Of a stretch of 64,000 nt of DNA, positions 1-64,000 are shown one piece after another (within the stretch, counting starts at the first letter, position 1; each line of letters begins with the position of its first letter). The stretch covers positions 1,695 to 65,694 of the forward strand of contig CAYMZY010000001.1 in the NCBI GenBank assembly GCA_964395165.1, written 5' to 3'. This DNA comes from an uncultured Bdellovibrionales bacterium. Lineage in GTDB: Bacteria > Patescibacteriota > Minisyncoccia > Moranbacterales > UBA1568. Below the pieces are notes generated by a model. That model was not told the origin of the DNA, ran no database searches, and saw only the letters and a program-made list of their open reading frames with translations. The position numbers were made by a program, and so were the translations under genes.

Positions 1-874
1 CGAAGCCCTTAAAGGAATAGACCTTTCTATTGAGGAGGGGGATTTTTTCGCTTTGCTTGGTCCGAATGGTGCCGGAAAGACGACATTGATCAATATCTTG
101 TCCGGATTGGTGAATAAGACTTCTGGGAGGCTTTCGGTGCATGGCGTATCCATCGATGATGATGCCGCTCAAGCGAAATTGCAGGTCGGAGTCGTGCCTC
201 AGGAATTCAACTTCGGTATTTTTGAGAAAGTGCTTGATATCGTGCTTGACCAGGCCGGGTATTATGGGATTTCCCGTCGCCAGGCCTATCCGAATGCGAA
301 AAAGTATCTCACACAACTCGGGCTCTGGGAGAAGAAAGACGTGCAGGCGCGCGAGTTATCGGGTGGAATGAAGCGCCGGTTGATGATCGCCCGCGGGCTG
401 GTGCATGACCCCAGGTTTCTCATTCTTGATGAACCGACCGCCGGAGTAGATATCGAGCTGCGTCGAGGAATGTGGGATTTTTTGCGCGAACTCAATCGTG
501 ACAAGGGGGTGACCATTCTCCTTACGACGCACTATCTGGATGAAGCGGAGGAGCTCTGTCGGAATATGGCCATCATCAATCGGGGGGAAATCGTGGCATC
601 AGGATTGATCAAGGACCTGCTTGCGACGATGGAGGATGAATCGGTAATACTCGATCTGGACCGTTCTCCGGATGAGAAGACTCTTTCCGGTTTAGCCGTC
701 TTCCATCCTCGTGTGACCGAAAGGTCTCTTGAAGTGACCGTGAACAGACAGCATTCGATTTCCCAGTTGATGAGACTTCTTTCGGCTTCCGACCTCGAAG
801 TGCTCTCCCTCCGGAACGTGTCGAATCGTCTGGAAGCGTATTTTCTTCGGATGACGAAGAAGGGGAATGAATAA
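1..874 (+). CDS. ABC transporter ATP-binding protein (ABC-2/NodI-CcmA-like), 5' end truncated by window edge
   Basis: Frame is open from nt 2 (EALKGIDLSIEEGDFF...). Walker A GPNGAGKTT, ABC signature LSGGMKRR, Walker B ILDEPTAGVD, H-loop TTHY. Confidence 0.85.
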   Translation, partial: EALKGIDLSIEEGDFFALLGPNGAGKTTLINILSGLVNKTSGRLSVHGVSIDDDAAQAKLQVGVVPQEFNFGIFEKVLDIVLDQAGYYGISRRQAYPNAKKYLTQLGLWEKKDVQARELSGGMKRRLMIARGLVHDPRFLILDEPTAGVDIELRRGMWDFLRELNRDKGVTILLTTHYLDEAEELCRNMAIINRGEIVASGLIKDLLATMEDESVILDLDRSPDEKTLSGLAVFHPRVTERSLEVTVNRQHSISQLMRLLSASDLEVLSLRNVSNRLEAYFLRMTKKGNE

Positions 875-895
875 ATCGGTTAGTATGCGTGCCAT

Positions 896-1669
896 ATGAA
901 TTTCAAACGGAACTTTGTCGCCTATCGGACCATCGTTCATAAGGAAGTAACCCGCATGCTGCGGGTGTGGACACAAACGCTTCTGCCGCCTATCGTCACG
1001 ATGACACTTTATTTCGTGGTGTTTGGGAAGTTTATCGGTTCGCAGGTGGCGAATATCGACGGTTTTTCCTACATGCAGTTCATCGTTCCGGGATTGGTGA
1101 TGATGTCGGTGGTCATGAACGCCTTCATGCATACCGTGTCCTCTTTCTATTTCGCCAAATTCCAGAAGACTATCGAGGAGATATTGGTATCGCCGACCCC
1201 GTACTGGGTGGTCATCGCCGGCTATGTTACCGGCGGAGTGGTACGGAGCCTTCTCACGGGCTCGCTTGTCCTCGGTGTAGCGCTTTTCTTTACGCGTATC
1301 CATTTCGCGCATTGGTCGGCTATCTTCTTGTTCGCGCTTTTGGCAGCTATTCTCTTTTCTCTTTTCGGTCTTATCAATGCGGTGTTCGCGAAGAGCTTCG
1401 ACGGAGTATTCATCATTCCGAATTTTGTTCTGACGCCGCTGACCTATCTCGGGGGGGTCTTTTACTCGGTGAAGCTGCTGCCAGAATTCTGGCAATCGGT
1501 GTCTCTTTGGAATCCGATGGTGTACATCATCAGCGGGTTTCGTTACGGTATACTCGGTATCGCCGATACGGATACCCGGCTGGCCTTCGGAATTCTCTTT
1601 TCATTCGTATGCGCGGCATTCGCTCTTGTTTGGTGGCTTTTCCGGACAGGAAAAGGCCTACGGGCCTGA
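896..1669 (+). CDS. ABC-2 type transporter permease (6 TM), partner of the upstream ATPase
   Basis: 257 aa polytopic membrane protein directly downstream of the ABC ATPase. NodJ/ABC-2 permease-like hydrophobic profile. Confidence 0.75.
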   Translation: MNFKRNFVAYRTIVHKEVTRMLRVWTQTLLPPIVTMTLYFVVFGKFIGSQVANIDGFSYMQFIVPGLVMMSVVMNAFMHTVSSFYFAKFQKTIEEILVSPTPYWVVIAGYVTGGVVRSLLTGSLVLGVALFFTRIHFAHWSAIFLFALLAAILFSLFGLINAVFAKSFDGVFIIPNFVLTPLTYLGGVFYSVKLLPEFWQSVSLWNPMVYIISGFRYGILGIADTDTRLAFGILFSFVCAAFALVWWLFRTGKGLRA

Positions 1670-1869
1670 GATCCACAGGAGAAAACATCTGGTTGCATTT
1701 TTCAGTGAAATGTGCTACCATGGAAGTAAGTAAGTTTTCTTTCGAGTCCCGCAGCAGAGGGTGGGATAGCGTTCGCAAGCGTTTCTCGGTGGCGAAGTTG
1801 TTGCTTCTCCTAGTCAAGTGCCAAGAAGGAAGGTCGTCTTACGGTGTAATCAGTTCGAAGCAACACAGT

Positions 1870-2136
1870 ATGTCAACAAAGTTGTATGTCGGCGGTATCT
1901 CATACCGCTCGACTGAGGATTCGCTCGCTGAAGCTTTCGCGCAGGCCGGTTCGGTCGTATCCGCGAAAATCATCACCGATCGCATGACTGGTCGCTCGCG
2001 CGGTTTCGGGTTCGTCGAAATGGGGGCCCCGGAAGAAGCGCAGCGTGCCATCGACATGTGGAATGGCAAAGAACTTGATGGTCGCACTTTGACCGTCAAT
2101 GAAGCCCGACCGCTTGAAGATCGTCCACGGAACTAG
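1870..2136 (+). CDS. RNA-binding protein, single RRM domain
   Basis: MSTKLYVGGISYRSTEDSLAEAFAQAGSVVSAKIITDRMTGRSRGFGFVEMG: RNP2 (LYVGGI) and RNP1 (RGFGFVEM) motifs. It is only the 3' part of the long 967-2136 frame. Confidence 0.8.
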   Translation: MSTKLYVGGISYRSTEDSLAEAFAQAGSVVSAKIITDRMTGRSRGFGFVEMGAPEEAQRAIDMWNGKELDGRTLTVNEARPLEDRPRN

Positions 2137-2161
2137 TTTTTGTTCCGGTGTGATACGAAAA

Positions 2162-2193
2162 GGACTCTGGCAGGAATGCAGGGGTCCTTTTTT
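2162..2193 (+). terminator. possible intrinsic terminator after the RRM gene
   Basis: Imperfect GC stem ggactctg...caggggtcc followed by TTTTTT. Confidence 0.3.
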
Positions 2194-2310
2194 ATCGCTG
2201 AAAAAAAGCAGTGAGTAGCGGGTTTGTCTCCGGTTAGGCGAGGTTTTTTCTGTCGCATGTGATGAGCTTCGGGGATAGTGTATACTGGAAAGGAATTATC
2301 CTGACGCTCT

Positions 2311-2670
2311 ATGCAAAGAATACTCCTGTTCATTCTCTCTTTCGGTTTTATCGGAGTTGGCCTGTTCGGTTTCACCTGCGGATCATTGCCGGGGACTCTC
2401 GATATCGATCCGCTGCACAATATCGGTTACATCCTCTCCGGTCTTCTGGCTCTCGCATCCGTGATGCTTGGGGAGAGGGCGATTCGCTTTTACTCCCGTT
2501 CTTTCGGTCTGATCTACCTGATAGTTTCGGTTATCGGGTTTTTCGAACCAACCCGTTTCATTTGCGGATTTTTCGTTTTGGGCCTTTCGAACTACTGGCT
2601 TCATGCTGGTATCGCCTTTTTGCTTTTTTGGATTGGGTTTTCTTGGTATCCCGAAAAGAAAGCAGTCTGA
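2311..2670 (+). CDS. small hypothetical membrane protein (about 4 TM)
   Basis: 119 aa, four hydrophobic helices. TGTATACTGG promoter-like motif 25 nt upstream. Confidence 0.5.
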   Translation: MQRILLFILSFGFIGVGLFGFTCGSLPGTLDIDPLHNIGYILSGLLALASVMLGERAIRFYSRSFGLIYLIVSVIGFFEPTRFICGFFVLGLSNYWLHAGIAFLLFWIGFSWYPEKKAV

Positions 2671-2760
2671 TATAAGACGTGTTTTCGAGCATACGGCAAG
2701 TCAGTTTGAGAGAAGACAGATAGGTTGAGTTATATAAAAAACGAATTAACACCAACATCT

Positions 2761-3921
2761 ATGTACAGGGTCTCCTCTCTTTTTTTGGCAGCGGTATGCA
2801 TCGGCTGTTTCGGATTCGGGAGTCAGACATTTGCCTTGGGGGAGTCATGTACTTCACCTGATACGCCAGGAACCGGTGTCTGTGCAGATTATGATGATCG
2901 GGAAGCGTTCGATGTATCGCGTTTCTGCAGCCCTATCGCTTTTCCTGGTAATTCATCCTGTGCATCGGGTTCTGGTTTCATCGTATGCGCCTTTAATTGT
3001 TCACCAGCATATTCTCCCGGTAGCGGTCCGAGTGATTCTTCCGGCAGTGGTCCGAGTGATTCCGACACAGGGGGACCTGGCGCAGCTTCCGGCAGCGGTC
3101 CGAGTGATTCTGACACGGGTTCTTCCTGGGATTGGTTCGGTACCGATTCAGGCTCTCCTTCCGAATCCGATGGCACTCCGGGTACGGGCTCTCCTTCCGG
3201 ACCTTCCACATCGGGAAGCGGTCCGAGCTCAAGCAGTGGCTCCGGAGCGTCGCCCTGTCGTGGCAGTAGTGGGCGAACGGGTTCCTGTGTCGCGTCCTGC
3301 TCCTCTCCTTCCGATCTCATTTCCCCGGCTTCCGGCTGTGCGACAGGACAATCCTGTTGTGCCGGAGCGGCAGCAGCCACTGGGAGCGGGGCGGGGGCTG
3401 GCGGTGGAACAAAGACTATTTCGATAAAAAATCCGGTAGCGTTCAACACGGTAGAGGCCTTGCTCTCAGGAGGAATCCTTCCCTGGCTTCAGGGAATCGT
3501 CGCGACGATCGCCCTTGTTTTCTTTGTCATCGGAGCGGTCATGTATATGACTGGCGGAGTGGATGAGGGTAATGTCAAACAGGGGAAAGCCACCATGACT
3601 GCTGCTCTTGCTGGTTTCGCTCTCGCGCTCGCCGCGCCGACCTTTCTTAAGGAAATTTACGGTATTTTTGGGGCTTCTTCTTCGACTGCTGGCCCGACCC
3701 TGATCGGCATATCACTTAATGTCTTGAAGTTTCTTATTTCCATTGTTGGTATTCTCGGGACCATTATGCTCGTCGTCAGTGGCCTTTCCTACATGGGTTC
3801 CGCCGGAGCGGATGATAAAGCGAAATCAGCTAAAAAAATGGCGACCTATGCTGTTATCGGTATCGCCCTCGCTTTGGCCGCATTGATTATCATCCGGCAA
3901 GTTACGAAATTCTTTTCGTAG
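2761..3921 (+). CDS. secreted Cys-rich, Ser/Gly/Pro-rich protein with two tandem TrbC/VirB2-like pilin-type membrane modules
   Basis: Signal peptide MYRVSSLFLAAVCIGCFGFG. Cys-rich N-domain (about 10 Cys), low-complexity GSGPSDSD repeats, a second Cys cluster, then two repeats of a paired-TM module (LLSGGILPWLQGIVATIALVFFVIGAVMYM...TAALAGFALALAAP and LIGISLNVLKFLISIVGILGTIMLVV...YAVIGIALALAALIII) resembling VirB2/TrbC pilins. Confidence 0.5.
   Translation: MYRVSSLFLAAVCIGCFGFGSQTFALGESCTSPDTPGTGVCADYDDREAFDVSRFCSPIAFPGNSSCASGSGFIVCAFNCSPAYSPGSGPSDSSGSGPSDSDTGGPGAASGSGPSDSDTGSSWDWFGTDSGSPSESDGTPGTGSPSGPSTSGSGPSSSSGSGASPCRGSSGRTGSCVASCSSPSDLISPASGCATGQSCCAGAAAATGSGAGAGGGTKTISIKNPVAFNTVEALLSGGILPWLQGIVATIALVFFVIGAVMYMTGGVDEGNVKQGKATMTAALAGFALALAAPTFLKEIYGIFGASSSTAGPTLIGISLNVLKFLISIVGILGTIMLVVSGLSYMGSAGADDKAKSAKKMATYAVIGIALALAALIIIRQVTKFFS
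3010..3125 (+). repeat. imperfect tandem repeats (ggcagyggtccgagtgattcyg..) encoding GSGPSDSD units
   Basis: Three copies of cggcagcggtccgagtgattc-like units are visible in the sequence. They are the source of spurious alternate-frame ORFs 2831-3449. Confidence 0.6.
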
Positions 3922-3941
3922 TAGTTTCAGAGAAGACCGTG

Positions 3942-4751
3942 TCAGAGGAAATGAGCGGATTTCATCGATCGCGAAGAGGAAAATACAGATGTGTTCCGGG
4001 CAAAAACGATGCCGAAAACTTTTCGGGCGCCGGCTCGTTTGAGCGTTTTTGCGCAGGCGTCAAGCGTGCTTGAGGTCGTCGCGATATCGTCGATGAGCCA
4101 GAGAGATTGTCCTTTGATGACGGAACGGGCCGGTTTCGGTACAGAGAAAGCATCTTTGATGTTGTGTTTTCGGGAGATAGCATCAGGCATTTTTTGTTGT
4201 GGAAGTGTGAATCGGTGACGTATGAGACTTTTTGTGTCGAAAGGGATCGTTGTTCCTGGTAGGAGTAAGGCAGCGAGAGAATGACCGAGGAGTTCGGATT
4301 GATTGAAACCGCGATAACGGAGTTTCCATGGATGGAGCGGGACAGGGAGAATGCGATCGGGAAGCGGAAGTCCGGATGTAGCGACTGCTCGTATGAAGAG
4401 CCGAGAAAGAGGTCGGGAAAGGGATTCGAGAGAGCGGTACTTGAAAGCGTGCAAGGCGGTACTTACGAGGGTTTGCCGATGATCGTATGCGACGAAGACT
4501 CCATCGAGGCTGTTGCTCGAGGAACAGGCGAAGCAGATCTCACCATGGGGGGTAATGTGTCTGTGACAGGAAGGACAGGACTGTTCGAAGAGCGGTCTGA
4601 TTTTTGAACAGCACGCCGGGCAGAGGAGTTCGGCTTCTTTTCCGCAGCCGAGACAGGAAAGTGGGAAGAAAGTATCAAGTATGAGGCGCTTCAAGATACG
4701 CGCGGAGCGGAAAAGAGAAAATCGGGAAGTGGTTTTTATTTGGCGTGACAC
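3942..4751 (-). CDS. comF: ComF family competence protein (ComFC-like phosphoribosyltransferase)
   Basis: N-terminal Cys4 zinc finger (CLGCG...CPACC...CPSCH). C-terminal PRTase motif LWLIDDIATTSSTL. Confidence 0.75.
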   Translation of the reverse strand: MSRQIKTTSRFSLFRSARILKRLILDTFFPLSCLGCGKEAELLCPACCSKIRPLFEQSCPSCHRHITPHGEICFACSSSNSLDGVFVAYDHRQTLVSTALHAFKYRSLESLSRPLSRLFIRAVATSGLPLPDRILPVPLHPWKLRYRGFNQSELLGHSLAALLLPGTTIPFDTKSLIRHRFTLPQQKMPDAISRKHNIKDAFSVPKPARSVIKGQSLWLIDDIATTSSTLDACAKTLKRAGARKVFGIVFARNTSVFSSSRSMKSAHFL

Positions 4752-7210
4752 ACGAGAATGTTGCGGTGAATCGAGAACGTGATATGAGTAGCAGAGCTCT
4801 TGATGAGGGTTTCTGCGAGGGGGTATTCGACCAGTGTCTCGATACTCTTCCGGATGAGACGGGCTCCGTGTTGCGGGGAAAAGCTCTGTTTAGCGAGGAA
4901 CGGAACGACTTCTTTGGTGAATGTCAGAAGCACGCCCTTTTTTTCCAGTCGTTTTTTGAGCGCGTCCAGTTCGAGTCGGGTGATGGCTTCGAGGGCGCGC
5001 TGATCAAGCGGTTGAAAAACCAGAGTCTCTCCGATTCGGGCGAGAAGTTCCGGACGGAGGGTTTTTTTGAGATCAGTCAGTACGGTATGGCGGATGTTTT
5101 CGAATCGAGCTGCGATGTCTCCCACACCGAAGTGTTTTTTGAACCCGATGGCGGAGGATTCGGTGAAGGCTGTCGTACCGATATTCGAAGTGATAAGGAT
5201 GAGAGCGTTTTTGAAGCTTACCTGTCGACCTTCAGCGTCAGTCAGCATGCCTTCATCCAGGATCTGGAGGAGGATGTTGAGAACATCCGGATGGGCTTTC
5301 TCGATTTCGTCGAAGAGAACGACGGAAGACGGGTTTCGCCGGACGCGTTCGGTGAGTCTACCGCCATCGCCGTAGCCGATGTAGCCGGCAGGAGAACCGA
5401 TCATCTGTGCGACACTGTGTTTTTCCATGAATTCGCTCATATCGATACGTATGAGACTCTGTTCGTTGCCGAAATATTCTCTGGCGAGTATTTTGGCAAG
5501 ATGTGTCTTCCCGACACCGGTCGGGCCGAGCAAGAGGAATGATCCGATAGGTCGTCCGGGAAAGTGGATCCCTGAAAGCGAACGGGTAAGCGAACGGGTG
5601 ATCGTTTTTGAGACATCGTCCTGGCCGACAAGCTCTCGTGCGAGAGTCCGTTTCAGCGAGGTGAGTTTGCGGTTCGGAGCCTGCCCGGAGAGTTTTTCGA
5701 CAGGGATTCCGGTCATGCGCGAGAGAGCGAGAAAGACATGTGTTTCAGTGACGGGTACGGATGATAGGGGATTCTTTTTGGTTGTCTCCGAGAGTGTCTT
5801 GAGGCGTTCCTTGACCTGTTGTTCCTCCTTATGCCACGAAAAAGCTTCATCGAAATTGCCTTCTTTAACGAAGCGTTCCTTGGCAAGGCTGGCATCCTGG
5901 CACTGTCGGGAGAGGAGCGAGAACGTGGTTCCTTGCTTGAAGTTGCTTCCCGAAGTCGTTCCAGCTCGAGCGGACGCCTCATCGAGGATATCGAATGCCT
6001 TGTCTGGGAAGAAACGATCTGGCACCGATCGGGACGCGAGATCGACTATGAGTGCGATGATTTCCGGAGAGAGGGCGACCCGATGATGGTTTTCGTAGAG
6101 GGATTTCGACGCTTCAAGGATGTCGATGGTCTCTTCGGCGGTAGGTTCCCGGATGATAAGGGGCTGGAATCGCCGTTCGAGTGCAGCGTCTTTTTCGATA
6201 TACTTTTTATATTCGGTGAAAGTGGTGGCTCCGATGCAGCGGATGTCGCCGCGAGCGAGAGCTGGCTTGAGGATATTGGCTGCGTCGAGGCTTCCGTTTG
6301 CATTTCCGGCGCCGACCAGAGTATGGATTTCATCGATGAAGAGGATGATATCGGTATGAGCTTTTGTCTCAGCCATGATGTCTTTCAGACGGGTTTCGAA
6401 TTCGCCGCGAAAGTTCGTTCCTGCGACGATGAGTGCGAGGTCGAGAGAGAGGATACGTTTTCCAAGGAGCGATGGGGGAACTTCTCCTTGGGAGATTCGG
6501 TCAGCAAGGGCTGCGACCAGAGCCGTTTTTCCGACACCTGGCTCTCCGATGAGAAGGGGGTTGTTTTTGGTACGTCGAGAAAGGATGGTGATCAGGCGAT
6601 CGATTTCCATTTCCCGTCCGACGAGGATGTTCTGCTTGTCTTGGGTTTTGGTATCGGTGGCGAACTGATCGAGGCCGGGCGTTCCGGATCTTTTTTTCGA
6701 AGGGACTCTTGAGAGAATGTTTTCCGAAGTTTCAAAGAGCCCGGGAAGTTCCGGGAAGTGTTCGAAATGGAGGTGATTTTCGAGAGAGGATACCGCCTTT
6801 GAAAGATCGATTTCGAAAGCGCCTGTAACGAGATGGATATCCTCGTTATCCGAGTTTATGAGTGCTGAGACGATGTGTTCTGTTCCGACATAGGGGAAGG
6901 AACGGGTGTGAGCGAGCTGATAGGCATTCCGGAGAATCGTTCTTGTGGCAGGCGAGAGAGAGGGAATGAAACGGGCAGGCAGACGCTCCGATTTTTTGTG
7001 CTTGAGGCAAATCTTTCCGAGCCGTTCTTTTTCGAAGCCGATATTCTCGAGAAGGAAGCTGCCGAGACTTCCGTTTTCAAGGAAAATGGCAAGAAGAAGG
7101 TGTTTCGGTTCGATAGTCCTGCTTTTGGAATATGAGGCGATATCGCGCGATTCCTTGAGGGCGTGACGGGCGTGAAGGGAGAGTTTTTCGAGAAAAGGGG
7201 TGGTAAACAT
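4736..7210 (-). CDS. clpC: ATP-dependent Clp protease ATP-binding subunit ClpC-like (two AAA+ modules)
   Basis: Clp_N repeats. AAA1 Walker [10 protein letters not shown] and AAA2 Walker A GPTGVGKT are about 340 aa apart, and there is no long ClpB-type M-domain. 824 aa. Confidence 0.8.
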
Positions 7211-7452
7211 AGGTATACGGAAAAGGAAAGGTCATCTCTTTTGAGTAGGCGTATTCTATTTTTTTGCAGGCACTCTGTCAATGAAAAGTAGGATTCGGAC
7301 TCGCCGGGTACGTTTCGGCCGAGCCATTCGTTTTTTGGAAGGAGAAGAGTGACGGCCATCGCGTTTTTGACTTCCGAAGAGCTCGTTGGACTTCCATATC
7401 TTGGTACAAATGTGATAAGATTGAGACTGGTGAAATACAAAGAGAAAAACAC

Positions 7453-8574
7453 ATGCCTTTTTTTGGGAATCCTCGTTTTTTGGGAATCGATTTCGGGACT
7501 GCCGCTTTGAAGGTGGTCGAGCTTGAACTTATCGGTGGAAAACCGGTCCTGGTGAACTATGGAGTGGCTGATTTTTCGCATCTGGAAGAGGAACTTAAGA
7601 ATGCGACATATACCTATGATGAGGCGGTGAGTCTCTATCTCCATGCTCTTCTGGTGAAAATGCAGCCGAAGACCAACAGCGCATATATCGCGATGCCAGC
7701 GTATACGGGGCTGATAACGCTCGTCGAGTTTCCGGAGTTGGACGAGACGCAGATGAGCGAGGCGGTACAATTCGAGGCGCACAAGTATGTGCCGGCCACA
7801 TCGCTTGACGATGTCGCTCTTTCGTGGGAAGTCATCGAGCGACGGAAGGGAAGCGAAGGGGAAATGATCATGGAAGTTCTTCTGGTGGCTGCTCTCAGGA
7901 AGGAAGTCAATCGGTATCAGTCATATATTCGACAGGAGTCCCTGGAAATGAGCCTGCTTGAAATAGAGACATTCGCGATTGTGCGGGCTTTGCTTGAAAA
8001 AAGTTCCGGATCTGGAGCGAAGATCTTGATCGATATCGGGTCTCGCGCGACGAATATCATCTTGACGAATGATGGTTCGGTGAAACTGAGTCGGAACATC
8101 GATACGGGCGGGAAGGATATGACGAGGACTTTGGCGGATACGATTGAGGTGGCTCGATCTCGTGCGGAGGAACTCAAGAAGAGCGGGAAGGATTTTTTGA
8201 ATCAACGGGAGTCGGCTGTCGTATTCCCGACACTGCAGGTGGTAATCACGGAAACGAAGCGAGTCATCGCTTCCCATGAGGAAAAGCATCCTGAATCGAA
8301 AGTGACGGAAATCATCCTCTCGGGCGGGTCGTCCCGATTGGCCGGTATCGTCGAGTATTTTTCGTCGATATTCGAGCTTCCAGTCAGTATCGGGCATCCT
8401 TGGTCGAAGATCCAAGCGACGGAAAAACAACAAGCAATGATTCACGAGACGGATACTTCGTTTGCGGTAGCGATCGGGCTGGCATTGGGAGGGGTGGAAA
8501 GCTCCATCAATGAAAAAAAACAGAATAAAGGTTTTTTTGGAGGGCTGGATGCCATGTTTCAGAAGAAAATATAG
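7453..8574 (+). CDS. pilM: type IV pilus assembly protein PilM (actin-like ATPase)
   Basis: FLGIDFGTAALKVVELE N-terminus, ASKHA fold motifs (LIDIGSRATNII, ILSGGSSRLAGI). Confidence 0.85.
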   Translation: MPFFGNPRFLGIDFGTAALKVVELELIGGKPVLVNYGVADFSHLEEELKNATYTYDEAVSLYLHALLVKMQPKTNSAYIAMPAYTGLITLVEFPELDETQMSEAVQFEAHKYVPATSLDDVALSWEVIERRKGSEGEMIMEVLLVAALRKEVNRYQSYIRQESLEMSLLEIETFAIVRALLEKSSGSGAKILIDIGSRATNIILTNDGSVKLSRNIDTGGKDMTRTLADTIEVARSRAEELKKSGKDFLNQRESAVVFPTLQVVITETKRVIASHEEKHPESKVTEIILSGGSSRLAGIVEYFSSIFELPVSIGHPWSKIQATEKQQAMIHETDTSFAVAIGLALGGVESSINEKKQNKGFFGGLDAMFQKKI

Positions 8575-8616
8575 TATAATATCAATCGGGTCGGTCATAA
8601 AATAAAACAGAAGCGT

Positions 8617-9171
8617 ATGCCAGGAGTGAATCTGTCACAATCTATCGCGGAAAAGTCGGCGTATCAGACGAAGAGCGGGAGCGATAAAGGGCGTCTGGTT
8701 ATGTTTGGTATGTTTTTTTTGACGCTGCTTGTCTGGGGAGGTGTGCGAGCCGGTCTGTTTTCTTACGAGAAGAAGATCATGGCGATTCAGCAGGAGATAG
8801 AGGTGAAGAAATCGGGTTTTGGCGGCGCCGTGATCAGTGATATCGCTGATGTGGACGCCCGTCTCGCTCTGGTTAATCAGGAAAAGGCAACTCAGACTTA
8901 TCCGAAAGTCATTTTGACGGGACTTGAAGCAACGGTCTTACCGGTGAATCGTCTGACGAATTTTGATTATGACTTCGAGAAGAGCCTTATCCATATCGTA
9001 GGTGAGGCTCCCGGGTATAAAGAGGTGGCGCAGCAGCTAATGGTGTTTAAGACCTCGCCGCTTTTTTCGGATGTTGTCGTCTCGAGCCTTTCTCGTACGA
9101 AAGATGAAGAAGATGTTTCATCCGTAGTGGTTTTTGATATTACCCTGGTTTGGAACAAGAAGGATAAATAA
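8617..9171 (+). CDS. pilN: PilN-like pilus assembly protein
   Basis: Short cytoplasmic N-terminus, single TM (LVMFGMFFLTLLVWGGV), then a coiled-coil periplasmic part. Position directly after pilM. Confidence 0.55.
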   Translation: MPGVNLSQSIAEKSAYQTKSGSDKGRLVMFGMFFLTLLVWGGVRAGLFSYEKKIMAIQQEIEVKKSGFGGAVISDIADVDARLALVNQEKATQTYPKVILTGLEATVLPVNRLTNFDYDFEKSLIHIVGEAPGYKEVAQQLMVFKTSPLFSDVVVSSLSRTKDEEDVSSVVVFDITLVWNKKDK

Positions 9172-9187
9172 TTTTTATTGTATACGT

Positions 9188-10042
9188 ATGAGTCTCAAAC
9201 TTCTCGCCATACCCCTTCTCGTCATCTCCATCCTGGTGATCGCCATCAGTTACGTAAAGCCGGACCTCGTTCTCTTATCTGAAAAAAGACGTCAACTGGA
9301 ACACTTCCGGCTCCAAGCAGCCTCGCTCGATAGGATTTCATCCAATATCAAGTCGATGCAAACGCAGATAGCGACTAGTAACTCCGACCCTGGATCCCAG
9401 GTGACGGATGCCGATTTCTTGCGTCAGGTCTATTTCCCGGCTGTTTCGGATATCGAGAAGGGAATCGATCAGTTGAATTTTCTGGCCGATCAGAGCGGGG
9501 TTGCCGTGAGTGATATACAGGTGCAGGATGTGGAAAAGAAATCAGCTGTCTCGGCTCTAGGAGGCCTGGAGGATAGCGCAAGTGGTAGTGCCGAGCTTCT
9601 GATTGCAAATGAATCCGACGTTGCGGTAGAGGCGGTTCCGGTCGCCATACATCGGACATATACCCCGGATACTTTCATAGTTACCATCGAAACCGTCGGT
9701 TCCTACGAGGCAACAAAGGATTTCTACGCTCGCCTGGTTCAGGCAAAGCGTTTTTTCTTTCCAAAGGTAATGAAACTTGCCAATAAGGACCAGGGGAGCT
9801 CCGGTTTCCCTGGAACGGAAAAGAAAGAGGATGTCTCTTCGGATACCCTGGTTTCAAGTGTGGAAGTCGAGTTTTCGGTTCTTCCAACGGTATCGGTCGC
9901 CTCCGCTGTCGGGGATGATGCTTTCGAGAAAGCGAAACTTGATTTCGAGACGTTGGCGATGATTCGTCAGGATCAGCAGGGAGTGACGCCGGCTTTGCCT
10001 GCGGCTAATACTCTCGGGAAGACGAACTTGTTCGTTAAGTAG
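9188..10042 (+). CDS. PilO-like / hypothetical bitopic pilus assembly protein
   Basis: Single TM (LLAIPLLVISILVIAISYV) plus coiled-coil, between pilN and pilB. Start chosen at the in-frame ATG MSLKLL. Confidence 0.4.
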   Translation: MSLKLLAIPLLVISILVIAISYVKPDLVLLSEKRRQLEHFRLQAASLDRISSNIKSMQTQIATSNSDPGSQVTDADFLRQVYFPAVSDIEKGIDQLNFLADQSGVAVSDIQVQDVEKKSAVSALGGLEDSASGSAELLIANESDVAVEAVPVAIHRTYTPDTFIVTIETVGSYEATKDFYARLVQAKRFFFPKVMKLANKDQGSSGFPGTEKKEDVSSDTLVSSVEVEFSVLPTVSVASAVGDDAFEKAKLDFETLAMIRQDQQGVTPALPAANTLGKTNLFVK

Positions 10043-10077
10043 ATCGGACAGTCCGACTTATAAGAAGAGGGCATCCT

Positions 10078-11724
10078 ATGGAAGAGACCGAAACGCAGAT
10101 GACTGTGCCGAAAGTTTCAGACACGTCTTCCGGTACTGTGCCGGTCCTTTCGGAGTTCCCGAAACAGCTGGAAAAACGGATACTGGAAATCATCCCCGAA
10201 GCGACGGCTCGCAAGCATCGCCTGTTTTGTTTTGAAAAGACTGATACGTTGCTCCGTATCGCCATGGTTGATCCGTCGGATTTCGATGCTATGAATATGC
10301 TCCGTTTCCTTGCGGAAAAGGAGTCATTGAGTATCGAAATTTATCGGACGACGGAAACTGTCTTTGGTGAAGTGATGAGGAATTACAGCGGAACCGATAA
10401 GGCGTTGCAGAATGCGATCCTCTCCCTCAAGAAAGGAGCCGAATCAGGAATCGATCTTGAGGCGGAAAAAAAGAAGGTCGTTCAGGGGGAGATATTCCAG
10501 GACGCTCCTATCGCGAAGCTGGTGGAGGTTATTGTCAAGCATGCTCTTGATGGAAGAGCGAGTGATATCCACATCGAACCGATAGAGGGCAATTACCGTG
10601 TCCGGTTCCGAATCGATGGGGTACTCAAATCACAATTGGTCTTTCCGCTTGAGGTGGGACGGGCGGTGGTGTCACGTATCAAGATACTGTCGAATCTCAA
10701 AATCGATGAGAAGCGTAAGCCACAGGACGGGCGTATTCACTTCGAAAGCGGTGGACGGGCGGTCGATCTCCGCGTCTCCTCACTGCCGGTTATGGAGGGA
10801 GAGAAGATCGTGATGCGCGTCCTCGACCGGGCCAACAATGTGAGCGATTTCGATGTTCTGGGACTTCTGGGAAGAAACCGGACCGTTCTTCTGAATAAGA
10901 TACGTGAACCGTTCGGCATCGTTTTGATCACGGGTCCGACCGGTTCCGGGAAATCGACCACCCTGTATGCTTTCTTGCAGATCCTGAATCAGGAAGAGCG
11001 TAATATCGTGACGCTCGAGGATCCCGTGGAGTACTTTATCGATGGTGTGAATCAGAGTCAGATCCGACCGGAAATCGGATACACATTCTCCGCCGGTCTC
11101 CGTTCGATTCTTCGCCAGGATCCGAATATCATCATGGTCGGAGAAATCCGCGATAATGAGACGGCCGAACTGGCGATCCATGCCGCATTGACCGGACACC
11201 TCGTCCTCTCCACGCTCCATACTAATGACGCGATCGGATCGGTTCCGAGATTGGTCGATATGGGTGTCGAATCCTTCCTTTTGGCGTCCTCGTTGCAGTC
11301 GGTCGCCGCACAGCGTTTGGTGCGGAAAATCTGTGAAAAATGCAAGACGGAGATGAAGATCACCGATCTTCAGAGGAATCGCCTGGCACAGATGTACCAG
11401 GAGATACCGCTTGCAGAGAAGAAGGCGTACAACTTGAAAGACAATCAGGAGATCAAGGTGTTCAAGGGTGAGGGTTGTGATGACTGTGGAAGGACCGGGC
11501 ACAAGGGTCGTATCGGAATATATGAAGTTTTCGAGATCACCGACCCGGTGAAGAGCATTATCACCGACCACAATGCGAACGAGCACGAGCTTCGGAAGGA
11601 GTCCTTGGGCCAAGGCATGATCAGTATGAAAGAAGACGGTATTCTCAAAGTGCTGCTCGGTCTGACGACGCTCGCCGAGGTTGAACGGGCGACCGAGGGG
11701 AAATTATTGATCGATGAAGAGTAG
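10078..11724 (+). CDS. pilB: type IV pilus assembly ATPase PilB (GspE family)
   Basis: Walker A GPTGSGKSTTLYA, Asp box, His box. C-terminal tetracysteine CEKC...CDDCGRTG. Confidence 0.9.
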   Translation: MEETETQMTVPKVSDTSSGTVPVLSEFPKQLEKRILEIIPEATARKHRLFCFEKTDTLLRIAMVDPSDFDAMNMLRFLAEKESLSIEIYRTTETVFGEVMRNYSGTDKALQNAILSLKKGAESGIDLEAEKKKVVQGEIFQDAPIAKLVEVIVKHALDGRASDIHIEPIEGNYRVRFRIDGVLKSQLVFPLEVGRAVVSRIKILSNLKIDEKRKPQDGRIHFESGGRAVDLRVSSLPVMEGEKIVMRVLDRANNVSDFDVLGLLGRNRTVLLNKIREPFGIVLITGPTGSGKSTTLYAFLQILNQEERNIVTLEDPVEYFIDGVNQSQIRPEIGYTFSAGLRSILRQDPNIIMVGEIRDNETAELAIHAALTGHLVLSTLHTNDAIGSVPRLVDMGVESFLLASSLQSVAAQRLVRKICEKCKTEMKITDLQRNRLAQMYQEIPLAEKKAYNLKDNQEIKVFKGEGCDDCGRTGHKGRIGIYEVFEITDPVKSIITDHNANEHELRKESLGQGMISMKEDGILKVLLGLTTLAEVERATEGKLLIDEE

Positions 11725-11728
11725 CGCT

Positions 11729-11757
11729 TTGGTCTTATCGGTTTTTTCGGATATACT
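11729..11757 (+). promoter_or_regulatory. putative sigma70-type promoter for pilT (TTGGTC-N17-TATACT)
   Basis: The hexamers are visible. The -10 matches the TATACTG motif that recurs in this window. Confidence 0.3.
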
Positions 11758-11799
11758 GTCAGGAGGAGTTCGGGTTGAATCAATACAAAAACGTATCCT

Positions 11800-12894
11800 A
11801 TGGAAACAAACCTACATGCGGATCAGCGGATCAAGAACCTCTTGTTTCTTGTTGGCCAGCAGAAGGCTTCGGATCTGCATCTGGTAGTCGGGCGTCACCC
11901 GACCCTGCGTATTGACGGCAAGCTCGTACCGATCGTCCAGGAAAAAGTCCTGACTCCCGATGATACCAAAGCGTTGTCGCAGGCTATTCTTACCGAAGAG
12001 AAACAGGAAGAGTTGCTGGCGAAAGGGCATACGGATTTCTCGTATGCGTTTGAGGAGCGGGCCCGTTTCCGAGTGAACGTTTTCTTTCAGAAGGGATATA
12101 TCAGTGTCACGATGCGGTTCGTCATGGACCGGTTGCGAAGTCTTGAAGAATTGAATGTCCCGACGGCTCTGTATAATTTTACCAAGTATTCGCAGGGGCT
12201 TGTTCTGGTGACCGGACCGGTAGGGCACGGAAAGTCGACTACTCTGGCGGCCATAATCGATTTCATCAATCACAACTATGACAAACATATCCTGACTATC
12301 GAGGATCCGATCGAATTCGTGTACAGTCAGGATCGGTGCATCGTCAATCAGCGTGAAATCGGCCGGGATGCGAAGAGTTTTCCCGATGCGCTCCGGGCGG
12401 TCTTTCGGGAAGATGCGAATGTCGTGCTTTTGGGTGAGTTGCGCGATCTGGAAACCATCGGTACCGCCATGACGGCCGCCGAGACCGGGCACCTCATTTT
12501 TGCGACACTGCATACCAATGACAGCTCGCAGACGATCGATCGTATCATTGATGTCTTTCCTGCTTATCAGCAGAATCAAATCCGGTCTCAGCTGGCGAGT
12601 GTCCTGATCGGAGTCATCTCTCAACGCCTGCTTCCTCAGGTGGGCGGAGGACGGGTGCCGGCGGTTGAGATCATGTTCAAGAACCATGCGGTGGAGAATT
12701 TGATTCGCGAGAATAAGATACATCAGATCGATGGTGTGATCGAGACGAGTCTGAAGGAAGGTATGATATCGCTTGATCGTTCTCTCGCGGAACTTGTTCG
12801 CCAGGGACTCATCTCGGTGGAAGACGCTTTCTCTTATGCGAAGAATCAGGATTATCTCCAGATGATCATCGCAAAAATGGCTGAAAAAGCCTGA
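11800..12894 (+). CDS. pilT: twitching motility ATPase PilT
   Basis: Walker A GPVGHGKSTTLAA, ILLGELRD, AIRN-like C-terminus. 364 aa. Confidence 0.9.
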   Translation: METNLHADQRIKNLLFLVGQQKASDLHLVVGRHPTLRIDGKLVPIVQEKVLTPDDTKALSQAILTEEKQEELLAKGHTDFSYAFEERARFRVNVFFQKGYISVTMRFVMDRLRSLEELNVPTALYNFTKYSQGLVLVTGPVGHGKSTTLAAIIDFINHNYDKHILTIEDPIEFVYSQDRCIVNQREIGRDAKSFPDALRAVFREDANVVLLGELRDLETIGTAMTAAETGHLIFATLHTNDSSQTIDRIIDVFPAYQQNQIRSQLASVLIGVISQRLLPQVGGGRVPAVEIMFKNHAVENLIRENKIHQIDGVIETSLKEGMISLDRSLAELVRQGLISVEDAFSYAKNQDYLQMIIAKMAEKA

Positions 12895-12923
12895 TTTTTC
12901 GTAAAACATTATTTGTTATCCGT

Positions 12924-14132
12924 ATGAAATTCGTATTCAAGGCGAAAACCGAAGCGGGTCAAGAGCGGTCAGGTATCGTCGAGGCTCTGAGTCGAGAGGC
13001 TGCTATCCTGGTACTTCAAAACAACGGTCTCACGCCATTTTCCGTACAGGAGGAGGCGCACGATGTCGCATTGATTCGGGATATTTCGAAACTGTGGGAG
13101 GGGGTGTCCCAGAAGGAGCTGATGGTGATGTTTCGACAGCTGGCGACATTGATCAGTGCCCGAGTTCCGATGGTTTCGGCCTTGGATACCCTGGCGGATC
13201 AGACACCGAATCGATATTTTCGTATTATCCTAAAGGAGATAGAAGATGATGTGGAAGACGGTTCATCGTTTTCAGAAAGCTTGGAAAAGCATCCGACCGT
13301 ATTCGAACCGCTGGTCATCAATATGCTCCGGGCCGGAGAGGTTTCAGGAACCCTTCAGCGGGCGATCGAGGTGGTCGCGGAAAATATCGAGAAGAATTAC
13401 CAGCTGTCAGCCAAGATCAAGGGGGCGCTGTTCTATCCAGGATTCGTCTTTTCGGCGGCACTTATCATCGGGTTTCTCGTGGTGACGTTCATCCTGCCGA
13501 AACTGACTGGTCTGATTCGTGATCTCGGAGTTCCGATTCCGTGGTATACGGAGGTGCTCATGTGGATCGGGGATTTCATGAATGCGTACTGGTGGGCAGT
13601 ACTGCTCGTGTTTTTTGCGGCCGGTCTCTCATTTTTCTACTATATCAACACTGCGGCGGGACAGGCCGATTGGAATCGGGTGGTCCTGAAGTTGCCTATA
13701 TTTGGAGACCTCATGAAATACGTCTATATCACCCGTTTTTCGGAAAATATGAGCTCGCTTCTGAATGGGGGGATTCCGATCGTCAAGGCGCTCATCATCG
13801 TGAGTGACGTGACAGGAAATCTCGTTTTTCGGGAGGTCATCCTGCATGCCGCGGAAGAAGTGAAGACGGGTGGGGCGATGAGTGGGGTGTTTCTCCGTTC
13901 CCCGATCATACCGCCTATCGTGTCGCAGATGATTAAGATCGGCGAGGAGTCGGGATCGGTCGCGAAGGTGCTCGACGGTGTGGCGAGTTTTTACCGGGCG
14001 GAAGTGGAAAACATCACGCGTAACATGACCTCTTTGATAGAGCCGATACTGATCGTATTCCTTGGTATCGGGGTCGGAATTATGGTGGTGGGTATTCTTA
14101 TGCCGATCTATGATATCGCCGGGAAACTTTAA
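12924..14132 (+). CDS. pilC: type IV pilus inner-membrane platform protein PilC (GspF family)
   Basis: 402 aa, two T2SF repeats, three TM segments. Confidence 0.9.
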   Translation: MKFVFKAKTEAGQERSGIVEALSREAAILVLQNNGLTPFSVQEEAHDVALIRDISKLWEGVSQKELMVMFRQLATLISARVPMVSALDTLADQTPNRYFRIILKEIEDDVEDGSSFSESLEKHPTVFEPLVINMLRAGEVSGTLQRAIEVVAENIEKNYQLSAKIKGALFYPGFVFSAALIIGFLVVTFILPKLTGLIRDLGVPIPWYTEVLMWIGDFMNAYWWAVLLVFFAAGLSFFYYINTAAGQADWNRVVLKLPIFGDLMKYVYITRFSENMSSLLNGGIPIVKALIIVSDVTGNLVFREVILHAAEEVKTGGAMSGVFLRSPIIPPIVSQMIKIGEESGSVAKVLDGVASFYRAEVENITRNMTSLIEPILIVFLGIGVGIMVVGILMPIYDIAGKL

Positions 14133-14146
14133 TGGGCGAAAAAGAG

Positions 14147-14176
14147 TTGGTTATTTTTGAAAGGGCAGTGTACAAT
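14147..14176 (+). promoter_or_regulatory. putative promoter for the pilin genes (TTGGTT-N18-TACAAT)
   Basis: Hexamers are about 75 nt upstream of the pilin ATG. AGGAGGTGAGG RBS before the ATG. Confidence 0.35.
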
Positions 14177-14249
14177 AGAGACAATGGAAAAAGAGACCGG
14201 AAGGGTTTCGAAGAAAAATAAAAATCATGAATGGAAAGGAGGTGAGGAC

Positions 14250-14609
14250 ATGAAAAACAATCTGAAAGGTTTCACGCTCATCGAACTCCTGATCGTCATC
14301 GCGATTATCGGTATTCTCGCTTCGATCGTGCTGGTGAGTTTGAGCGGTGCTCGGACAAAGGCGCAAAAGGCGGCGTTCAAAGCTGAAGTGTCCGGAGCGG
14401 TTGGAGGTCTTGTGCTCGAGTGTGATGATGCTGCTCCGACACCACCGGGAGACACGACGGTAACGGATTGGGACAATACGGTAACGGAGGATTGTGGCCC
14501 AGCTGGCGATGGGACCTTCTCGATTAGTGCGGTTCCAGTGGCGACTATCGCTGGTTGCACCGGGGCAAACGCGACAGAAACAGGAGCAGATTTTGCGAGT
14601 TGTCCTTAG
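14250..14609 (+). CDS. pilA: type IV pilin (class III signal peptide)
   Basis: [31 protein letters not shown] prepilin motif (cleavage after G, Glu+5). 4 Cys in the C-terminal half. Confidence 0.8.
14265..14345 (+). repeat. 81-nt exact direct repeat, copy 1 (pilin N-terminal alpha-helix coding region)
   Basis: Identical to 14683-14763 (aaaggtttcacgctcatcgaactcctgatcgtcatcgcgattatcggtattctcgcttcgatcgtgctggtgagtttgagc). Confidence 0.85.
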
Positions 14610-14670
14610 GCTTTCGGGCTCGGGAGATTGACTGGCTTCAAAGGTGTTAAAATTTTTTAAAGAAAGATTT

Positions 14671-15027
14671 ATGTATCAGAAGAAAGGTTTCACGCTCATC
14701 GAACTCCTGATCGTCATCGCGATTATCGGTATTCTCGCTTCGATCGTGCTGGTGAGTTTGAGCAATGCTCGGACGAAGGCGCAGGTGGCGTCATTCAAGG
14801 CGGAGACATCTGGAGCGAATGCTGGGCTTTTGCTCCAGTGTGACACCGCTGCTCCTACGCCACCAACCGATACGACGACAACTAACTGGGCCAACGCCAT
14901 CACGAGTAGCTGCGGAGCTGCCGGAAGCGGAACATTCAGAATTACCGCGGTTCCGATTAACACAGCCTTGAACTGCACCGCTACGGTCACCAACACGGGA
15001 ACAACCTATGCGGGGGCGGGCTGCTAG
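14671..15027 (+). CDS. pilA: type IV pilin paralog (class III signal peptide)
   Basis: [22 protein letters not shown]. The C-terminal half diverges from copy 1 but keeps 4 Cys and a Thr/Pro-rich stretch. Confidence 0.8.
14683..14763 (+). repeat. 81-nt exact direct repeat, copy 2
   Basis: See 14265-14345. Confidence 0.85.
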
Positions 15028-15052
15028 TCTTGCAAATTTTCTTGAACGGATG

Positions 15053-15086
15053 CAGAAGAGCGGGGAGGTGTCCCCGCTCTTCTGCT
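15053..15086 (+). terminator. perfect 15-bp inverted repeat (gcagaagagcgggga/tccccgctcttctgc) after pilin 2; no U-tract
   Basis: The inverted repeat is seen directly. It is followed by TATACTGG (promoter-like) rather than a T-run. Confidence 0.35.
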
Positions 15087-15128
15087 ATACTGGGAGAGTG
15101 ACTGATGTACTAAAGTCGTTGATCATAT

Positions 15129-16778
15129 ATGAGATTGTTTAGCTGGCCGGATCTTTTGAAGAAAATGAGTCGTTTCGTCAGTGACCAGACTTTACCCTTT
15201 TGGGGAAAGCTGGTTATCGCATACATGTTTTTTTCCCTCCTGTTTTCGGCATATTTTCTCTTGCCATCCTTTACCTCTCTTGATGACCAATTTTTCAATA
15301 TCAAGTTCGCTGAGCTTATCCGGGAACGGGGTATGGGTGCGTTTTCGCATTTTGACTGGTTCAGTGCTGTCGGATCGTATGCCTGGCATGCGAATATGTT
15401 GTTCTATATCTTCCTTATTCCATTTACCTTCGTCGAGCCGCTCGAACTCGGAATCAAACTCTATGCCGTAGCGTCCCTTTCCTTTACTTTTTGTGTGGTA
15501 TACGCTTTCTTTTCCGTCCTCCGGATGCGGTCCGCATTCATCTCAACGCTTGTGATTTTGGCAATTTTTTTCGTTCCGTTGGCCATATGGCATTTCTTGA
15601 TGGCGAGAGCTTTCGTTGTCCTGCCGGCGTCCTTGCTGCTCGAGCTCATTTTTTTGCTTCGGAAACGTTACGTATCGGCTGCGGTACTTGCATTCCTGTA
15701 TTTCTTCTGGCATATCGGAACTTTCTTCTTTCCGCTGGTCGTGGCAGTGGTCTATGCCGTCGCGCTGATTTTTGAAGGGAAGCCATGGAATCGATGGATA
15801 ATACTGGCCCCTCTCGTCGGGACATCGGCTGCAATGGTATTAGGGGGATTTCTTCTACCCGGATTCGCCTCCGGATTCTTTGAAAGCTTTGCAACGATCT
15901 TGAGAACCGTTTCGGAGACGGGATTTTCTGGACAGGCTGTCGTGCAGGAGGGTGGAGAGGTATACCCACTCAATGTCTTTGATTTATACGGATTGGCATC
16001 CGTCTTGATGGGCTTATTCATCTTTTTTCTTGTTAGGGATACGAAGGGATATCTGGCTCATTCGAAGAACAAGGGAGAATCCGTTTTTCAGTACGATGCC
16101 GCTTGGGGAACCTTGTTCATTCTCAGCATCATCTTTCTTCTGGGGACACTCATTACGAAGCGCATGCTGGACTTCTTCGTCGTATTTGCTCCAGTGTTCC
16201 TTCTGTATCGGCTACGATATATCCTTGATCTTTGGAGAAGGGAGCAGGCTGTGAATACCGCGATCGGCGTGGTGATTTTTTTCGGTCTTCTGACGAATTT
16301 GCTTCTGGTGGGAGACCAGGTTTCGCAGACCAGACGATATACTTCGATTCGGGGAGCGGCTGAGTGGCTTACCCGAAACTCTCAGCCAGGGGAGATTGTG
16401 TTCAATCCGACCATAAATTACTTCCCGACGTTCTTCTTCTTCAATCAGTACCATAATCGCCTCATCATCGGAATCGAACCCCGACTTTTGTATGAAGCTG
16501 ATCCGGAAAAGTATTGGCTGTGGTATCATGTTTCCAACGAGGGGAAGGTGTGCGATCGGCAGACATGCGACTCGGATATCCTGTCCGGAAAAGACACGCA
16601 GGAGAAGGGTCTGGCTGTCGCACACATGATGAAAACGGAGTTTTCGGCCCAATTCGTCATCGTTTCCGGGGAATTCGACTCCTTGCTTGAAATCATGCGC
16701 GGTTCGACGGCTTTTCAAAGGGTATATACGGACCCGATCGATAGGTACTACGAGGTATACTCCATACGCCCGGAATAA
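15129..16778 (+). CDS. polytopic membrane protein, putative GT-C-type glycosyltransferase (ArnT/PMT/GT39-83-like architecture)
   Basis: 549 aa, about 11-13 TM then a roughly 150-aa soluble C-terminal domain. Acidic SLDDQ motif in the first predicted outside loop. The function is inferred from architecture and context only. Confidence 0.45.
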   Translation: MRLFSWPDLLKKMSRFVSDQTLPFWGKLVIAYMFFSLLFSAYFLLPSFTSLDDQFFNIKFAELIRERGMGAFSHFDWFSAVGSYAWHANMLFYIFLIPFTFVEPLELGIKLYAVASLSFTFCVVYAFFSVLRMRSAFISTLVILAIFFVPLAIWHFLMARAFVVLPASLLLELIFLLRKRYVSAAVLAFLYFFWHIGTFFFPLVVAVVYAVALIFEGKPWNRWIILAPLVGTSAAMVLGGFLLPGFASGFFESFATILRTVSETGFSGQAVVQEGGEVYPLNVFDLYGLASVLMGLFIFFLVRDTKGYLAHSKNKGESVFQYDAAWGTLFILSIIFLLGTLITKRMLDFFVVFAPVFLLYRLRYILDLWRREQAVNTAIGVVIFFGLLTNLLLVGDQVSQTRRYTSIRGAAEWLTRNSQPGEIVFNPTINYFPTFFFFNQYHNRLIIGIEPRLLYEADPEKYWLWYHVSNEGKVCDRQTCDSDILSGKDTQEKGLAVAHMMKTEFSAQFVIVSGEFDSLLEIMRGSTAFQRVYTDPIDRYYEVYSIRPE

Positions 16779-16794
16779 TCATTAGGAATGCTCT

Positions 16795-17847
16795 TTGAGT
16801 ATGCTTCAGAAACAGAAGGTCCGAGTAGGCATCATCGGAGGTGGATGGGTGACGGAACATCGGCATCTTCCAGTGCTCGCGAGGCATGCTTCGGTCGAGA
16901 TTACCTCTCTTGTTGGGCGCGATCGGAAGCGGGTAGAGTCGCTTCAGAAGAAGTTTTCGATCCAGGATTCGTTCGTCGGGGCTGCTCAGGATTTTCCACA
17001 AGGAATGGATGCGTGTGAGGCTGTCGTTATCGGGGCCGATCCTTCCGCGCATGCTTCTTTGATCAGGTTCGCGCTTGAACAGGGTAAGCATGTCCTGGTA
17101 GAGAAACCGTTCACACTTTCTGTTCATGAGTCGGAAGAGCTCGTCGACCTGGCGAGAGCCCGGGGTCTGAAATTGGCAGTCGTGCATAATTTCCAGTTCT
17201 CTTCCTCTGCACGGGAACTGGAGCGGGATATTTTGCAAGGGAATATCGGTACGATACGCAGTGTGGAGGCCGTACAGCTGAGTAATCCGAAAAGACGGCT
17301 CCCGTCCTGGTATGAGTCATTGCCTTGGGGGCTCTTTTTCGACGAATCTCCGCATCTCTTGTATCTCTTGGAAAGATTCGGCGGACCCTTGGCATTCCAA
17401 TCCGCTGCCGTTCACCGCGAAGAAGGAAGAGAGACGCCGCAACTGGTGGATGCGTTCTTTCTTGGGAAGGGGGGCATGCCGATAACCTTGCACATGAATT
17501 TCAATGCGAGCGTGTCCGAATGGTTCTTGATCGTTCATGGGGAGAAACGGGTCGGAGTGTTGGATATCTTCCGGGATATTTATTTTTCCCTTCCGAATGA
17601 TGGGCGGCATGCTCCGCAGCAGATCCTCCGTACGAGTTCCGGGGCGTTTTTCGGTCATCTGAAAGGCGTCTTTCGGAGCGGTATACAGGTCTTGCGAGGG
17701 ACGTATTTCTGTGGGAATGAATCGGTAATGGATATCTTTTTCAGGTCCATTCTGGAGAATTCTTCGCTCGGAAGTATCAGTGCTGAGAAAGGAGTTTCCG
17801 TGAACAGGCTCCAATCAGAAATCATCAACAGAGCCTCTCTTTACTAA
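16795..17847 (+). CDS. Gfo/Idh/MocA family NAD(P)-dependent oxidoreductase (sugar dehydrogenase-like)
   Basis: N-terminal Rossmann VGIIGGGWVTEHRHLPVL. EKP motif (LVEKPF). Confidence 0.8.
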   Translation: MSMLQKQKVRVGIIGGGWVTEHRHLPVLARHASVEITSLVGRDRKRVESLQKKFSIQDSFVGAAQDFPQGMDACEAVVIGADPSAHASLIRFALEQGKHVLVEKPFTLSVHESEELVDLARARGLKLAVVHNFQFSSSARELERDILQGNIGTIRSVEAVQLSNPKRRLPSWYESLPWGLFFDESPHLLYLLERFGGPLAFQSAAVHREEGRETPQLVDAFFLGKGGMPITLHMNFNASVSEWFLIVHGEKRVGVLDIFRDIYFSLPNDGRHAPQQILRTSSGAFFGHLKGVFRSGIQVLRGTYFCGNESVMDIFFRSILENSSLGSISAEKGVSVNRLQSEIINRASLY

Positions 17848-17851
17848 TGTC

Positions 17852-19030
17852 GTGCGGCGAGAGCGATGGAAGTCAATTTTTATGGAAATGCGAAACATAT
17901 TGGTGGTTTCAACTTTTTTCGCTCCTCACGTCGGAGGAGTGGAGGTCTATACGGAGCGACTCTTTTCCCGGCTGGCGAGCAGGTATCGTGAGGCACGGAT
18001 CACTCTTTTGGTCCTTAATACTGATGATGCGCCCGAGTACGAGAGAGTTTCCGGAATCGATGTCTACCGGATGCCTTGCTTTCGGTTTCCTTCGGTGAAC
18101 CCTTTTTTCTCGCCTTTCGAGCTCGTGAAGATGATTCGGAAAATCGATATCGATTCATTCGATATTGTCATCACCCAGTGTCGCTATTACTTTTTGACGA
18201 ATGCCCTGGGAGCTATCGCTCGGTATCGGAAGATACCGCTCATCCATATCGAGCATAACGCGGGCTTCATGAAGCACGGCAATCCGTTCATTCAGGTGGC
18301 GGCATGGTCGTATGATAGGCTATTGGGCCCGCTCGTCCTTCGGCGTTCGAGAGTCATCATCTGTGTTTCCGAAGGAGTTCGAAAGTTCCTTCTCAAAGCG
18401 TTTCATATGGATGCGCATCGATTGCTGGTCAGGGAGAGCGGAATCGATACGGATGGATGGAATCAGGTAGAGCATGTTCCTCATGAGGATTATTTTCCGG
18501 TACTCGCGTATGTCGGCCGTCTTATCGAGTCGAAAGGTATCCTGCTCCTTCTGGAATCCGTCAGGAATTTGAAAGCGAAATATCCCCGGATACACCTGTT
18601 TGTCGCGGGCAGTGGTCAGGATGAGGATCGGGTGAAATGTGCGATCTCCGAATATGGTCTTGACAGACAGGTTTCCTTGCTTGGCAATATCAATCATGAT
18701 GCCATGAGGAATCTGTATCGGTCGGTAGATATTCTCATCAATCCTTCCTATTATCCCGAAGGTTTGCAGATAACCCTCCTTGAAGCGGCTTGCTCGGGTT
18801 TGGCGATCGTGACGACCGATGTCAGTGGAGCGAATGAGCTTTTTCGGGACGGAGATTCTGCCCTGATAGTGGAGAAGAACAACATGAGTGCTCTCGAACG
18901 GGGTATCGTGAGACTTCTGGAAGATTCTGAGCTGAGAAGAAGGCTTGGAGAACGTGCGAGACAGGAAGTTTCGGAAGTGTTTTCATGGGAGAAGAAAGCG
19001 GATGCGTTTTATGAAGCGATTTGGCGGTAA
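17852..19030 (+). CDS. glycosyltransferase family 4 (GT-B)
   Basis: EX7E-type motif region EGLQITLLEAACSGLAIVTTDVSGANE. The start may instead be the ATG at 17882. Confidence 0.8.
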   Translation: MRRERWKSIFMEMRNILVVSTFFAPHVGGVEVYTERLFSRLASRYREARITLLVLNTDDAPEYERVSGIDVYRMPCFRFPSVNPFFSPFELVKMIRKIDIDSFDIVITQCRYYFLTNALGAIARYRKIPLIHIEHNAGFMKHGNPFIQVAAWSYDRLLGPLVLRRSRVIICVSEGVRKFLLKAFHMDAHRLLVRESGIDTDGWNQVEHVPHEDYFPVLAYVGRLIESKGILLLLESVRNLKAKYPRIHLFVAGSGQDEDRVKCAISEYGLDRQVSLLGNINHDAMRNLYRSVDILINPSYYPEGLQITLLEAACSGLAIVTTDVSGANELFRDGDSALIVEKNNMSALERGIVRLLEDSELRRRLGERARQEVSEVFSWEKKADAFYEAIWR

Positions 19031-19415
19031 ATTTCTGTCTCGGTATTTCATCCGGTTCCTCCTGGTCGGCGGACTGGCTTTGTCATGCAGTCTCGCGGGT
19101 TTTTATCTTCTGGTCGATAAGGCTGGTATTCCGTATCTGTCGGCTACCGCTATCCTTTTCTTCGTGGTGAACTTTTTTTCTTTCCTTCTGAACAAGTATT
19201 TCACTTTTCGGACGGAAAACGTTCACTTTCCCCGTGAGATGGGACGGTATTATGCGATAATGGTATCGAGTTTCATTTTGAATCTCGCGGGCATGTTTCT
19301 TCTCGTGGATGTGCTTGGCCTGTGGTATATTGCAGCCAGCGTGATAACGGCGTTTCTGATGGTATGGTATAATTTTTTCTGGAGTTATTTCTGGGGATTC
19401 GGAAGGGATATATAG
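19011..19415 (+). CDS. GtrA family membrane protein (polyprenol-phosphate sugar flippase-associated)
   Basis: About 135 aa, 4 TM. FIRFLLVGGLALSCSLAGFYLLV...KYFTFR is typical of GtrA. Overlaps the GT4 stop by 20 nt. Confidence 0.65.
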   Translation: MKRFGGKFLSRYFIRFLLVGGLALSCSLAGFYLLVDKAGIPYLSATAILFFVVNFFSFLLNKYFTFRTENVHFPREMGRYYAIMVSSFILNLAGMFLLVDVLGLWYIAASVITAFLMVWYNFFWSYFWGFGRDI

Positions 19416-19421
19416 ACTGTT

Positions 19422-20171
19422 ATGGCGTATTACGATAACTTCGTTCGACATGCTCATCCCCGCTGGGCTAAACGTCTTTTGGTCCGCTTCAATAAGCAAG
19501 TATTGGGATATATCTTGAGGGGATTCCCGGGGAAAAAGAAGTTGTCCGTTTTGGAAATTGGTCCCGGCAAGGGTTACTTTTACGAGGCGGCTCAGGGTGT
19601 TCGCGGAGAACGGATGGAATATTTTTGTTGTGATCAGAATGCGGTTGCCTTGGAGCAGTTTCCTTCTGCGCGTACGTTTCAGGCGAGTGTTCCTCCTTTG
19701 CCGGAAACGGGAAGGAATTTCGACATCATTTATGCCGCTTATGTCATCGAGCACCTTGCGAACGGGAAACAGGTGTATGACCTGGTTCAGTCATGTCGAG
19801 AAAATCTGAATCCTGGAGGGGTACTTGTCTTGCTCGCTCCTGACAGCCGGAGTCAGAAATTCGAGTTCTGGAATATGGACTATACTCATTCCTATCCGAC
19901 GACCATGCGGAATGTCGCCATGATACTTCGTGAGAACGGTTTTTCCGAAATATCGATTTTGCCGGTCAACGGACTGCTGACGGTTCCCGGCTTTGAGAGG
20001 TGGCCGGTCTATCAGGCGATCCGGGCACTGTTTTTCCTGTATGATTATCGGGTTTTCCAGGTTCTCTTCGGGTGGGTTTTCCGTAGGCAGATATACGACC
20101 TCGACAATCCTTTTTATCAGTTGTTCTGTTTCGTGAAACAGCGGAATCTGATGTTCATCGCTCGAAAATAA
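19422..20171 (+). CDS. class I SAM-dependent methyltransferase
   Basis: Motif I VLEIGPGKGYF, acidic motif II. 249 aa. Confidence 0.7.
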   Translation: MAYYDNFVRHAHPRWAKRLLVRFNKQVLGYILRGFPGKKKLSVLEIGPGKGYFYEAAQGVRGERMEYFCCDQNAVALEQFPSARTFQASVPPLPETGRNFDIIYAAYVIEHLANGKQVYDLVQSCRENLNPGGVLVLLAPDSRSQKFEFWNMDYTHSYPTTMRNVAMILRENGFSEISILPVNGLLTVPGFERWPVYQAIRALFFLYDYRVFQVLFGWVFRRQIYDLDNPFYQLFCFVKQRNLMFIARK

Positions 20172-20177
20172 GACCGT

Positions 20178-21311
20178 ATGAAGGAGCTCACCATCATCAT
20201 TCCCTGTCTTAACGAAGCAGAGACAATCGGTCAGGTCGTTCGTGATGCGGTGCGCGGCCTGCGGAAAGCGTCTTGCGATGGGGAGGTTCTCGTTTCCGAT
20301 AATGGCTCGACGGACGCCTCGGTCGAATTGGCTCGCTCCCAAGGAGCTCGGGTCATACACTGTCCGAAGCGGGGATATGGCAGCGCTCTCCGGTATGGTA
20401 TCGAATCCGCCGAGAGCACCTATGTCCTCTTCGGTGATGCCGACGGATCGTATGATCTCGGCAGTATATCCGGTTTTGTCCGCGAATTGCGGAATGGCAA
20501 TGACTTGGTGATTGGAACGAGACTGCGGGGACGCATCGAGCCGGGAGCGATGCCCTTTCTTCATCGGTATCTCGGGACACCGGTTCTGACTCGACTTCTG
20601 AACTTCTTGTTCCGTATGGACATATCGGATTGCAATTCCGGCATGCGGGGATTGAATAAGGACGCCTTCGGGAGAATGGGATTAACCGCTTCCGGGATGG
20701 AATTCGCATCGGAAATGCTGATCAAAGCGGGTATTTTCAGATTGAAAGTGAAAGAAATCCCGATCACATTGTATCGGGATAAGCGTGACCGGGAGCCTCA
20801 TCTTCATACCTGGAGCGATGGGTGGCGTCACCTGCGGCTCCTCCTGATCTATGCCCCGAACCATCTCTTCGTCTATCCCGGATTCCTTCTGTTCCTGTTG
20901 GGAACGGGATTACTTTTCCTTCAAGCGAGAGGTCCGGTCACATTCGGGTCTCTGCATATGGATCTCCACTTCATGATACTCGGGATCAGCCTGAGCGTGC
21001 TCGGGATGTCCGTCTTCCAGATGGGAATGATTATCAAGCTTTTTTCCTATCAGAACGACTATTATGAGAATGATTGGATGGTTCGGAAGCTGAAACTCTT
21101 TCCTTTCAACAAGAAGGTGTTCATGGGTCTCGGGGTGACCAGCGTCGGGATCGGGATATTCTTGATAATCCTGTTCGATTGGATACGTCTTTCCTTGGCC
21201 AACCCCGAGATGATACGTTTTTCCCTTTTTGGCCTCTACTTCCTCTTTACTGGTATTTCTCTGATACTCTTCTTTTTTCTTGAGGCAGTGATGAACAAGA
21301 ATGAGGAGTAG
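20178..21311 (+). CDS. glycosyltransferase family 2, polyprenol-phosphate sugar synthase type (GtrB/DPM1/ArnC-like) with C-terminal TM helices
   Basis: LTIIIPCLNEAETIG, DADGSYD (DXD) motif, then 4 C-terminal TM segments. Confidence 0.75.
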   Translation: MKELTIIIPCLNEAETIGQVVRDAVRGLRKASCDGEVLVSDNGSTDASVELARSQGARVIHCPKRGYGSALRYGIESAESTYVLFGDADGSYDLGSISGFVRELRNGNDLVIGTRLRGRIEPGAMPFLHRYLGTPVLTRLLNFLFRMDISDCNSGMRGLNKDAFGRMGLTASGMEFASEMLIKAGIFRLKVKEIPITLYRDKRDREPHLHTWSDGWRHLRLLLIYAPNHLFVYPGFLLFLLGTGLLFLQARGPVTFGSLHMDLHFMILGISLSVLGMSVFQMGMIIKLFSYQNDYYENDWMVRKLKLFPFNKKVFMGLGVTSVGIGIFLIILFDWIRLSLANPEMIRFSLFGLYFLFTGISLILFFFLEAVMNKNEE

Positions 21312-21451
21312 CTTATGTTTCGGTTTTTTTGTCTGATATTCTTTCCTTGGAGGGGGAGCTTCGGGTTATTTCCGAGTCTTGCCAAAACAGAGAAAGAATG
21401 TTAGGTTGAAAATAATCAAGAGAACGCTAAACGATTAAGGAGAATATTCCT

Positions 21452-21658
21452 ATGGCCCTTCCGAAGCAGAGACATACCCATTATCGCCGCGATCGAGCCC
21501 GAAAAGAGCTCGAACTGACCCCGATTCAGACGAAGAAATGCGAGCAGTGCGGTGCGCCGGCCTTGTCTCATCGGGTCTGTCCGACTTGCGGTACGTATAA
21601 GGGTCGAACCGTGATCGATACGACTCCGAAGCGGAAAATCGCTCCGGCCAAGGCGTAA
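21452..21658 (+). CDS. rpmF: 50S ribosomal protein L32
   Basis: HYRRDRAR...C-x2-C...HRVC-x2-CG-Y zinc ribbon. AAGGAG RBS. Confidence 0.8.
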   Translation: MALPKQRHTHYRRDRARKELELTPIQTKKCEQCGAPALSHRVCPTCGTYKGRTVIDTTPKRKIAPAKA

Positions 21659-21701
21659 TCCTTCCTAACAGAGACGACCCGAGTCCTTCAAAATCAAAAT
21701 C

Positions 21702-22253
21702 ATGGCTAATAGACATCTCCAGCGTTCAGTCGCAATGCAATCCCTTTTTGAATGGGATTTCCAGGGTCAGCACGATGATCAGTCGATGGCGATCCTTAAT
21801 CGGAATATCGCCGAGTTTGCTCCCGGAATCGATGAGACGATTTTCGCGAAACATCTGATAGAAGGGATTCTCCGGGAACGGAAGATCATCGATGCGCTTA
21901 TTGAGAAGTGCGCACCGGAATGGCCGCTCGAACAAGTGACGGTCATTGATCGAAATATCCTTCGGCTCGGAATCTATGAATTGATGTTCGGGAATTACGA
22001 CGAAGTGCCGCCCAAGGTGGCTATCAATGAGTCTATCGAGCTCGCGAAGTCGTTTGGGAGCGATGCGAGTCCCCGTTTCGTGAACGGCGTTCTTGGGACT
22101 ATCTATCGCGAGATGGGTGAGCCGCTCAAGAACGATGTCTCCGAGAATCATGCTCATTTTAAGAAGCGGAAAGAGGAAAAGGCGGTGGGAGATGGCGCCC
22201 TGGCAGTATCGGCGGAGGATGTTTCAGTCGAAGAGAAAGAAGTGTTGGTCTGA
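21702..22253 (+). CDS. nusB: transcription antitermination factor NusB (with C-terminal extension)
   Basis: [26 protein letters not shown] motifs. Confidence 0.8.
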
Positions 22254-22460
22254 AGCAGGGAGTCTCGGTTTGAGGGAGCGAGTTCTCATCAGAGAGCACT
22301 TTGACAAAGCACTTGTCATCGCGAGTCTTTCAGAGGTGGTGCATTCCATGGAACGGTCTCGTGTTTTGGTCAGGATGCGGAATCATTCCGTTTTATTCGC
22401 AATGCCGACTTTTTCGACTAGCCTTCTTGAAGTGAAGCTATTTCTTCCAAACTATCGTAA

Positions 22461-23168
22461 ATGTGTGATTTCCAGTTCTCTATGTTCGATGTAGCGGTTT
22501 TTGAACAGCGTTTCGGTATCAAAGTTAAGAACAAGGCTTTTTTTCAGGAAGCCCTGATTCATCGTTCCTATTTGAATGAGCATCGTGGGTGTGCTTCGCC
22601 GCACAATGAACGACTTGAATTTCTCGGGGACGCGGTACTTGAATTGGTCGTGACGGAAAACCTTTTTCACCACTATGATCGTCCGGAAGGTGAGATGACT
22701 GCCTGGCGAGCAGCGCTTGTCAATGGTGATATGCTGGCCAGGATCGGACAAGGTCTCGGAGTGGATGATTTTCTTCTGATGAGCCGGGGCGAAGCCAAGG
22801 ATACCGGACGGGCGCGGCAGTATATCGTCGCCAATGCCATGGAAGCGATCATTGGAGCGCTTTATCTCGATCAGGGATACGAGGCCGCGCAGGTATTCAT
22901 CACGACACATATTCTGTCGCATTTGCCGGAGGTGCTTGATCAGAAGCTCTACGCGGACGCGAAGAGTTTCTTCCAGGAGAAAGCCCAAGAGCATTTCGGA
23001 GTGACGCCGACGTATCGGGTCATCAAGGAATGGGGGCCAGATCATGACCGGCATTTCATCGCCGGAGTCTTTGTTGGGGAAGAACTGATCGCAGAGGGCG
23101 AGGGAGTCTCCAAACAGGAAGCTCAGCGTGCCGCCGCCAAGCAAGCATTGACAAATAAGGGTTGGTAG
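22461..23168 (+). CDS. rnc: ribonuclease III
   Basis: Catalytic signature ERLEFLGDAVLELVVTE. C-terminal dsRBD. Confidence 0.85.
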   Translation: MCDFQFSMFDVAVFEQRFGIKVKNKAFFQEALIHRSYLNEHRGCASPHNERLEFLGDAVLELVVTENLFHHYDRPEGEMTAWRAALVNGDMLARIGQGLGVDDFLLMSRGEAKDTGRARQYIVANAMEAIIGALYLDQGYEAAQVFITTHILSHLPEVLDQKLYADAKSFFQEKAQEHFGVTPTYRVIKEWGPDHDRHFIAGVFVGEELIAEGEGVSKQEAQRAAAKQALTNKGW

Positions 23169-23176
23169 TGTATAAT
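23148..23176 (+). promoter_or_regulatory. perfect consensus sigma70 promoter TTGACA-N17-TATAAT (overlaps the 3' end of rnc)
   Basis: Both hexamers are exact and the spacer is 17 nt. Predicted TSS about 23183. Confidence 0.5.
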
Positions 23177-23211
23177 AAAATTAAGTACCTAAAGTGGGTT
23201 TCTTTTTGACC

Positions 23212-23232
23212 GGCCTCTAAAGGCCTTTTTTT
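23212..23232 (+). terminator. weak hairpin ggcc-tctaaa-ggcc + T7 (rnc terminator or attenuator in the small-ORF leader)
   Basis: 4-bp GC stem plus a run of 7 T. Confidence 0.3.
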
Positions 23233-23243
23233 GTGGAGGTAAA

Positions 23244-23423
23244 ATGGAAACGGTATCGGGTTCAACGCTGATACAGTTGGTGGAAAATTTCTGTACGGTA
23301 GTGGTTTTGCTCGCGGCCATCGGTCTTGGGTGGTATTTCCTTCTTGGAATAGGGAGGGATGTCCGAAGGACATGGTCACGGCGTCGTGGGCGGCGCAGCG
23401 GCGTTTCGTCGCACGATTCCTGA
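23244..23423 (+). CDS. small membrane peptide, 59 aa (one TM helix, Arg-rich C-terminal tail)
   Basis: GGAGGT RBS. METVSGSTLIQLVENFCTVVVLLAAIGLGWYFLLGIGRDVRRTWSRRRGRRSGVSSHDS. Below the ORF-track size cutoff. Flanked by a consensus promoter and a strong terminator. Confidence 0.4.
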   Translation: METVSGSTLIQLVENFCTVVVLLAAIGLGWYFLLGIGRDVRRTWSRRRGRRSGVSSHDS

Positions 23424-23431
23424 GTAAGGAA

Positions 23432-23470
23432 AGGGATGGGTACCAACGGTATCCATCCCTATTTCTTTTC
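23432..23470 (+). terminator. intrinsic terminator (13-bp stem agggatgggtacc/ggtatccatccct + U-rich tail)
   Basis: Stem, 3-nt loop and the tail atttcttttcc are seen directly. Confidence 0.5.
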
Positions 23471-23637
23471 CCGGTCAGAATCGGATATACTGGGAAAGTA
23501 TCCGTTTCAAGTCGGCGGACATTCTTGTATTCGTCCGGTTGCGGGTCGTTCGTCGTATTGGAAGGAATTTTTTTTGGGTCTTTGCCACCATCCGGTGTTT
23601 CCGTCTATCAAGTCTGAAATCATGAGAGTGTAGCCCT

Positions 23638-25926
23638 ATGTATCTCAAGCGTCTCGAAATATCCGGTTTCAAGTCTTTTGCCAACAAGACGGTATTGGAT
23701 TTTTCGGCCGCTTCTACTGAAGCCGCTTCAGGACGGGGTATCACAGCTATCGTCGGTCCGAACGGTTCCGGGAAATCCAATATCGCGGATGCTATCCGTT
23801 TCGCGATCGGTGAACAGTCGTCCAAGAATCTCCGCGGGAAAAAATCTGAAGATGTCATTTTCGCCGGTACCGAAGGGAAGTCGCGGATGGGGAGTGCGGC
23901 CGTGACGCTGCATTTCGACAATACCGATCATCGGATACCGATCGAATTTTCGGAAGTCTCGATCACCCGTAAGATCCATCGGAGTGGTGAAGGAGAATAC
24001 CTGATTAACGGCAATAAGGTGCGCCTGCTCGACGTCGTCGATCTTTTGGCGAAGGCGGGTATCGGGAAGGAGAGCTATTGTGTCATCACTCAGGGTATGT
24101 CGGACGCAGTACTTCTGGCCTCACCTCTTGAACGGAGGGCGATTTTTGAGGATGCAGCCGGTGTGAAGCCGTATCAGATCGAGAAGGAGCGTGCAATACG
24201 GAAGCTTGAGAGTACGCGGGAGAATCTGGTCCGGGTGGACGCGCTTCTGGTCGAGATCGAACCGCATCTTCGCAATCTCAAGCGTCAGGCCGAGAAGGCG
24301 TCACAGGGAAAGGATGTCGCTGTTCGATTGAAGGAGAGGCAGTCTCTTTTGTATGGTTTTTTGTGGCATCAGTTCCAAGCGGAACGGGGGACACTGGTTC
24401 GTGATCGGGAGGCTGCGGAACAGGTCATCGGAGAACTCGAGGGGCGTTCGATTCGGCTGCGTGAAGAGGTGTCCGCAGTGAGTATCGCACTTGAAGACCA
24501 GAAAGAGGAGTTGGCGTGGCAGAACGAGGTCCGTGATCTGCATGCGGAAATCAACGCCTTGGCGCGCATCCGGAGTGTCGTTGAGGGGAAGAAAGAGGTG
24601 GAGATGGAGCGTCGGAAGGAGAAAGAAGTGGTGAAGACGATACCGGTTGATTTGGCTTTTGTGAAACGTTCGGTCGAGAAGATTGGCACGGATCAGGAAC
24701 AGCTCATCGAGCGGATCCGGTCGGTCGAGCAACTGGAAGATCTGCAGGATATCCGTGAATTCGCCCAGGTGATCAAACAGGAGCTTTTCGAGTTATCCGA
24801 AAAAGCGGGAGTCGGAAGTATCCGCGAGACGCGAATCATCGGCTTGAATTCGGAAGAGAAGGCCGAAAGTGATCTGAGGCTGCAGGCGCTCGAGAGTGAG
24901 TTGTCGGACGCGAAAGAACGGATTCTTCAAGGGGAAGCACACATCAAGGAAAAAGAGGAGATGATCGCTTCCCGTCGTGAAGCGAATCGTGTGCAACGGG
25001 AGATGTTTTTTACGAAAGAGAAGGAGTCGCGTGAATGTGAGCGGGCTCTGCAGCAGTTGAAGGACAATTTCAATGAATTGAAGGTCCGTTTGGCCCGAGT
25101 GGAAGTTCGCGAGGAGGACCTCATTTCGCTTATCCGAGAGGAGCTGTCCATGCGACCGGAAGACGTGACGTATGATGGGACGACCGGAATCGATCGGGAG
25201 CGGATCGAGCGCGAAATAAGTCGGCTCAAGGTGGAGGTGGAACATATCGGGACCATCGATCCGCTTATCGTCGATGAATATGAGGAGACGGCAAAGCGTT
25301 TCGAATTCCTGACGCACGAATCGGCTGATTTGAAACAGGCGCTTGAATCGCTCCGATCCGTAGTGAGAGAGATGGATGTCAAGATCGATCAGGCGTTCGA
25401 AACGACGTTTGATGAAATCAAGAAACGTTTCGTGCAGTATTTCACTTTGATCTTTGGCGGAGGGAAGGCGGAAATCACTCAGGTACGTCTGGCTCTCAGG
25501 CGTCGCGGAGAAACGGAAGAGTCGGATGACGCGAGCGAAGGCGAGGAGAATCAGGATGGGGTAGGAATCGAGATTTTCGCGTGCCCTCCGGGAAAGAAGA
25601 TCACGAACCTTTCCATGCTTTCGGGCGGCGAGCGTTCCCTGACGTCCCTCGCGCTTCTCTTCGCTATCATTTCGCATAATCCTCCGCCTTTCGCGGTGCT
25701 CGATGAAGTAGAGGCAGCGTTGGATGAGGCGAATTCTCGTCGATTCAGCACGATGCTTGAAGAATTATCCGGCCACACGCAGTTCATCGCGATCACCCAC
25801 AATCGCGAGACTATGGCGCGGGCCGGTCTCCTCTATGGCGTGACGATGCAGCGCGATGGTATCTCACAGTTGCTTTCGGTGCGCCTGGATCAAGTCGAAA
25901 AGGGTGGGAAATCGGTTTCGGGTTGA
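23638..25926 (+). CDS. smc: SMC-family chromosome segregation ATPase, short form (762 aa, no recognisable hinge)
   Basis: N-terminus MYLKRLEISGFKSFANKT...GPNGSGKSNIADAIRFAIGEQS. C-terminus LSGGERSLTSLALLFAI...AVLDEVEAALDEAN and ITHNRETMARAGLLYGVTMQ. The middle is coiled-coil only. Confidence 0.8.
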   Translation: MYLKRLEISGFKSFANKTVLDFSAASTEAASGRGITAIVGPNGSGKSNIADAIRFAIGEQSSKNLRGKKSEDVIFAGTEGKSRMGSAAVTLHFDNTDHRIPIEFSEVSITRKIHRSGEGEYLINGNKVRLLDVVDLLAKAGIGKESYCVITQGMSDAVLLASPLERRAIFEDAAGVKPYQIEKERAIRKLESTRENLVRVDALLVEIEPHLRNLKRQAEKASQGKDVAVRLKERQSLLYGFLWHQFQAERGTLVRDREAAEQVIGELEGRSIRLREEVSAVSIALEDQKEELAWQNEVRDLHAEINALARIRSVVEGKKEVEMERRKEKEVVKTIPVDLAFVKRSVEKIGTDQEQLIERIRSVEQLEDLQDIREFAQVIKQELFELSEKAGVGSIRETRIIGLNSEEKAESDLRLQALESELSDAKERILQGEAHIKEKEEMIASRREANRVQREMFFTKEKESRECERALQQLKDNFNELKVRLARVEVREEDLISLIREELSMRPEDVTYDGTTGIDRERIEREISRLKVEVEHIGTIDPLIVDEYEETAKRFEFLTHESADLKQALESLRSVVREMDVKIDQAFETTFDEIKKRFVQYFTLIFGGGKAEITQVRLALRRRGETEESDDASEGEENQDGVGIEIFACPPGKKITNLSMLSGGERSLTSLALLFAIISHNPPPFAVLDEVEAALDEANSRRFSTMLEELSGHTQFIAITHNRETMARAGLLYGVTMQRDGISQLLSVRLDQVEKGGKSVSG

Positions 25927-25994
25927 CAGCTCCTTTTAATTGCGCTACAGTAAAGGCTGTATTTTGGGATAAGTCATGTTTTGTATTTGATGAT

Positions 25995-26348
25995 ATGTTG
26001 ACCATTCGTTTCAATCGGGTAGGAAAGAAGAATCAGGCGAGTTTCCGCATCGCTTTGCAGGAGAAGACCAAGGCTCCTGGTAAGCGGCACATCGAGATGC
26101 TTGGGAGCTATGATCCGCATCAGAAGGGATCTGTTTTGAAGAAGGACCGGATTCTCCACTGGATGAGTCTCGGCGCGGAGCTTTCGGATTCGGTGTACAA
26201 CTTATTGGTTCGTGAAGGAGTGGTGGTTGCCGATAAGAAACGCTCCATCAAAATGAAGCGTCCTGAGGTGAAGGTAGCGGCAGAAGAGGCTGTTTCGGGT
26301 GGAGAAGCCCCGGCTGTAGCCGGATCGGAAGAATCGGCGAGTGCCTAA
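25995..26348 (+). CDS. rpsP: 30S ribosomal protein S16 with a roughly 35-aa C-terminal extension
   Basis: MLTIRFNRVGKKNQASFRIAL... Confidence 0.85.
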   Translation: MLTIRFNRVGKKNQASFRIALQEKTKAPGKRHIEMLGSYDPHQKGSVLKKDRILHWMSLGAELSDSVYNLLVREGVVVADKKRSIKMKRPEVKVAAEEAVSGGEAPAVAGSEESASA

Positions 26349-26365
26349 TTCCGAGAGGAGAGGGC

Positions 26366-26394
26366 TTGACGATAGCGGTTTTTGTGAGTAATCT
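26366..26394 (+). promoter_or_regulatory. putative rplJ promoter TTGACG-N17-TAATCT
   Basis: Hexamers are seen. Followed by a roughly 200-nt untranslated leader, the expected site of an L10(L12)4 autoregulatory leader. Confidence 0.4.
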
Positions 26395-26591
26395 GGTGGA
26401 GTACAATCGAAGAAGCCATCCGTAGACCTGGGGCTCGGTTTCACCTCTTCTGTTCAAAAAGGGGAATGAATCCGATAAGTCCTCAAGAGGAAGTGCGAAA
26501 CCGAAAGGGAGAGAAAGTCTCTTCGTTCGGCGGAAGCGTCTGCGGTGTTCCCGCAGATTATTTTTTTATCGGTAGCTCATATATCAAGCTT

Positions 26592-27116
26592 ATGCAGACA
26601 CGACAGAAGAAAGAAGCCGTAGTCGCCTTGTTGGTGAAGAAGATCCAGGCCTCCAAAGCGGTGGTATACGCTCAGTATCAGGGAGTGACCGTGAAAAGCC
26701 TGACGAGTATGCGCAAGGAGCTCGCCAAAAGCGGATCCTCTTGGCAGGTGATGAAGAAGACGCTGTTGGGTATCGCTCTCAAGGAAGCGGGAGTCGAGGG
26801 AAACGTCCGGGAGTTGCCTGGACAGGTAGGGGTCGCTTTCTCGTCTGATGAGGTTGCTGCTGCCAAAGTGTTGGCTGAATTCATCAAGACCAACAAAGGG
26901 ACGAAGTTTTCTATCGAGGGTGGCGCTCTCGGTGCGAAGCATCTTTCTTCCGACGAGGCGAAGGCTTTGGCCAAGCTGCCATCTCGGGATGAGCTTCGCG
27001 GCATGCTGGTCGGGACTTTACAGGCTCCAATCACCGGATTTGTCCGAACTTTGTCGGGAAATTTGAGCGGTTTGGTCCGGGTGCTCAAGGCGGTAGAGGA
27101 GAAAAAAGCTGTATAA
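26592..27116 (+). CDS. rplJ: 50S ribosomal protein L10
   Basis: MQTRQKKEAVVALLVKKIQASKAVVYAQYQGVTVKSLTSMR... Confidence 0.85.
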   Translation: MQTRQKKEAVVALLVKKIQASKAVVYAQYQGVTVKSLTSMRKELAKSGSSWQVMKKTLLGIALKEAGVEGNVRELPGQVGVAFSSDEVAAAKVLAEFIKTNKGTKFSIEGGALGAKHLSSDEAKALAKLPSRDELRGMLVGTLQAPITGFVRTLSGNLSGLVRVLKAVEEKKAV

Positions 27117-27133
27117 GGCCAAAGGAGGCGTTT

Positions 27134-27184
27134 CAGCGGAGTGAAGAGAAGGATTTGGAGGGGAAAGGGCTCTTCATTCCGCTG
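27134..27184 (+). other. 15-bp stem-loop in the rplJ-rplL intergenic region (no U-tract)
   Basis: cagcggagtgaagag...ctcttcattccgctg with one G-U pair and a 21-nt loop. Confidence 0.4.
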
Positions 27185-27250
27185 AAAAAGCAAGGGGGCG
27201 GGGAGTCGTACACAGTGGTATCATTTTAATTCATCCATAAGGATAAACGT

Positions 27251-27658
27251 ATGTCCGAAGAGAAGAAGGAAGAAGTAGTGGTTCCAGCCAAATTCGAAAA
27301 ATTGGTCGCGGAAATCGAGAAGATGAGTGTGCTTGATCTTTCGGAATTGGTGAAAGTTCTGGAAGAGAAATTCGGTGTTTCAGCCGCTGCCCCGATGATG
27401 ATGGGTGCTTTGCCGGCCGCCGGTGCGGTTGAGGCTGTTGAAGAGAAGACGGAATTCGATGTCGAATTGACCTCTGCCGGTGCGCAGAAGATCAATGTCA
27501 TCAAGGTGGTGCGCGAAGTGACGAGCCTCGGCCTTAAGGAAGCCAAAGACCTCGTCGACGCTGCTCCGAAAGTGATCAAGGAAAAGATCGCGAAGGCTGA
27601 TGCTGAGGCTATCCTGAAGAAGCTTGAGGAAGCCGGTGCGACCGCCGTCATCAAGTAG
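27251..27658 (+). CDS. rplL: 50S ribosomal protein L7/L12
   Basis: Dimerisation N-domain, Ala-rich hinge, C-terminal [17 protein letters not shown]. Confidence 0.9.
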
Positions 27659-27684
27659 TTTTCGTTCCGAATGCGAAACAGAGT

Positions 27685-27716
27685 GCTCCGAGACAGGTGT
27701 CTCGGAGCATTTTTTA
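27685..27716 (+). terminator. intrinsic terminator (10-bp stem gctccgagac/gtctcggagc + T6)
   Basis: Seen directly after the rplL stop. Confidence 0.6.
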
Positions 27717-27779
27717 TCGCCGAAACAGGTGAAATGATATATCATAGTGAGGGAAGTCGGTGAAGTTCCGGTTTCTTGA

Positions 27780-28514
27780 TTGTGGAATATGTCTATGCTC
27801 ATCGAAGCGAAACAATTGGCGAAGATCTATAGCAACGAAGGTATTGAAACACCGGCGCTTCTTCAGGCGACTTTCCAGATTGATCAAGGGGAATTCGTTT
27901 CGATTATGGGACCGAGTGGCTCGGGAAAATCGACGCTCATGCACATACTCGGATTGCTCGATCGTTCGACGGGCGGAGAGTACCGGCTTGAAGGGAAGGA
28001 TGTCGTATCCCTTTCGGATGATGAGCTGGCACGGCTTCGGAACGAAGAGATCGGGTTTGTTTTCCAGGCTTTCAATCTTCTGCCGAGGACGAGCGTGTTC
28101 GAGAATGTCGAGCTTCCGCTTCTGTATGATCGGAATGGAACGGAGAATACGAAGGAGCGGGTCACGGCAGCGCTTCGGGCGGTCAACATGGAACATCGGT
28201 CTTCTTTCTTTTCGAGCCAGCTTTCTGGAGGGGAAAAGCAGCGAGTCGCTATCGCGCGGGCGCTCGTCAACAATCCGAAGATTATCTTCGCCGATGAGCC
28301 GACCGGCAATCTCGATTCGAAGTCGGGATTGCAAGTCATGCGCATTTTCCAGAAGTTGAGTGAGGAAGGGAAAACGATCATTCTGGTGACGCACGAGACT
28401 TTCACGGCCGAACATGCCAAGCGTATTTTACGCATGGTAGATGGGCGTATCGTTTCCGATGAATCGGTGGCGAATCGCCGTTTCGCCGATCAGGAGAACA
28501 CACTGTTGAAATGA
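27780..28514 (+). CDS. ABC transporter ATP-binding protein, MacB/LolD-type
   Basis: GPSGSGKSTLMH, LSGGEKQRVAIARAL, IFADEPTGNLD. Confidence 0.85.
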   Translation: MWNMSMLIEAKQLAKIYSNEGIETPALLQATFQIDQGEFVSIMGPSGSGKSTLMHILGLLDRSTGGEYRLEGKDVVSLSDDELARLRNEEIGFVFQAFNLLPRTSVFENVELPLLYDRNGTENTKERVTAALRAVNMEHRSSFFSSQLSGGEKQRVAIARALVNNPKIIFADEPTGNLDSKSGLQVMRIFQKLSEEGKTIILVTHETFTAEHAKRILRMVDGRIVSDESVANRRFADQENTLLK

Positions 28515-29752
28515 AACTTTCCGACCCTTACAAGATCGCGTATCAGGCACTTTCGGCATCGCGTCTGCGGTTCTTTTTGACGGTTCTCGGAATCGTGATC
28601 GGGGTCGCTTCGGTTATCCTGGTCATGAGTGCCGGAGCGAGCGCACAGCAGCTCATCCTGGGTCAGATAGAGTCAGTTGGGTCGAATCTGCTGGCGGTAT
28701 TGCCGGGTGCTTCCGAAGAGGACGGTCCGCCGGCTATGGCATTCGGTATCGTATCGAAGACTCTGATCAATGGGGACCTCGAAGCACTGCGGGATGGAAA
28801 GAATATCCCCGAGATCATTGACGCGGTCGGATACGTGACCGGGACGGCGATCGCCGAATCCGATTCGGAAGACATCGTGGCGAGCTATCAGGGGGTCAGC
28901 GCGAGTCTTCCAAATGTGGAAACGGTGAAGGTTGAGAGCGGGCGCTTCTTCTTTCCTGATGAGGATACGCGGATGGCGCATATCGCGGTGCTTGGGGCGG
29001 GAGTATCAGAAAAACTGTTCCCGAACGGGAATGCGCTCGGAAGGACGGTTACGATCAAGCATATTCCGTTCACGGTGGTCGGTGTGCTTAAAAAACGCGG
29101 CTCCGGGGCTTTTTCGAATACGGACGATCTGATCCATATTCCGCTCGATACCGCCCAGAAGGAACTGCTCGGCATCAGGTACCTGAATTATGTGCGGGCG
29201 AAGGTGGAACAGACCGGCGATATCGGTCGGGTAAAAACGGAGGTGTATCGGTTATTGAATCAACGGCACGATATCGAACCGGGTCAGGAATCCGATTTCT
29301 CAGTTCGGAGTCTCGAATCGGCTTTGGATATCCTTCGTTCGCTTACCGATGTTTTGAAATTTTTTCTGGTCTCGATCGCTGCTATTTCGCTTCTGGTTGG
29401 AGGAATCGGAATCATGAACTCCATGCTGATCGCAGTCAACGCGCGTGTCCGGGAAATCGGCCTCAGAAAAGCGGTTGGTGCCCGTCCGGGTGAAATCATG
29501 TTCCAATTCCTTCTCGAGTCTATCATCATCACACTCCTTGGAGGGTTGATCGGAATCGCTATCGGAGTTTCGTTGGCATACATCGCTTCATTGATCATTC
29601 CGAAGCTGGGTTATGACTGGCAGTTTCTTGTGCCGCTCTCCTCGATCGGGGTCTCATTCGGGGTCTGTTTCGTAATAGGAATGGTATTCGGAATTTACCC
29701 GGCACAGAAAGCCTCGAAAGTCAGTCCGATGGAAGCGTTACGTTACGAATAG
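28511..29752 (+). CDS. ABC transporter permease, FtsX/MacB-type (MacB periplasmic core domain + FtsX 4-TM domain)
   Basis: 413 aa, TM1, a large extracytoplasmic domain, then 3 TM. ATGA overlap with the ATPase gene. Confidence 0.8.
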   Translation: MKLSDPYKIAYQALSASRLRFFLTVLGIVIGVASVILVMSAGASAQQLILGQIESVGSNLLAVLPGASEEDGPPAMAFGIVSKTLINGDLEALRDGKNIPEIIDAVGYVTGTAIAESDSEDIVASYQGVSASLPNVETVKVESGRFFFPDEDTRMAHIAVLGAGVSEKLFPNGNALGRTVTIKHIPFTVVGVLKKRGSGAFSNTDDLIHIPLDTAQKELLGIRYLNYVRAKVEQTGDIGRVKTEVYRLLNQRHDIEPGQESDFSVRSLESALDILRSLTDVLKFFLVSIAAISLLVGGIGIMNSMLIAVNARVREIGLRKAVGARPGEIMFQFLLESIIITLLGGLIGIAIGVSLAYIASLIIPKLGYDWQFLVPLSSIGVSFGVCFVIGMVFGIYPAQKASKVSPMEALRYE

Positions 29753-29799
29753 CTGGCTCGTTTTTGTGCATGGTATACTGGGTAGGTGATAATAGGCGT

Positions 29800-30189
29800 A
29801 TGATTGAAAAAGGAAAAATTAGATTCATAGTGGCGCTCGTCGTCCTGATCGTTTTCTCGATACTTCTGTTCGGTGTCCTGTACCGCGAACAGGGGAAACG
29901 TATCGCGAAGGCCGAATCCGACCGACAGGTGTTTTTGGAAGAACAGCGGGCTATCGAACAGGATCGGAAGCAGTATTTTGAAAATGTTGCAGCCAAACGG
30001 GCCGAGTTGCGTTCTGGCATGGCGGAAAGCAAGAGTCAGTATGAGCAGCTTCTGAATAACCAGCCGGAGGCTATCGCGAAAAATAAGACGACAACCACAG
30101 AGACAGCGACGGTTCCCGTGAAGACGACTGTAACGACACCGGTAACGGTTTCTAAGCCGACAGCGACCCGGAAAACGAAATCATCTTGA
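29800..30189 (+). CDS. hypothetical N-terminally anchored coiled-coil protein with Thr-rich tail
   Basis: TM FIVALVVLIVFSILLFGVL, coiled-coil, TTTTETATVPVKTTVTTPVTV. TATACTGG motif at 29774. Confidence 0.4.
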   Translation: MIEKGKIRFIVALVVLIVFSILLFGVLYREQGKRIAKAESDRQVFLEEQRAIEQDRKQYFENVAAKRAELRSGMAESKSQYEQLLNNQPEAIAKNKTTTTETATVPVKTTVTTPVTVSKPTATRKTKSS

Positions 30190-30194
30190 ATCTT

Positions 30195-30716
30195 ATGACT
30201 CTCCGCTTTCCTCTGGCCAGTATTTTTCTTCTCGGGATAGCGGGTATCTCTCTGATTTTTTGGTACCGGGAAATACGGGTATCGGACGTCCAGAATACTT
30301 TTTCTGGAAGGGTCGCGCTTGCGGATGATGAAGACGATGACGATGATGAAGAGGATGATGAGGACGATAAGGAAGAAGATGACGATGAGGACGATGATGA
30401 CTCAGATACCTCCCGGTCAGCCCGACCGAAGGAAACCGTCATTACGACTTATCGGCTTGTAGAGAGGACCGTGACCCTGTTGGATGAAAAGTTCAGAGTG
30501 GATACGGACGGGGACCTGCTCGTAGACGGGCTTGATCCGCATCCGGACACTCCTGAATCGGCGTACTTCACCGATGATGACGAAGATGCGGTTCCGAACG
30601 CCCTGGATGCGTATCCGGGTGAGGATGATTTTCTCGTTTTCGGAGATGAGGAGGATCAGGATAAGGATGGTATTCTGGATTCTTTTGTTGCTGCGTCCTC
30701 GAAAGAGATATGGTGA
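30195..30716 (+). CDS. hypothetical membrane-anchored protein with poly-acidic tract and thrombospondin-type-3-like Ca-binding motifs
   Basis: TM LASIFLLGIAGISLIFWY. DDEDDDDDEEDDEDDKEEDDDEDDDDSD. DTDGDLLVDGLDPHPD, DDDEDAVPNALDAYPGEDD. Confidence 0.45.
   Translation: MTLRFPLASIFLLGIAGISLIFWYREIRVSDVQNTFSGRVALADDEDDDDDEEDDEDDKEEDDDEDDDDSDTSRSARPKETVITTYRLVERTVTLLDEKFRVDTDGDLLVDGLDPHPDTPESAYFTDDDEDAVPNALDAYPGEDDFLVFGDEEDQDKDGILDSFVAASSKEIW
30318..30400 (+). repeat. low-complexity (GAN)n tract encoding about 28 consecutive Asp/Glu
   Basis: gatgatgaagacgatgacgatgatgaagaggatgatgaggacgat... Confidence 0.7.
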
Positions 30717-30801
30717 AGGTTTCTGGTTCCGTTTTTCAGTGGTCGATTTTATCCTGCGTATGGTCTGGAAAAAACGGGAACGGGAGCTGAAGGGTGAAAT
30801 C

Positions 30802-31719
30802 ATGCGGACCGATGTTTTTGTGCAAGTCTTTTCGAAAACGCGTGAAGAGGGACTGATGGAAGAAGATTTGGACCGGGCATTTCGGATGTTCCGTGATTTT
30901 GAGTCACGTTTCAGTCGGTTTCGGGAGGGGAACGAGCTCTCGGATCTAAATCGGTCTTCCGTCTGCCACGTCTCTGTCGATTTGTTCGAGATATTGTCCC
31001 TTTGTCGGAAATACTATGAAGAAACTGGCGGGGTATTCGACCCGGCCGTGCTTCCAATACTTGAGCAGGAGGGGTATCGGGCTAGTTTCGGTACGGAGCA
31101 TTTCGGTATACCGAGCAAAGAGAAGATTGTTCGGAGATATGATTTTTCCGACCTCCGGATGGATCGCGCAACTCTTATCGTCTCGAAGCCTATCGGCTGT
31201 CGTATCGATCTCGGGGGTATCGGAAAGGGATACGCTGTCGGTTGTGTCTCCCAGATGTTGGCGGAGTCTTATCAGGATTTTATCGTAGATGCTGGCGGAG
31301 ATATATATGTTGCCGGTCGGAATCGCATGACGCGTTTCCCGTATTTCGCAATCGATATCGAGAACGCGTTTCGGAAAGATGAGAGTGCGGGACTACTTCT
31401 TCTTTCGGGTCAAGCAGTGGCGACTTCGGGTGTCAACCGGAGACGTTGGCAGAGCGACGGACAAGAGAAATCACATCTTATCGATGTGGAGAAGGGTGGG
31501 AGCGTCTCCGGTGATATTCTGACTGTGACGGTGGTCGATCCTTCGCCGGTGCGTGCCGATATCATGGCGAAGACACTCTGTATTCTCGGTCGGAAGAAGG
31601 GAATGCTGCTTGCTCAAAGGAATCGTCTTCCAGCTCTTTTTCTTCTGAAAGATGGTACAATGGAAGTGAATGAATTCATGAAACCATACGTATGGGAAGA
31701 CGATACCTTCTTTTTATGA
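30802..31719 (+). CDS. apbE: FAD:protein FMN transferase ApbE
   Basis: RIDLGGIGKGYAVG motif and the overall ApbE fold signature. No obvious signal peptide from the chosen ATG. Confidence 0.75.
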   Translation: MRTDVFVQVFSKTREEGLMEEDLDRAFRMFRDFESRFSRFREGNELSDLNRSSVCHVSVDLFEILSLCRKYYEETGGVFDPAVLPILEQEGYRASFGTEHFGIPSKEKIVRRYDFSDLRMDRATLIVSKPIGCRIDLGGIGKGYAVGCVSQMLAESYQDFIVDAGGDIYVAGRNRMTRFPYFAIDIENAFRKDESAGLLLLSGQAVATSGVNRRRWQSDGQEKSHLIDVEKGGSVSGDILTVTVVDPSPVRADIMAKTLCILGRKKGMLLAQRNRLPALFLLKDGTMEVNEFMKPYVWEDDTFFL

Positions 31720-32591
31720 CTTTTGTTGTCGGAGTCGTTTTTTTTGGTACCTTTTTGCAGTCCCAGGTGACCTCAGCCGCTATCAAGGATACTGATTTAG
31801 ATAGTCTGACCGATGAGAGTGAGTCTTCCCTCTATCATACCGATCCGGCTGTTTTCGACACGGATGGGGATGGTGTCGGAGATGGCAGTGAGATAGTGAG
31901 CGGGACAAGCCCTTTGGATCCGCGTAGTTCCCGTCTTTCCGATCTGGTCCGTCCGGATGTCGGAATCATGGGGAATAAGGATCAATGGTCCTGGTATTTC
32001 GGTCGGGTGACCGGACTACTCGCCTTCGTCCTGCTTACGTTTGGTGCGATATACGGACTCGTGATGAGCTCTCGTGTGTTTCAGAGAGTGATTTCCGGGG
32101 CGGCCGCCTATGAATTACATCGGACGCTTTCCTGGGTCAGTTTGGGAGCGGTCCTGCTCCATGTCGGAAGTTTTTTCTTTGATGATTTCTTACGTATCCG
32201 ATTCATCGAAGCGATAGTGCCGGGGGTGCTCACGCGTGATTTTCCATCGGCGCTTGGGTTCGATATGGGATTGGCAGTCGCTTTTGGTATCGTGGCCCTG
32301 TATTTTATGATCATCCTCCTCCTCACTTCTGAGTTCCGGGCCAAGCTCTCACAGCGGGCATGGAGAAGGACGCACTATCTGAGTTTCCTTGCTTATGCGG
32401 CTTTCGTCGCGCATGGCTTCATGGCTGGTTCCGATTCGGGAGAGCTATGGGTCCGCGGCATGTATATCGTTTCCTCCACATCGGTTCTTCTACTGGTAGC
32501 GATTCGGATCGTCTCTCGGACGCTTCTGTTGAAGCGGCAAGCCTTTTCGGAAAATCGGATTCCTTCGGAGAACCCGCCTTCCGTTTCCTGA
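31692..32591 (+). CDS. ferric-reductase-like transmembrane domain protein (MsrQ/YedZ-like di-heme b) with Ca-binding-like N-terminal segment
   Basis: 6 TM with His pairs (ELHRTL...LHVGSFF; RRTHYLSFLAYAAFVAHG). N-terminal DTDLDSLTDESE...DTDGDGVGDGSE after a signal anchor. Confidence 0.55.
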   Translation: MGRRYLLFMTFVVGVVFFGTFLQSQVTSAAIKDTDLDSLTDESESSLYHTDPAVFDTDGDGVGDGSEIVSGTSPLDPRSSRLSDLVRPDVGIMGNKDQWSWYFGRVTGLLAFVLLTFGAIYGLVMSSRVFQRVISGAAAYELHRTLSWVSLGAVLLHVGSFFFDDFLRIRFIEAIVPGVLTRDFPSALGFDMGLAVAFGIVALYFMIILLLTSEFRAKLSQRAWRRTHYLSFLAYAAFVAHGFMAGSDSGELWVRGMYIVSSTSVLLLVAIRIVSRTLLLKRQAFSENRIPSENPPSVS

Positions 32592-32600
32592 TTTTTTCGT

Positions 32601-33863
32601 ATGATACTTCGATTTTTCTCGCGTCATGCCCAATCGTTTCTCTTCGCCTTGCGGACGATACTTTCCCATAAGGCTCGGACATTCCTTGCTTTGCTTGGAG
32701 TGGTAATCGGAGTCCTTTCCATTATCGTGATCACGTCTTTCGGAGATGGAGTCAAAGGATTCATTCTCGGTCAGGTAGCGAGTTTCGGTTCGGATTTTGT
32801 TCAGGTGGAGACACAGGTTCCGGGGGCCGGTGATTCTCCCTCGGGTCAGGCGATGGGGAAGCTGACGATTACGACCCTGAAAATCGATGATGCGGAAGCG
32901 GTCCGCCGCTTGCCGAATGTCGCTGAGGTGTATGCCGGGAGCATCGGCCAGGAGCGCGCGAGTTATCGGGGGGTTCACAAACGCATCCTGCTTTTCGGTG
33001 CTTCTGCAACCGCTCCGATTGTCGATCCGAATCTCAAGCTTGAGTCGGGGCGTTTCTATTCGACGGATGAGGATGATGGATTGGCACAAGTGGTCGTGCT
33101 TGGAGCCGATATCAAGGATGCTCTGTTCGGAAGGGAAAGCGAGGCGGTAGGAGAGACGATCCGTATAAAAGGGCAGGGGTACAAGGTAGTCGGCGTTCTA
33201 GCTCGACGTGGCTCAGTCGCCTTTCTGAATTTTGATGAGATGACCTATGTGCCAGTGCGGACGTTGCAGAAGAAGATTCTCGGTGTCAATCACATCGCTT
33301 TTTTCACGTCGAAGATGAATGATATCTCGCGTGAGGACGAGACAGTGGCACTCATCCGCGAGACGCTTCGGAGACGGCACGATATTACCGATCCCGACCG
33401 GGATGATTTCATCGTGACATCGGCTCGTGAAGCACAGGAGACAGTATCTTCCATATTGGGAGCGATGAGTCTTCTCCTGATGTTTCTTACTTCGATTTCG
33501 CTCGTCGTCGGGGGAGTAGGTATCATGAATGTCATGTATGTCTCCGTGGCGGAGCGGACGAGTGAGATCGGACTCCGGAAGGCAGTCGGCGCTTCCTCGA
33601 AGAGCGTTCTTTGGCAATTTCTTTTTGAGGCTCTCATTATCACGGTGCTCGGTGGTCTTATCGGCGTGTTGCTCGGGGTGATTGTCACGTGGGGATTGAC
33701 CTTTTTGTCCGGGCAGCTCGGATACGGTCTCGAGCTCGCCTTCACTCTTCGTTCGTTCTTGCTTGGTGTTGGGTTTGCCGGTCTGGTCGGCATCGTTTTT
33801 GGATTAGCTCCTGCCTATCGTGCTTCGCGCCTCTCACCGATGGAAGCTTTGCGCAGGGAGTGA
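32601..33863 (+). CDS. FtsX/MacB-type ABC permease, second copy (no adjacent ATPase)
   Basis: 420 aa, the same architecture as 28511-29752, about 35-40% identical by eye. Confidence 0.8.
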   Translation: MILRFFSRHAQSFLFALRTILSHKARTFLALLGVVIGVLSIIVITSFGDGVKGFILGQVASFGSDFVQVETQVPGAGDSPSGQAMGKLTITTLKIDDAEAVRRLPNVAEVYAGSIGQERASYRGVHKRILLFGASATAPIVDPNLKLESGRFYSTDEDDGLAQVVVLGADIKDALFGRESEAVGETIRIKGQGYKVVGVLARRGSVAFLNFDEMTYVPVRTLQKKILGVNHIAFFTSKMNDISREDETVALIRETLRRRHDITDPDRDDFIVTSAREAQETVSSILGAMSLLLMFLTSISLVVGGVGIMNVMYVSVAERTSEIGLRKAVGASSKSVLWQFLFEALIITVLGGLIGVLLGVIVTWGLTFLSGQLGYGLELAFTLRSFLLGVGFAGLVGIVFGLAPAYRASRLSPMEALRRE

Positions 33864-33881
33864 AAACGGAAAGATCCGTGG

Positions 33882-33921
33882 AAATAAAAAAACGCCGCAA
33901 TATGTCGCGGCGTTTTGTTTG
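33882..33921. terminator. bidirectional intrinsic terminator (aaacgccgc/gcggcgttt) with A-run upstream and T-run downstream
   Basis: It serves the + strand permease gene and the convergent - strand ORF 33923-34396. Confidence 0.6.
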
Positions 33922-33922
33922 G

Positions 33923-34396
33923 TCAGTCAGTGACCGACTGTGCTCTGATCCAGTCAGTCTCCTTGAACCCCTCCCTTATTTCCTGCTTAATATAATAAGG
34001 CATATTTACTTCGGAGCTACCATACCACTTTTCGACAAGTTCAAGTCTTTTTCGAATTTGCCGGGCCCGATCTGGGCATCCCGAGAACGGTATCAGTTCT
34101 TGGACACGCGCCAGGAGCTTCCCTGAGCAGTACGGCACGAACCGCGAAGGACGATACTGCACGGCCAGTGCCATACAGTCGAAGTTATTCGCGTCAGCGA
34201 GCAACTCGAGCGCCTGTTCGGTATGCGCGGCATTAAGACTGCTGATAAGGTTTTTGATGCGGCCCGTATCGGCTGGTTTGTGCTTGCAGTCTCCGATGAG
34301 AGCTGCTATCTCTTGCAGATGATGCCCTGCGCTTTCTTCGCGCTTCGGAGAGCGAAGCTTGAGTTGAAGTAAGCAAGCTGTGAAAAGAGCGTTCAT
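33923..34396 (-). CDS. hypothetical protein (157 aa), no recognised domain
   Basis: ORF with a plausible terminator. AT-rich 240-nt upstream region. Confidence 0.4.
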   Translation of the reverse strand: MNALFTACLLQLKLRSPKREESAGHHLQEIAALIGDCKHKPADTGRIKNLISSLNAAHTEQALELLADANNFDCMALAVQYRPSRFVPYCSGKLLARVQELIPFSGCPDRARQIRKRLELVEKWYGSSEVNMPYYIKQEIREGFKETDWIRAQSVTD

Positions 34397-34638
34397 TTCG
34401 TATCCTTTCGGGATAGAGGAGGGGGTAAAAGAACCGTTTATTTTCAGTAAAATAAGACTTCCAGCCTCATTAACTGAAATTTGATTATATCATATAAAGT
34501 TTGTTATGTCAATATAACGGGTGCAGAGGTTCAATCAGTAAGTGTAAAACCGTAATTTCAGTGTATGGTACGGGAGTACTGATTGTTGACTATCGAGGAA
34601 TGGGAAATCGTCGTCAGCGAACGTGAAGACTTGGGTTT

Positions 34639-36714
34639 TTAGAGTGTACTGTCAGCGAACGGATCAGATTCAATTTTCTGGTAACGTTTCTTTTTCATTT
34701 TTTTCGCCTCGCTTTCTGGAATTTCGCGCCCGGTCTTCCTGTCGAGGTAAACGGTCTTTTTTTCGATCGAGGCGAGAGCGAGTCCTGGTGGACGGACGGG
34801 AAGAGGACTTGCGGACTTTGCCGGCGTGTAGGCGATGAAGACCGCTTCCGGATTCGCGAATCCGGAAGCATCGATGAATGATCGCCAGATGGGAGCGGCG
34901 ACGAAGATGCCGTCTGAACCGGCAGTCATCGGGGAATGGTCATTGTTTCCGACCCAGACGGCAGCGGAAATGGAAGGAGTGTATCCGACGGTCCAGGCAT
35001 CATTGAAATCCTGCGAGGTGCCGGTCTTGGCGGCGACCGCCTTTCCGGGAGGGAACGCGAGAGGGCTTCTTGGTCCGAAGATTGGCGTTCGAGCGGCATT
35101 GTCCGAGAGGATGGAGTTGATTTTGCGTGCGACTTCCGTATCCAGGACACGTTTTCCTTCCGACGGCGAGGCTTCGAAGATGTTCTGTCCTTGGGAGTCG
35201 GTGATGGAACGGATAGGGAGCATATCATAAGCGATTCCTTCTTGGCCGAAGACGCCGAAGGCTCGTGCCATATCGATCGGTCGGACTTCCGCCCCCCCGA
35301 GAGTCAGGGAAAGTCCATAGCGCTTCGGTTCGGTAAGGGTGGTGATACCAAGTCGAGTAGCGGTGTCAATGGTCGCGTCGATACCGGCAAGCGCGAGGGT
35401 TTCGACCGCTGGGACATTGAGTGACATGGCGAGTGCCTGACGCATGGTGAGAAGGCCGTGGAATTTTCCGTCGTAGTTCCGAGGGATATAACTTGCGCCT
35501 GAACCGTCGGGTCCGAAATCGATAGGTGTGTCGTAGATCTTCGTTTCCGGTTCATAGCCTTTGCTGAAAGCGGTGGCATAGGTGAACGGCTTGAAAGATG
35601 ATCCTGGCTGGCGTTTGCTTTGCGTGACATTGACATTGCCATCGATTCCGCTATCGAAATAGTTTTTCGAGCCGACCATAGCGAGGATTTCTCCGTTCTG
35701 TGGATCGGTAGCTATGAGCGCGGCGTTGTTCGCATGGCGCGGGGCATTGCGTTTGGCCCCCTCTACGACCGCTTGTTCAGCAATCGCTTGGAGACGGAGA
35801 TCGAGTGAAGTGATGACGCGAAATCCGGAGGTACGAAGCGTTTGCTCATCGTATGTTTTCCTGAGTTCGTCGATGATGAAGAAGACGAAATGAGGCGCCC
35901 GTATCGATTCCTGTCTCGGCCGTACTTGTTCCAAGAGATCGACGGAATCAGCCTGCTTGAACGCATCGGTCGAGATGGCTCCGAGCTCATGCATAGCGAT
36001 AAGTATGTGTCGTTTCCGCCGGATAAGTTCGCTTCTTCCTTCGCCATAAGGAGAGAGCGCCGATGGCGCGGAAGGAAGAGCGGCAAGGAAAGCGGCTTCT
36101 TCGACAGTTAGATCGGATGCTGATTTTCCGAAATAAGTATTGGCGGCCGTTTCGATCCCATATGCATTGGCGCCGTAGGGGACCGTATTGAGGTAGAGGT
36201 CGAGGATTTCATCCTTATCGAGTACTTGCTCGATTTTGAGCGCCAGGACGATCTCTTTGAGTTTTCGGGAGAAGGTCTTTTCTCTGGTCAGATAGAGTGC
36301 CCGGGCTACCTGCTGAGTGATTGTCGATCCTCCTTGGCGGATGCTCCCGGATCGAAGATTTTTGATGAGAGCGCGGAAGAGGGAAGGAGTATCGATTCCC
36401 GGGTGAATGAAGAAATTCTTGTCTTCGGCGGCGAGAGTCGCTTGTCGGATTGTATCAGGGATCCGTCCATGCGGAAGGACGATGCGGTTCTCTTCCGCAT
36501 AGAGCCGGTAGAGCTCTTGTGTCCCAGTCCGATCATAGAGGATGGAGGTCCGATCATGCGGGAGATCGCGGATATGGTCGAGAGACGGGAGACCGATAAA
36601 AAAGATGGCGCTACCTCCGAGAAGGATACCGATGATTAGAAGGGAGGCTAACCAGCCGGATTCTTTGAGAATTCGTAGGAGAATGGCTCGGAACAGAGCG
36701 GATCGGACAGGCAT
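34639..36714 (-). CDS. class A penicillin-binding protein 1A (transglycosylase + transpeptidase)
   Basis: GT51 motifs (EDKNFFIHPGID, RQGGSTITQQ), transpeptidase SSFKPF. N-terminal TM anchor. Confidence 0.85.
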   Translation of the reverse strand: MPVRSALFRAILLRILKESGWLASLLIIGILLGGSAIFFIGLPSLDHIRDLPHDRTSILYDRTGTQELYRLYAEENRIVLPHGRIPDTIRQATLAAEDKNFFIHPGIDTPSLFRALIKNLRSGSIRQGGSTITQQVARALYLTREKTFSRKLKEIVLALKIEQVLDKDEILDLYLNTVPYGANAYGIETAANTYFGKSASDLTVEEAAFLAALPSAPSALSPYGEGRSELIRRKRHILIAMHELGAISTDAFKQADSVDLLEQVRPRQESIRAPHFVFFIIDELRKTYDEQTLRTSGFRVITSLDLRLQAIAEQAVVEGAKRNAPRHANNAALIATDPQNGEILAMVGSKNYFDSGIDGNVNVTQSKRQPGSSFKPFTYATAFSKGYEPETKIYDTPIDFGPDGSGASYIPRNYDGKFHGLLTMRQALAMSLNVPAVETLALAGIDATIDTATRLGITTLTEPKRYGLSLTLGGAEVRPIDMARAFGVFGQEGIAYDMLPIRSITDSQGQNIFEASPSEGKRVLDTEVARKINSILSDNAARTPIFGPRSPLAFPPGKAVAAKTGTSQDFNDAWTVGYTPSISAAVWVGNNDHSPMTAGSDGIFVAAPIWRSFIDASGFANPEAVFIAYTPAKSASPLPVRPPGLALASIEKKTVYLDRKTGREIPESEAKKMKKKRYQKIESDPFADSTL

Positions 36715-36860
36715 ACGCGGAAATGATACAGAATGGACTTTGTCAGGGACAGTGTTTCAGTGTACCCTAAGAGGAGGCTGACGTGAAGTCCTTAAGTGTA
36801 TTCCGATATTTTTCGTCGGTCGTTTTGGGGAAAAGTACTTGTTTTAAAGAATGTCTTCTT

Positions 36861-37400
36861 ATGAAGCTTCCAGTTGTCAGACCACTCTACGTATTTCTTC
36901 GATGGATTGGTGCGCCGGTGATTTGGGAAAAATCAGTGGGAGCGGTACTATTCCGGGAAACGGAAACGGGCCGGGAATATCTGCTGCTTCGGTATCCGAG
37001 CGGGCATTATGAGTTTCCTCGCGGGCATGTCGAAGAGGGAGAGACGGAAGAACAGACTCTACGCCGGGAGGTGGAGGAGGAGACCGGGGTAAAGGAAATG
37101 GAAGTTTATCCTTTCCGGACGGAGAATCGTTTTTTCTATGTGGCGCATGGGAGTGAGAAGGTCCGCCGGGAACGCGAAAAGCGTGGTACGTGGATTTTCA
37201 AACGGGCATTTTTTTATCCGGCGAGGACGAATGAGGCGGAAGTACAGCTCTCTCATGAACATCGGGAATGGCTTTGGCTTCCGTTTTCGGAGGCTCTTGG
37301 AAAGGTGACTTTTGCGAATGCCAGAAAAGTGTTAGAAAGAAGTGAGAACTATCTTCGGAAGAGAGAAGCGTCTTCCGGAAAACGGGTGTCGGATGCTTGA
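36861..37400 (+). CDS. NUDIX hydrolase
   Basis: Nudix box GHVEEGETEEQTLRREVEEETG. Confidence 0.75.
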   Translation: MKLPVVRPLYVFLRWIGAPVIWEKSVGAVLFRETETGREYLLLRYPSGHYEFPRGHVEEGETEEQTLRREVEEETGVKEMEVYPFRTENRFFYVAHGSEKVRREREKRGTWIFKRAFFYPARTNEAEVQLSHEHREWLWLPFSEALGKVTFANARKVLERSENYLRKREASSGKRVSDA

Positions 37401-37674
37401 TGCGATGAAGTCGAATAATCCGGTAAGAATACCTCCTATGCCATACGATATCGATCCGAATCGTTCGTTCGAGCAGAATATCTTTTTTGAGGTGAAGCGA
37501 CGTGCGAATGAGCAGGGTGTCACCGACCTGAACGAGTACCTCGATCTGGTAGCGGAAGTGATCGCGGAGAAATTAGACGACGGTGTTTTGACCAAACATG
37601 ACGATTTGGCTCAATTACGGGCTGATTTGGAGCATCGTTTTGGGGAAATTGGTGAGGAAACGGATGAGTATTGA
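37393..37674 (+). CDS. hypothetical small acidic protein
   Basis: ORF with a terminator downstream and no recognised domain. Start uncertain (37393 or 37405). Confidence 0.35.
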   Translation: MLDAMKSNNPVRIPPMPYDIDPNRSFEQNIFFEVKRRANEQGVTDLNEYLDLVAEVIAEKLDDGVLTKHDDLAQLRADLEHRFGEIGEETDEY

Positions 37675-37714
37675 TTCTTTTCTGAATTTATAGTATAATA
37701 GAGAGGTAGAAGAA

Positions 37715-37738
37715 AAGACCGGAATGCGGTCTTTTTTG
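37715..37738 (+). terminator. intrinsic terminator (aaagaccg/cggtcttt + T6)
   Basis: Seen directly. Confidence 0.55.
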
Positions 37739-37790
37739 ATGGCAGAATGTTTGTACCTAGGGAATTCTCATCCATGTCGCTTCTTTTCCT

Positions 37791-39497
37791 ATGTTGACAC
37801 TTCGTGATATTCGAAAACGGTATGAGACGCGCCGCATCCTTGAGGGCGTGTCGTTCAGTATGGGCGAGGGACAAAAGATGGCTTTGGTCGGGGCGAATGG
37901 AGTCGGAAAGTCGACACTTCTCAAGATCATTGCGGGTGAAGAGACATATGACCGGGGAGAGATGGTTAAAGTGAATCGGATTTTGGTGGGATATTTGCCA
38001 CAGGAAGCGCTTCCGTTGTCCGGTAAAGAAACTTTCATCGAATATCTTGAACGGATGGCCGGGGTCAGCGAGGCGAAAGAACATATGGAGCGGCTCAGTC
38101 TATCCCTTGATCAGTTGGAAAAGTTGGCGGAGTACGAGGAATGGCAGAAAGTATTCGAGCGGCTTGGCGGATACCAATTTCGTCAGCGCGCGCGAGGTAT
38201 CTTGGAAGGACTGGCCCTCTCCCACATTCAGGAAGAATGCCCATTGGAACAGCTTTCCGGTGGAGAGCGGCGCAAAGCGGCTTTGGCCGGGGTGCTGCTT
38301 CGTGGGGTCGACCTTCTGTTGCTCGATGAACCGACCAATAATCTCGATCTCCCGGCTCTTTTATGGCTTGAGCGTTACTTGACGAAGACGAAGGCTGCGT
38401 GCCTGATTGCTTCGCATGATCGGCAATTCCTCGATACGGTCGTGAGTCGGGTTATCGAACTTGATGTATTGACGAGGAAGGCGACCGTGTACGCGGGAGG
38501 GTGGACCGAATATGCCGCGATGAAGGCGCATCAGGTGCGGAAGTATCTCGAAGCATACCGGGCCCAGGAAGCGGAAAAAGCCCGTGTGCTCGAATCATCC
38601 GAAGAGAAGCGCGAATGGGCCGATATCGGAGCCAAGCAAGTGATGCCAGATAATGATCATATGTCTCAGGGGTATCACCGCGATCGTTCGGAACGCAAGC
38701 TCGGAACGCAAGCAAAGACGCTCGCCAGTCGGGCGAAACGTTTGAATAAGCTTGATCGGCCGGCAGTGCATGATCCGATTCTGTTCTCCTTTCCCGAGAC
38801 GGATGTACCGGCACCGGCGCTCTTGGTCACGGGTCTGGTCTTCGGATATTCGACCGGATTCCGATCTGATCCGGCCACTTTTTCGGTCCCTACCGGGAAA
38901 CGAATCGGATTTTTCGGTCTGAACGGAGCTGGAAAGTCGACGCTGCTTCGGACTTTGTCAGGAGAACTCCCGCCGATTTCCGGGACGATCGATCGGAGTG
39001 GAGAGTTGGTCATCGGGAACCTCATGCAGGAGCATGAGGATATCGACCGCGTTAAGACGCCGGTCCAGATTTTTGAACGGCGTTTCGGTGAAGAAGCGGA
39101 AGAGAAACTCCGTATCCTGTTGCATCAGTTCCGTTTTTCGATCGATCTTGCCGAGACGCGTGTGAAGTATCTGAGTCCGGGTGAGCGGGTGCGGGTCGCG
39201 TTGGCGCTTCTCATCGCTTCCGGAGCCAATGCGCTTTTTTTCGACGAGCCGACGAATCACCTCGATCTTGAGACTATCGAGGCTATGGAGGAAGCACTTG
39301 AGGATTTTTCCGGGACCATCGTTTTGGTGACGCATGATCGGAGATTCATCGAGCAGATGCGTCTGGACACGCTTTTCCTGATCGAGCAGGGGAAAATCGA
39401 ACCACTGGCGAGCCTGGAGGCGTATCGAGAGCGTCTGATGCCGAGTATTTTGAGAAACCTGAAACGGCTTGATGAACGCATCGAGAAGAAATTCTGA
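37791..39497 (+). CDS. ABC-F family ATPase (tandem ABC domains, no TMD; EttA/Uup/YbiT-like translation factor)
   Basis: Two Walker A sites (GANGVGKST, GLNGAGKST), two LSGGE signatures, inter-domain linker. Confidence 0.85.
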   Translation: MLTLRDIRKRYETRRILEGVSFSMGEGQKMALVGANGVGKSTLLKIIAGEETYDRGEMVKVNRILVGYLPQEALPLSGKETFIEYLERMAGVSEAKEHMERLSLSLDQLEKLAEYEEWQKVFERLGGYQFRQRARGILEGLALSHIQEECPLEQLSGGERRKAALAGVLLRGVDLLLLDEPTNNLDLPALLWLERYLTKTKAACLIASHDRQFLDTVVSRVIELDVLTRKATVYAGGWTEYAAMKAHQVRKYLEAYRAQEAEKARVLESSEEKREWADIGAKQVMPDNDHMSQGYHRDRSERKLGTQAKTLASRAKRLNKLDRPAVHDPILFSFPETDVPAPALLVTGLVFGYSTGFRSDPATFSVPTGKRIGFFGLNGAGKSTLLRTLSGELPPISGTIDRSGELVIGNLMQEHEDIDRVKTPVQIFERRFGEEAEEKLRILLHQFRFSIDLAETRVKYLSPGERVRVALALLIASGANALFFDEPTNHLDLETIEAMEEALEDFSGTIVLVTHDRRFIEQMRLDTLFLIEQGKIEPLASLEAYRERLMPSILRNLKRLDERIEKKF

Positions 39498-39505
39498 AAA
39501 TTGAA

Positions 39506-39537
39506 AACCCCTTCTGAAGTTCGGAAGGGGTTTTTGA
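39506..39537. terminator. bidirectional intrinsic terminator (aaccccttc/gaaggggtt)
   Basis: T-run on the + side and an A-run upstream. It serves the convergent genes. Confidence 0.6.
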
Positions 39538-39549
39538 ATCCGGTCTAGC

Positions 39550-40170
39550 TTAAAGGGACTGCTTTACTCGCATGAACAGGGCCGAATCTTCCTGTTCGAT
39601 GAATGGGGAGATGCCTCCGAGAAACTTGACCAGGTTCTTTTTGAGGGATGTGGAGACTCTCCATCCGAGTGCCTCGGTGGCGCACCAGGCGTACGCGAGT
39701 ACGTCCTGGTCTCGCGCGAGTTCTGAATGAGCACTTAGGAGGATCAGTTTCCCGATGAACTCCAGTTCCTTTTCCGGAAACTTTCCGGCATGAGGGAACC
39801 AGCCACGCACGATATGGAGAAGGTTCCGGTATCCATCGCACGGGGGGCGTTCGAACAGCTCGAACTTTCTGACATCCGGAACCAGAAGGATGACAGCTGC
39901 CCGTATCTGGAAACCGATACCGTCGGTACCCTTCACGATCAGCCGGTTCATGTGGGTGTGGCAGGTGTTTCCTTCGACCCACGTGTTCCATTGGTCTTTT
40001 TCACTCGGGTCAAGAAGCTGCCCGAGATTCCGTTCAAGGGTTGCTCGGTACCGCTTCGGATTGATGGATCGAGGCGGTGGAGCTACTACTTCTGTTCTTG
40101 CGCGGATAAATATCCGGTGTTGTTGTTGTGGATTGCCAGGAGTGGCCTGAAGCGATCGGGCATGCTGCAT
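39550..40170 (-). CDS. hypothetical protein (206 aa), no recognised domain
   Basis: ORF only. Confidence 0.4.
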   Translation of the reverse strand: MQHARSLQATPGNPQQQHRIFIRARTEVVAPPPRSINPKRYRATLERNLGQLLDPSEKDQWNTWVEGNTCHTHMNRLIVKGTDGIGFQIRAAVILLVPDVRKFELFERPPCDGYRNLLHIVRGWFPHAGKFPEKELEFIGKLILLSAHSELARDQDVLAYAWCATEALGWRVSTSLKKNLVKFLGGISPFIEQEDSALFMRVKQSL

Positions 40171-40333
40171 GGATAGTTCCTCCTTTTTGGTTGTTAGTTG
40201 TTAAGGCACAGGTGAGAATTATGCGCGGGTGCACATAAACCGAAATTGTACAGTGTTCTTTGGAAAGAGTCAAGTGCCCGGAACGTGAAAATGATCCGGT
40301 CTATCATCTCCAAGAGTGGTTTGCCCGGTGATA

Positions 40334-40362
40334 TTGACTTGTTTTTTGTTTCCTGATATAAT
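40334..40362 (+). promoter_or_regulatory. perfect consensus sigma70 promoter TTGACT-N17-TATAAT upstream of the DEAD-box helicase
   Basis: Hexamers and the 17-nt spacer are seen. Leader of at least 120 nt. Confidence 0.55.
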
Positions 40363-40486
40363 GGCTATCTTATCTGATTTCTTTCCTGTGGGGTGTGGGG
40401 ATGCGAAAAGGGCTTGGGTAGGAGTAATTTCTGGTATCGTCCTAAATATATCAAGGGATGCTGCCCAAGCACTAAAGAAGAAGCAT

Positions 40487-41716
40487 ATGTTTCGAAAGAC
40501 TTTTGAGAAGCGCCATTCAAGCGAATTGCGCCAGTTATCAGGGAGGAATTATGTCGGTCGGCGGAATCAGAGTGGCGTCCGTGCCGGGAGTAATCGGAAG
40601 AAGGTCTCGCGTATCGATCCCGAATTGTTCGTCCGCAAGGCGATCGTGACGACTCAGGCCGAATCATTCGATCCGAAGCATCGATTTACGGATTTCCGCA
40701 TCGACCCGAAGATCAAGGCGAATATCGAACGTCGCGGGTACGTCCATCCGACGCCGATTCAGGACGGGGCGATTCCGGTCGTGCTCGAAAAGCGCGATGT
40801 GATCGGTATGGCCAGTACGGGAACAGGCAAGACTGCAGCCTTTCTTATTCCACTTCTGCACAAGGTATTGCATAGTCGGACCGAAAAAACGCTGATCATT
40901 GTGCCGACCCGTGAATTGGCCAATCAGATCGACGTCGAATTCCGTGATTTTTCTCGAGGACTCGGTATTCAGTCGGCCGTCTGTATCGGCGGGGCACATA
41001 TTTATCCCCAGATTAAGCGTTTGCAGCAGAATCCGAACTTCGTTATCGGAACACCGGGTCGTCTGAAAGACCTGGTCGAACGGAAGAACCTCGACCTTTC
41101 ACCGTTCAGTACGGTCGTGCTCGATGAAGTCGACCGGATGCTCGACATGGGGTTCATTCATGATATGAAATATTTGCTTTCACTTCTCAAGGAACCGCGG
41201 CAGACGCTTTTCTTTTCAGCGACCTTGCCGCGTGAGATCGCCGATCTGGCGAAGAAATTCTTGAAAGATCCGATCACGATTCGTATCGAATCCCGCGCGA
41301 CTTCGGAGAATGTCGAGCAGGATATCATTGTGGTCAAGAATCGTGATCAGAAGATCGAAACGCTGCATGAACTGTTCCTCAAGGAAGGTTTCGAAAAGAT
41401 CCTCGTGTTCTGCCGGACCAAGCATGGAGCGGATCGTCTGTCGAAGAACCTGCGCGAGCGCGGATTCAAGGCAGATGCGTTGCACGGTGACAAGTCACAG
41501 AGCCAGCGTGAACGTGCCTTGCGCCAATTCGAGAAGGACGAGCTCAAGGTGCTCGTCGCGACCGATGTAGCGGCGCGCGGACTCGATATCAAGGGTGTGA
41601 CACATGTCATCAATTATGATGTCCCGGAAACCTACGAGGACTATATTCATCGTATCGGTCGGACCGGTCGAGCTGGGAAAGCCGGAAATGCCCTGACTTT
41701 CATCGAGGAATTCTAA
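40487..41716 (+). CDS. DEAD-box ATP-dependent RNA helicase
   Basis: Q motif ...YVHPTPIQ, Walker A ASTGTGKT, DEVD, SAT, HRIGRTGRAG. The start is uncertain (ATG 40487, or the in-frame GTG near 40637 giving MTTQAESFDP...). Confidence 0.85.
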   Translation: MFRKTFEKRHSSELRQLSGRNYVGRRNQSGVRAGSNRKKVSRIDPELFVRKAIVTTQAESFDPKHRFTDFRIDPKIKANIERRGYVHPTPIQDGAIPVVLEKRDVIGMASTGTGKTAAFLIPLLHKVLHSRTEKTLIIVPTRELANQIDVEFRDFSRGLGIQSAVCIGGAHIYPQIKRLQQNPNFVIGTPGRLKDLVERKNLDLSPFSTVVLDEVDRMLDMGFIHDMKYLLSLLKEPRQTLFFSATLPREIADLAKKFLKDPITIRIESRATSENVEQDIIVVKNRDQKIETLHELFLKEGFEKILVFCRTKHGADRLSKNLRERGFKADALHGDKSQSQRERALRQFEKDELKVLVATDVAARGLDIKGVTHVINYDVPETYEDYIHRIGRTGRAGKAGNALTFIEEF

Positions 41717-41886
41717 GTCTCTCATATCCTTCATGCTGAGAGGGTAGCCTCTCGACTGTCGGACCACTACCCTGGTCTCGACAGTTTTTTTTGGGTGATA
41801 ACGTCTTTTTTTGTCTGGTTTGTCAATCGTGTCTGACTTCTGGTTCTGCGCTATCATGAGGAGGTATCATATGATCCTATCTTGGC

Positions 41887-42969
41887 ATGCAGGCGACATC
41901 GGCGAAACATCCAGTAGCCCAGGCACTCGAGCATTCTCTCGGGATGTTCGTGATTACCGATGTGGCAGGTGTGGCGGTATATGCCAATGACGGCTCGGAA
42001 CGGAGAACGGGATATGCGATCGCCGAGACGATCGGAAAGAAACCGGGCCGGTTGTGGGGTGGTCATATGTCGAAGGTCTTTTACGACGCTCTCTGGGCCG
42101 ATCTGAGACAGATGCGTCCGGTGGTGGCGGATATAGAGAATCAACGGAAGAACGGGCAGCCCTATCGGGAGAGGGTACATATCGCTCCTATTGTCAGGGA
42201 GAAGGGCAGCGCCCCGTTCTTCATCGCGGCACAACCTTTTCATCTTGAAAGTGAAGGTTTGATGGAGCGTTTCGGGGCTGATTTCAAACGGGTTTTCGGA
42301 ACAGGAAAGGGGATTTCTGATACTTGTTTTTTCGAGTGGGCGACTCGATGGTTCGGAGCTGAAGCCATATCGGTATCCCATGAGAAGAAGTTCAAGGGAG
42401 CGTCGGTGAATTTCATCGAGAATGAATTGGTTCATCCGATGCGCGAGCGTTTCGCTGCCCGCGAGGAGGACCGCATCCTGGTCGAAGCGGCTCAGACGGA
42501 TGCCCGGGAGTTCCGGCGTCTCTACGTGAAATATGAATCTCTGGTAACACGATATTTCTTGCGGCATCTTAGTTATGACCGGGATATGGCGGATGATCTG
42601 GCACAGGAAACCTTTTATCGGGCGCTCGTGTACCTTCCTGGCTTCACGGCCACGAATGCTTCGTATGGGACTTATCTTCTTCGGGTGGCGCACAACCTCT
42701 TGGTGAATTACTACCGGAAAAAACGGATGATCGCATTGTTTGATGACCGGGAACAGGAGACGGCAGCAAGCGGTATGATTGGAGCACCTCAGATATCTGG
42801 ACAGATATTGGATCTACCGGCTTTACGGGCGTCCGAGCGTGAAATACTCTCAATGAAATATGAGGCGGGATTTTCGGTGCATGAAATCGCAGTACTACTC
42901 GGTATATCGGAAAATGCGGTCAAACTACGGCTTTCTCGTGCGCGTAAGCATCTTAAGGAGCTTCTGTAG
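41887..42969 (+). CDS. ECF-type sigma-70 family factor fused to an N-terminal PAS domain
   Basis: PAS: LGMFVITDVAGVAVYANDGSERRTGYAIAETIGKKPGRLWGG...NGQPYRERVHIAPI. Sigma region 2: FRRLYVKYESLVTRYF...DLAQETFYRALVYLPGF...YLLRVAHNLLVNYYRKK. Region 4: EREILSMKYEAGFSVHEIAVLLGISENAVKLRLSRARKHL. Confidence 0.7.
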   Translation: MQATSAKHPVAQALEHSLGMFVITDVAGVAVYANDGSERRTGYAIAETIGKKPGRLWGGHMSKVFYDALWADLRQMRPVVADIENQRKNGQPYRERVHIAPIVREKGSAPFFIAAQPFHLESEGLMERFGADFKRVFGTGKGISDTCFFEWATRWFGAEAISVSHEKKFKGASVNFIENELVHPMRERFAAREEDRILVEAAQTDAREFRRLYVKYESLVTRYFLRHLSYDRDMADDLAQETFYRALVYLPGFTATNASYGTYLLRVAHNLLVNYYRKKRMIALFDDREQETAASGMIGAPQISGQILDLPALRASEREILSMKYEAGFSVHEIAVLLGISENAVKLRLSRARKHLKELL

Positions 42970-43138
42970 ATTCCCGGAATATCCTTCATGACACCTTTTC
43001 GCTTCCTAAGTGTTTATATACCGTGTACAGTCGGAATCGTTTTTCATGTCGTTTGTTGGAAGAAGGGTGAGGGGGGTCCGGGTGCGAGAGAGGCGTCCGG
43101 TGGTTGGTTTGTGTTTTTAAATAGGCTAAAAAAAAGAT

Positions 43139-45289
43139 ATGCCGGTTTATAAGATACAGAAACGCAATGGTTCGATTGTTGATTTCAATTTGGAGAAGAT
43201 TGAGAACGCTATCGGTCAGGCGGCCAAGGCGACTGGTAAGCATGATGAGATCGTTGCGCAGGTACTGGCTCAGGATGTATATTCCCGCTTGGAAGAAGAG
43301 TTTTCCGGCAAGATCCCGACGGTCGAAGAAGCGCAGGACATCGTCGAGGATATGCTTATCCAATACGGTTACGCCGAGACCGCGAAAGCGTATATCCTCT
43401 ATCGTGAGAAAAGACGGGAGGCGCGGGAAGAAAAGAATGTCGTTGTCGAGGTCGAGAGGGCAATCCGTGAGTATCTCGAGAAACTTGATTGGAGGGTGAA
43501 TGCGAATTCGAATCAGGGATACTCACTTGGCGGCATGATCTTGAACACGGCCGGGAGCGTCATCGCGAATTACTGGCTCTCACACATCTACCCGAAGGCG
43601 GTCGGGGATGCGCACCGGAATGGAGACTACCATATCCATGACCTGGATATGTTCTCGGGTTACTGCGCTGGATGGAGTTTGCGCGTCTTGCTTGAAGAGG
43701 GATTCAACGGAGTTCCGAACAAGGTTGAGTCTTCCGCGCCGAGGCATCTTTCCTCAGCTGTATCGCAGATGGTGAACTTTCTCGGGACGCTTCAGAACGA
43801 ATGGGCGGGGGCGCAGGCTTTTTCAAGCTTTGATACCTATCTCGCACCGTTCGTGAAAAAATATGAGCTTGAACTGCGGGAAGATATAAAAAAATATCAG
43901 ATAGCGTTCGCCAGTAAGGCGAAGCAGGAGCAGTATGTAGCTGATCGGGTGTATGATTATGTGCACCAGAATATCCAGTCTTTCGTTTTTAACCTGAATA
44001 TCCCTTCCCGCTGGGGAACGCAGACGCCATTTACCAATATCACGCTTGACTGGGATGTGCCGGAAGATATGCGTGAAAAGCGGTTGTTGTTGGGAGGCGA
44101 GCCATTCGCTTACATGTTCGGGGAACTGCAGCCGGAGATGGATATCATCAATCGGGCGTTCATCGAAGTGATGTCGCAAGGGGATGCGAAGGGCCGCACC
44201 TTCACGTTTCCGATCCCGACTTATAATGTGACCAAGGATTTCGAATGGGAGAATCCGAAAAACCTACCCCTTTTTGAGATGACAGCCAAATACGGCACGC
44301 CGTATTTCCAGAATTTTGTGAATTCTGAATTGAATCCGAGCGATGTTCGGTCGATGTGCTGTCGTCTGCAACTTGACTTGCGGGAGCTCCGGAAGCGCGG
44401 CGGCGGACTTTTCGGTTCAGCTGAGATGACCGGATCGATCGGAGTGGTGACTATTAATGCTGCTCGGCTCGGATATCTCCACCGGGGAGATCGGGAGAAG
44501 CTGTATGAGCGGCTCGGGTATCTGATGGATCTTGCTAAGACATCGCTCGAGATCAAACGCGAAGAGATCCAAAAATGGATCGATCGCGGACTCTTCCCGT
44601 ATACCAAGCGCTATCTCGGGTATCTCAGGAATCACTTCTCGACCATCGGGGTGAACGGTATCAATGAGGCGATCCGCAATTTTACCGGTGATGCGGAGAA
44701 TATCTCGACACCGAAAGGCCAGGCATTGGCGAAGGAAATTCTTGATTTTATGCGGGAACGCATCAAGGATTATCAGGAGGAAACGAACAATTATTACAAC
44801 CTTGAGGCGACGCCGGCCGAAGGAACGACATACCGTTTCGCCAAGGAGGATAAGAAGCGTTTTTCGGATATCATCCAGGCCGGGACCGTGGAAGCCCCGT
44901 ATTACACGAATTCTTCTCAGGTACCGGTGGAGTACAGTGATGATATTTTCGAGGTGCTCGAATTGCAGGATGAGCTGCAGCGTAAGTATACTGGGGGTAC
45001 GGTCCTTCACTGTTATATGCATGAGAAGGTGAGTTCCGGAGAGGCTTGTCGGAGTCTGGTGCGTTCGATTCTTTCCAATTATCGCCTGCCCTATATCACC
45101 ATTACGCCGACATTCTCCATCTGTCCGAAACATGGATATCTTGAGGGCGAATGGGACTATTGTCCGAGGTGTGATCGTGAGCTTGGTATTGAGAATGGGG
45201 AGCGTTTCGATGTGAAAACAAGGCAGAAATATGAGAGTCAGCAGCCGGAATCCGTCCAAAAGGGCGGACGGAAGAGAAAGGGAGTATAA
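43139..45289 (+). CDS. nrdD: anaerobic ribonucleoside-triphosphate reductase NrdD (class III), lacking the C-terminal glycyl-radical loop
   Basis: N-terminal ATP-cone (VYKIQKRNGSIVDFNLEKI), class III core (TPYFQNF...MCCRLQ). C-terminal Zn site CPKHGY...CPRC, then a basic tail with no RxxGY. Confidence 0.8.
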   Translation: MPVYKIQKRNGSIVDFNLEKIENAIGQAAKATGKHDEIVAQVLAQDVYSRLEEEFSGKIPTVEEAQDIVEDMLIQYGYAETAKAYILYREKRREAREEKNVVVEVERAIREYLEKLDWRVNANSNQGYSLGGMILNTAGSVIANYWLSHIYPKAVGDAHRNGDYHIHDLDMFSGYCAGWSLRVLLEEGFNGVPNKVESSAPRHLSSAVSQMVNFLGTLQNEWAGAQAFSSFDTYLAPFVKKYELELREDIKKYQIAFASKAKQEQYVADRVYDYVHQNIQSFVFNLNIPSRWGTQTPFTNITLDWDVPEDMREKRLLLGGEPFAYMFGELQPEMDIINRAFIEVMSQGDAKGRTFTFPIPTYNVTKDFEWENPKNLPLFEMTAKYGTPYFQNFVNSELNPSDVRSMCCRLQLDLRELRKRGGGLFGSAEMTGSIGVVTINAARLGYLHRGDREKLYERLGYLMDLAKTSLEIKREEIQKWIDRGLFPYTKRYLGYLRNHFSTIGVNGINEAIRNFTGDAENISTPKGQALAKEILDFMRERIKDYQEETNNYYNLEATPAEGTTYRFAKEDKKRFSDIIQAGTVEAPYYTNSSQVPVEYSDDIFEVLELQDELQRKYTGGTVLHCYMHEKVSSGEACRSLVRSILSNYRLPYITITPTFSICPKHGYLEGEWDYCPRCDRELGIENGERFDVKTRQKYESQQPESVQKGGRKRKGV

Positions 45290-45327
45290 TTCATCAGAAG
45301 TGGAGTAATTATCTAAAAACAAAGAGT

Positions 45328-45516
45328 ATGACCGAGGAAACACAATTGGTGGAGCGGACACGTTGCGAGGTTTGGACGCGGGTCATGGGGTATCATCGTC
45401 CAGTGTCGCATTTCAATGTCGGCAAGAAATCCGAGCACTATTCACGTAAACATTTCACGGAAACAGTAGCTGCCAATCATGCTTTCTGTCAGCAGTATTC
45501 GGAGATTGAATGCTAG
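45328..45516 (+). CDS. NrdD glycyl-radical C-terminal segment encoded as a separate 62-codon ORF
   Basis: TRVMGYHRPVSHFNVGKKSEHYSRKH aligns with the NrdD C-terminus RVCGYLGSPDRLNSGKQAEFNDRVKH (Gly radical in RV-GY). Confidence 0.5.
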   Translation: MTEETQLVERTRCEVWTRVMGYHRPVSHFNVGKKSEHYSRKHFTETVAANHAFCQQYSEIEC

Positions 45517-45532
45517 TTTCTCATCGGAACGT

Positions 45533-46240
45533 ATGCTTTTGAGCGGTATTACTAAGCTGACGCTTCTGGACTTTCCGGAGAAAACAGCCTGTATCGTTTT
45601 TACGGCCGGGTGCAATTTTCGTTGCGGATACTGTCATAATCCGGAATTCGTCCTGCCGGAGCGACTGAAGGAAATCGAGAAGGGATTCATTCCTGAGAGT
45701 GTTTTTTTTCGCTTTCTCGAACGTCGGAAAGGTCTTCTGCAGGGCGTAGTGATTACTGGAGGTGAACCGACGCTGCATCCCGATCTGGAGGATTTTATCG
45801 GGAGGATACGGGCGCTCGGATACGCTGTGAAGTTGGATACGAATGGTAACCGTCCGGATGTGTTGCGGCGATTGATCGACCGTGGACTGGTACAGTATGT
45901 CGCTATGGATTTCAAGACGAGCTTTTCTCGTTACCCAGTGCTTTCAGGATTGGGGGCTGATGCAGAGGCGATCGAATCGAGCTTCAATCTCCTGAAGGAG
46001 GGCGAGACGCCTCATGAGTTTCGTACGACCTTCGTTCGTGAGGTGCATACGGAGAAGGTGCTTCAGGAAATGAAGCTGTCACTTCGGGGCGCGAAACGGT
46101 ATTTCCTTCAGCCGTTCCGGAATGAAATCGTGCTGGATCCGAAGTTTGAGACGATGAGTGCGTTTTCGGAAACGGAAATGCTGTCTTTGGCTGAGTATTT
46201 TTCCGATACCGTCGGAGAAGTCGGTATCCGGGAGGCATAG
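45533..46240 (+). CDS. nrdG: anaerobic ribonucleotide reductase activating protein NrdG (radical SAM)
   Basis: CNFRCGYCHN (CxxxCxxC), GGEPTL. Confidence 0.8.
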   Translation: MLLSGITKLTLLDFPEKTACIVFTAGCNFRCGYCHNPEFVLPERLKEIEKGFIPESVFFRFLERRKGLLQGVVITGGEPTLHPDLEDFIGRIRALGYAVKLDTNGNRPDVLRRLIDRGLVQYVAMDFKTSFSRYPVLSGLGADAEAIESSFNLLKEGETPHEFRTTFVREVHTEKVLQEMKLSLRGAKRYFLQPFRNEIVLDPKFETMSAFSETEMLSLAEYFSDTVGEVGIREA

Positions 46241-46357
46241 GGACGACAGCTTGCTTTTTTGGCTGATTGGTGCGAGAGTGGGCGCAGGAGGGAAACTGCT
46301 ACGGCGGTTTCTCTTTTTCTGTTTTTTGACAGTCTAATAAGAAAGGCAGGAATCACA

Positions 46358-47818
46358 ATGTCCTCTCAATTGTCTGAGACACCTGGAACAAAACTGTTCG
46401 TCTTGGATACCAACGTCCTGATGCATGATCCCATGAGTCTCTATCGTTTCGGCGATAATGATGTTTTTATTCCCATTATCGTATTGGAGGAACTTGACGA
46501 CCATAAGCAGGGGACGTCCGGGATCGCCCGGAGTACGCGCCAGGCTACGCGTCTGCTGAGTCAGATTCTCGATGCGGCAAAAGCATCGGGTGTGTCTTTG
46601 GATCAGGGAATCACCTTGTCCGGTCCTTCGAACGAACTTGCTAGTGGGCGGCTCTTCTTGCAGACCGAGAATATTGATCTCGAGTTGCCGGAAGGGTTTG
46701 CGGCAGGGAAAGAAGATAATCAAATACTAGCGGTCGTATCGTATCTGCAGAGAAGTTTTCCTGGGCGCGCGGTAGTCCTTGTCACCAAAGATATCAACAT
46801 GCAGATCAAGGCCACTGCTCTTGGAATCGTCGTGCAGGATTATTTCAACGATAAGGTGCTTGAAGCGGCGGATCGGCGGTATACGGGCGCTTTGGAACTT
46901 CCGAACGACTTCTGGGTCCGGCACCCCGAGATGCTCCACTCGAGTGGAGGAAAGGATGCTTGCTGTCAGTTCAGTTCGTTTCCCGACGAGCATTTTCTTG
47001 TCAACCAGTGCGTATTTCAGAACGGAGGAAGGAAGCCGTTTCAGGCCCTTGTGACTTCCGTGGAGGGTACGCGAGTCACCATGCGGGAGGTGGTCAATTA
47101 TGCATGTGAAAAAAATGCCGTTTTCGGACTTACGGCACGCAATATCGGGCAGAGTTTCGCCCTGAACCTGCTGTTGGATCCGAGGATCGATTTTGTGACG
47201 ATACTCGGCCAAGCCGGTACCGGGAAAACGATTCTGTCCCTGGCCGCGGCTTTGCAGCAGGTGGTTGAAGATAAATCGCATCGGAAAATAATCTTCACGA
47301 GGCTGACGGTACCTTTGGGGGAAGGGATCGGGTGGCTCCCGGGGACCAAAGAAGAGAAAATGGCACCCTGGATGAGACCGCTTTTCGATAATCTTGGCGT
47401 GTTGGGAGCCAGAAGGCCGGAAAAGTCGATCAGTAAGTCCAATGGCGCATATAGGTCGACGGATATCGATCCCGACGAAGCGCAGGCGGTCTCGATTGAA
47501 TACCTCTTGCGGTATATCGAGATCGAAGCGGTCGATTTCATGCGGGGAGCTTCGCTTTCGAAGGTGATCCTGATCATCGATGAGGCGCAGAATTTGACGC
47601 CTCACCAGGTAAAGTCTCTGGTTACCCGGGCTGGTGAAGGGACCAAGGTCATCCTCTTGGGAGATACCTCACAGATCGATAATCCGTATCTGGACGAAAG
47701 CAGCTCCGGATTGACCTATGCCGTTGAGCGATTCAAGGGGTGGGAGGGGAGCGGACATATCCTCCTGCGAGACGGTGAGCGTTCACGACTTGCGACATAT
47801 GCAGCCTTGGTTCTTTAG
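46358..47818 (+). CDS. PhoH2-type protein: N-terminal PIN domain + PhoH-like P-loop ATPase (YlaK-like)
   Basis: PIN: LFVLDTNVLMHDP...IPIIVLEELD. PhoH Walker A GQAGTGKT. Walker B LIIDEAQN. Confidence 0.8.
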   Translation: MSSQLSETPGTKLFVLDTNVLMHDPMSLYRFGDNDVFIPIIVLEELDDHKQGTSGIARSTRQATRLLSQILDAAKASGVSLDQGITLSGPSNELASGRLFLQTENIDLELPEGFAAGKEDNQILAVVSYLQRSFPGRAVVLVTKDINMQIKATALGIVVQDYFNDKVLEAADRRYTGALELPNDFWVRHPEMLHSSGGKDACCQFSSFPDEHFLVNQCVFQNGGRKPFQALVTSVEGTRVTMREVVNYACEKNAVFGLTARNIGQSFALNLLLDPRIDFVTILGQAGTGKTILSLAAALQQVVEDKSHRKIIFTRLTVPLGEGIGWLPGTKEEKMAPWMRPLFDNLGVLGARRPEKSISKSNGAYRSTDIDPDEAQAVSIEYLLRYIEIEAVDFMRGASLSKVILIIDEAQNLTPHQVKSLVTRAGEGTKVILLGDTSQIDNPYLDESSSGLTYAVERFKGWEGSGHILLRDGERSRLATYAALVL

Positions 47819-47834
47819 ATTTTTCTTTTTCCAT

Positions 47835-47861
47835 CCCCCGGTAATTTCGGGGGCTTTTTTT
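47835..47861 (+). terminator. intrinsic terminator (cccccg/cggggg + T7)
   Basis: Seen directly. Confidence 0.6.
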
Positions 47862-47934
47862 AGCTGAAAAATGGAGTACGGAACGATTCTCCAAAACCAT
47901 GTATACTGGAAGAGCTTTTCCTTTCTGAATCCAT

Positions 47935-49491
47935 ATGACGCAAGCTGAGGCTCTTGCCATCCTTCGTTCCGGTGCCCATGTCTTTTTGACGGGTGAGGCG
48001 GGATCAGGGAAGACACACACCATCAATGCTTATACCTCTTATCTCCGGGAACGAGGGATCGATTTTGCGGTGACCGCTTCGACCGGAATAGCTGCCACTC
48101 ATATTCACGGGATGACCATTCATGCCTGGAGCGGCATCGGGACCGCTCGTTCTTTGGATGAGGATGGCATACGGACGCTTGCCGATAATCGCTATGTCGC
48201 TAAGCGAATCAAGAAAACGAAGGTCTTGATTATCGATGAGATTTCCATGCTGGACGCATCGGTATTCGATACCGTTGAACGGATTTGTCGGGCCATCAAG
48301 AAAGGACAACTTCCCTTTGGCGGATTGCAGGTCGTGGTTGTGGGGGATTTCTTTCAGCTGCCTCCGGTGGCGAAAGAAGGTGAATTTTCCCGTTTCGCTT
48401 TCGAATCGGAGACTTGGCAGTGGCTTGGTCTCAAAGTTTGCTATCTGACTGACCAGTATCGACAAGAAGATGATATGTTTCTTGAACTGCTCTCAGCGAT
48501 ACGCTCACAATCCTGGGGAGATCTGTATCAGCGTCGGTTGGAAGCGCGGCTCATCGGCGATGGAGAAGTGCTGCCGGATGAGATGACTCGTCTTTTTTCA
48601 CATAACGCGGACGTCGATCGAATCAATCAAAGTGAACTCGGAAAATTGGATGCGAAGACGTATCGTTTCGTCATGGCGGAACGTGGCCCCGAAAAGCTCG
48701 TGGAAGCTCTCAAGCGAGGGTGTCTTTCTCCTTCGCGGCTGGAGCTCAAAGAGGGGGCCTCCGTGATGTTCACGAAGAATAATCAAGGAGAAGGCTTCGT
48801 CAACGGGACGCTTGGAGTCGTGACTGGTTTCGAAGGAACGAAACACTGGCCGGTAGTACGGACGCATGCGGGTGATCGCATCGTAGTCGAGCCGATGGAG
48901 TGGATGATGATGGAGGGTGACATAGCCTTGGCGAAGATCACTCAGCTTCCGCTCAGACTTGCTTGGGCGATGACGATACATAAGAGCCAAGGCGTGAGCC
49001 TTGATGCGGCGGTGATGGATCTTTCACAGGCTTTTGAATTCGGCCAGGGATACGTGGCTCTCTCTCGGGTTCGGCGTCTTTCGGGAGTCTATCTTATCGG
49101 GATAAATAAACGGGCGCTTGAGGTGCATCCGAGAGTTTTTCAGGAAGACCGGATATTTCGTGAAGTTTCCCGGGTGACTCTGGAATGGTCCCGATCTCTT
49201 GTCCCGGAAGAGCGAGAGCGGATCGAGCGGAATTTCATTCTTATTTCGGGTGGGAAGCAAGATGGGGAAACGAAAGGGCACGTGGAAGGTTCGGTACCCG
49301 AATCATTGTCGGAGAAAACTGGAAAGACGACGAACACTCATGCGTATCGACACTGGACGGATGCGGAAGAAGAGCGATTGAAAAAATTATTCAATAAGGG
49401 AGTACCGGTAAGAGATATCGCGCTCATGCTGGATCGGCAGGTCGGGGGAGTTCGTTCACGGATGAAGAAACTTGAACTGAAGGAAACATAG
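47935..49491 (+). CDS. Pif1/RecD-family ATP-dependent DNA helicase with C-terminal helix-turn-helix domain
   Basis: Walker A TGEAGSGKT, Walker B LIIDEISM. RecD-like C-terminal motifs. C-terminal HTH-like WTDAEEERLKKLFNKGVPVRDIALML. Confidence 0.75.
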   Translation: MTQAEALAILRSGAHVFLTGEAGSGKTHTINAYTSYLRERGIDFAVTASTGIAATHIHGMTIHAWSGIGTARSLDEDGIRTLADNRYVAKRIKKTKVLIIDEISMLDASVFDTVERICRAIKKGQLPFGGLQVVVVGDFFQLPPVAKEGEFSRFAFESETWQWLGLKVCYLTDQYRQEDDMFLELLSAIRSQSWGDLYQRRLEARLIGDGEVLPDEMTRLFSHNADVDRINQSELGKLDAKTYRFVMAERGPEKLVEALKRGCLSPSRLELKEGASVMFTKNNQGEGFVNGTLGVVTGFEGTKHWPVVRTHAGDRIVVEPMEWMMMEGDIALAKITQLPLRLAWAMTIHKSQGVSLDAAVMDLSQAFEFGQGYVALSRVRRLSGVYLIGINKRALEVHPRVFQEDRIFREVSRVTLEWSRSLVPEERERIERNFILISGGKQDGETKGHVEGSVPESLSEKTGKTTNTHAYRHWTDAEEERLKKLFNKGVPVRDIALMLDRQVGGVRSRMKKLELKET

Positions 49492-49607
49492 ACCTTCTGA
49501 TAAGGGAGTCTGAAGAGAGATGAGGCATGATCGGTGATTTTGGAAGGAAGACGGAACGTGGTATCTTAACAGGAGAACACCATTTTCATTGAAGCGCACC
49601 GTGTCGT

Positions 49608-50423
49608 ATGGGTATCTTTTTTTTCTTTTCTTTGGGTTTGATAGTAGGAAGTTTCCTGAATGTCGTCGCGCTGCGATTGGAAACAGGGACGGATTTCATC
49701 CGTGGACGTTCGGCTTGTCCGCAGTGTCAGTCGCTTATCGCTTGGTATGACAATATTCCGCTTTTCTCATTCTTTTTTCTCAGGGGAAAGTGCCGATCCT
49801 GCAAAGCGCCTATCCCGTGGCGTTATCCGCTGGTTGAATTGGGTACCGGACTCGTGTACGCCGGTACATTCTGGTTGTTTCTCGACCCGGTTGGAACCAC
49901 ATTGATCGAGACGGTCTGGTTACTTGGGCTCTTCTCCCTTTTAATCATCATCGGCCTGTATGATGCGAAAACGATGGAGATACCGGTCCTACTCCTTCAG
50001 GTGAGCGCGTTTTGGACGATTGTGGCGCTTCTTCTTCTGGATTGGAGCCTGTCGACGAATATGATGTGGGCTTGGGATGGGCGGACCGTTTCGGGGCTGC
50101 TCGGTGCTTTGGGAGCCTGGATTTTTTTCGCAGCCCTCTCTTTTTTCTCCAAAGAGACGTGGATGGGCTGGGGAGATTCATGGTTAGCGGCTATCATCGG
50201 GCTTGCCGTGGGTATCGGGGGGGTATTTTTTGCTCTGACTCTTTCTTTCGCTATCGGCGCGATTTTCTCCTGTATTCTTTTGTTTCGAAAAAAAGCAGGT
50301 ATGACTACCCAGGTCCCTTTTGGGCCTTTTCTCGTTGCGGGTCTTATATCGTATTTTTTTCTTTCCCGGCTCGATGCAATCCGGTATGGGAGTAACGCAT
50401 GGTTATCCTCTCTTTTTTCCTGA
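49608..50423 (+). CDS. pilD: prepilin peptidase PilD (A24 family)
   Basis: N-terminal CPQC...CRSC zinc motif. Catalytic Asp motifs (YDAKTMEIP; GWGDSWLAA). 8 TM. Confidence 0.85.
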   Translation: MGIFFFFSLGLIVGSFLNVVALRLETGTDFIRGRSACPQCQSLIAWYDNIPLFSFFFLRGKCRSCKAPIPWRYPLVELGTGLVYAGTFWLFLDPVGTTLIETVWLLGLFSLLIIIGLYDAKTMEIPVLLLQVSAFWTIVALLLLDWSLSTNMMWAWDGRTVSGLLGALGAWIFFAALSFFSKETWMGWGDSWLAAIIGLAVGIGGVFFALTLSFAIGAIFSCILLFRKKAGMTTQVPFGPFLVAGLISYFFLSRLDAIRYGSNAWLSSLFS

Positions 50424-50461
50424 GGTCATCCAGTGTGATACTGATGCGAAAGACCGTTTTT

Positions 50462-50490
50462 TTGTCGGATGGGGTGAGGTGCTGTATACT
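50462..50490 (+). promoter_or_regulatory. putative promoter TTGTCG-N17-TATACT for the pseudopilin operon
   Basis: Hexamers seen. TGTATACT motif. Confidence 0.35.
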
Positions 50491-50547
50491 ATACTTATTG
50501 GAAGGGTCTGATTTCTTTAATTTTTTCAAATTCGCAGGAAATCCGAT

Positions 50548-51072
50548 ATGCCTCAAAAGAAAGGATTCACCCTCATCGAAGTCCTGGTGGTTGTCGCTAT
50601 CATCGGTATCGCTTCGGCGATCATCCTCGTGTCTATTGGCAACGGAAGGACACAAAAACAAGTGGAAGGTGATGCTCGCCGTTTGGTCGGCATGTTGCGT
50701 GAAATTCAGAATGATGCGCTCTCGGGAAAACAAGTCGTTTTAGGAAGGATTTCATGCGCTTTCGTGTTTCCGCCGTCCGCTAGTGCCGAAACTATCATCT
50801 CTCCTACGTATAGGTATCGGAATGGTGCGAGTTGTGCATCCACTCTGAGCGATGATCTTCCGTCTCTCAATCTGACTCCGGGGGTGAGCATTTCGGTTGC
50901 GAATGCGGGGGTCAGTTTCGTGGTTCCGTGGGGAGAGGTCTGGGATGGGTCATTGACGGCTCGGTTGGCAAGTACGGTCCAATATACACTGGTCAAGTCG
51001 GGAGTAACCTGGTCGGTTTGCGTGTACCCCGGAGGCCGGATTGAAGAAATAGCCGGGGCGAGTTGCCCGTAG
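50548..51072 (+). CDS. type IV pilin-like protein / pseudopilin
   Basis: [28 protein letters not shown] class III signal. Confidence 0.7.
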   Translation: MPQKKGFTLIEVLVVVAIIGIASAIILVSIGNGRTQKQVEGDARRLVGMLREIQNDALSGKQVVLGRISCAFVFPPSASAETIISPTYRYRNGASCASTLSDDLPSLNLTPGVSISVANAGVSFVVPWGEVWDGSLTARLASTVQYTLVKSGVTWSVCVYPGGRIEEIAGASCP

Positions 51073-51088
51073 ATACATCAGGATTCAT

Positions 51089-51802
51089 ATGAGAATATCC
51101 AGAGTCATGAACAGGGACCATAAGGAACGCGGAAGAATAGTGGTGTTTTCTTGTCCGCTTTCTGGACAGAAAAAAAGCGGAAACGCTTTTCGAGTCCGCG
51201 CTTTTTCGATGGTAGAAGTGATTATCGCATCCGCGATCGTCGCTATCGGTCTGACTGCCGTGTTGCAGCTCCTATCCTCATCGCTCAATAACGTTTTTCG
51301 TGATACGGATGCCATAGTGGCGACAGAGCTCGCTCAGGAGGGTTTGGAATACACGTACAATGTCCGAGATAGCAACCTTGCCGCGACCAGCGACGCTTTC
51401 CCGACCTCGGGAACGCGCGCCTTTCCTGGTACCTCTTCAAGGAATTTTTGTCGATTAGATGCGACGACTCCGAGATTCGTTCTGTCTGGCGCCAGTCGGA
51501 ACTGCTTCCCGGATGCGAGGCGTTCGTCACGCCGATATTCGCTTGTTCCAGTGGGGAATTTTTACGTATTCCAAAATGCGGTCACGCATTTCGCTCGCGT
51601 TATCTTTATCGAGCTAGACAATGTCTCGGATCCGCAGCAGGCCGAAGTGACCAGTATTGTCTGGTGGGGGCGAAGCGATGTTCATCCGGCGGGGGTTTTT
51701 CCGGGAGCGACTGCTAATACCGTGGATGTTTCTCAGTGCACTCGGGCGAACCAGTGTGTCTACGTGCAGGCTGTTTTGACGAATTGGAAACCGGGATCAT
51801 AA
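51089..51802 (+). CDS. pseudopilin-like protein (non-canonical prepilin signal ...RAF/SMVEVIIASAIVAIGL)
   Basis: Prepilin-like hydrophobic helix with Glu at +5. Start and leader length uncertain. Confidence 0.5.
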   Translation: MRISRVMNRDHKERGRIVVFSCPLSGQKKSGNAFRVRAFSMVEVIIASAIVAIGLTAVLQLLSSSLNNVFRDTDAIVATELAQEGLEYTYNVRDSNLAATSDAFPTSGTRAFPGTSSRNFCRLDATTPRFVLSGASRNCFPDARRSSRRYSLVPVGNFYVFQNAVTHFARVIFIELDNVSDPQQAEVTSIVWWGRSDVHPAGVFPGATANTVDVSQCTRANQCVYVQAVLTNWKPGS

Positions 51803-51813
51803 CGAGTACTTCT

Positions 51814-52401
51814 ATGTATCAGAACAGGAGGAAACGGAATGTCGTGTCGCAGGGAGGATTTTCCTTGATAGAAGTCGTTGTCGCGATGGGTGTTTTTTCC
51901 CTTCTCATGGCCATCGTTTCAGTGGTTTTCAGCGGGGGGTTCGCGGCGTATCGCAATACGGCGAGTTCTCAAAAATACCTTGAAAACGCTCAGTACATCA
52001 TGAACGATCTCGTTAAGCAGTTGCGAACCAGTTCCGTAATCAGTCCGGCAGGGGATCCGGGGACCAATACTTCCCCGGTAAGTGTCACCTTTTTCGATTA
52101 TTCGCAGTCAAGGTGCATCATGTACCGTCAGCATTTGTCGCCTAATTATATCGAGAAGTCAATCGGAACTGCAGTGACCGTCGCCTCTTGTGGTGCGGCA
52201 CCCGGATTCGATGATTGGGATCGTTTGACCACGGGCGAAGTCACGATGAATCTCATCGTTCGGGATTCAGCGTTGAATACTCGGGCCGGGATGGCCATCA
52301 TTTCCTTTCTTGTCGGGGGTGGAGGGACCTCTGTTGTTAATCCGATCCTGTTGCAATCAACAGTTTCTTTGCGTGACTACAAAAAGTCTCTCGGGTTGTA
52401 A
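51814..52401 (+). CDS. pseudopilin (minor pilin)
   Basis: MYQNRRKRNVVSQG/FSLIEVVVAMGVFSLLMAIV. Confidence 0.65.
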   Translation: MYQNRRKRNVVSQGGFSLIEVVVAMGVFSLLMAIVSVVFSGGFAAYRNTASSQKYLENAQYIMNDLVKQLRTSSVISPAGDPGTNTSPVSVTFFDYSQSRCIMYRQHLSPNYIEKSIGTAVTVASCGAAPGFDDWDRLTTGEVTMNLIVRDSALNTRAGMAIISFLVGGGGTSVVNPILLQSTVSLRDYKKSLGL

Positions 52402-52544
52402 AATACTTCTTCTTGTTTTTAGGGTGCGGCGTTTCGGAGTGAACAGAGAGGGAGCGCTTCGGGTGAGAATGGAGTCTTTACGGGGAAGGGAAAGCATGGT
52501 ATGCTCTTTTTTGCGTTTCCGGAGGGTTTGGATAAGGGGGCGCA

Positions 52545-53369
52545 GTGTTTTTTATGAATCTGCATTTCGGTTTCTTTTCGGGAGTGGATCGGCAGCCGGG
52601 GATAAAAAGAAAGAGTTTTTTCAGAGTCGATGTTCGTGCGTTCGCCCCCCTTTTTTTTCTTGTCGGGGGCAGCTTGTCTCCCGTTATTGATGGAGGTGCT
52701 TTTTCGGAGTTGACCGATCTCCCAGCGGTAACGATGGTTCAGAGGTTCGATCCGCCTGTCGGGCTTCCTGAATCTGTTCAGGAGAATTCGGAACAGAATG
52801 ATAATCTCGTTCGATGTCGCTGGCAGGCAGATCGGGTACTTCTATCCTCGCTCGGGCAAGAGATACCTCTTCGCGCTTCTGGGACGGGGTGTTCTGAAGA
52901 GGAAGGCGAGAGTATCGGCAATCGGAGCGAGAACCGGGGAATACGCGAAAAGGTGATTGCTCTCACCTCGGAAGAATATCCTCTTTCGGTTATGGCGGGG
53001 AGCATCGCCTTGTACGACCCTCCTATTGCCGGACTTATTGTCGGTATCGCGAAAAAGGAAAGCGATTGGGGGAAGCATACCCCGAAACTCCATGGAGAGG
53101 AGTGTTTCAATTATTGGGGATATCGTGGGTATGGTAATCGCGGTGTGACCGAGGATGGGTATGGTTGTTTCGAAAAGCCGGCCGATGCCGTTCAGGTTAT
53201 CGGGAACCGTTTGATCGAGCTTTCTTCGGTGCGTGGCGGAATGACTGATCCGGAACAGATGATCATGTGGAAATGCGGTTCAAGCTGTCAGGGGCACAGT
53301 CCGGAGAGCGTCCGCAAATGGATCAGCGATGTGAGGTTGTATTATCAGCAGTTCGCCGGGGTGTTCTAG
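52545..53369 (+). CDS. hypothetical secreted protein with a possible GH73-like (N-acetylglucosaminidase/lysozyme-like) C-terminal domain
   Basis: IAKKESDWGKH...NYWGYRGYG resembles the GH73 (FlgJ/AcmA) catalytic Glu region. Weak evidence. Start uncertain. Confidence 0.35.
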   Translation: MFFMNLHFGFFSGVDRQPGIKRKSFFRVDVRAFAPLFFLVGGSLSPVIDGGAFSELTDLPAVTMVQRFDPPVGLPESVQENSEQNDNLVRCRWQADRVLLSSLGQEIPLRASGTGCSEEEGESIGNRSENRGIREKVIALTSEEYPLSVMAGSIALYDPPIAGLIVGIAKKESDWGKHTPKLHGEECFNYWGYRGYGNRGVTEDGYGCFEKPADAVQVIGNRLIELSSVRGGMTDPEQMIMWKCGSSCQGHSPESVRKWISDVRLYYQQFAGVF

Positions 53370-53432
53370 AGGCGATGAGAGATCGTTTTTCTGTGTATGT
53401 GATTTTATATCCCGCTCATTTTTTTTGTATCC

Positions 53433-54449
53433 TTGAGGGCTCTGCCGGATGATTTGCACAAGACATTTTCGTCCGGTCACGGTATACTGTGGAATATGAC
53501 CTGGATAATCGTTTCGATCATCTCGTATTTCTTCGGAGCCGTAGCTGCGCTTTTGGACAAAGCGCTTCTTTCGGGCCGAATCGGTCATCCGTCCGTATAC
53601 GCATTTTTCGTTTCGCTTTTCAGCCTGTTCGCTCTTCTATTCGTACCGTTCGGATTCCAGTGGTACGGATATGTTCCGACGCTGGTCTTTCTTTTCTCGG
53701 GGATATTGTTCTTGTACGGACTTTTGGCACTGTATACTGCCGTACAGAAAAGCGAGGTGTCCCGTGTGGCACCCTTGGTCGGGACCGTTATGGCGCTGAC
53801 CGCCTTGTTTATTTATTTTTTCCCGCTCGGCGGCGATTTGGGCCGGGTCATCACCATCACCTGGGTGCAGTTTCTAGCATTCGCTCTTTTGGTTGGTGGC
53901 GGCATACTCATCACGATCGATCTTCCATTCAATAGGAAGGAAAGCGTTTCTCCTCTGGCTGTGGTCGCCGGAATTTGCATGTCGATATCGCTTCTTTTGT
54001 TGAAATATGGATATCATCAGTATGATGCGAATTTTGAGAGCGGTTTTGTCTGGTCGCGTATCGGGATGTTTCTTGGAGGAATGAGCCTGTTCCTTATCCC
54101 TCGTTTCCGTAGGCAGATTCTTTCGGGTTTACTGGATCATGGTGTGGCGAACAAGAAGAATACCGGGACCGGTATACTGTTTCTTGCCAACAAGATAAGC
54201 GGTGGCACGGCCGCTTTCTTGATGAATTATGCCACTTTCCTCGGTCCGGTGACATTCATTCAGGCACTTTCGGGAATACAGTTTGTTTTCTTGTTGATGC
54301 TCGCCTGGATGACATCGACCCAGTATCCGCATATTTTTGAGGAACGATTCGGTATGGTACAGTGGATACAGAAGGGTATGGCTATCATTCTGATTGTTTT
54401 TGGGATGTGGCTTTCGGTTATGAGCGGTGTGCGTCTCCTTATTTATTGA
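53433..54449 (+). CDS. 10-TM membrane protein, DMT-superfamily (EamA-like) transporter candidate
   Basis: Two 5-TM repeats. The TATACTG motif at 53483 suggests a leaderless start at ATG 53496. Confidence 0.45.
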   Translation: MRALPDDLHKTFSSGHGILWNMTWIIVSIISYFFGAVAALLDKALLSGRIGHPSVYAFFVSLFSLFALLFVPFGFQWYGYVPTLVFLFSGILFLYGLLALYTAVQKSEVSRVAPLVGTVMALTALFIYFFPLGGDLGRVITITWVQFLAFALLVGGGILITIDLPFNRKESVSPLAVVAGICMSISLLLLKYGYHQYDANFESGFVWSRIGMFLGGMSLFLIPRFRRQILSGLLDHGVANKKNTGTGILFLANKISGGTAAFLMNYATFLGPVTFIQALSGIQFVFLLMLAWMTSTQYPHIFEERFGMVQWIQKGMAIILIVFGMWLSVMSGVRLLIY

Positions 54450-54466
54450 TAGGCAGGATTTCTTTT

Positions 54467-55495
54467 ATGCGGGCCGGTCTCTACTATTTCTTGAAAATAG
54501 TCTTTTGGGTCGTATGGTGGATAGCGTTCTCAGTGACCGTATTGTTCGGATTGTTCAATGTTCCTGGGTTGCATCCGCGTGAGGATGTGGCACTTGGCAT
54601 TACTTTTTCCTCACGGTATGCACGTGATCTTGGTTTGGACTGGAAGGAGACTTACCGGGCGCTTCTCGATGAAGTCGGTGTCCGTAAGGTCCGCATTCCC
54701 GTTTATTGGGATCTGTCCGAACCGCGAGAAGGGGAATATGATTTTGCTGATCTTGATTGGCAGATTGAAGAAACGGCCTCACGGGGCGGTGACATCATCC
54801 TCTCTATCGGACAGCGGGTGCCTCGTTGGCCGGAGTGTCATATTCCTGGCTGGGTCAGTGATGATGCTGATCAGCGAGAGGCTTCCCTGAGCCGGTTTCT
54901 GCGAGAAGTCGTGGGTCGATATAAAGGCACGGAAGTGATTACGGTATGGCAGGTTGAAAATGAGCCGTTTTTGGTTTTCTTCGGTCAGTGTCCGCCCTTC
55001 CGTCGGGAAATGCTCGATCGGGAGATTTCACTCGTGAAATCACTCGATAATTCACGTCCGGTATTGACTACGGATAGCGGAGAACTTTCACTTTGGTATC
55101 AGGCAGCTCATCGAGGTGATCGTTTCGGAACGACGATGTATCGTCATATCTACAAGCATGGATACGGTTACTTCACGTATCCGCTCGGGCCGAGCTTCTT
55201 TATCGCAAAAGAGTGGCTCGTTCGGTTTTTGACCGATCAGGAACATTTTTCAGTCATCGAACTGCAGGCGGAACCTTGGGCAAGCGGTTGGGTGGTCGAT
55301 ATTCCGCTTGAAGAGCAGTTTCGGACGATGGATGAACGGAAGTTGCGGGAAAACGTCCTGTATGCGGAAAAGGTCGGTTTTCCGGAAGTCTATCTTTGGG
55401 GGGCAGAGTGGTGGTATTGGATGAAGGAAAAGAAAGGATATCCAGCAGTATGGGAAACCGCGAAGGAACTGTTTCATGAACATGCCGAAAAATGA
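54467..55495 (+). CDS. membrane-anchored glycoside hydrolase, clan GH-A (GH5/GH35/GH42-like TIM barrel)
   Basis: N-terminal TM. Catalytic-acid motif WQVENEP. About 340 aa. Confidence 0.55.
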   Translation: MRAGLYYFLKIVFWVVWWIAFSVTVLFGLFNVPGLHPREDVALGITFSSRYARDLGLDWKETYRALLDEVGVRKVRIPVYWDLSEPREGEYDFADLDWQIEETASRGGDIILSIGQRVPRWPECHIPGWVSDDADQREASLSRFLREVVGRYKGTEVITVWQVENEPFLVFFGQCPPFRREMLDREISLVKSLDNSRPVLTTDSGELSLWYQAAHRGDRFGTTMYRHIYKHGYGYFTYPLGPSFFIAKEWLVRFLTDQEHFSVIELQAEPWASGWVVDIPLEEQFRTMDERKLRENVLYAEKVGFPEVYLWGAEWWYWMKEKKGYPAVWETAKELFHEHAEK

Positions 55496-55985
55496 TACTC
55501 AAGACATCGTACTGATCATCCATAATGTACGGAGCGCAGCGAATGTCGGATCGATGTTTCGCACGGCCGATGGTGCCGGAGTACGGAAAATCTGGTTGAC
55601 AGGCTATACTCCCGCTCCAGCAGGACTAGATCGGAAGTATTTGACGAAGGCGGAAAAATCTCTCGCTAAGTCTGCTCTTGGTGCGGAGCATTTCGTCGCT
55701 TGGCAGAGAGGTCCGACATTCAAGAGTGTTGTGACGAAACTACGTGCATCAGGCTGTCTGATACTCGGACTCGAACAAGACGGAGAGTCGGTCGCCTTGG
55801 AAGCAATCGGAAGGGATCGGCCTCTCGCGTTGGTTGTCGGGAATGAGGTCGATGGCCTTGATAGGCGTATCCTCAATCAGTGCGATGTGATCGTGGAATT
55901 ACCGATGTATGGAAAGAAGAATTCATTGAATGTTTCGGTCGCTTGTGGCATTGCGCTTTATACCCTTCACGGTATAATGGAATGA
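55476..55985 (+). CDS. SpoU/TrmH-family RNA 2'-O-methyltransferase (SPOUT)
   Basis: LIIHNVRSAANVGSMFRTADGAGV, LVVGNEVDGL, SLNVSVACGIALY. Confidence 0.8.
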   Translation: MNMPKNDTQDIVLIIHNVRSAANVGSMFRTADGAGVRKIWLTGYTPAPAGLDRKYLTKAEKSLAKSALGAEHFVAWQRGPTFKSVVTKLRASGCLILGLEQDGESVALEAIGRDRPLALVVGNEVDGLDRRILNQCDVIVELPMYGKKNSLNVSVACGIALYTLHGIME

Positions 55986-56004
55986 GGAAGAGTAAAAAAA
56001 AAGT

Positions 56005-57675
56005 ATGGTCAAGAATATCGGTGCTACCCGGATTTGGACGGTTTTTGTTTTAGTTTCCGGAATTCTGTTTTTTCCAGTGTTTTTTTTGAATGCGGAAGCC
56101 TTCGTATCGGGATCGGAGATGACACCGGAAAGGAATGATACGGGGCAGTATTTCTATCCATATACTTCAAGCGGTGAGGGTTCAGTAGGAACGGTATCCC
56201 CGACTGATTCGACGGGGGTTTCTCCATTCATGCCGGTCTCCGGGACGGGTTTTTTGCCCGGGATGGGTGGAAAGGTGTCGGATGAGGTTCCTCCGACCGC
56301 CCCGACAAACCTTTTGGCCGGGCAGGCGGACGGAAAAAACGCGGTTTTGCTTTGGTGGAACGCATCTCGGGATGCTTCCGGGGTGCAAAAATATCTCGTA
56401 TATCGGAATGGTGTCAAATTGGCCGATTCGACGACGACGCGGTACCTGGATACGTTGGTCTCTGTCGGTGGTCAATATATTTATTTCATTGTCGCACAGG
56501 ATGCAGCTGGAAACGTATCTGAGAGGAGCGAAGCCTCGGCTTTGTCTTTCCCGGTCACGGTCAAGTCGGTTTCCGGTGTCCCATCCGGCGAGGAGGGACG
56601 GAGAGTGGTAGATGTTTCCGAAGGAAGTACGGATACGGAAAGGACATCAGCTGTTGTCAATCCGGCTTCCGGAACGGGCTCCGCTCAAGAAAAACGAATC
56701 CGATTTGATGATGGTGGGGCCCTGTATCCGGGCTCGGTATCGGGGTTGAATCCGGAGATGACCGTCCTTAGCGATGTGGGGAGAACATCGGTACTCGTTT
56801 CTTCGGGATCTTCAAATGTTTCAGCGACCTTGTTGGGATCGGTCGTATCCAAGAATGGAACGCTCGGATCGTGGACTCAGTCAGTGGATAAGGGAAAAGA
56901 AAAGACTTCTCGGAAACCCGACTCCTCGGCACCGGCTGTATCTATATCGCCAGTCGGAGGTTCGGTGGATCAGGATAGTGACGGTCTCTTGGACGCGGAG
57001 GAAGTTCGCCGCGGAACCGATCCGAACAAGGGGGATACGGACGGAGACGGTTTTTCTGATGGAGATGAGGTGAGGAGCGGATACAATCCGCTGCGATATT
57101 CGGTCGATGATACGGGGGATAAGATTATTTTTCAGTCACCGGAAGAGACTGTCGGGAAGCAGAATGTGGTTTCCGGAGTATCACCGTTTGCTGATCCGAT
57201 GGTCGGGACCGGAGCGTTTCAGGTTGAGAAAGTCGAAAAAGTCGACTATGAAGGAGGGAAGCAAGCGGTTCAGCTTTCCGGGACAGCGACTCCGAATTCG
57301 TTCGTGACCGTGTATTTGTACAGCACCCCGGTAATCGCGGTCGTGGAAACGGACGCATCGGGTAACTGGACATACGGTTTCGATAGTCAGCTTGAGGATG
57401 GCAATCACAGTGCCTATGTCACAGCCACGAACAACGAAGGTCGTATCACGATCCAAAGCGAGCGGTTTTCCTTTGTGAAGAAAGCAGGAGCGGTTATGGT
57501 CGCTTCGGTCAAAGATATTCCTGTGGAGCAGGAAGCCCAATCGGTCGGGAAGGAATCACCCTCGATAGATAATTTCATCATTGCGGGAATAGTCATCATG
57601 ACTATCGTTTCTTTCGGAACAATCATTGTTCGGCATCTCATGAAAAAAAGTGTCCGAGCAGAACGGAAGGTGTAG
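56005..57675 (+). CDS. cell-surface protein: signal peptide, fibronectin type III domain, thrombospondin-type-3 Ca-binding repeats, Ig-like domain, C-terminal TM anchor
   Basis: FN3 (PPTAPTNLLAGQ...YLVYRNGVKL...YIYFIVAQDAAGNVS). DQDSDGLLDAEEVRRGTDPNKGDTDGDGFSDGDE. C-terminal IIAGIVIMTIVSFGTIIV. Confidence 0.6.
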   Translation: MVKNIGATRIWTVFVLVSGILFFPVFFLNAEAFVSGSEMTPERNDTGQYFYPYTSSGEGSVGTVSPTDSTGVSPFMPVSGTGFLPGMGGKVSDEVPPTAPTNLLAGQADGKNAVLLWWNASRDASGVQKYLVYRNGVKLADSTTTRYLDTLVSVGGQYIYFIVAQDAAGNVSERSEASALSFPVTVKSVSGVPSGEEGRRVVDVSEGSTDTERTSAVVNPASGTGSAQEKRIRFDDGGALYPGSVSGLNPEMTVLSDVGRTSVLVSSGSSNVSATLLGSVVSKNGTLGSWTQSVDKGKEKTSRKPDSSAPAVSISPVGGSVDQDSDGLLDAEEVRRGTDPNKGDTDGDGFSDGDEVRSGYNPLRYSVDDTGDKIIFQSPEETVGKQNVVSGVSPFADPMVGTGAFQVEKVEKVDYEGGKQAVQLSGTATPNSFVTVYLYSTPVIAVVETDASGNWTYGFDSQLEDGNHSAYVTATNNEGRITIQSERFSFVKKAGAVMVASVKDIPVEQEAQSVGKESPSIDNFIIAGIVIMTIVSFGTIIVRHLMKKSVRAERKV

Positions 57676-57815
57676 TGCGGAGAATTTCCGGGTAGAACGG
57701 GGAGTGAACGCTGTCTCTGGTCTGATTGATGTCAGGTTTACCCTGGTTCCCACTCGAAGGTTTTCCTGATAAGTATCCGGATGAGGGGGAAGTTATTCTA
57801 GTATCGAAATATCGT

Positions 57816-58541
57816 ATGCAGGAAAAAGTCTCCAAATTGGCCGTTTTTGATATCGACGGGACTATTTTTCGGAAAAATCTCCATTTCGAACTCATCAATG
57901 AGCTTGCTTGGATGAAAATTTTTCCGTTGGATGCCCGCCGGCAACTTATCGAAATCTACACGAATTGGGTGGAGCATGAGGGTACGTACGAACAGTATCG
58001 TCGCGCTTTGGTGAACCTCTATTCCGAGCATATAGCTGGTTGTCGAAAAAGCGATGTCTTGCGGGCAAGCAAGATCGTCATTCCATTTCATGCGAAGCGA
58101 ACCTACGTCTTCGCCGAGAACCTCATCAAGAAGTTGCGTTCCGAAGGGTATCACCTGATTGCCGTTTCCGGATCGCCGAGCGAGGTGGTCGAAGAATACA
58201 ATGCCCATTACCTTAAGTTCGATGCCGCATTCGGGAGTATCTATGAACTGAATGATCGGGATATCTATACGGGAGCCGCCGCATTCGAGCCGTCAAAAAA
58301 CAAGGGAGAGGTGGTCAAGCAATACGTCTATGAACATGGGCTTTCCCTGGAGGATTCGTATGGTATCGGTGATACCGAGTCGGACGGTAGTTTTCTCCGG
58401 CTCGTGAAATATCCGATCGCTTTCAATCCGAATCAGAACCTCAAGGAGCAGGCAGAAAAGGAGCATTGGCGTATTGTCATCGAAAAGAAAGACGTCGTTT
58501 ATGAGATCACGCAGGACACGACTGTTTCCCTGAAAAGGTAA
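57816..58541 (+). CDS. HAD-IB family hydrolase (phosphoserine-phosphatase-like)
   Basis: Motif I FDIDGTI, motif II VSGS, motif IV GDTESDG. Confidence 0.65.
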   Translation: MQEKVSKLAVFDIDGTIFRKNLHFELINELAWMKIFPLDARRQLIEIYTNWVEHEGTYEQYRRALVNLYSEHIAGCRKSDVLRASKIVIPFHAKRTYVFAENLIKKLRSEGYHLIAVSGSPSEVVEEYNAHYLKFDAAFGSIYELNDRDIYTGAAAFEPSKNKGEVVKQYVYEHGLSLEDSYGIGDTESDGSFLRLVKYPIAFNPNQNLKEQAEKEHWRIVIEKKDVVYEITQDTTVSLKR

Positions 58542-58678
58542 TAACTGGAATATGAATCTCAACTCCGAAATCGATAAGTTTCTCAAGCGGACGCTCTGGC
58601 TCTGGCTCCCGTTTTACGCTCTCATACTCCTTATAAGGGAAGCTCGCGAGAAATTCAAACACTGAAAAAAGAGCGGGT

Positions 58679-59098
58679 ATGAAGAAACAGTCAAATCGAT
58701 GGCCGCTTTTCGTCCGTGGAAGCATGTTGGTCGTTTGGATGGGAGTCATCTTCCTGTTTTCATCCATGCCGGGGTCAGGAAGTCTGTATGACCCGCCGAC
58801 CTGGTATGTCCTTGAGCGGAAAGGAGCGCATGTTTTCGAATTCGCCTTCTTATCGGTATTCGCTTTTCGTTTTTTCCGTGTCTTATTCGATGCGACGTGG
58901 CGGATGACTGCCGCAATTTCGGCAGCATTCGTTTTTACATACGGGGCATTCGATGAATTGCATCAGGCATTTGTCTTTGGTCGAGGAAGCCGTTTTTCCG
59001 ATGTCGGTATCGATGTTTTGGGTTCGGTGATCGCTCTTGGTTTGATCTGGAGCATCTTTCTTCTTCCTTCGCTCAAAAAATTAAGAAGAATGCTATAA
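58679..59098 (+). CDS. VanZ family membrane protein
   Basis: 4 TM. FDELHQAFVFGRGSRFSDVGIDVLGSVIALGL. Confidence 0.7.
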   Translation: MKKQSNRWPLFVRGSMLVVWMGVIFLFSSMPGSGSLYDPPTWYVLERKGAHVFEFAFLSVFAFRFFRVLFDATWRMTAAISAAFVFTYGAFDELHQAFVFGRGSRFSDVGIDVLGSVIALGLIWSIFLLPSLKKLRRML

Positions 59099-59133
59099 TA
59101 CGCGTACGGATGAAGAATGAAAAATAAAAACAC

Positions 59134-60885
59134 ATGCATATCGCCATCCAACAATTGAAAGACTTCCTTCTCGATTCGGGGCTTCTTTCGAAAGAGAAGG
59201 TAGAGGAGGCTATCCTTCAGTCGGGAGAGAAGAAGCAGGAGCTGGGACAATATCTGCTTGATCAAGGTCTTCTGCAGCCGGCTGAGCTTCAAAAAGTCTA
59301 TGCGTATGTCCTTGGGATTCCCTTCGTCGATCTTTCCAAGGAGACGATACCTTTTGAGATTCTCCAGATCATTCCTGAGCCGATCGCGAAGAAGGCGAAT
59401 ATCGTTTCCTTTGAGAAGGAGGGAAACGATTTGAAGGTCGCGATGTCGAATCCGGAAGATCTCCAGACGATCGACTTCATCAAGAAGAAGACGGGATTGA
59501 AGATTATTCCCTGTCTGGCGACCCAGGAGAGCATACAGACCGCCTTGCATCAGTATGAAAAAAGCCTGAAGGCGGAATTCGGCGATATCCTGACGGGAGA
59601 AGTGCAGCCGGGAAATACGAAGCAGGATGAGGAGAGTGCTGAGGCGTTGGCTTCGGGGTTGCCGATCATCCGTATCGTCGATACCCTATTGAAGCACGCC
59701 ATTCTTCAGTCGGCTTCAGACATCCATATTGAACCGGATGAGAAAGAAGTGCATGTCCGATACCGCATCGACGGGGTCCTGCATGAGACGATGACGCTTC
59801 CGAAGGATACGGCTGCCGGTATCGTGGCTCGTATCAAAGTGCTGTCCAACCTGAAACTTGATGAACACCGCATCCCGCAGGATGGCCGTTTCAAGATCGA
59901 GAAGGATGATTATAAGATCTCTTTCCGGGTGAGTTTACTTCCGGTTTTTGATGGAGAGAAAGTCGTCATGCGTCTTTTGGATGAAGGAGCCAAAGGATTG
60001 ACGCTTGAAAAAATGGGCTTGTCCGGGAAGGCGCTTGAAAGCGTGCACCGGGAAATCAAGAAGCCGAACGGGATGATCCTTGTGACCGGGCCGACTGGCT
60101 CGGGAAAGACGACGACTTTGTATACGGTCATGGATATCCTGAATACGGCCGAAGTGAATATCAGTACGGTGGAGGATCCGGTCGAGTATCGGATGCCGCG
60201 GGTGAATCAGACGCAGATCAATCCGAAAGTCGGGATGACTTTCGCAGCAGGGTTACGTTCGCTTCTGCGTCAGGATCCGGATATCATCATGGTCGGCGAA
60301 ATCCGCGATTCTGAGACGCTCGAAATCGCCCTGAATGCGGCCATGACGGGACATCTGGTTCTTTCGACGCTGCATACCAACTCCGCCGCCGCCGCTTTGC
60401 CGCGTATGTTGGATATGGGTGCTGAACCGTTCCTGATCGCTTCGACAGCCAACGTCATCGTCGCTCAGCGTTTGGTCCGGAAGCTTTGCACGGATTGTCG
60501 GAAACCGTATCAGCTCGATGAGAAGCAGCTGGCTTCGCTTGGGAAGAGTTATGATATAGATGCTCTTTTTGTGACCATGCAGAAAAACCCGGAAATCGCC
60601 AAGATTATCGGATCGGCGAAAAGTCTGAAGGATGCCACCTTTTATGCGATAGGCGGATGCGACCAGTGTGGCGGCGAAGGATACCGTGGTCGGCTCGGTA
60701 TCTACGAGGTCCTCGAGATGGAGACGAATATCCGGAAACTGGTGACGCATGCCGCTACGAGCGAGGAGATCGAGACGGTCGCCCGTAAGGAAAATGGCAT
60801 GTACACGATGGTGGAAGACGGTTTTCTGAAGGCCGTCCAGGGACTGACGACTCTCGAAGAGATCATGCGTGTCACTAAAGAATAA
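59134..60885 (+). CDS. second GspE/PilB-type secretion ATPase with N-terminal T2SSE_N (MshEN-like) domain
   Basis: N-domain QELGQYLLDQGLLQPAELQKVYAYVLGIPFVDL. Walker A GPTGSGKTTTLYT. C-terminal CTDC...CDQCGGEG. Confidence 0.85.
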   Translation: MHIAIQQLKDFLLDSGLLSKEKVEEAILQSGEKKQELGQYLLDQGLLQPAELQKVYAYVLGIPFVDLSKETIPFEILQIIPEPIAKKANIVSFEKEGNDLKVAMSNPEDLQTIDFIKKKTGLKIIPCLATQESIQTALHQYEKSLKAEFGDILTGEVQPGNTKQDEESAEALASGLPIIRIVDTLLKHAILQSASDIHIEPDEKEVHVRYRIDGVLHETMTLPKDTAAGIVARIKVLSNLKLDEHRIPQDGRFKIEKDDYKISFRVSLLPVFDGEKVVMRLLDEGAKGLTLEKMGLSGKALESVHREIKKPNGMILVTGPTGSGKTTTLYTVMDILNTAEVNISTVEDPVEYRMPRVNQTQINPKVGMTFAAGLRSLLRQDPDIIMVGEIRDSETLEIALNAAMTGHLVLSTLHTNSAAAALPRMLDMGAEPFLIASTANVIVAQRLVRKLCTDCRKPYQLDEKQLASLGKSYDIDALFVTMQKNPEIAKIIGSAKSLKDATFYAIGGCDQCGGEGYRGRLGIYEVLEMETNIRKLVTHAATSEEIETVARKENGMYTMVEDGFLKAVQGLTTLEEIMRVTKE

Positions 60886-60913
60886 AGAATAAGGATTACT
60901 GATCCTTATTCTT
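60885..60913. terminator. bidirectional terminator, perfect 12-bp stem (aagaataaggat/atccttattctt) between convergent pilB-2 and rel
   Basis: It overlaps both stop codons. T-rich on the + side. Confidence 0.55.
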
Positions 60914-62414
60914 TGGTTTTGAATTCGTTGCGGAATTCGCGCCGTATATGTGATTTCGCATTGGAGGTCTTGACGAAATTGAGCCAGTCCCGCGAGGGCT
61001 TTTTCTTTTCCTTGACAGTGAGGATATCGACGACTTGGCCGTTTTCGATACGCGAATCGAGTGGAACCATTTTACGATCAACTTTCGCCCCGACGGTCCG
61101 GTGTCCGATTTCGCTGTGTATGGCATAGGCAAAATCGATAGGTGTGGAGTCCTCGGGGAGCTCGATGATGTCACCTTTCGGAGTGAAGGCGAAGATGTGA
61201 TTTTTGAAGAATTCGATCTTGAGTCCCTGCATGAACTCTTCATCGTTTCGGCCGATCTCCCGTTGCCATTCCTTCAGCTGGTTGACCCAGGCGAGTTCCT
61301 TCGGAGGAGTCTTCCCGGATGGACCCCGGTTCTTGAAGAAGAGATTTCTCCAGCTGCGCCGTTCTTTTTCGGTGTATATCCAGTGAGCCGCGATGCCATA
61401 TTCCGATTCATCGTGCATCTTCTGGGTGCGGATCTGAACTTCGAGTATCCGCCCTTCCGGACCGAAGATAGTGGTGTGGAGCGATTGATAGCCGTTCGGT
61501 TTCGGAAGGGAGATGTAGTCCTTGATGCGGCCGACCATCGGACGGTACAGCTTGTGAACGATACCGAGGGATTCGTAGCAGTCAGCGATTTCTGGAACGA
61601 TGATGCGGATCGCGACGAGGTCATAGACGCGGGCGATATCCATGTCGTGCTTTTTCAGTTTTTGGAAAAGTCGATAGAGGTGTTTTGTCCGTCCGTGGAT
61701 ATCGAGGATATGAACGCCTTCCTTGTCGAGTTCAGTCTTGAAAAGCGCAACGATTCTCGTGATGTAGAGGTCTCCCTCCCGGAGATATGTCTCCTGGATT
61801 TTTTTCGTCAGGGTGTAGTTTTCAGGATCGAGGTACTGGAAGCAGAGATCCTCGAGTTCACCTTTGAGCTCACCGATGCCCAATCGGTTGGCAATCTGGG
61901 CGTATACCTCTATGGTTTCGCGCGCGATACGCTCCTGTTTTTCCCGGGGGACATGTTCGAGTGTGCGCATGTTGTGGAGGCGATCGGCGAGCTTGATGAT
62001 GACGACACGGATATCGCGAGCCATGGCAAGAAACATCTTTCGGAGATTTTCCAGATAGAGTTCTTCCTTGGTTCCGCGGAGTTTGATCTTCCCGAGTTTG
62101 GTGATGCCGTCGACGAGATATGCGATTTCGCTGCCGAATTTCTTCTCGATTTCCGTCAACGTGACTTCAGTGTCCTCAGGGACATCATGGAGAAGCCCTG
62201 CTGCTATAGTTCGTGCATCCATACCGATCTCACGGAGAGTGAGTCCGACGGCGAGACAGTGGGTGATGTAGGGTTCACCAGAACGGCGTTTCTGTTCCCG
62301 ATGGGCTTTTTCGGCGAAGGCGTATGCGTCGGCAACGAGTTTCTCGTCATCGTTTGAAAAAGGCGCATTTCCGGACGCCAGGATTTCCTTGAGAGTAGGG
62401 ATAAGGGGGGTCAT
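60906..62414 (-). CDS. rel: RelA/SpoT-family (p)ppGpp synthetase/hydrolase, short form (HD + synthetase + TGS, no ACT)
   Basis: HD motif HRSGEPYITHCLAV...HDVPED. Synthetase RxKxxxSxxxKxxRK-like region. The TGS domain sits right at the C-terminus. 502 aa. Confidence 0.85.
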   Translation of the reverse strand: MTPLIPTLKEILASGNAPFSNDDEKLVADAYAFAEKAHREQKRRSGEPYITHCLAVGLTLREIGMDARTIAAGLLHDVPEDTEVTLTEIEKKFGSEIAYLVDGITKLGKIKLRGTKEELYLENLRKMFLAMARDIRVVIIKLADRLHNMRTLEHVPREKQERIARETIEVYAQIANRLGIGELKGELEDLCFQYLDPENYTLTKKIQETYLREGDLYITRIVALFKTELDKEGVHILDIHGRTKHLYRLFQKLKKHDMDIARVYDLVAIRIIVPEIADCYESLGIVHKLYRPMVGRIKDYISLPKPNGYQSLHTTIFGPEGRILEVQIRTQKMHDESEYGIAAHWIYTEKERRSWRNLFFKNRGPSGKTPPKELAWVNQLKEWQREIGRNDEEFMQGLKIEFFKNHIFAFTPKGDIIELPEDSTPIDFAYAIHSEIGHRTVGAKVDRKMVPLDSRIENGQVVDILTVKEKKKPSRDWLNFVKTSNAKSHIRREFRNEFKTKE

Positions 62415-62510
62415 AATGCGATGGTGATAACTGTCTATATAGAGTATAGCAGATTTGACAGATGCAACTCAGTTGCGATAACATAGGAAGCGTAAGAATG
62501 AAAGAAAGAT

Positions 62511-62942
62511 ATGGGAGACATACACGGTGACGGCGATCCTTTGTCAGAACTTCAGGAGCGAGGGTTCCGTTTGACGAGAGCACGTAGGGCTGTTGTCGAA
62601 TTCCTCGTATGTACCGATGCTCCGCAGTCGATACCGGAGATCCTGGAATCGTTTCAGGGGAAAGGATTGGCGTTCAATAAAACGACGGTGTATCGCGAAC
62701 TGGCGTTTCTGGTCAAGGAGGGGATTGCAAAAGAAGTCCGCATCTCCGATGAAAAGCGTTACTATGAGCTTGCCGGTGATCATCACCACCATACGGTCTG
62801 TGTGCGCTGCGGGGATATTCGTGACGTTGTTTTTCACGAGAATCTGATGCCTATCGAACGTATCCTTTCTGAAAAGGATGGGTTTCAGGTACTTGAGCAT
62901 TCGTTGGAATTCTTTGGATTCTGTTCTCAGTGTAAATCGTAA
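62511..62942 (+). CDS. zur: Fur-family metalloregulator, probably Zur
   Basis: Winged-helix N-domain, HHHH and CxxC...CxxC metal sites. Immediately upstream of znuA. Confidence 0.7.
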   Translation: MGDIHGDGDPLSELQERGFRLTRARRAVVEFLVCTDAPQSIPEILESFQGKGLAFNKTTVYRELAFLVKEGIAKEVRISDEKRYYELAGDHHHHTVCVRCGDIRDVVFHENLMPIERILSEKDGFQVLEHSLEFFGFCSQCKS

Positions 62943-62953
62943 AAAAAAGATAT

Positions 62954-63925
62954 ATGCCGAAGAGGATTATTTTTGGATTCGTGGGTGTCGGAATAGTTGT
63001 GGCTTGTCTTATTTTCACATTTTCTTTTTTCGGGTTGATACCCTCACGAACTCAGGACGACACGGAACGTTCGCTCCGCGTGGTCGCATCTTTTTTTCCG
63101 TATGCTGAATTCGCGCGCGCCGTAGCTGGCGAGACCGCTTCCGTAACGACGCTGGTTCCCTCCGGAGTGGAACCGCATGATTTCGAGCCGACTCCTCGCG
63201 ATATGGAGAGGCTTTATCAAGCCGATATTGTGATCATGAACGGTGCAGGTATTGATGCCTGGGCGGAAAAGCTTGCTCCGGAACTTGAAAATCACGGCGT
63301 CCGTGTTGTACGGATGGCGGATTCGATGGATCTTCTGCCGGTCAAGGGTGAAGGGCATGAATCGGAATCAGCCAAAGACGACGCACAAGAAGCATCGGTA
63401 CCTGACCCTCATTTTTGGCTCGATCCGGTACTGGCAGAGACACAGGTCAGACAGATTGCGGAAGTGTTTTCGGAGACCGATCCGGCACATCAGTCGCAGT
63501 ATGCGTCCAGGGGCGATGCACTCATTGAAGAACTGCGTGCGCTCAATCAGGAATATGATTCCGGTTTGCGGACATGCCGCTTGCGTACCGTAGTCACCGC
63601 ACATGATGCCTTTACCTATCTCGCAAAAAGGTACACACTGGAAGTAGTATCGATTGCTGGACTTTCTCCGAATGCCGAGCCGTCTCCGGGACGACTCGTG
63701 GAAATCGCTCGTCTGGTCCGGGAACGAGACATACGCTACATTTTTTTTGAAACGCTTTCCAGTCCGGAGCTTTCTGAAACGCTCGCTCGAGAAACGGGCA
63801 TCGGAACACTGGTCTTCAATCCAATTGAGGGAGGTGGGATTGGGGAAGACGGTTTTCCGGAAACATATCTCGGCCTCATGCGTCAGAATCTCACTCATCT
63901 ACGAACCGCACTCGAATGTCTTTAG
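62954..63925 (+). CDS. znuA: metal (zinc) ABC transporter substrate-binding protein, ZnuA/TroA family
   Basis: Cluster-9 SBP fold motifs (PHDFEPTP; DPHFWLDP). Acidic/His loop GEGHESESAKDD. N-terminal TM/lipobox-like anchor. Confidence 0.8.
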   Translation: MPKRIIFGFVGVGIVVACLIFTFSFFGLIPSRTQDDTERSLRVVASFFPYAEFARAVAGETASVTTLVPSGVEPHDFEPTPRDMERLYQADIVIMNGAGIDAWAEKLAPELENHGVRVVRMADSMDLLPVKGEGHESESAKDDAQEASVPDPHFWLDPVLAETQVRQIAEVFSETDPAHQSQYASRGDALIEELRALNQEYDSGLRTCRLRTVVTAHDAFTYLAKRYTLEVVSIAGLSPNAEPSPGRLVEIARLVRERDIRYIFFETLSSPELSETLARETGIGTLVFNPIEGGGIGEDGFPETYLGLMRQNLTHLRTALECL

Positions 63926-64000
63926 CTGATACGCCGCTCATCATCGCGCATGATATCGACTTCCGGCACGGGGAGGATGCCGTGCTTTCTTCTGTTTCGT
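63916..64000 (+). CDS. znuC: ABC transporter ATP-binding protein (ZnuC-like), 5' fragment truncated by window edge
   Basis: ATG overlaps the znuA stop (ATGTCTTTAG). MSLADTPLIIAHDIDFRHGEDAVLSSVS is a typical ABC N-terminal beta-strand region. Confidence 0.4.
   Translation, partial: MSLADTPLIIAHDIDFRHGEDAVLSSVS

What the first reader, a model, noticed from the sequence alone, without database searches (positions are those of the whole stretch)
29800..32591. ApbE flavin transferase next to a ferric-reductase-type di-heme membrane protein and Ca-binding, acidic membrane-anchored proteins
**What the sequence shows.** Four consecutive genes:
1. An N-anchored coiled-coil protein with a Thr-rich tail.
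2. An N-anchored protein with a 28-residue poly-Asp/Glu tract and thrombospondin-type-3-like DxDxDG motifs.
3. ApbE (FAD:protein FMN transferase).
4. A 6-TM ferric-reductase-domain (MsrQ/YedZ-like, conserved His pairs) protein. Its extracytoplasmic N-terminus also carries DTDGDGVGDG Ca-binding-like motifs.

**Established knowledge.** ApbE clusters are known to mark extracytosolic flavinylation and electron-transfer modules.

**What is missing.** No protein here shows the canonical FMN-binding [ST]GA[ST] flavinylation motif.

**Interpretation.** Either the target is elsewhere, or this ApbE has a non-canonical substrate. The ApbE itself has no obvious signal peptide from its best start codon.

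This could be a minimal extracellular electron-transfer or redox-repair unit (MsrQ-like).
Basis: partly seen in the sequence, partly recalled or inferred. Interest (0 to 1): 0.5.

Follow-up and report, generated by a model that had tools for sequence, protein, structure and literature searches.

The report
Orphan flavin transferase beside membrane cytochrome
A candidate-phylum (Moranbacteria) bacterium carries a conserved four-gene unit that pairs a two-heme membrane electron carrier with an unusual signal-less flavin-attaching enzyme; the enzyme's usual target is missing, and a small surface protein with a conserved tail is the best new candidate target.

Summary
The four genes are real and sit in one seven-gene operon with a MacB-type ABC transporter. 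P1-P2-ApbE-FRD is a fixed cassette in about 20 distinct Moraniibacteriota loci, with or without the transporter.

- **FRD.** It is a NOX/STEAP/cytochrome-b561-like di-heme protein with four invariant His. It consists of a signal peptide, Ca-type TSP3 repeats outside and 5 TM helices.
- **ApbE.** It keeps the Ser/His/Asp triad. None of its 120 closest relatives has an export signal. The metal-ligand Thr (E. coli T284) is Lys in 148/148 clade members.
- **Missing target.** The canonical D-x-x-[ST]-G-A-[ST] motif is absent from the window and from more than 100 related loci.
- **Candidate target.** The gene just upstream of ApbE always ends in a conserved basic Thr/Ser tail. In Moraniibacteriota it is ...KPKATRKTKSS-COOH; in non-CPR loci it is ...PVFQxPVTRTRRS-COOH. 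Charge rules place the tail outside the cell.
- **Donor side.** A relative has ApbE plus an FRD fused to an NAD(P)H/FAD domain, so ApbE does not replace the cytoplasmic donor.

Verdict: a new variant of the known "MsrQ-like" ApbE-associated electron-transfer systems, with a non-canonical ApbE and probably a non-canonical substrate. Flavinylation of the tail is inferred, not shown.

The parts
27795..28514 (+). ABC transporter ATPase (MacB/LolD type), first gene of the operon
   Evidence: Pfam ABC_tran 3.6e-33. NCBIfam best hits are the MacB, DarD and LolD ATPases. It overlaps the next gene by 4 nt. Other gene callers use the 239-aa start.
28511..29752 (+). MacB-type permease 1 (MacB_PCD + FtsX)
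   Evidence: Pfam 9.5e-38 and 7.4e-22. It flanks the cassette in many but not all related loci.
29800..30189 (+). P1: signal-anchored stalk protein (129 aa). TM segment, long helix, disordered Thr-rich tether, conserved C-terminal tail.
   Evidence: No Pfam family. AlphaFold: helix 2-86, pLDDT below 50 for residues 102-129. Homologous gene at the same position in all related loci.
30154..30186 (+). P1 C-terminal tail KPTATRKTKSS-COOH: candidate non-canonical ApbE acceptor or docking peptide
   Evidence: The tail ...PK[AS]T[RK]x[TS]K[TS]S-COOH is present in all 19 distinct Moraniibacteriota P1 sequences, and in L026, L089-L091 and L096. The non-CPR counterpart P-[VI]-T-R-T-R-[RG]-S-COOH occurs in 43 loci.
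30195..30716 (+). P2: secreted or anchored acidic protein. Hydrophobic N-terminus, conserved AxA|[DE][DE] site, poly-D/E tract, three DxDxD-type loops.
   Evidence: Alignments. No Pfam or NCBIfam family. Alternative TTG start at 30186.
30324..30401 (+). P2 poly-Asp/Glu tract (D47-D72)
   Evidence: Its length varies between otherwise identical strains (+3 and -14 residues).
30760..31719 (+). ApbE-family FAD:protein FMN transferase homologue (319 aa), without signal peptide
   Evidence: Pfam ApbE 1.4e-51. PDB relatives 6nxi and 5mgy at E about 1e-22. 0 of 120 closest homologues have a hydrophobic N-terminus. Triad residues S223, H239 and D267 are conserved.
31570..31572 (+). Codon of Lys271, at the position of the metal-site-1 ligand Thr284 of E. 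coli ApbE
   Evidence: Ungapped alignment to E. coli 4xgx. Ligand list from PMC4767422 Table 3. Lys in 121/121 CPR and 27/27 non-CPR clade members.
31692..32591 (+). FRD: di-heme ferric-reductase-domain membrane protein (299 aa). Its start overlaps the end of ApbE by 28 nt.
31779..31949 (+). Extracytoplasmic TSP3-type Ca-binding repeats of the FRD, following a signal peptide with an AxA site
   Evidence: PF18884 is precomputed on many homologues. The family profile hits the Bap TSP3-like region at E = 4.5e-6. Foldseek aligns 45 residues at 47% identity to 7c7u. NCBIfam CglD and MtsD hits.
32118..32414 (+). Heme-ligand histidines H143 (32118-32120), H157 (32160-32162), H228 (32373-32375), H241 (32412-32414)
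   Evidence: Invariant in 49 aligned family members. The spacings i+14 and i+13 on two helices match NOX; the gp91phox H101/H115/H209/H222 comparison rests on my own knowledge.
32601..33863 (+). MacB-type permease 2, last gene of the operon
   Evidence: Pfam MacB_PCD 4.2e-32 and FtsX 3.8e-21.
33889..33916 (.). 12-bp-stem hairpin with T-run: terminator-like site closing the operon and the convergent gene
   Evidence: No terminator-like site of comparable strength lies inside 27795-33863 on the + strand.

Best explanation
P1, P2, ApbE and FRD form one conserved functional module for electron transfer across the cytoplasmic membrane of an anaerobic Moranbacteria (CPR) cell.

**FRD.** It is a two-heme b cytochrome of the NOX/STEAP type. 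Its C-terminus and inner heme (H143/H228) face the cytoplasm. Its outer heme (H157/H241) and Ca-binding TSP3 repeats face outward.

**P1 and P2.** They work on the outer face.
- P1 is a membrane-anchored helical stalk. It ends in a flexible Thr-rich tether and a conserved basic tail (T-R-K-T-K-S-S-COOH).
- P2 is a strongly acidic protein that probably binds Ca or other metals.

**ApbE.** It is a dedicated, non-canonical member of its family. It keeps the catalytic Ser/His/Asp triad and the flavin-stacking aromatic residue. It has no export signal, and a Lys sits where the metal-ligand Thr normally is.

**Most likely mechanism (inferred).** ApbE covalently attaches FMN to a non-canonical acceptor inside the cassette. 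The best candidate is a Thr or Ser of the P1 tail, modified in the cytoplasm before P1 is exported. The tethered flavin would then take electrons from the outer heme and pass them to an extracellular acceptor. That acceptor is probably Fe(III) or another metal held by the acidic tracts.

**Cytoplasmic donor.** It is not encoded in the cassette here. In relatives it is a fused or adjacent FNR-type FAD/NAD(P)H domain with a ferredoxin.

**Shown:** gene content, conservation, fold, His pattern, absence of signal peptide and of the canonical motif, the Lys substitution, and the tail motif.

**Inferred:** heme binding, topology, ApbE activity, the acceptor residue, the direction of electron flow and the final acceptor.

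**My probabilities:**
- Conserved functional unit: about 0.95.
- Di-heme transmembrane carrier: about 0.85.
- ApbE cytoplasmic: about 0.8.
- ApbE acts on a cassette protein: about 0.55.
- P1 tail is the acceptor: about 0.3.
For: **Synteny.** The order P1-P2-ApbE-FRD is kept in about 20 distinct Moraniibacteriota loci at 40-77% FRD identity. These include loci without the MacB genes. ApbE overlaps the FRD start by 28 nt.

**Same core outside CPR.** Two small anchored proteins, a signal-less ApbE and an FRD recur in non-CPR loci. ApbE lies directly upstream of the FRD in 43 of 46 loci.

**FRD.**
- Four invariant His.
- AlphaFold pLDDT 89.
- Best structural matches are cytochrome b561, Dcytb, SpNOX, the NOX5 TM domain and STEAP1/4.
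- Relatives carry C-terminal FAD_binding_6 + NAD_binding_1 or Pyr_redox_2 domains. This fixes the C-terminus in the cytoplasm.

**ApbE.**
- Full-length Pfam match.
- Triad conserved.
- No hydrophobic N-terminus in 120 CPR homologues or about 45 non-CPR ones.
- T284 to Lys in 148/148.

**Canonical motif.** Absent from the window, from cassette proteins of 29 loci, and from all ORFs of at least 80 aa in 80 further loci.

**Tail motif.** It is conserved at the extreme C-terminus of the gene immediately upstream of ApbE across phyla. AlphaFold predicts the tail to be disordered.

**ApbE is not a stand-in for the dehydrogenase.** L096 has ferredoxin, P1, P2, ApbE and an FRD-FNR fusion together.

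**Extracytoplasmic redox partners vary next to the FRD.** Examples are DM13 (L004), a heme-c Haem_bd protein (L006, L169) and a cupredoxin-like ORF (L026).

**Literature.** Meheust et al. 2021 (PMC8238504) state that orphan apbE genomes imply unidentified substrates.
Against: - **Compartment mismatch.** By the positive-inside rule the P1/B tail is outside the cell. N-flank charge is about +4 and C-flank about -0.5 in non-CPR proteins. ApbE has no export signal. Tail flavinylation would therefore have to precede export, which has no precedent.
- **Motif mismatch.** The tail bears no resemblance to D-x-x-[ST]-G-A-[ST]. Every ApbE substrate validated so far uses that motif.
- **Cassettes without ApbE.** Four loci keep the small proteins and the FRD but have no ApbE between them: L017, L139, L164 and L169.
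- **The Lys might disable the enzyme.** Replacing a metal ligand with Lys could abolish transferase activity rather than retune it.
- **Limited sequence.** Only 64 kb of this genome is available, so a canonical FMN_bind target elsewhere cannot be excluded.
- **No experimental data exist for any member.**
Confidence: 0.45

Rival explanations
1. ApbE works on the cytoplasmic face of the FRD itself. It would attach or load a flavin next to the inner heme, for example at the conserved T/S212...R216...W224-R225...H228 region. That would make a flavocytochrome, comparable to MsrQ with FMN or STEAP with FAD. P1 and P2 would have nothing to do with flavin.
For: - ApbE and the FRD's cytoplasmic loops share a compartment.
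- The two genes overlap.
- The window FRD has no dehydrogenase domain, and no FNR-like gene lies in the 64 kb.
- T/S212 and neighbouring basic residues are nearly invariant.
Against: - T/S212 is equally conserved in the FRD of L027, which has an FNR-type partner and no ApbE. It is also conserved in the FRD-FNR fusion P0251.
- L096 has both a fused FAD/NAD(P)H domain and ApbE, so no extra cytoplasmic flavin is needed there.
- No [ST]GA[ST]-like loop exists in the FRD.
- T212 lies at the end of a TM helix, not in a loop.
Confidence: 0.17
2. The ApbE target is a canonical FMN_bind, DUF2271 or DUF3570 protein encoded elsewhere in the genome. Adjacency to the FRD would then reflect co-regulation only.
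For: - Only 64 kb of the genome can be read.
- Cytoplasmic ApbEs with a canonical cytoplasmic target exist, such as the Klebsiella fumarate reductase system described in review PMC12052999.
- Some loci keep P1, P2 and FRD without an adjacent ApbE.
Against: - This ApbE clade pairs one-to-one with the cassette in every context examined, across at least three phyla, often with overlapping genes.
- No canonical motif occurs within about 5 kb in more than 100 loci.
- Extracytosolic flavinylation components are reported as strikingly under-represented in CPR.
- The altered metal site argues against a standard enzyme.
Confidence: 0.15
3. This ApbE is no longer a transferase. With the metal ligand replaced by Lys it would hold FAD stably. 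It would then serve as a flavin carrier or chaperone, an FAD pyrophosphatase, or a redox partner of the FRD.
For: - T284 to Lys and D283 to Ala remodel metal site 1.
- The flavin-stacking aromatic residue is invariant. In characterised ApbEs this residue marks the stable FAD-binding class (PMC4767422).
- No substrate motif is present.
Against: - The Ser/His/Asp(Glu) triad is invariant over about 150 sequences, which points to retained catalysis.
- L096 already has a FAD/NAD(P)H donor fused to the FRD.
- This reading gives no reason for the conserved tail protein upstream.
Confidence: 0.13
4. The cassette is an accessory of the flanking MacB-type ABC transporter. It would resemble the FtsX-type ABC plus FMN-binding protein sets in Gram-positive iron-uptake loci such as B. 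breve sifABCDE. Its role would be reductive metal uptake rather than general electron disposal. This refines the main explanation more than it competes with it.
For: - All seven genes lie in one operon, and the cassette sits between the two permease genes.
- The same sandwich recurs in many Moraniibacteriota loci.
- sifBCD (FtsX permeases and ATPase) with SifE (FMN-binding) is needed under iron limitation (PMC5449479).
- Acidic and His-rich tails suit metal binding.
Against: - The cassette is equally conserved without MacB genes in L004, L018, L023, L025, L089-L091 and L096, and in all non-CPR loci.
- In L017 the two permease genes are adjacent and the cassette follows them.
- No P19, FTR1 or VIT1 gene appears in any listed neighbourhood.
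Confidence: 0.1

Closest known systems
'MsrQ-like' flavinylation-associated transmembrane electron-transfer clusters (Meheust et al. 2021, eLife, PMC8238504; Huang et al. 2024, PMC11334425)
   Same: A PF01794 di-heme membrane protein is encoded next to apbE. The predicted role is moving electrons from the cytoplasm to an extracytosolic acceptor, with a suspected link to iron reduction.
   Different: Those clusters typically contain an FMN-binding-domain gene with [ST]GA[ST]. They often have an NAD-binding or NuoF-like donor. They were selected for signal-peptide-bearing flavinylation genes and are mostly actinobacterial.

Here there is no FMN_bind domain, no motif, no donor domain and no signal peptide on ApbE. 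The metal site is Lys-substituted. Two unannotated small proteins are always present.
Prokaryotic NADPH oxidases (SpNOX, Streptococcus pneumoniae; NOX5 of Cylindrospermum stagnale)
   Different: The window protein ends about 25 residues after the last TM helix, so it has no dehydrogenase domain. Its first helix is a cleavable-looking signal peptide followed by TSP3 repeats. The organism has an anaerobic RNR, so O2 is an unlikely acceptor.
MsrPQ with the flavin reductase Fre (E. coli): a two-component NOX-like system
   Same: A stand-alone FRD-family membrane cytochrome is fed by a separate cytoplasmic flavin-dependent partner. This description rests on my own knowledge of Juillan-Binard et al. 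2017, which is cited in PMC8238504.
   Different: No MsrP-type molybdoenzyme gene lies in any neighbourhood examined. The His pattern is four His, not MsrQ's. The partner is ApbE, not Fre.
Cytoplasmic ApbE of Klebsiella pneumoniae (flavinylates a soluble fumarate reductase) and ApbE domains of trypanosomatid fumarate reductases
   Same: These are ApbE enzymes without signal peptides that act inside the cell (review PMC12052999).
   Different: Their targets carry the canonical motif in an FMN_bind domain and are soluble cytoplasmic enzymes. Here the neighbours are membrane or surface proteins without the motif.
B. breve sifABCDE, and P19/FTR1-associated FtsX-type ABC transporters with FMN-binding proteins
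   Same: Two FtsX/MacB-type permeases and an ATPase share an operon with a membrane-anchored flavin-linked putative ferric reductase.
   Different: SifE has a canonical FMN-binding domain. Those loci have no FRD cytochrome. The window has no P19 or FTR1. The MacB association here is dispensable in many relatives.

Membership tests
ApbE / FAD:protein FMN transferase (PF02424) | Full-length match to the family profile and to solved ApbE structures | tested here: met
   Pfam 1.4e-51, profile positions 1-266 of 266. PDB 6nxi at 5.5e-23 and 5mgy at 1.5e-22.
ApbE / FAD:protein FMN transferase (PF02424) | Catalytic Ser-His-Asp triad (V. cholerae S241, H257, D285) | tested here: met
   S223, H239 and D267 in the window protein. 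Ser and His are invariant, and Asp is D or E, across about 150 clade members. Triad definition from PMC12052999.
ApbE / FAD:protein FMN transferase (PF02424) | Metal-site-1 ligands (E. coli D280, D283, T284) | tested here: not met
   D280 is kept, D283 is Ala and T284 is Lys271 (ungapped alignment to 4xgx). Lys in 148/148 clade members. Ligand list from PMC4767422 Table 3.
ApbE / FAD:protein FMN transferase (PF02424) | N-terminal lipoprotein or secretory signal (typical, not universal) | tested here: not met
   No hydrophobic N-terminal segment with any start codon. 0 of 120 closest homologues have one, and none in the non-CPR relatives.
ApbE / FAD:protein FMN transferase (PF02424) | Cognate substrate with D-x-x-[ST]-G-A-[ST] encoded nearby | tested here: not met
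   No match in any frame of the window, in cassette proteins of 29 loci, or in ORFs of at least 80 aa in 80 further loci.
ApbE / FAD:protein FMN transferase (PF02424) | Mg-dependent transfer of FMN from FAD to a protein Thr/Ser | not testable with these tools
   Needs biochemistry.
Ferric-reductase-domain superfamily (PF01794: NOX, FRE, STEAP, MsrQ) | Profile match above the curated cut-off | tested here: met
   32.4 bits against a cut-off of 28, E = 1e-7. PF01794 is precomputed on about 70 homologues.
Ferric-reductase-domain superfamily (PF01794: NOX, FRE, STEAP, MsrQ) | Two His pairs on two TM helices able to ligate two stacked hemes | tested here: met
   H143/H157 and H228/H241 are invariant in 49 sequences. 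Each pair lies on one predicted helix (136-160 and 221-245). Heme binding itself was not tested.
Ferric-reductase-domain superfamily (PF01794: NOX, FRE, STEAP, MsrQ) | Fold similarity to solved members | tested here: met
NADPH oxidase (NOX) proper | C-terminal FAD- and NAD(P)H-binding dehydrogenase domain | tested here: not met
   The protein ends about 25 residues after the last TM helix. No FNR-like ORF lies in the window. The domain is present in relatives P0251 and P0253 and as a separate gene in L027.
MsrPQ methionine-sulfoxide repair system | Adjacent MsrP (molybdopterin oxidoreductase) gene | tested here: not met
   No such Pfam family appears in any listed neighbourhood or among the window neighbours scanned.
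'MsrQ-like' flavinylation system as defined by Meheust et al. 2021 | PF01794 gene in a cluster with apbE | tested here: met
   The genes are adjacent and overlapping.
'MsrQ-like' flavinylation system as defined by Meheust et al. 2021 | FMN-binding (or DUF2271/DUF3570) substrate gene, and a signal peptide on a flavinylation gene | tested here: not met
   No such domain in P1, P2 or FRD. ApbE has no signal peptide. Definition read.
Bacterial TSP3 repeats (PF18884) | Profile-level match of the FRD N-terminal region | tested here: met
   The window protein's own Pfam scan lists no TSP3 hit. Many homologues carry PF18884. The family profile hits the Bap TSP3-like region at E = 4.5e-6. NCBIfam CglD scores 9.7e-6.
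Bacterial TSP3 repeats (PF18884) | Profile-level match of P2 | tested here: not met
   No Pfam hit. hhalign against the FRD family gives probability 2%. Only DxDxD-type motifs are visible by eye.

The most novel reading that the evidence does not exclude
This signal-less, Lys-substituted ApbE clade recognises a new motif, P-x-x-T-R-x-T-[KR]-x-S-COOH, at the extreme C-terminus of a signal-anchored stalk protein. It attaches FMN there in the cytoplasm before export. The result would be a flavin on a flexible tether that carries electrons from the outer heme of a NOX-type cytochrome to acceptors beyond the cell wall. This would be a third kind of ApbE substrate, after FMN_bind and DUF2271/DUF3570. 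It would be the first lacking the [ST]GA[ST] motif, and it would be shared by CPR bacteria and non-CPR lineages that include Chloroflexi.
Probability: 0.25. Interest if true: 0.85.

Novelty: new variant of a known kind. Interest (0 to 1): 0.6.

Why it matters
- **Orphan ApbEs.** ApbE flavinylation underlies many extracytosolic redox systems. The field's own survey left about 4% of apbE-bearing genomes without a known substrate and found CPR bacteria nearly devoid of such systems (PMC8238504). This locus defines a coherent orphan class: roughly 150 ApbE sequences examined here, paired with an FRD family of more than 1,000 cluster representatives.
- **A testable candidate.** The class offers a concrete candidate substrate motif and a diagnostic active-site change (T284K). 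A simple E. coli co-expression test could check both.
- **CPR physiology.** If confirmed, it would widen the rules of ApbE recognition. It would also give CPR bacteria, which lack respiratory chains, a defined route for sending electrons out of the cell or reducing extracellular iron.
- **If the tail is not the substrate.** The module still marks a conserved, unannotated set of partner proteins for NOX-type bacterial cytochromes.

Tried and rejected
1. **SGTS in the FRD N-terminus as a degenerate flavinylation site.** Rejected. In homologues it reads xGT[DNS]P[LV]D, the TSP3 consensus, and the final S/T is not conserved.
2. **ApbE as a replacement for the missing NOX dehydrogenase domain.** Rejected as the main reading. 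L096 has ApbE plus an FRD-FNR fusion and a ferredoxin.
3. **ApbE-FRD 'Rosetta-stone' fusion P0369.** Rejected. The ApbE part loses homology after HHL and runs into Arg/Pro-rich out-of-frame sequence, which is a frameshift artefact. It still shows adjacency.
4. **T/S212 of the FRD as an ApbE-specific site.** Weakened. It is equally conserved in FRDs without ApbE.
5. **FMN or other riboswitch upstream.** No Rfam hit in the window.
6. **FNR-like donor gene in the window.** None found.
7. **Tat export of P1 (cofactor loaded before export).** The Moraniibacteriota P1 N-termini have no twin-arginine motif. Non-CPR B proteins have RR, but 8-12 residues from the hydrophobic segment, so this is not convincing.
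8. **P2 as a true TSP3-repeat protein.** Not supported.
9. **Technical dead ends.**
   - Locus scans with the broad alignments A1 and A9 failed for lack of a conserved stretch. Narrower alignments A5 and A10 worked.
   - The word-based homologue search with P1 found only close relatives.
   - The sequence profile of the FRD did not reach any solved NOX or MsrQ structure, so fold comparison was used instead.
10. **Literature.** No paper in the library describes this variant.

Full report
**1. What is there**

On the + strand, 27795-33863 holds seven tightly packed genes:
- an ABC ATPase;
- MacB-type permease 1;
- P1 (29800-30189);
- P2 (30195-30716);
- ApbE (30760-31719);
- a ferric-reductase-domain protein, FRD (31692-32591);
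- MacB-type permease 2.

Gaps between genes run from -28 to +47 nt. No convincing terminator lies inside the block, and a 12-bp hairpin with a T-run follows it at 33889-33916. Identical or near-identical proteins carry NCBI names from 'Candidatus Moranbacteria bacterium'. The window also encodes an anaerobic ribonucleotide reductase and type IV pilus genes. This fits an anaerobic CPR bacterium.

**2. Check of the observation**

All four descriptions hold, with three corrections.
- **ApbE start.** It most likely starts at ATG 30760, giving 319 aa, the length of NCBI protein MBP6975255.1. The N-terminal stretch W..EREV.GEIM.TD is conserved in homologues. No start codon gives a signal peptide.
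- **FRD architecture.** It is not a plain 6-TM protein. It has a signal peptide with a conserved AxA site, two TSP3-type repeats, then five TM helices.
- **P2.** Its 'TSP3-like' character is visible only at motif level.

The canonical flavinylation motif D-x-x-[ST]-G-A-[ST], as defined in PMC12052999, is absent from all six frames of the window.

**3. The cassette is a conserved unit**

I built HMMs from the four proteins and ran them over 29 related loci.
- About 17 distinct Moraniibacteriota loci show the order P1-P2-ApbE-FRD.
- Three contexts of more distant ApbE homologues and L096 show it as well.
- The MacB 'sandwich' is frequent but dispensable. It is absent in L004, L018, L023, L025, L089-L091 and L096.
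- In L017 the two permease genes are adjacent and the cassette follows them, there without ApbE.

The core also extends beyond CPR. A GenBank MAG assembly (L006) and a Chloroflexi MAG (L028) have two small anchored proteins, or in L028 one recognised, followed by a signal-less ApbE and an FRD. An actinobacterial MAG (L029) has a small Thr-rich anchored ORF, a signal-less ApbE and an FRD, followed by an ORF that looks NuoF-like by eye. A metagenome scan with the non-CPR FRD group returned 80 loci. ApbE lies directly upstream of the FRD in 43 of the 46 loci with enough upstream DNA.

**4. The membrane protein**

- Four His are invariant in 49 aligned members. They sit as two pairs on two helices, spaced i+14 and i+13. 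By my own knowledge this matches gp91phox H101/H115/H209/H222.
- The AlphaFold model is confident, with pLDDT 89.
- An exhaustive profile search finds 7,348 cluster representatives of this FRD family.
- Some relatives carry C-terminal FAD_binding_6 + NAD_binding_1, which is a complete NOX architecture, also with TSP3 repeats. Others carry Pyr_redox_2 + Rubredoxin_C + BFD domains.
- In a WWE3 genome the FNR-type domain is a separate downstream gene next to a ferredoxin.

These fusions place the C-terminus and the H143/H228 heme on the cytoplasmic side. They argue for electron flow from cytoplasmic reductants outward. The window FRD has no such domain, and no FNR-like ORF lies within the 64 kb. 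No MsrP-type gene appears in any neighbourhood, so a methionine-sulfoxide-repair role is not supported.

**5. The ApbE is not standard**

- **Retained features.** The Pfam match is full length. The Ser/His/Asp triad (V. cholerae S241/H257/D285; PMC12052999) is retained. The aromatic residue that stacks on the flavin in FAD-binding ApbEs (PMC4767422) is an invariant Phe by family alignment.
- **No export signal.** None of the 120 closest homologues has a hydrophobic N-terminus, and none of about 45 non-CPR homologues has one.
- **Altered metal site.** An ungapped alignment to E. coli ApbE (4xgx) reproduces that paper's numbering.
  - Of the metal-site-1 ligands D280, D283 and T284 (PMC4767422 Table 3), D280 is kept.
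  - D283 is Ala. V. cholerae ApbE also has Ala here, so this change is not diagnostic.
  - T284 is Lys271.
  - Lys occupies the T284 position in 121/121 CPR and 27/27 non-CPR clade members, and in L006 and L028. The actinobacterial NuoF-type L029 keeps Thr.
  - The four solved ApbEs shown in the alignment all have Thr.

This is a clade-defining active-site change. Its chemical consequence is unknown.

**6. A candidate substrate**

No cassette protein has the canonical motif in any of the loci. The gene immediately upstream of ApbE, or one gene further upstream in Moraniibacteriota, always ends in a conserved tail.
- In 19 distinct Moraniibacteriota P1 sequences the tail is ...PK[AS]T[RK]x[TS]K[TS]S-COOH. 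Variants occur in L026, L089-L091 and L096.
- In the non-CPR loci the last 16 residues read P-Q-K-P-V-F-Q-x-P-[VI]-T-R-T-R-[RG]-S-COOH, in 43 loci with 23 distinct tails.
- The shared core is P-x(1,2)-T-R-(x)-T-[KR]-x-S-COOH.

AlphaFold models P1 as one helix (residues 2-86) followed by a disordered region that includes the tail. The second small protein carries an acidic tract in every lineage: poly-D/E in P2, and Asp/His-rich tails ending in HDD(D) in non-CPR loci.

The flanking charges of the anchor segment predict N-in/C-out. In non-CPR proteins the mean is +4.2 before and -0.5 after the segment. The Moraniibacteriota P1 is similar by inspection. The tail therefore lies outside the cell, while ApbE lies inside.

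**7. Weighing the mechanisms**

L096 combines ferredoxin, P1, P2, ApbE and an FRD-FNR fusion. ApbE is therefore not a stand-in for the cytoplasmic dehydrogenase. P1, P2 and ApbE travel together as a sub-module, and all three are absent in L027. This parallels the known MsrQ-like systems, in which ApbE serves an extracytosolic flavoprotein acceptor.

The reading I favour is that ApbE modifies a cassette protein. P1's tail is the only conserved hydroxyl-bearing linear motif. Because of the compartment mismatch, modification would have to occur before export, which has no precedent. I give the specific tail hypothesis about 0.3 and the broader 'non-canonical substrate within the cassette' about 0.55.

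Rivals:
- ApbE flavinylates or loads flavin onto the cytoplasmic face of the FRD.
- A canonical target is encoded elsewhere.
- ApbE has been repurposed as a stable FAD protein.

Four loci that keep the small proteins and the FRD but lack ApbE show that the small proteins are partners of the FRD in their own right.

Variable neighbours point to an extracytoplasmic acceptor chain: DM13, a heme-c Haem_bd protein, a cupredoxin-like ORF and YgaP-like TM proteins. The acidic and His-rich tracts and the anaerobic lifestyle make metal reduction, with Fe(III) the likeliest, my best guess. The precedent of FtsX-type ABC genes with FMN-binding proteins in iron uptake points the same way (PMC5449479; PMC8238504). 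Nothing here tests it.

**8. Comparison and novelty**

The closest known kind is the 'MsrQ-like' ApbE-associated system of Meheust et al. 2021. The locus meets its core criterion: a PF01794 gene next to apbE. It fails the others:
- no FMN-binding substrate;
- no signal peptide on a flavinylation gene;
- no NAD-binding or NuoF-like donor.

That survey filtered for signal peptides, reported CPR as strikingly under-represented, and noted that orphan apbE genomes imply unidentified substrates. No paper in the searchable library describes the Lys-substituted clade or the tail motif.

I rate it a new variant of a known kind, with interest 0.6. It is well-defined and widespread, and a simple experiment can test it. 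Its key mechanistic claim remains inferred.

Noticed in passing
window 30324-30401 (P2 poly-D/E tract); L092, L093, L095: The acidic tract varies in length between strains whose P2 is otherwise 100% identical: +3 residues in L093 and -14 in L095. The GAT/GAA-rich repeat is therefore unstable or under length selection.
   Followed up: partly
window 30152-30442, minus strand: A 96-aa ORF rich in poly-Ser lies antisense to the P2 poly-D/E tract. It mirrors the GAT/GAA repeat and is almost certainly not a gene.
   Followed up: no
L003:8052-8489: In one relative, an extra 145-aa ORF sits between the FRD and MacB permease 2. It looks like a truncated FRD paralogue: signal peptide, TSP3 repeats, one TM helix, and a C-terminus nearly identical to that of the full FRD. 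It suggests a partial duplication.
   Followed up: no
L090:6911-7366: In one Moraniibacteriota genome the FRD gene is called as only 151 aa (TSP3 part only), although P1, P2 and ApbE are intact. This may be a frameshift, a pseudogene or an assembly error.
   Followed up: no
L004:7891-8628, L090:7431-7706, L091:7888-8121: A YgaP-like TM (DUF2892) mini-protein follows the FRD in three loci that lack the MacB genes. In L004 a DM13 'electron transfer' domain protein follows as well. These are possible alternative outer-face partners.
   Followed up: partly
L006:5526-6023; L169:2446-2907: In non-CPR versions, a membrane-anchored Haem_bd (PF14376, CxxCH) protein is encoded inside or next to the cassette. 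It could be a heme-c acceptor for the FRD.
   Followed up: partly
P0369: A 547-aa 'ApbE-Ferric_reduct fusion' in the protein library appears to be a frameshifted gene call in a high-GC genome. Such entries could mislead domain-architecture surveys.
   Followed up: yes
window 7453-15027 and 49608-51802: Two groups of type IV pilus genes are present. They include PilM, a T2SSE ATPase, a T2SSF platform protein, a prepilin peptidase, and several ORFs with the GFTLIELL N-methylation motif. Only the pilin at 14157-14609 was confirmed by Pfam. A 398-aa secreted protein with T4SS_pilin repeats lies at 2725-3921.
   Followed up: partly
window 43139-46240: An anaerobic (class III) ribonucleotide reductase NrdD and its radical-SAM activase are present. 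NrdD also lies a few kb from the cassette in L023, L089 and L090.
   Followed up: no
window 33923-34396, minus strand: A 157-aa ORF convergent on the operon has no Pfam or NCBIfam match. A perfect sigma-70-like promoter match (12 of 12) lies upstream of it at 34512-34484.
   Followed up: no
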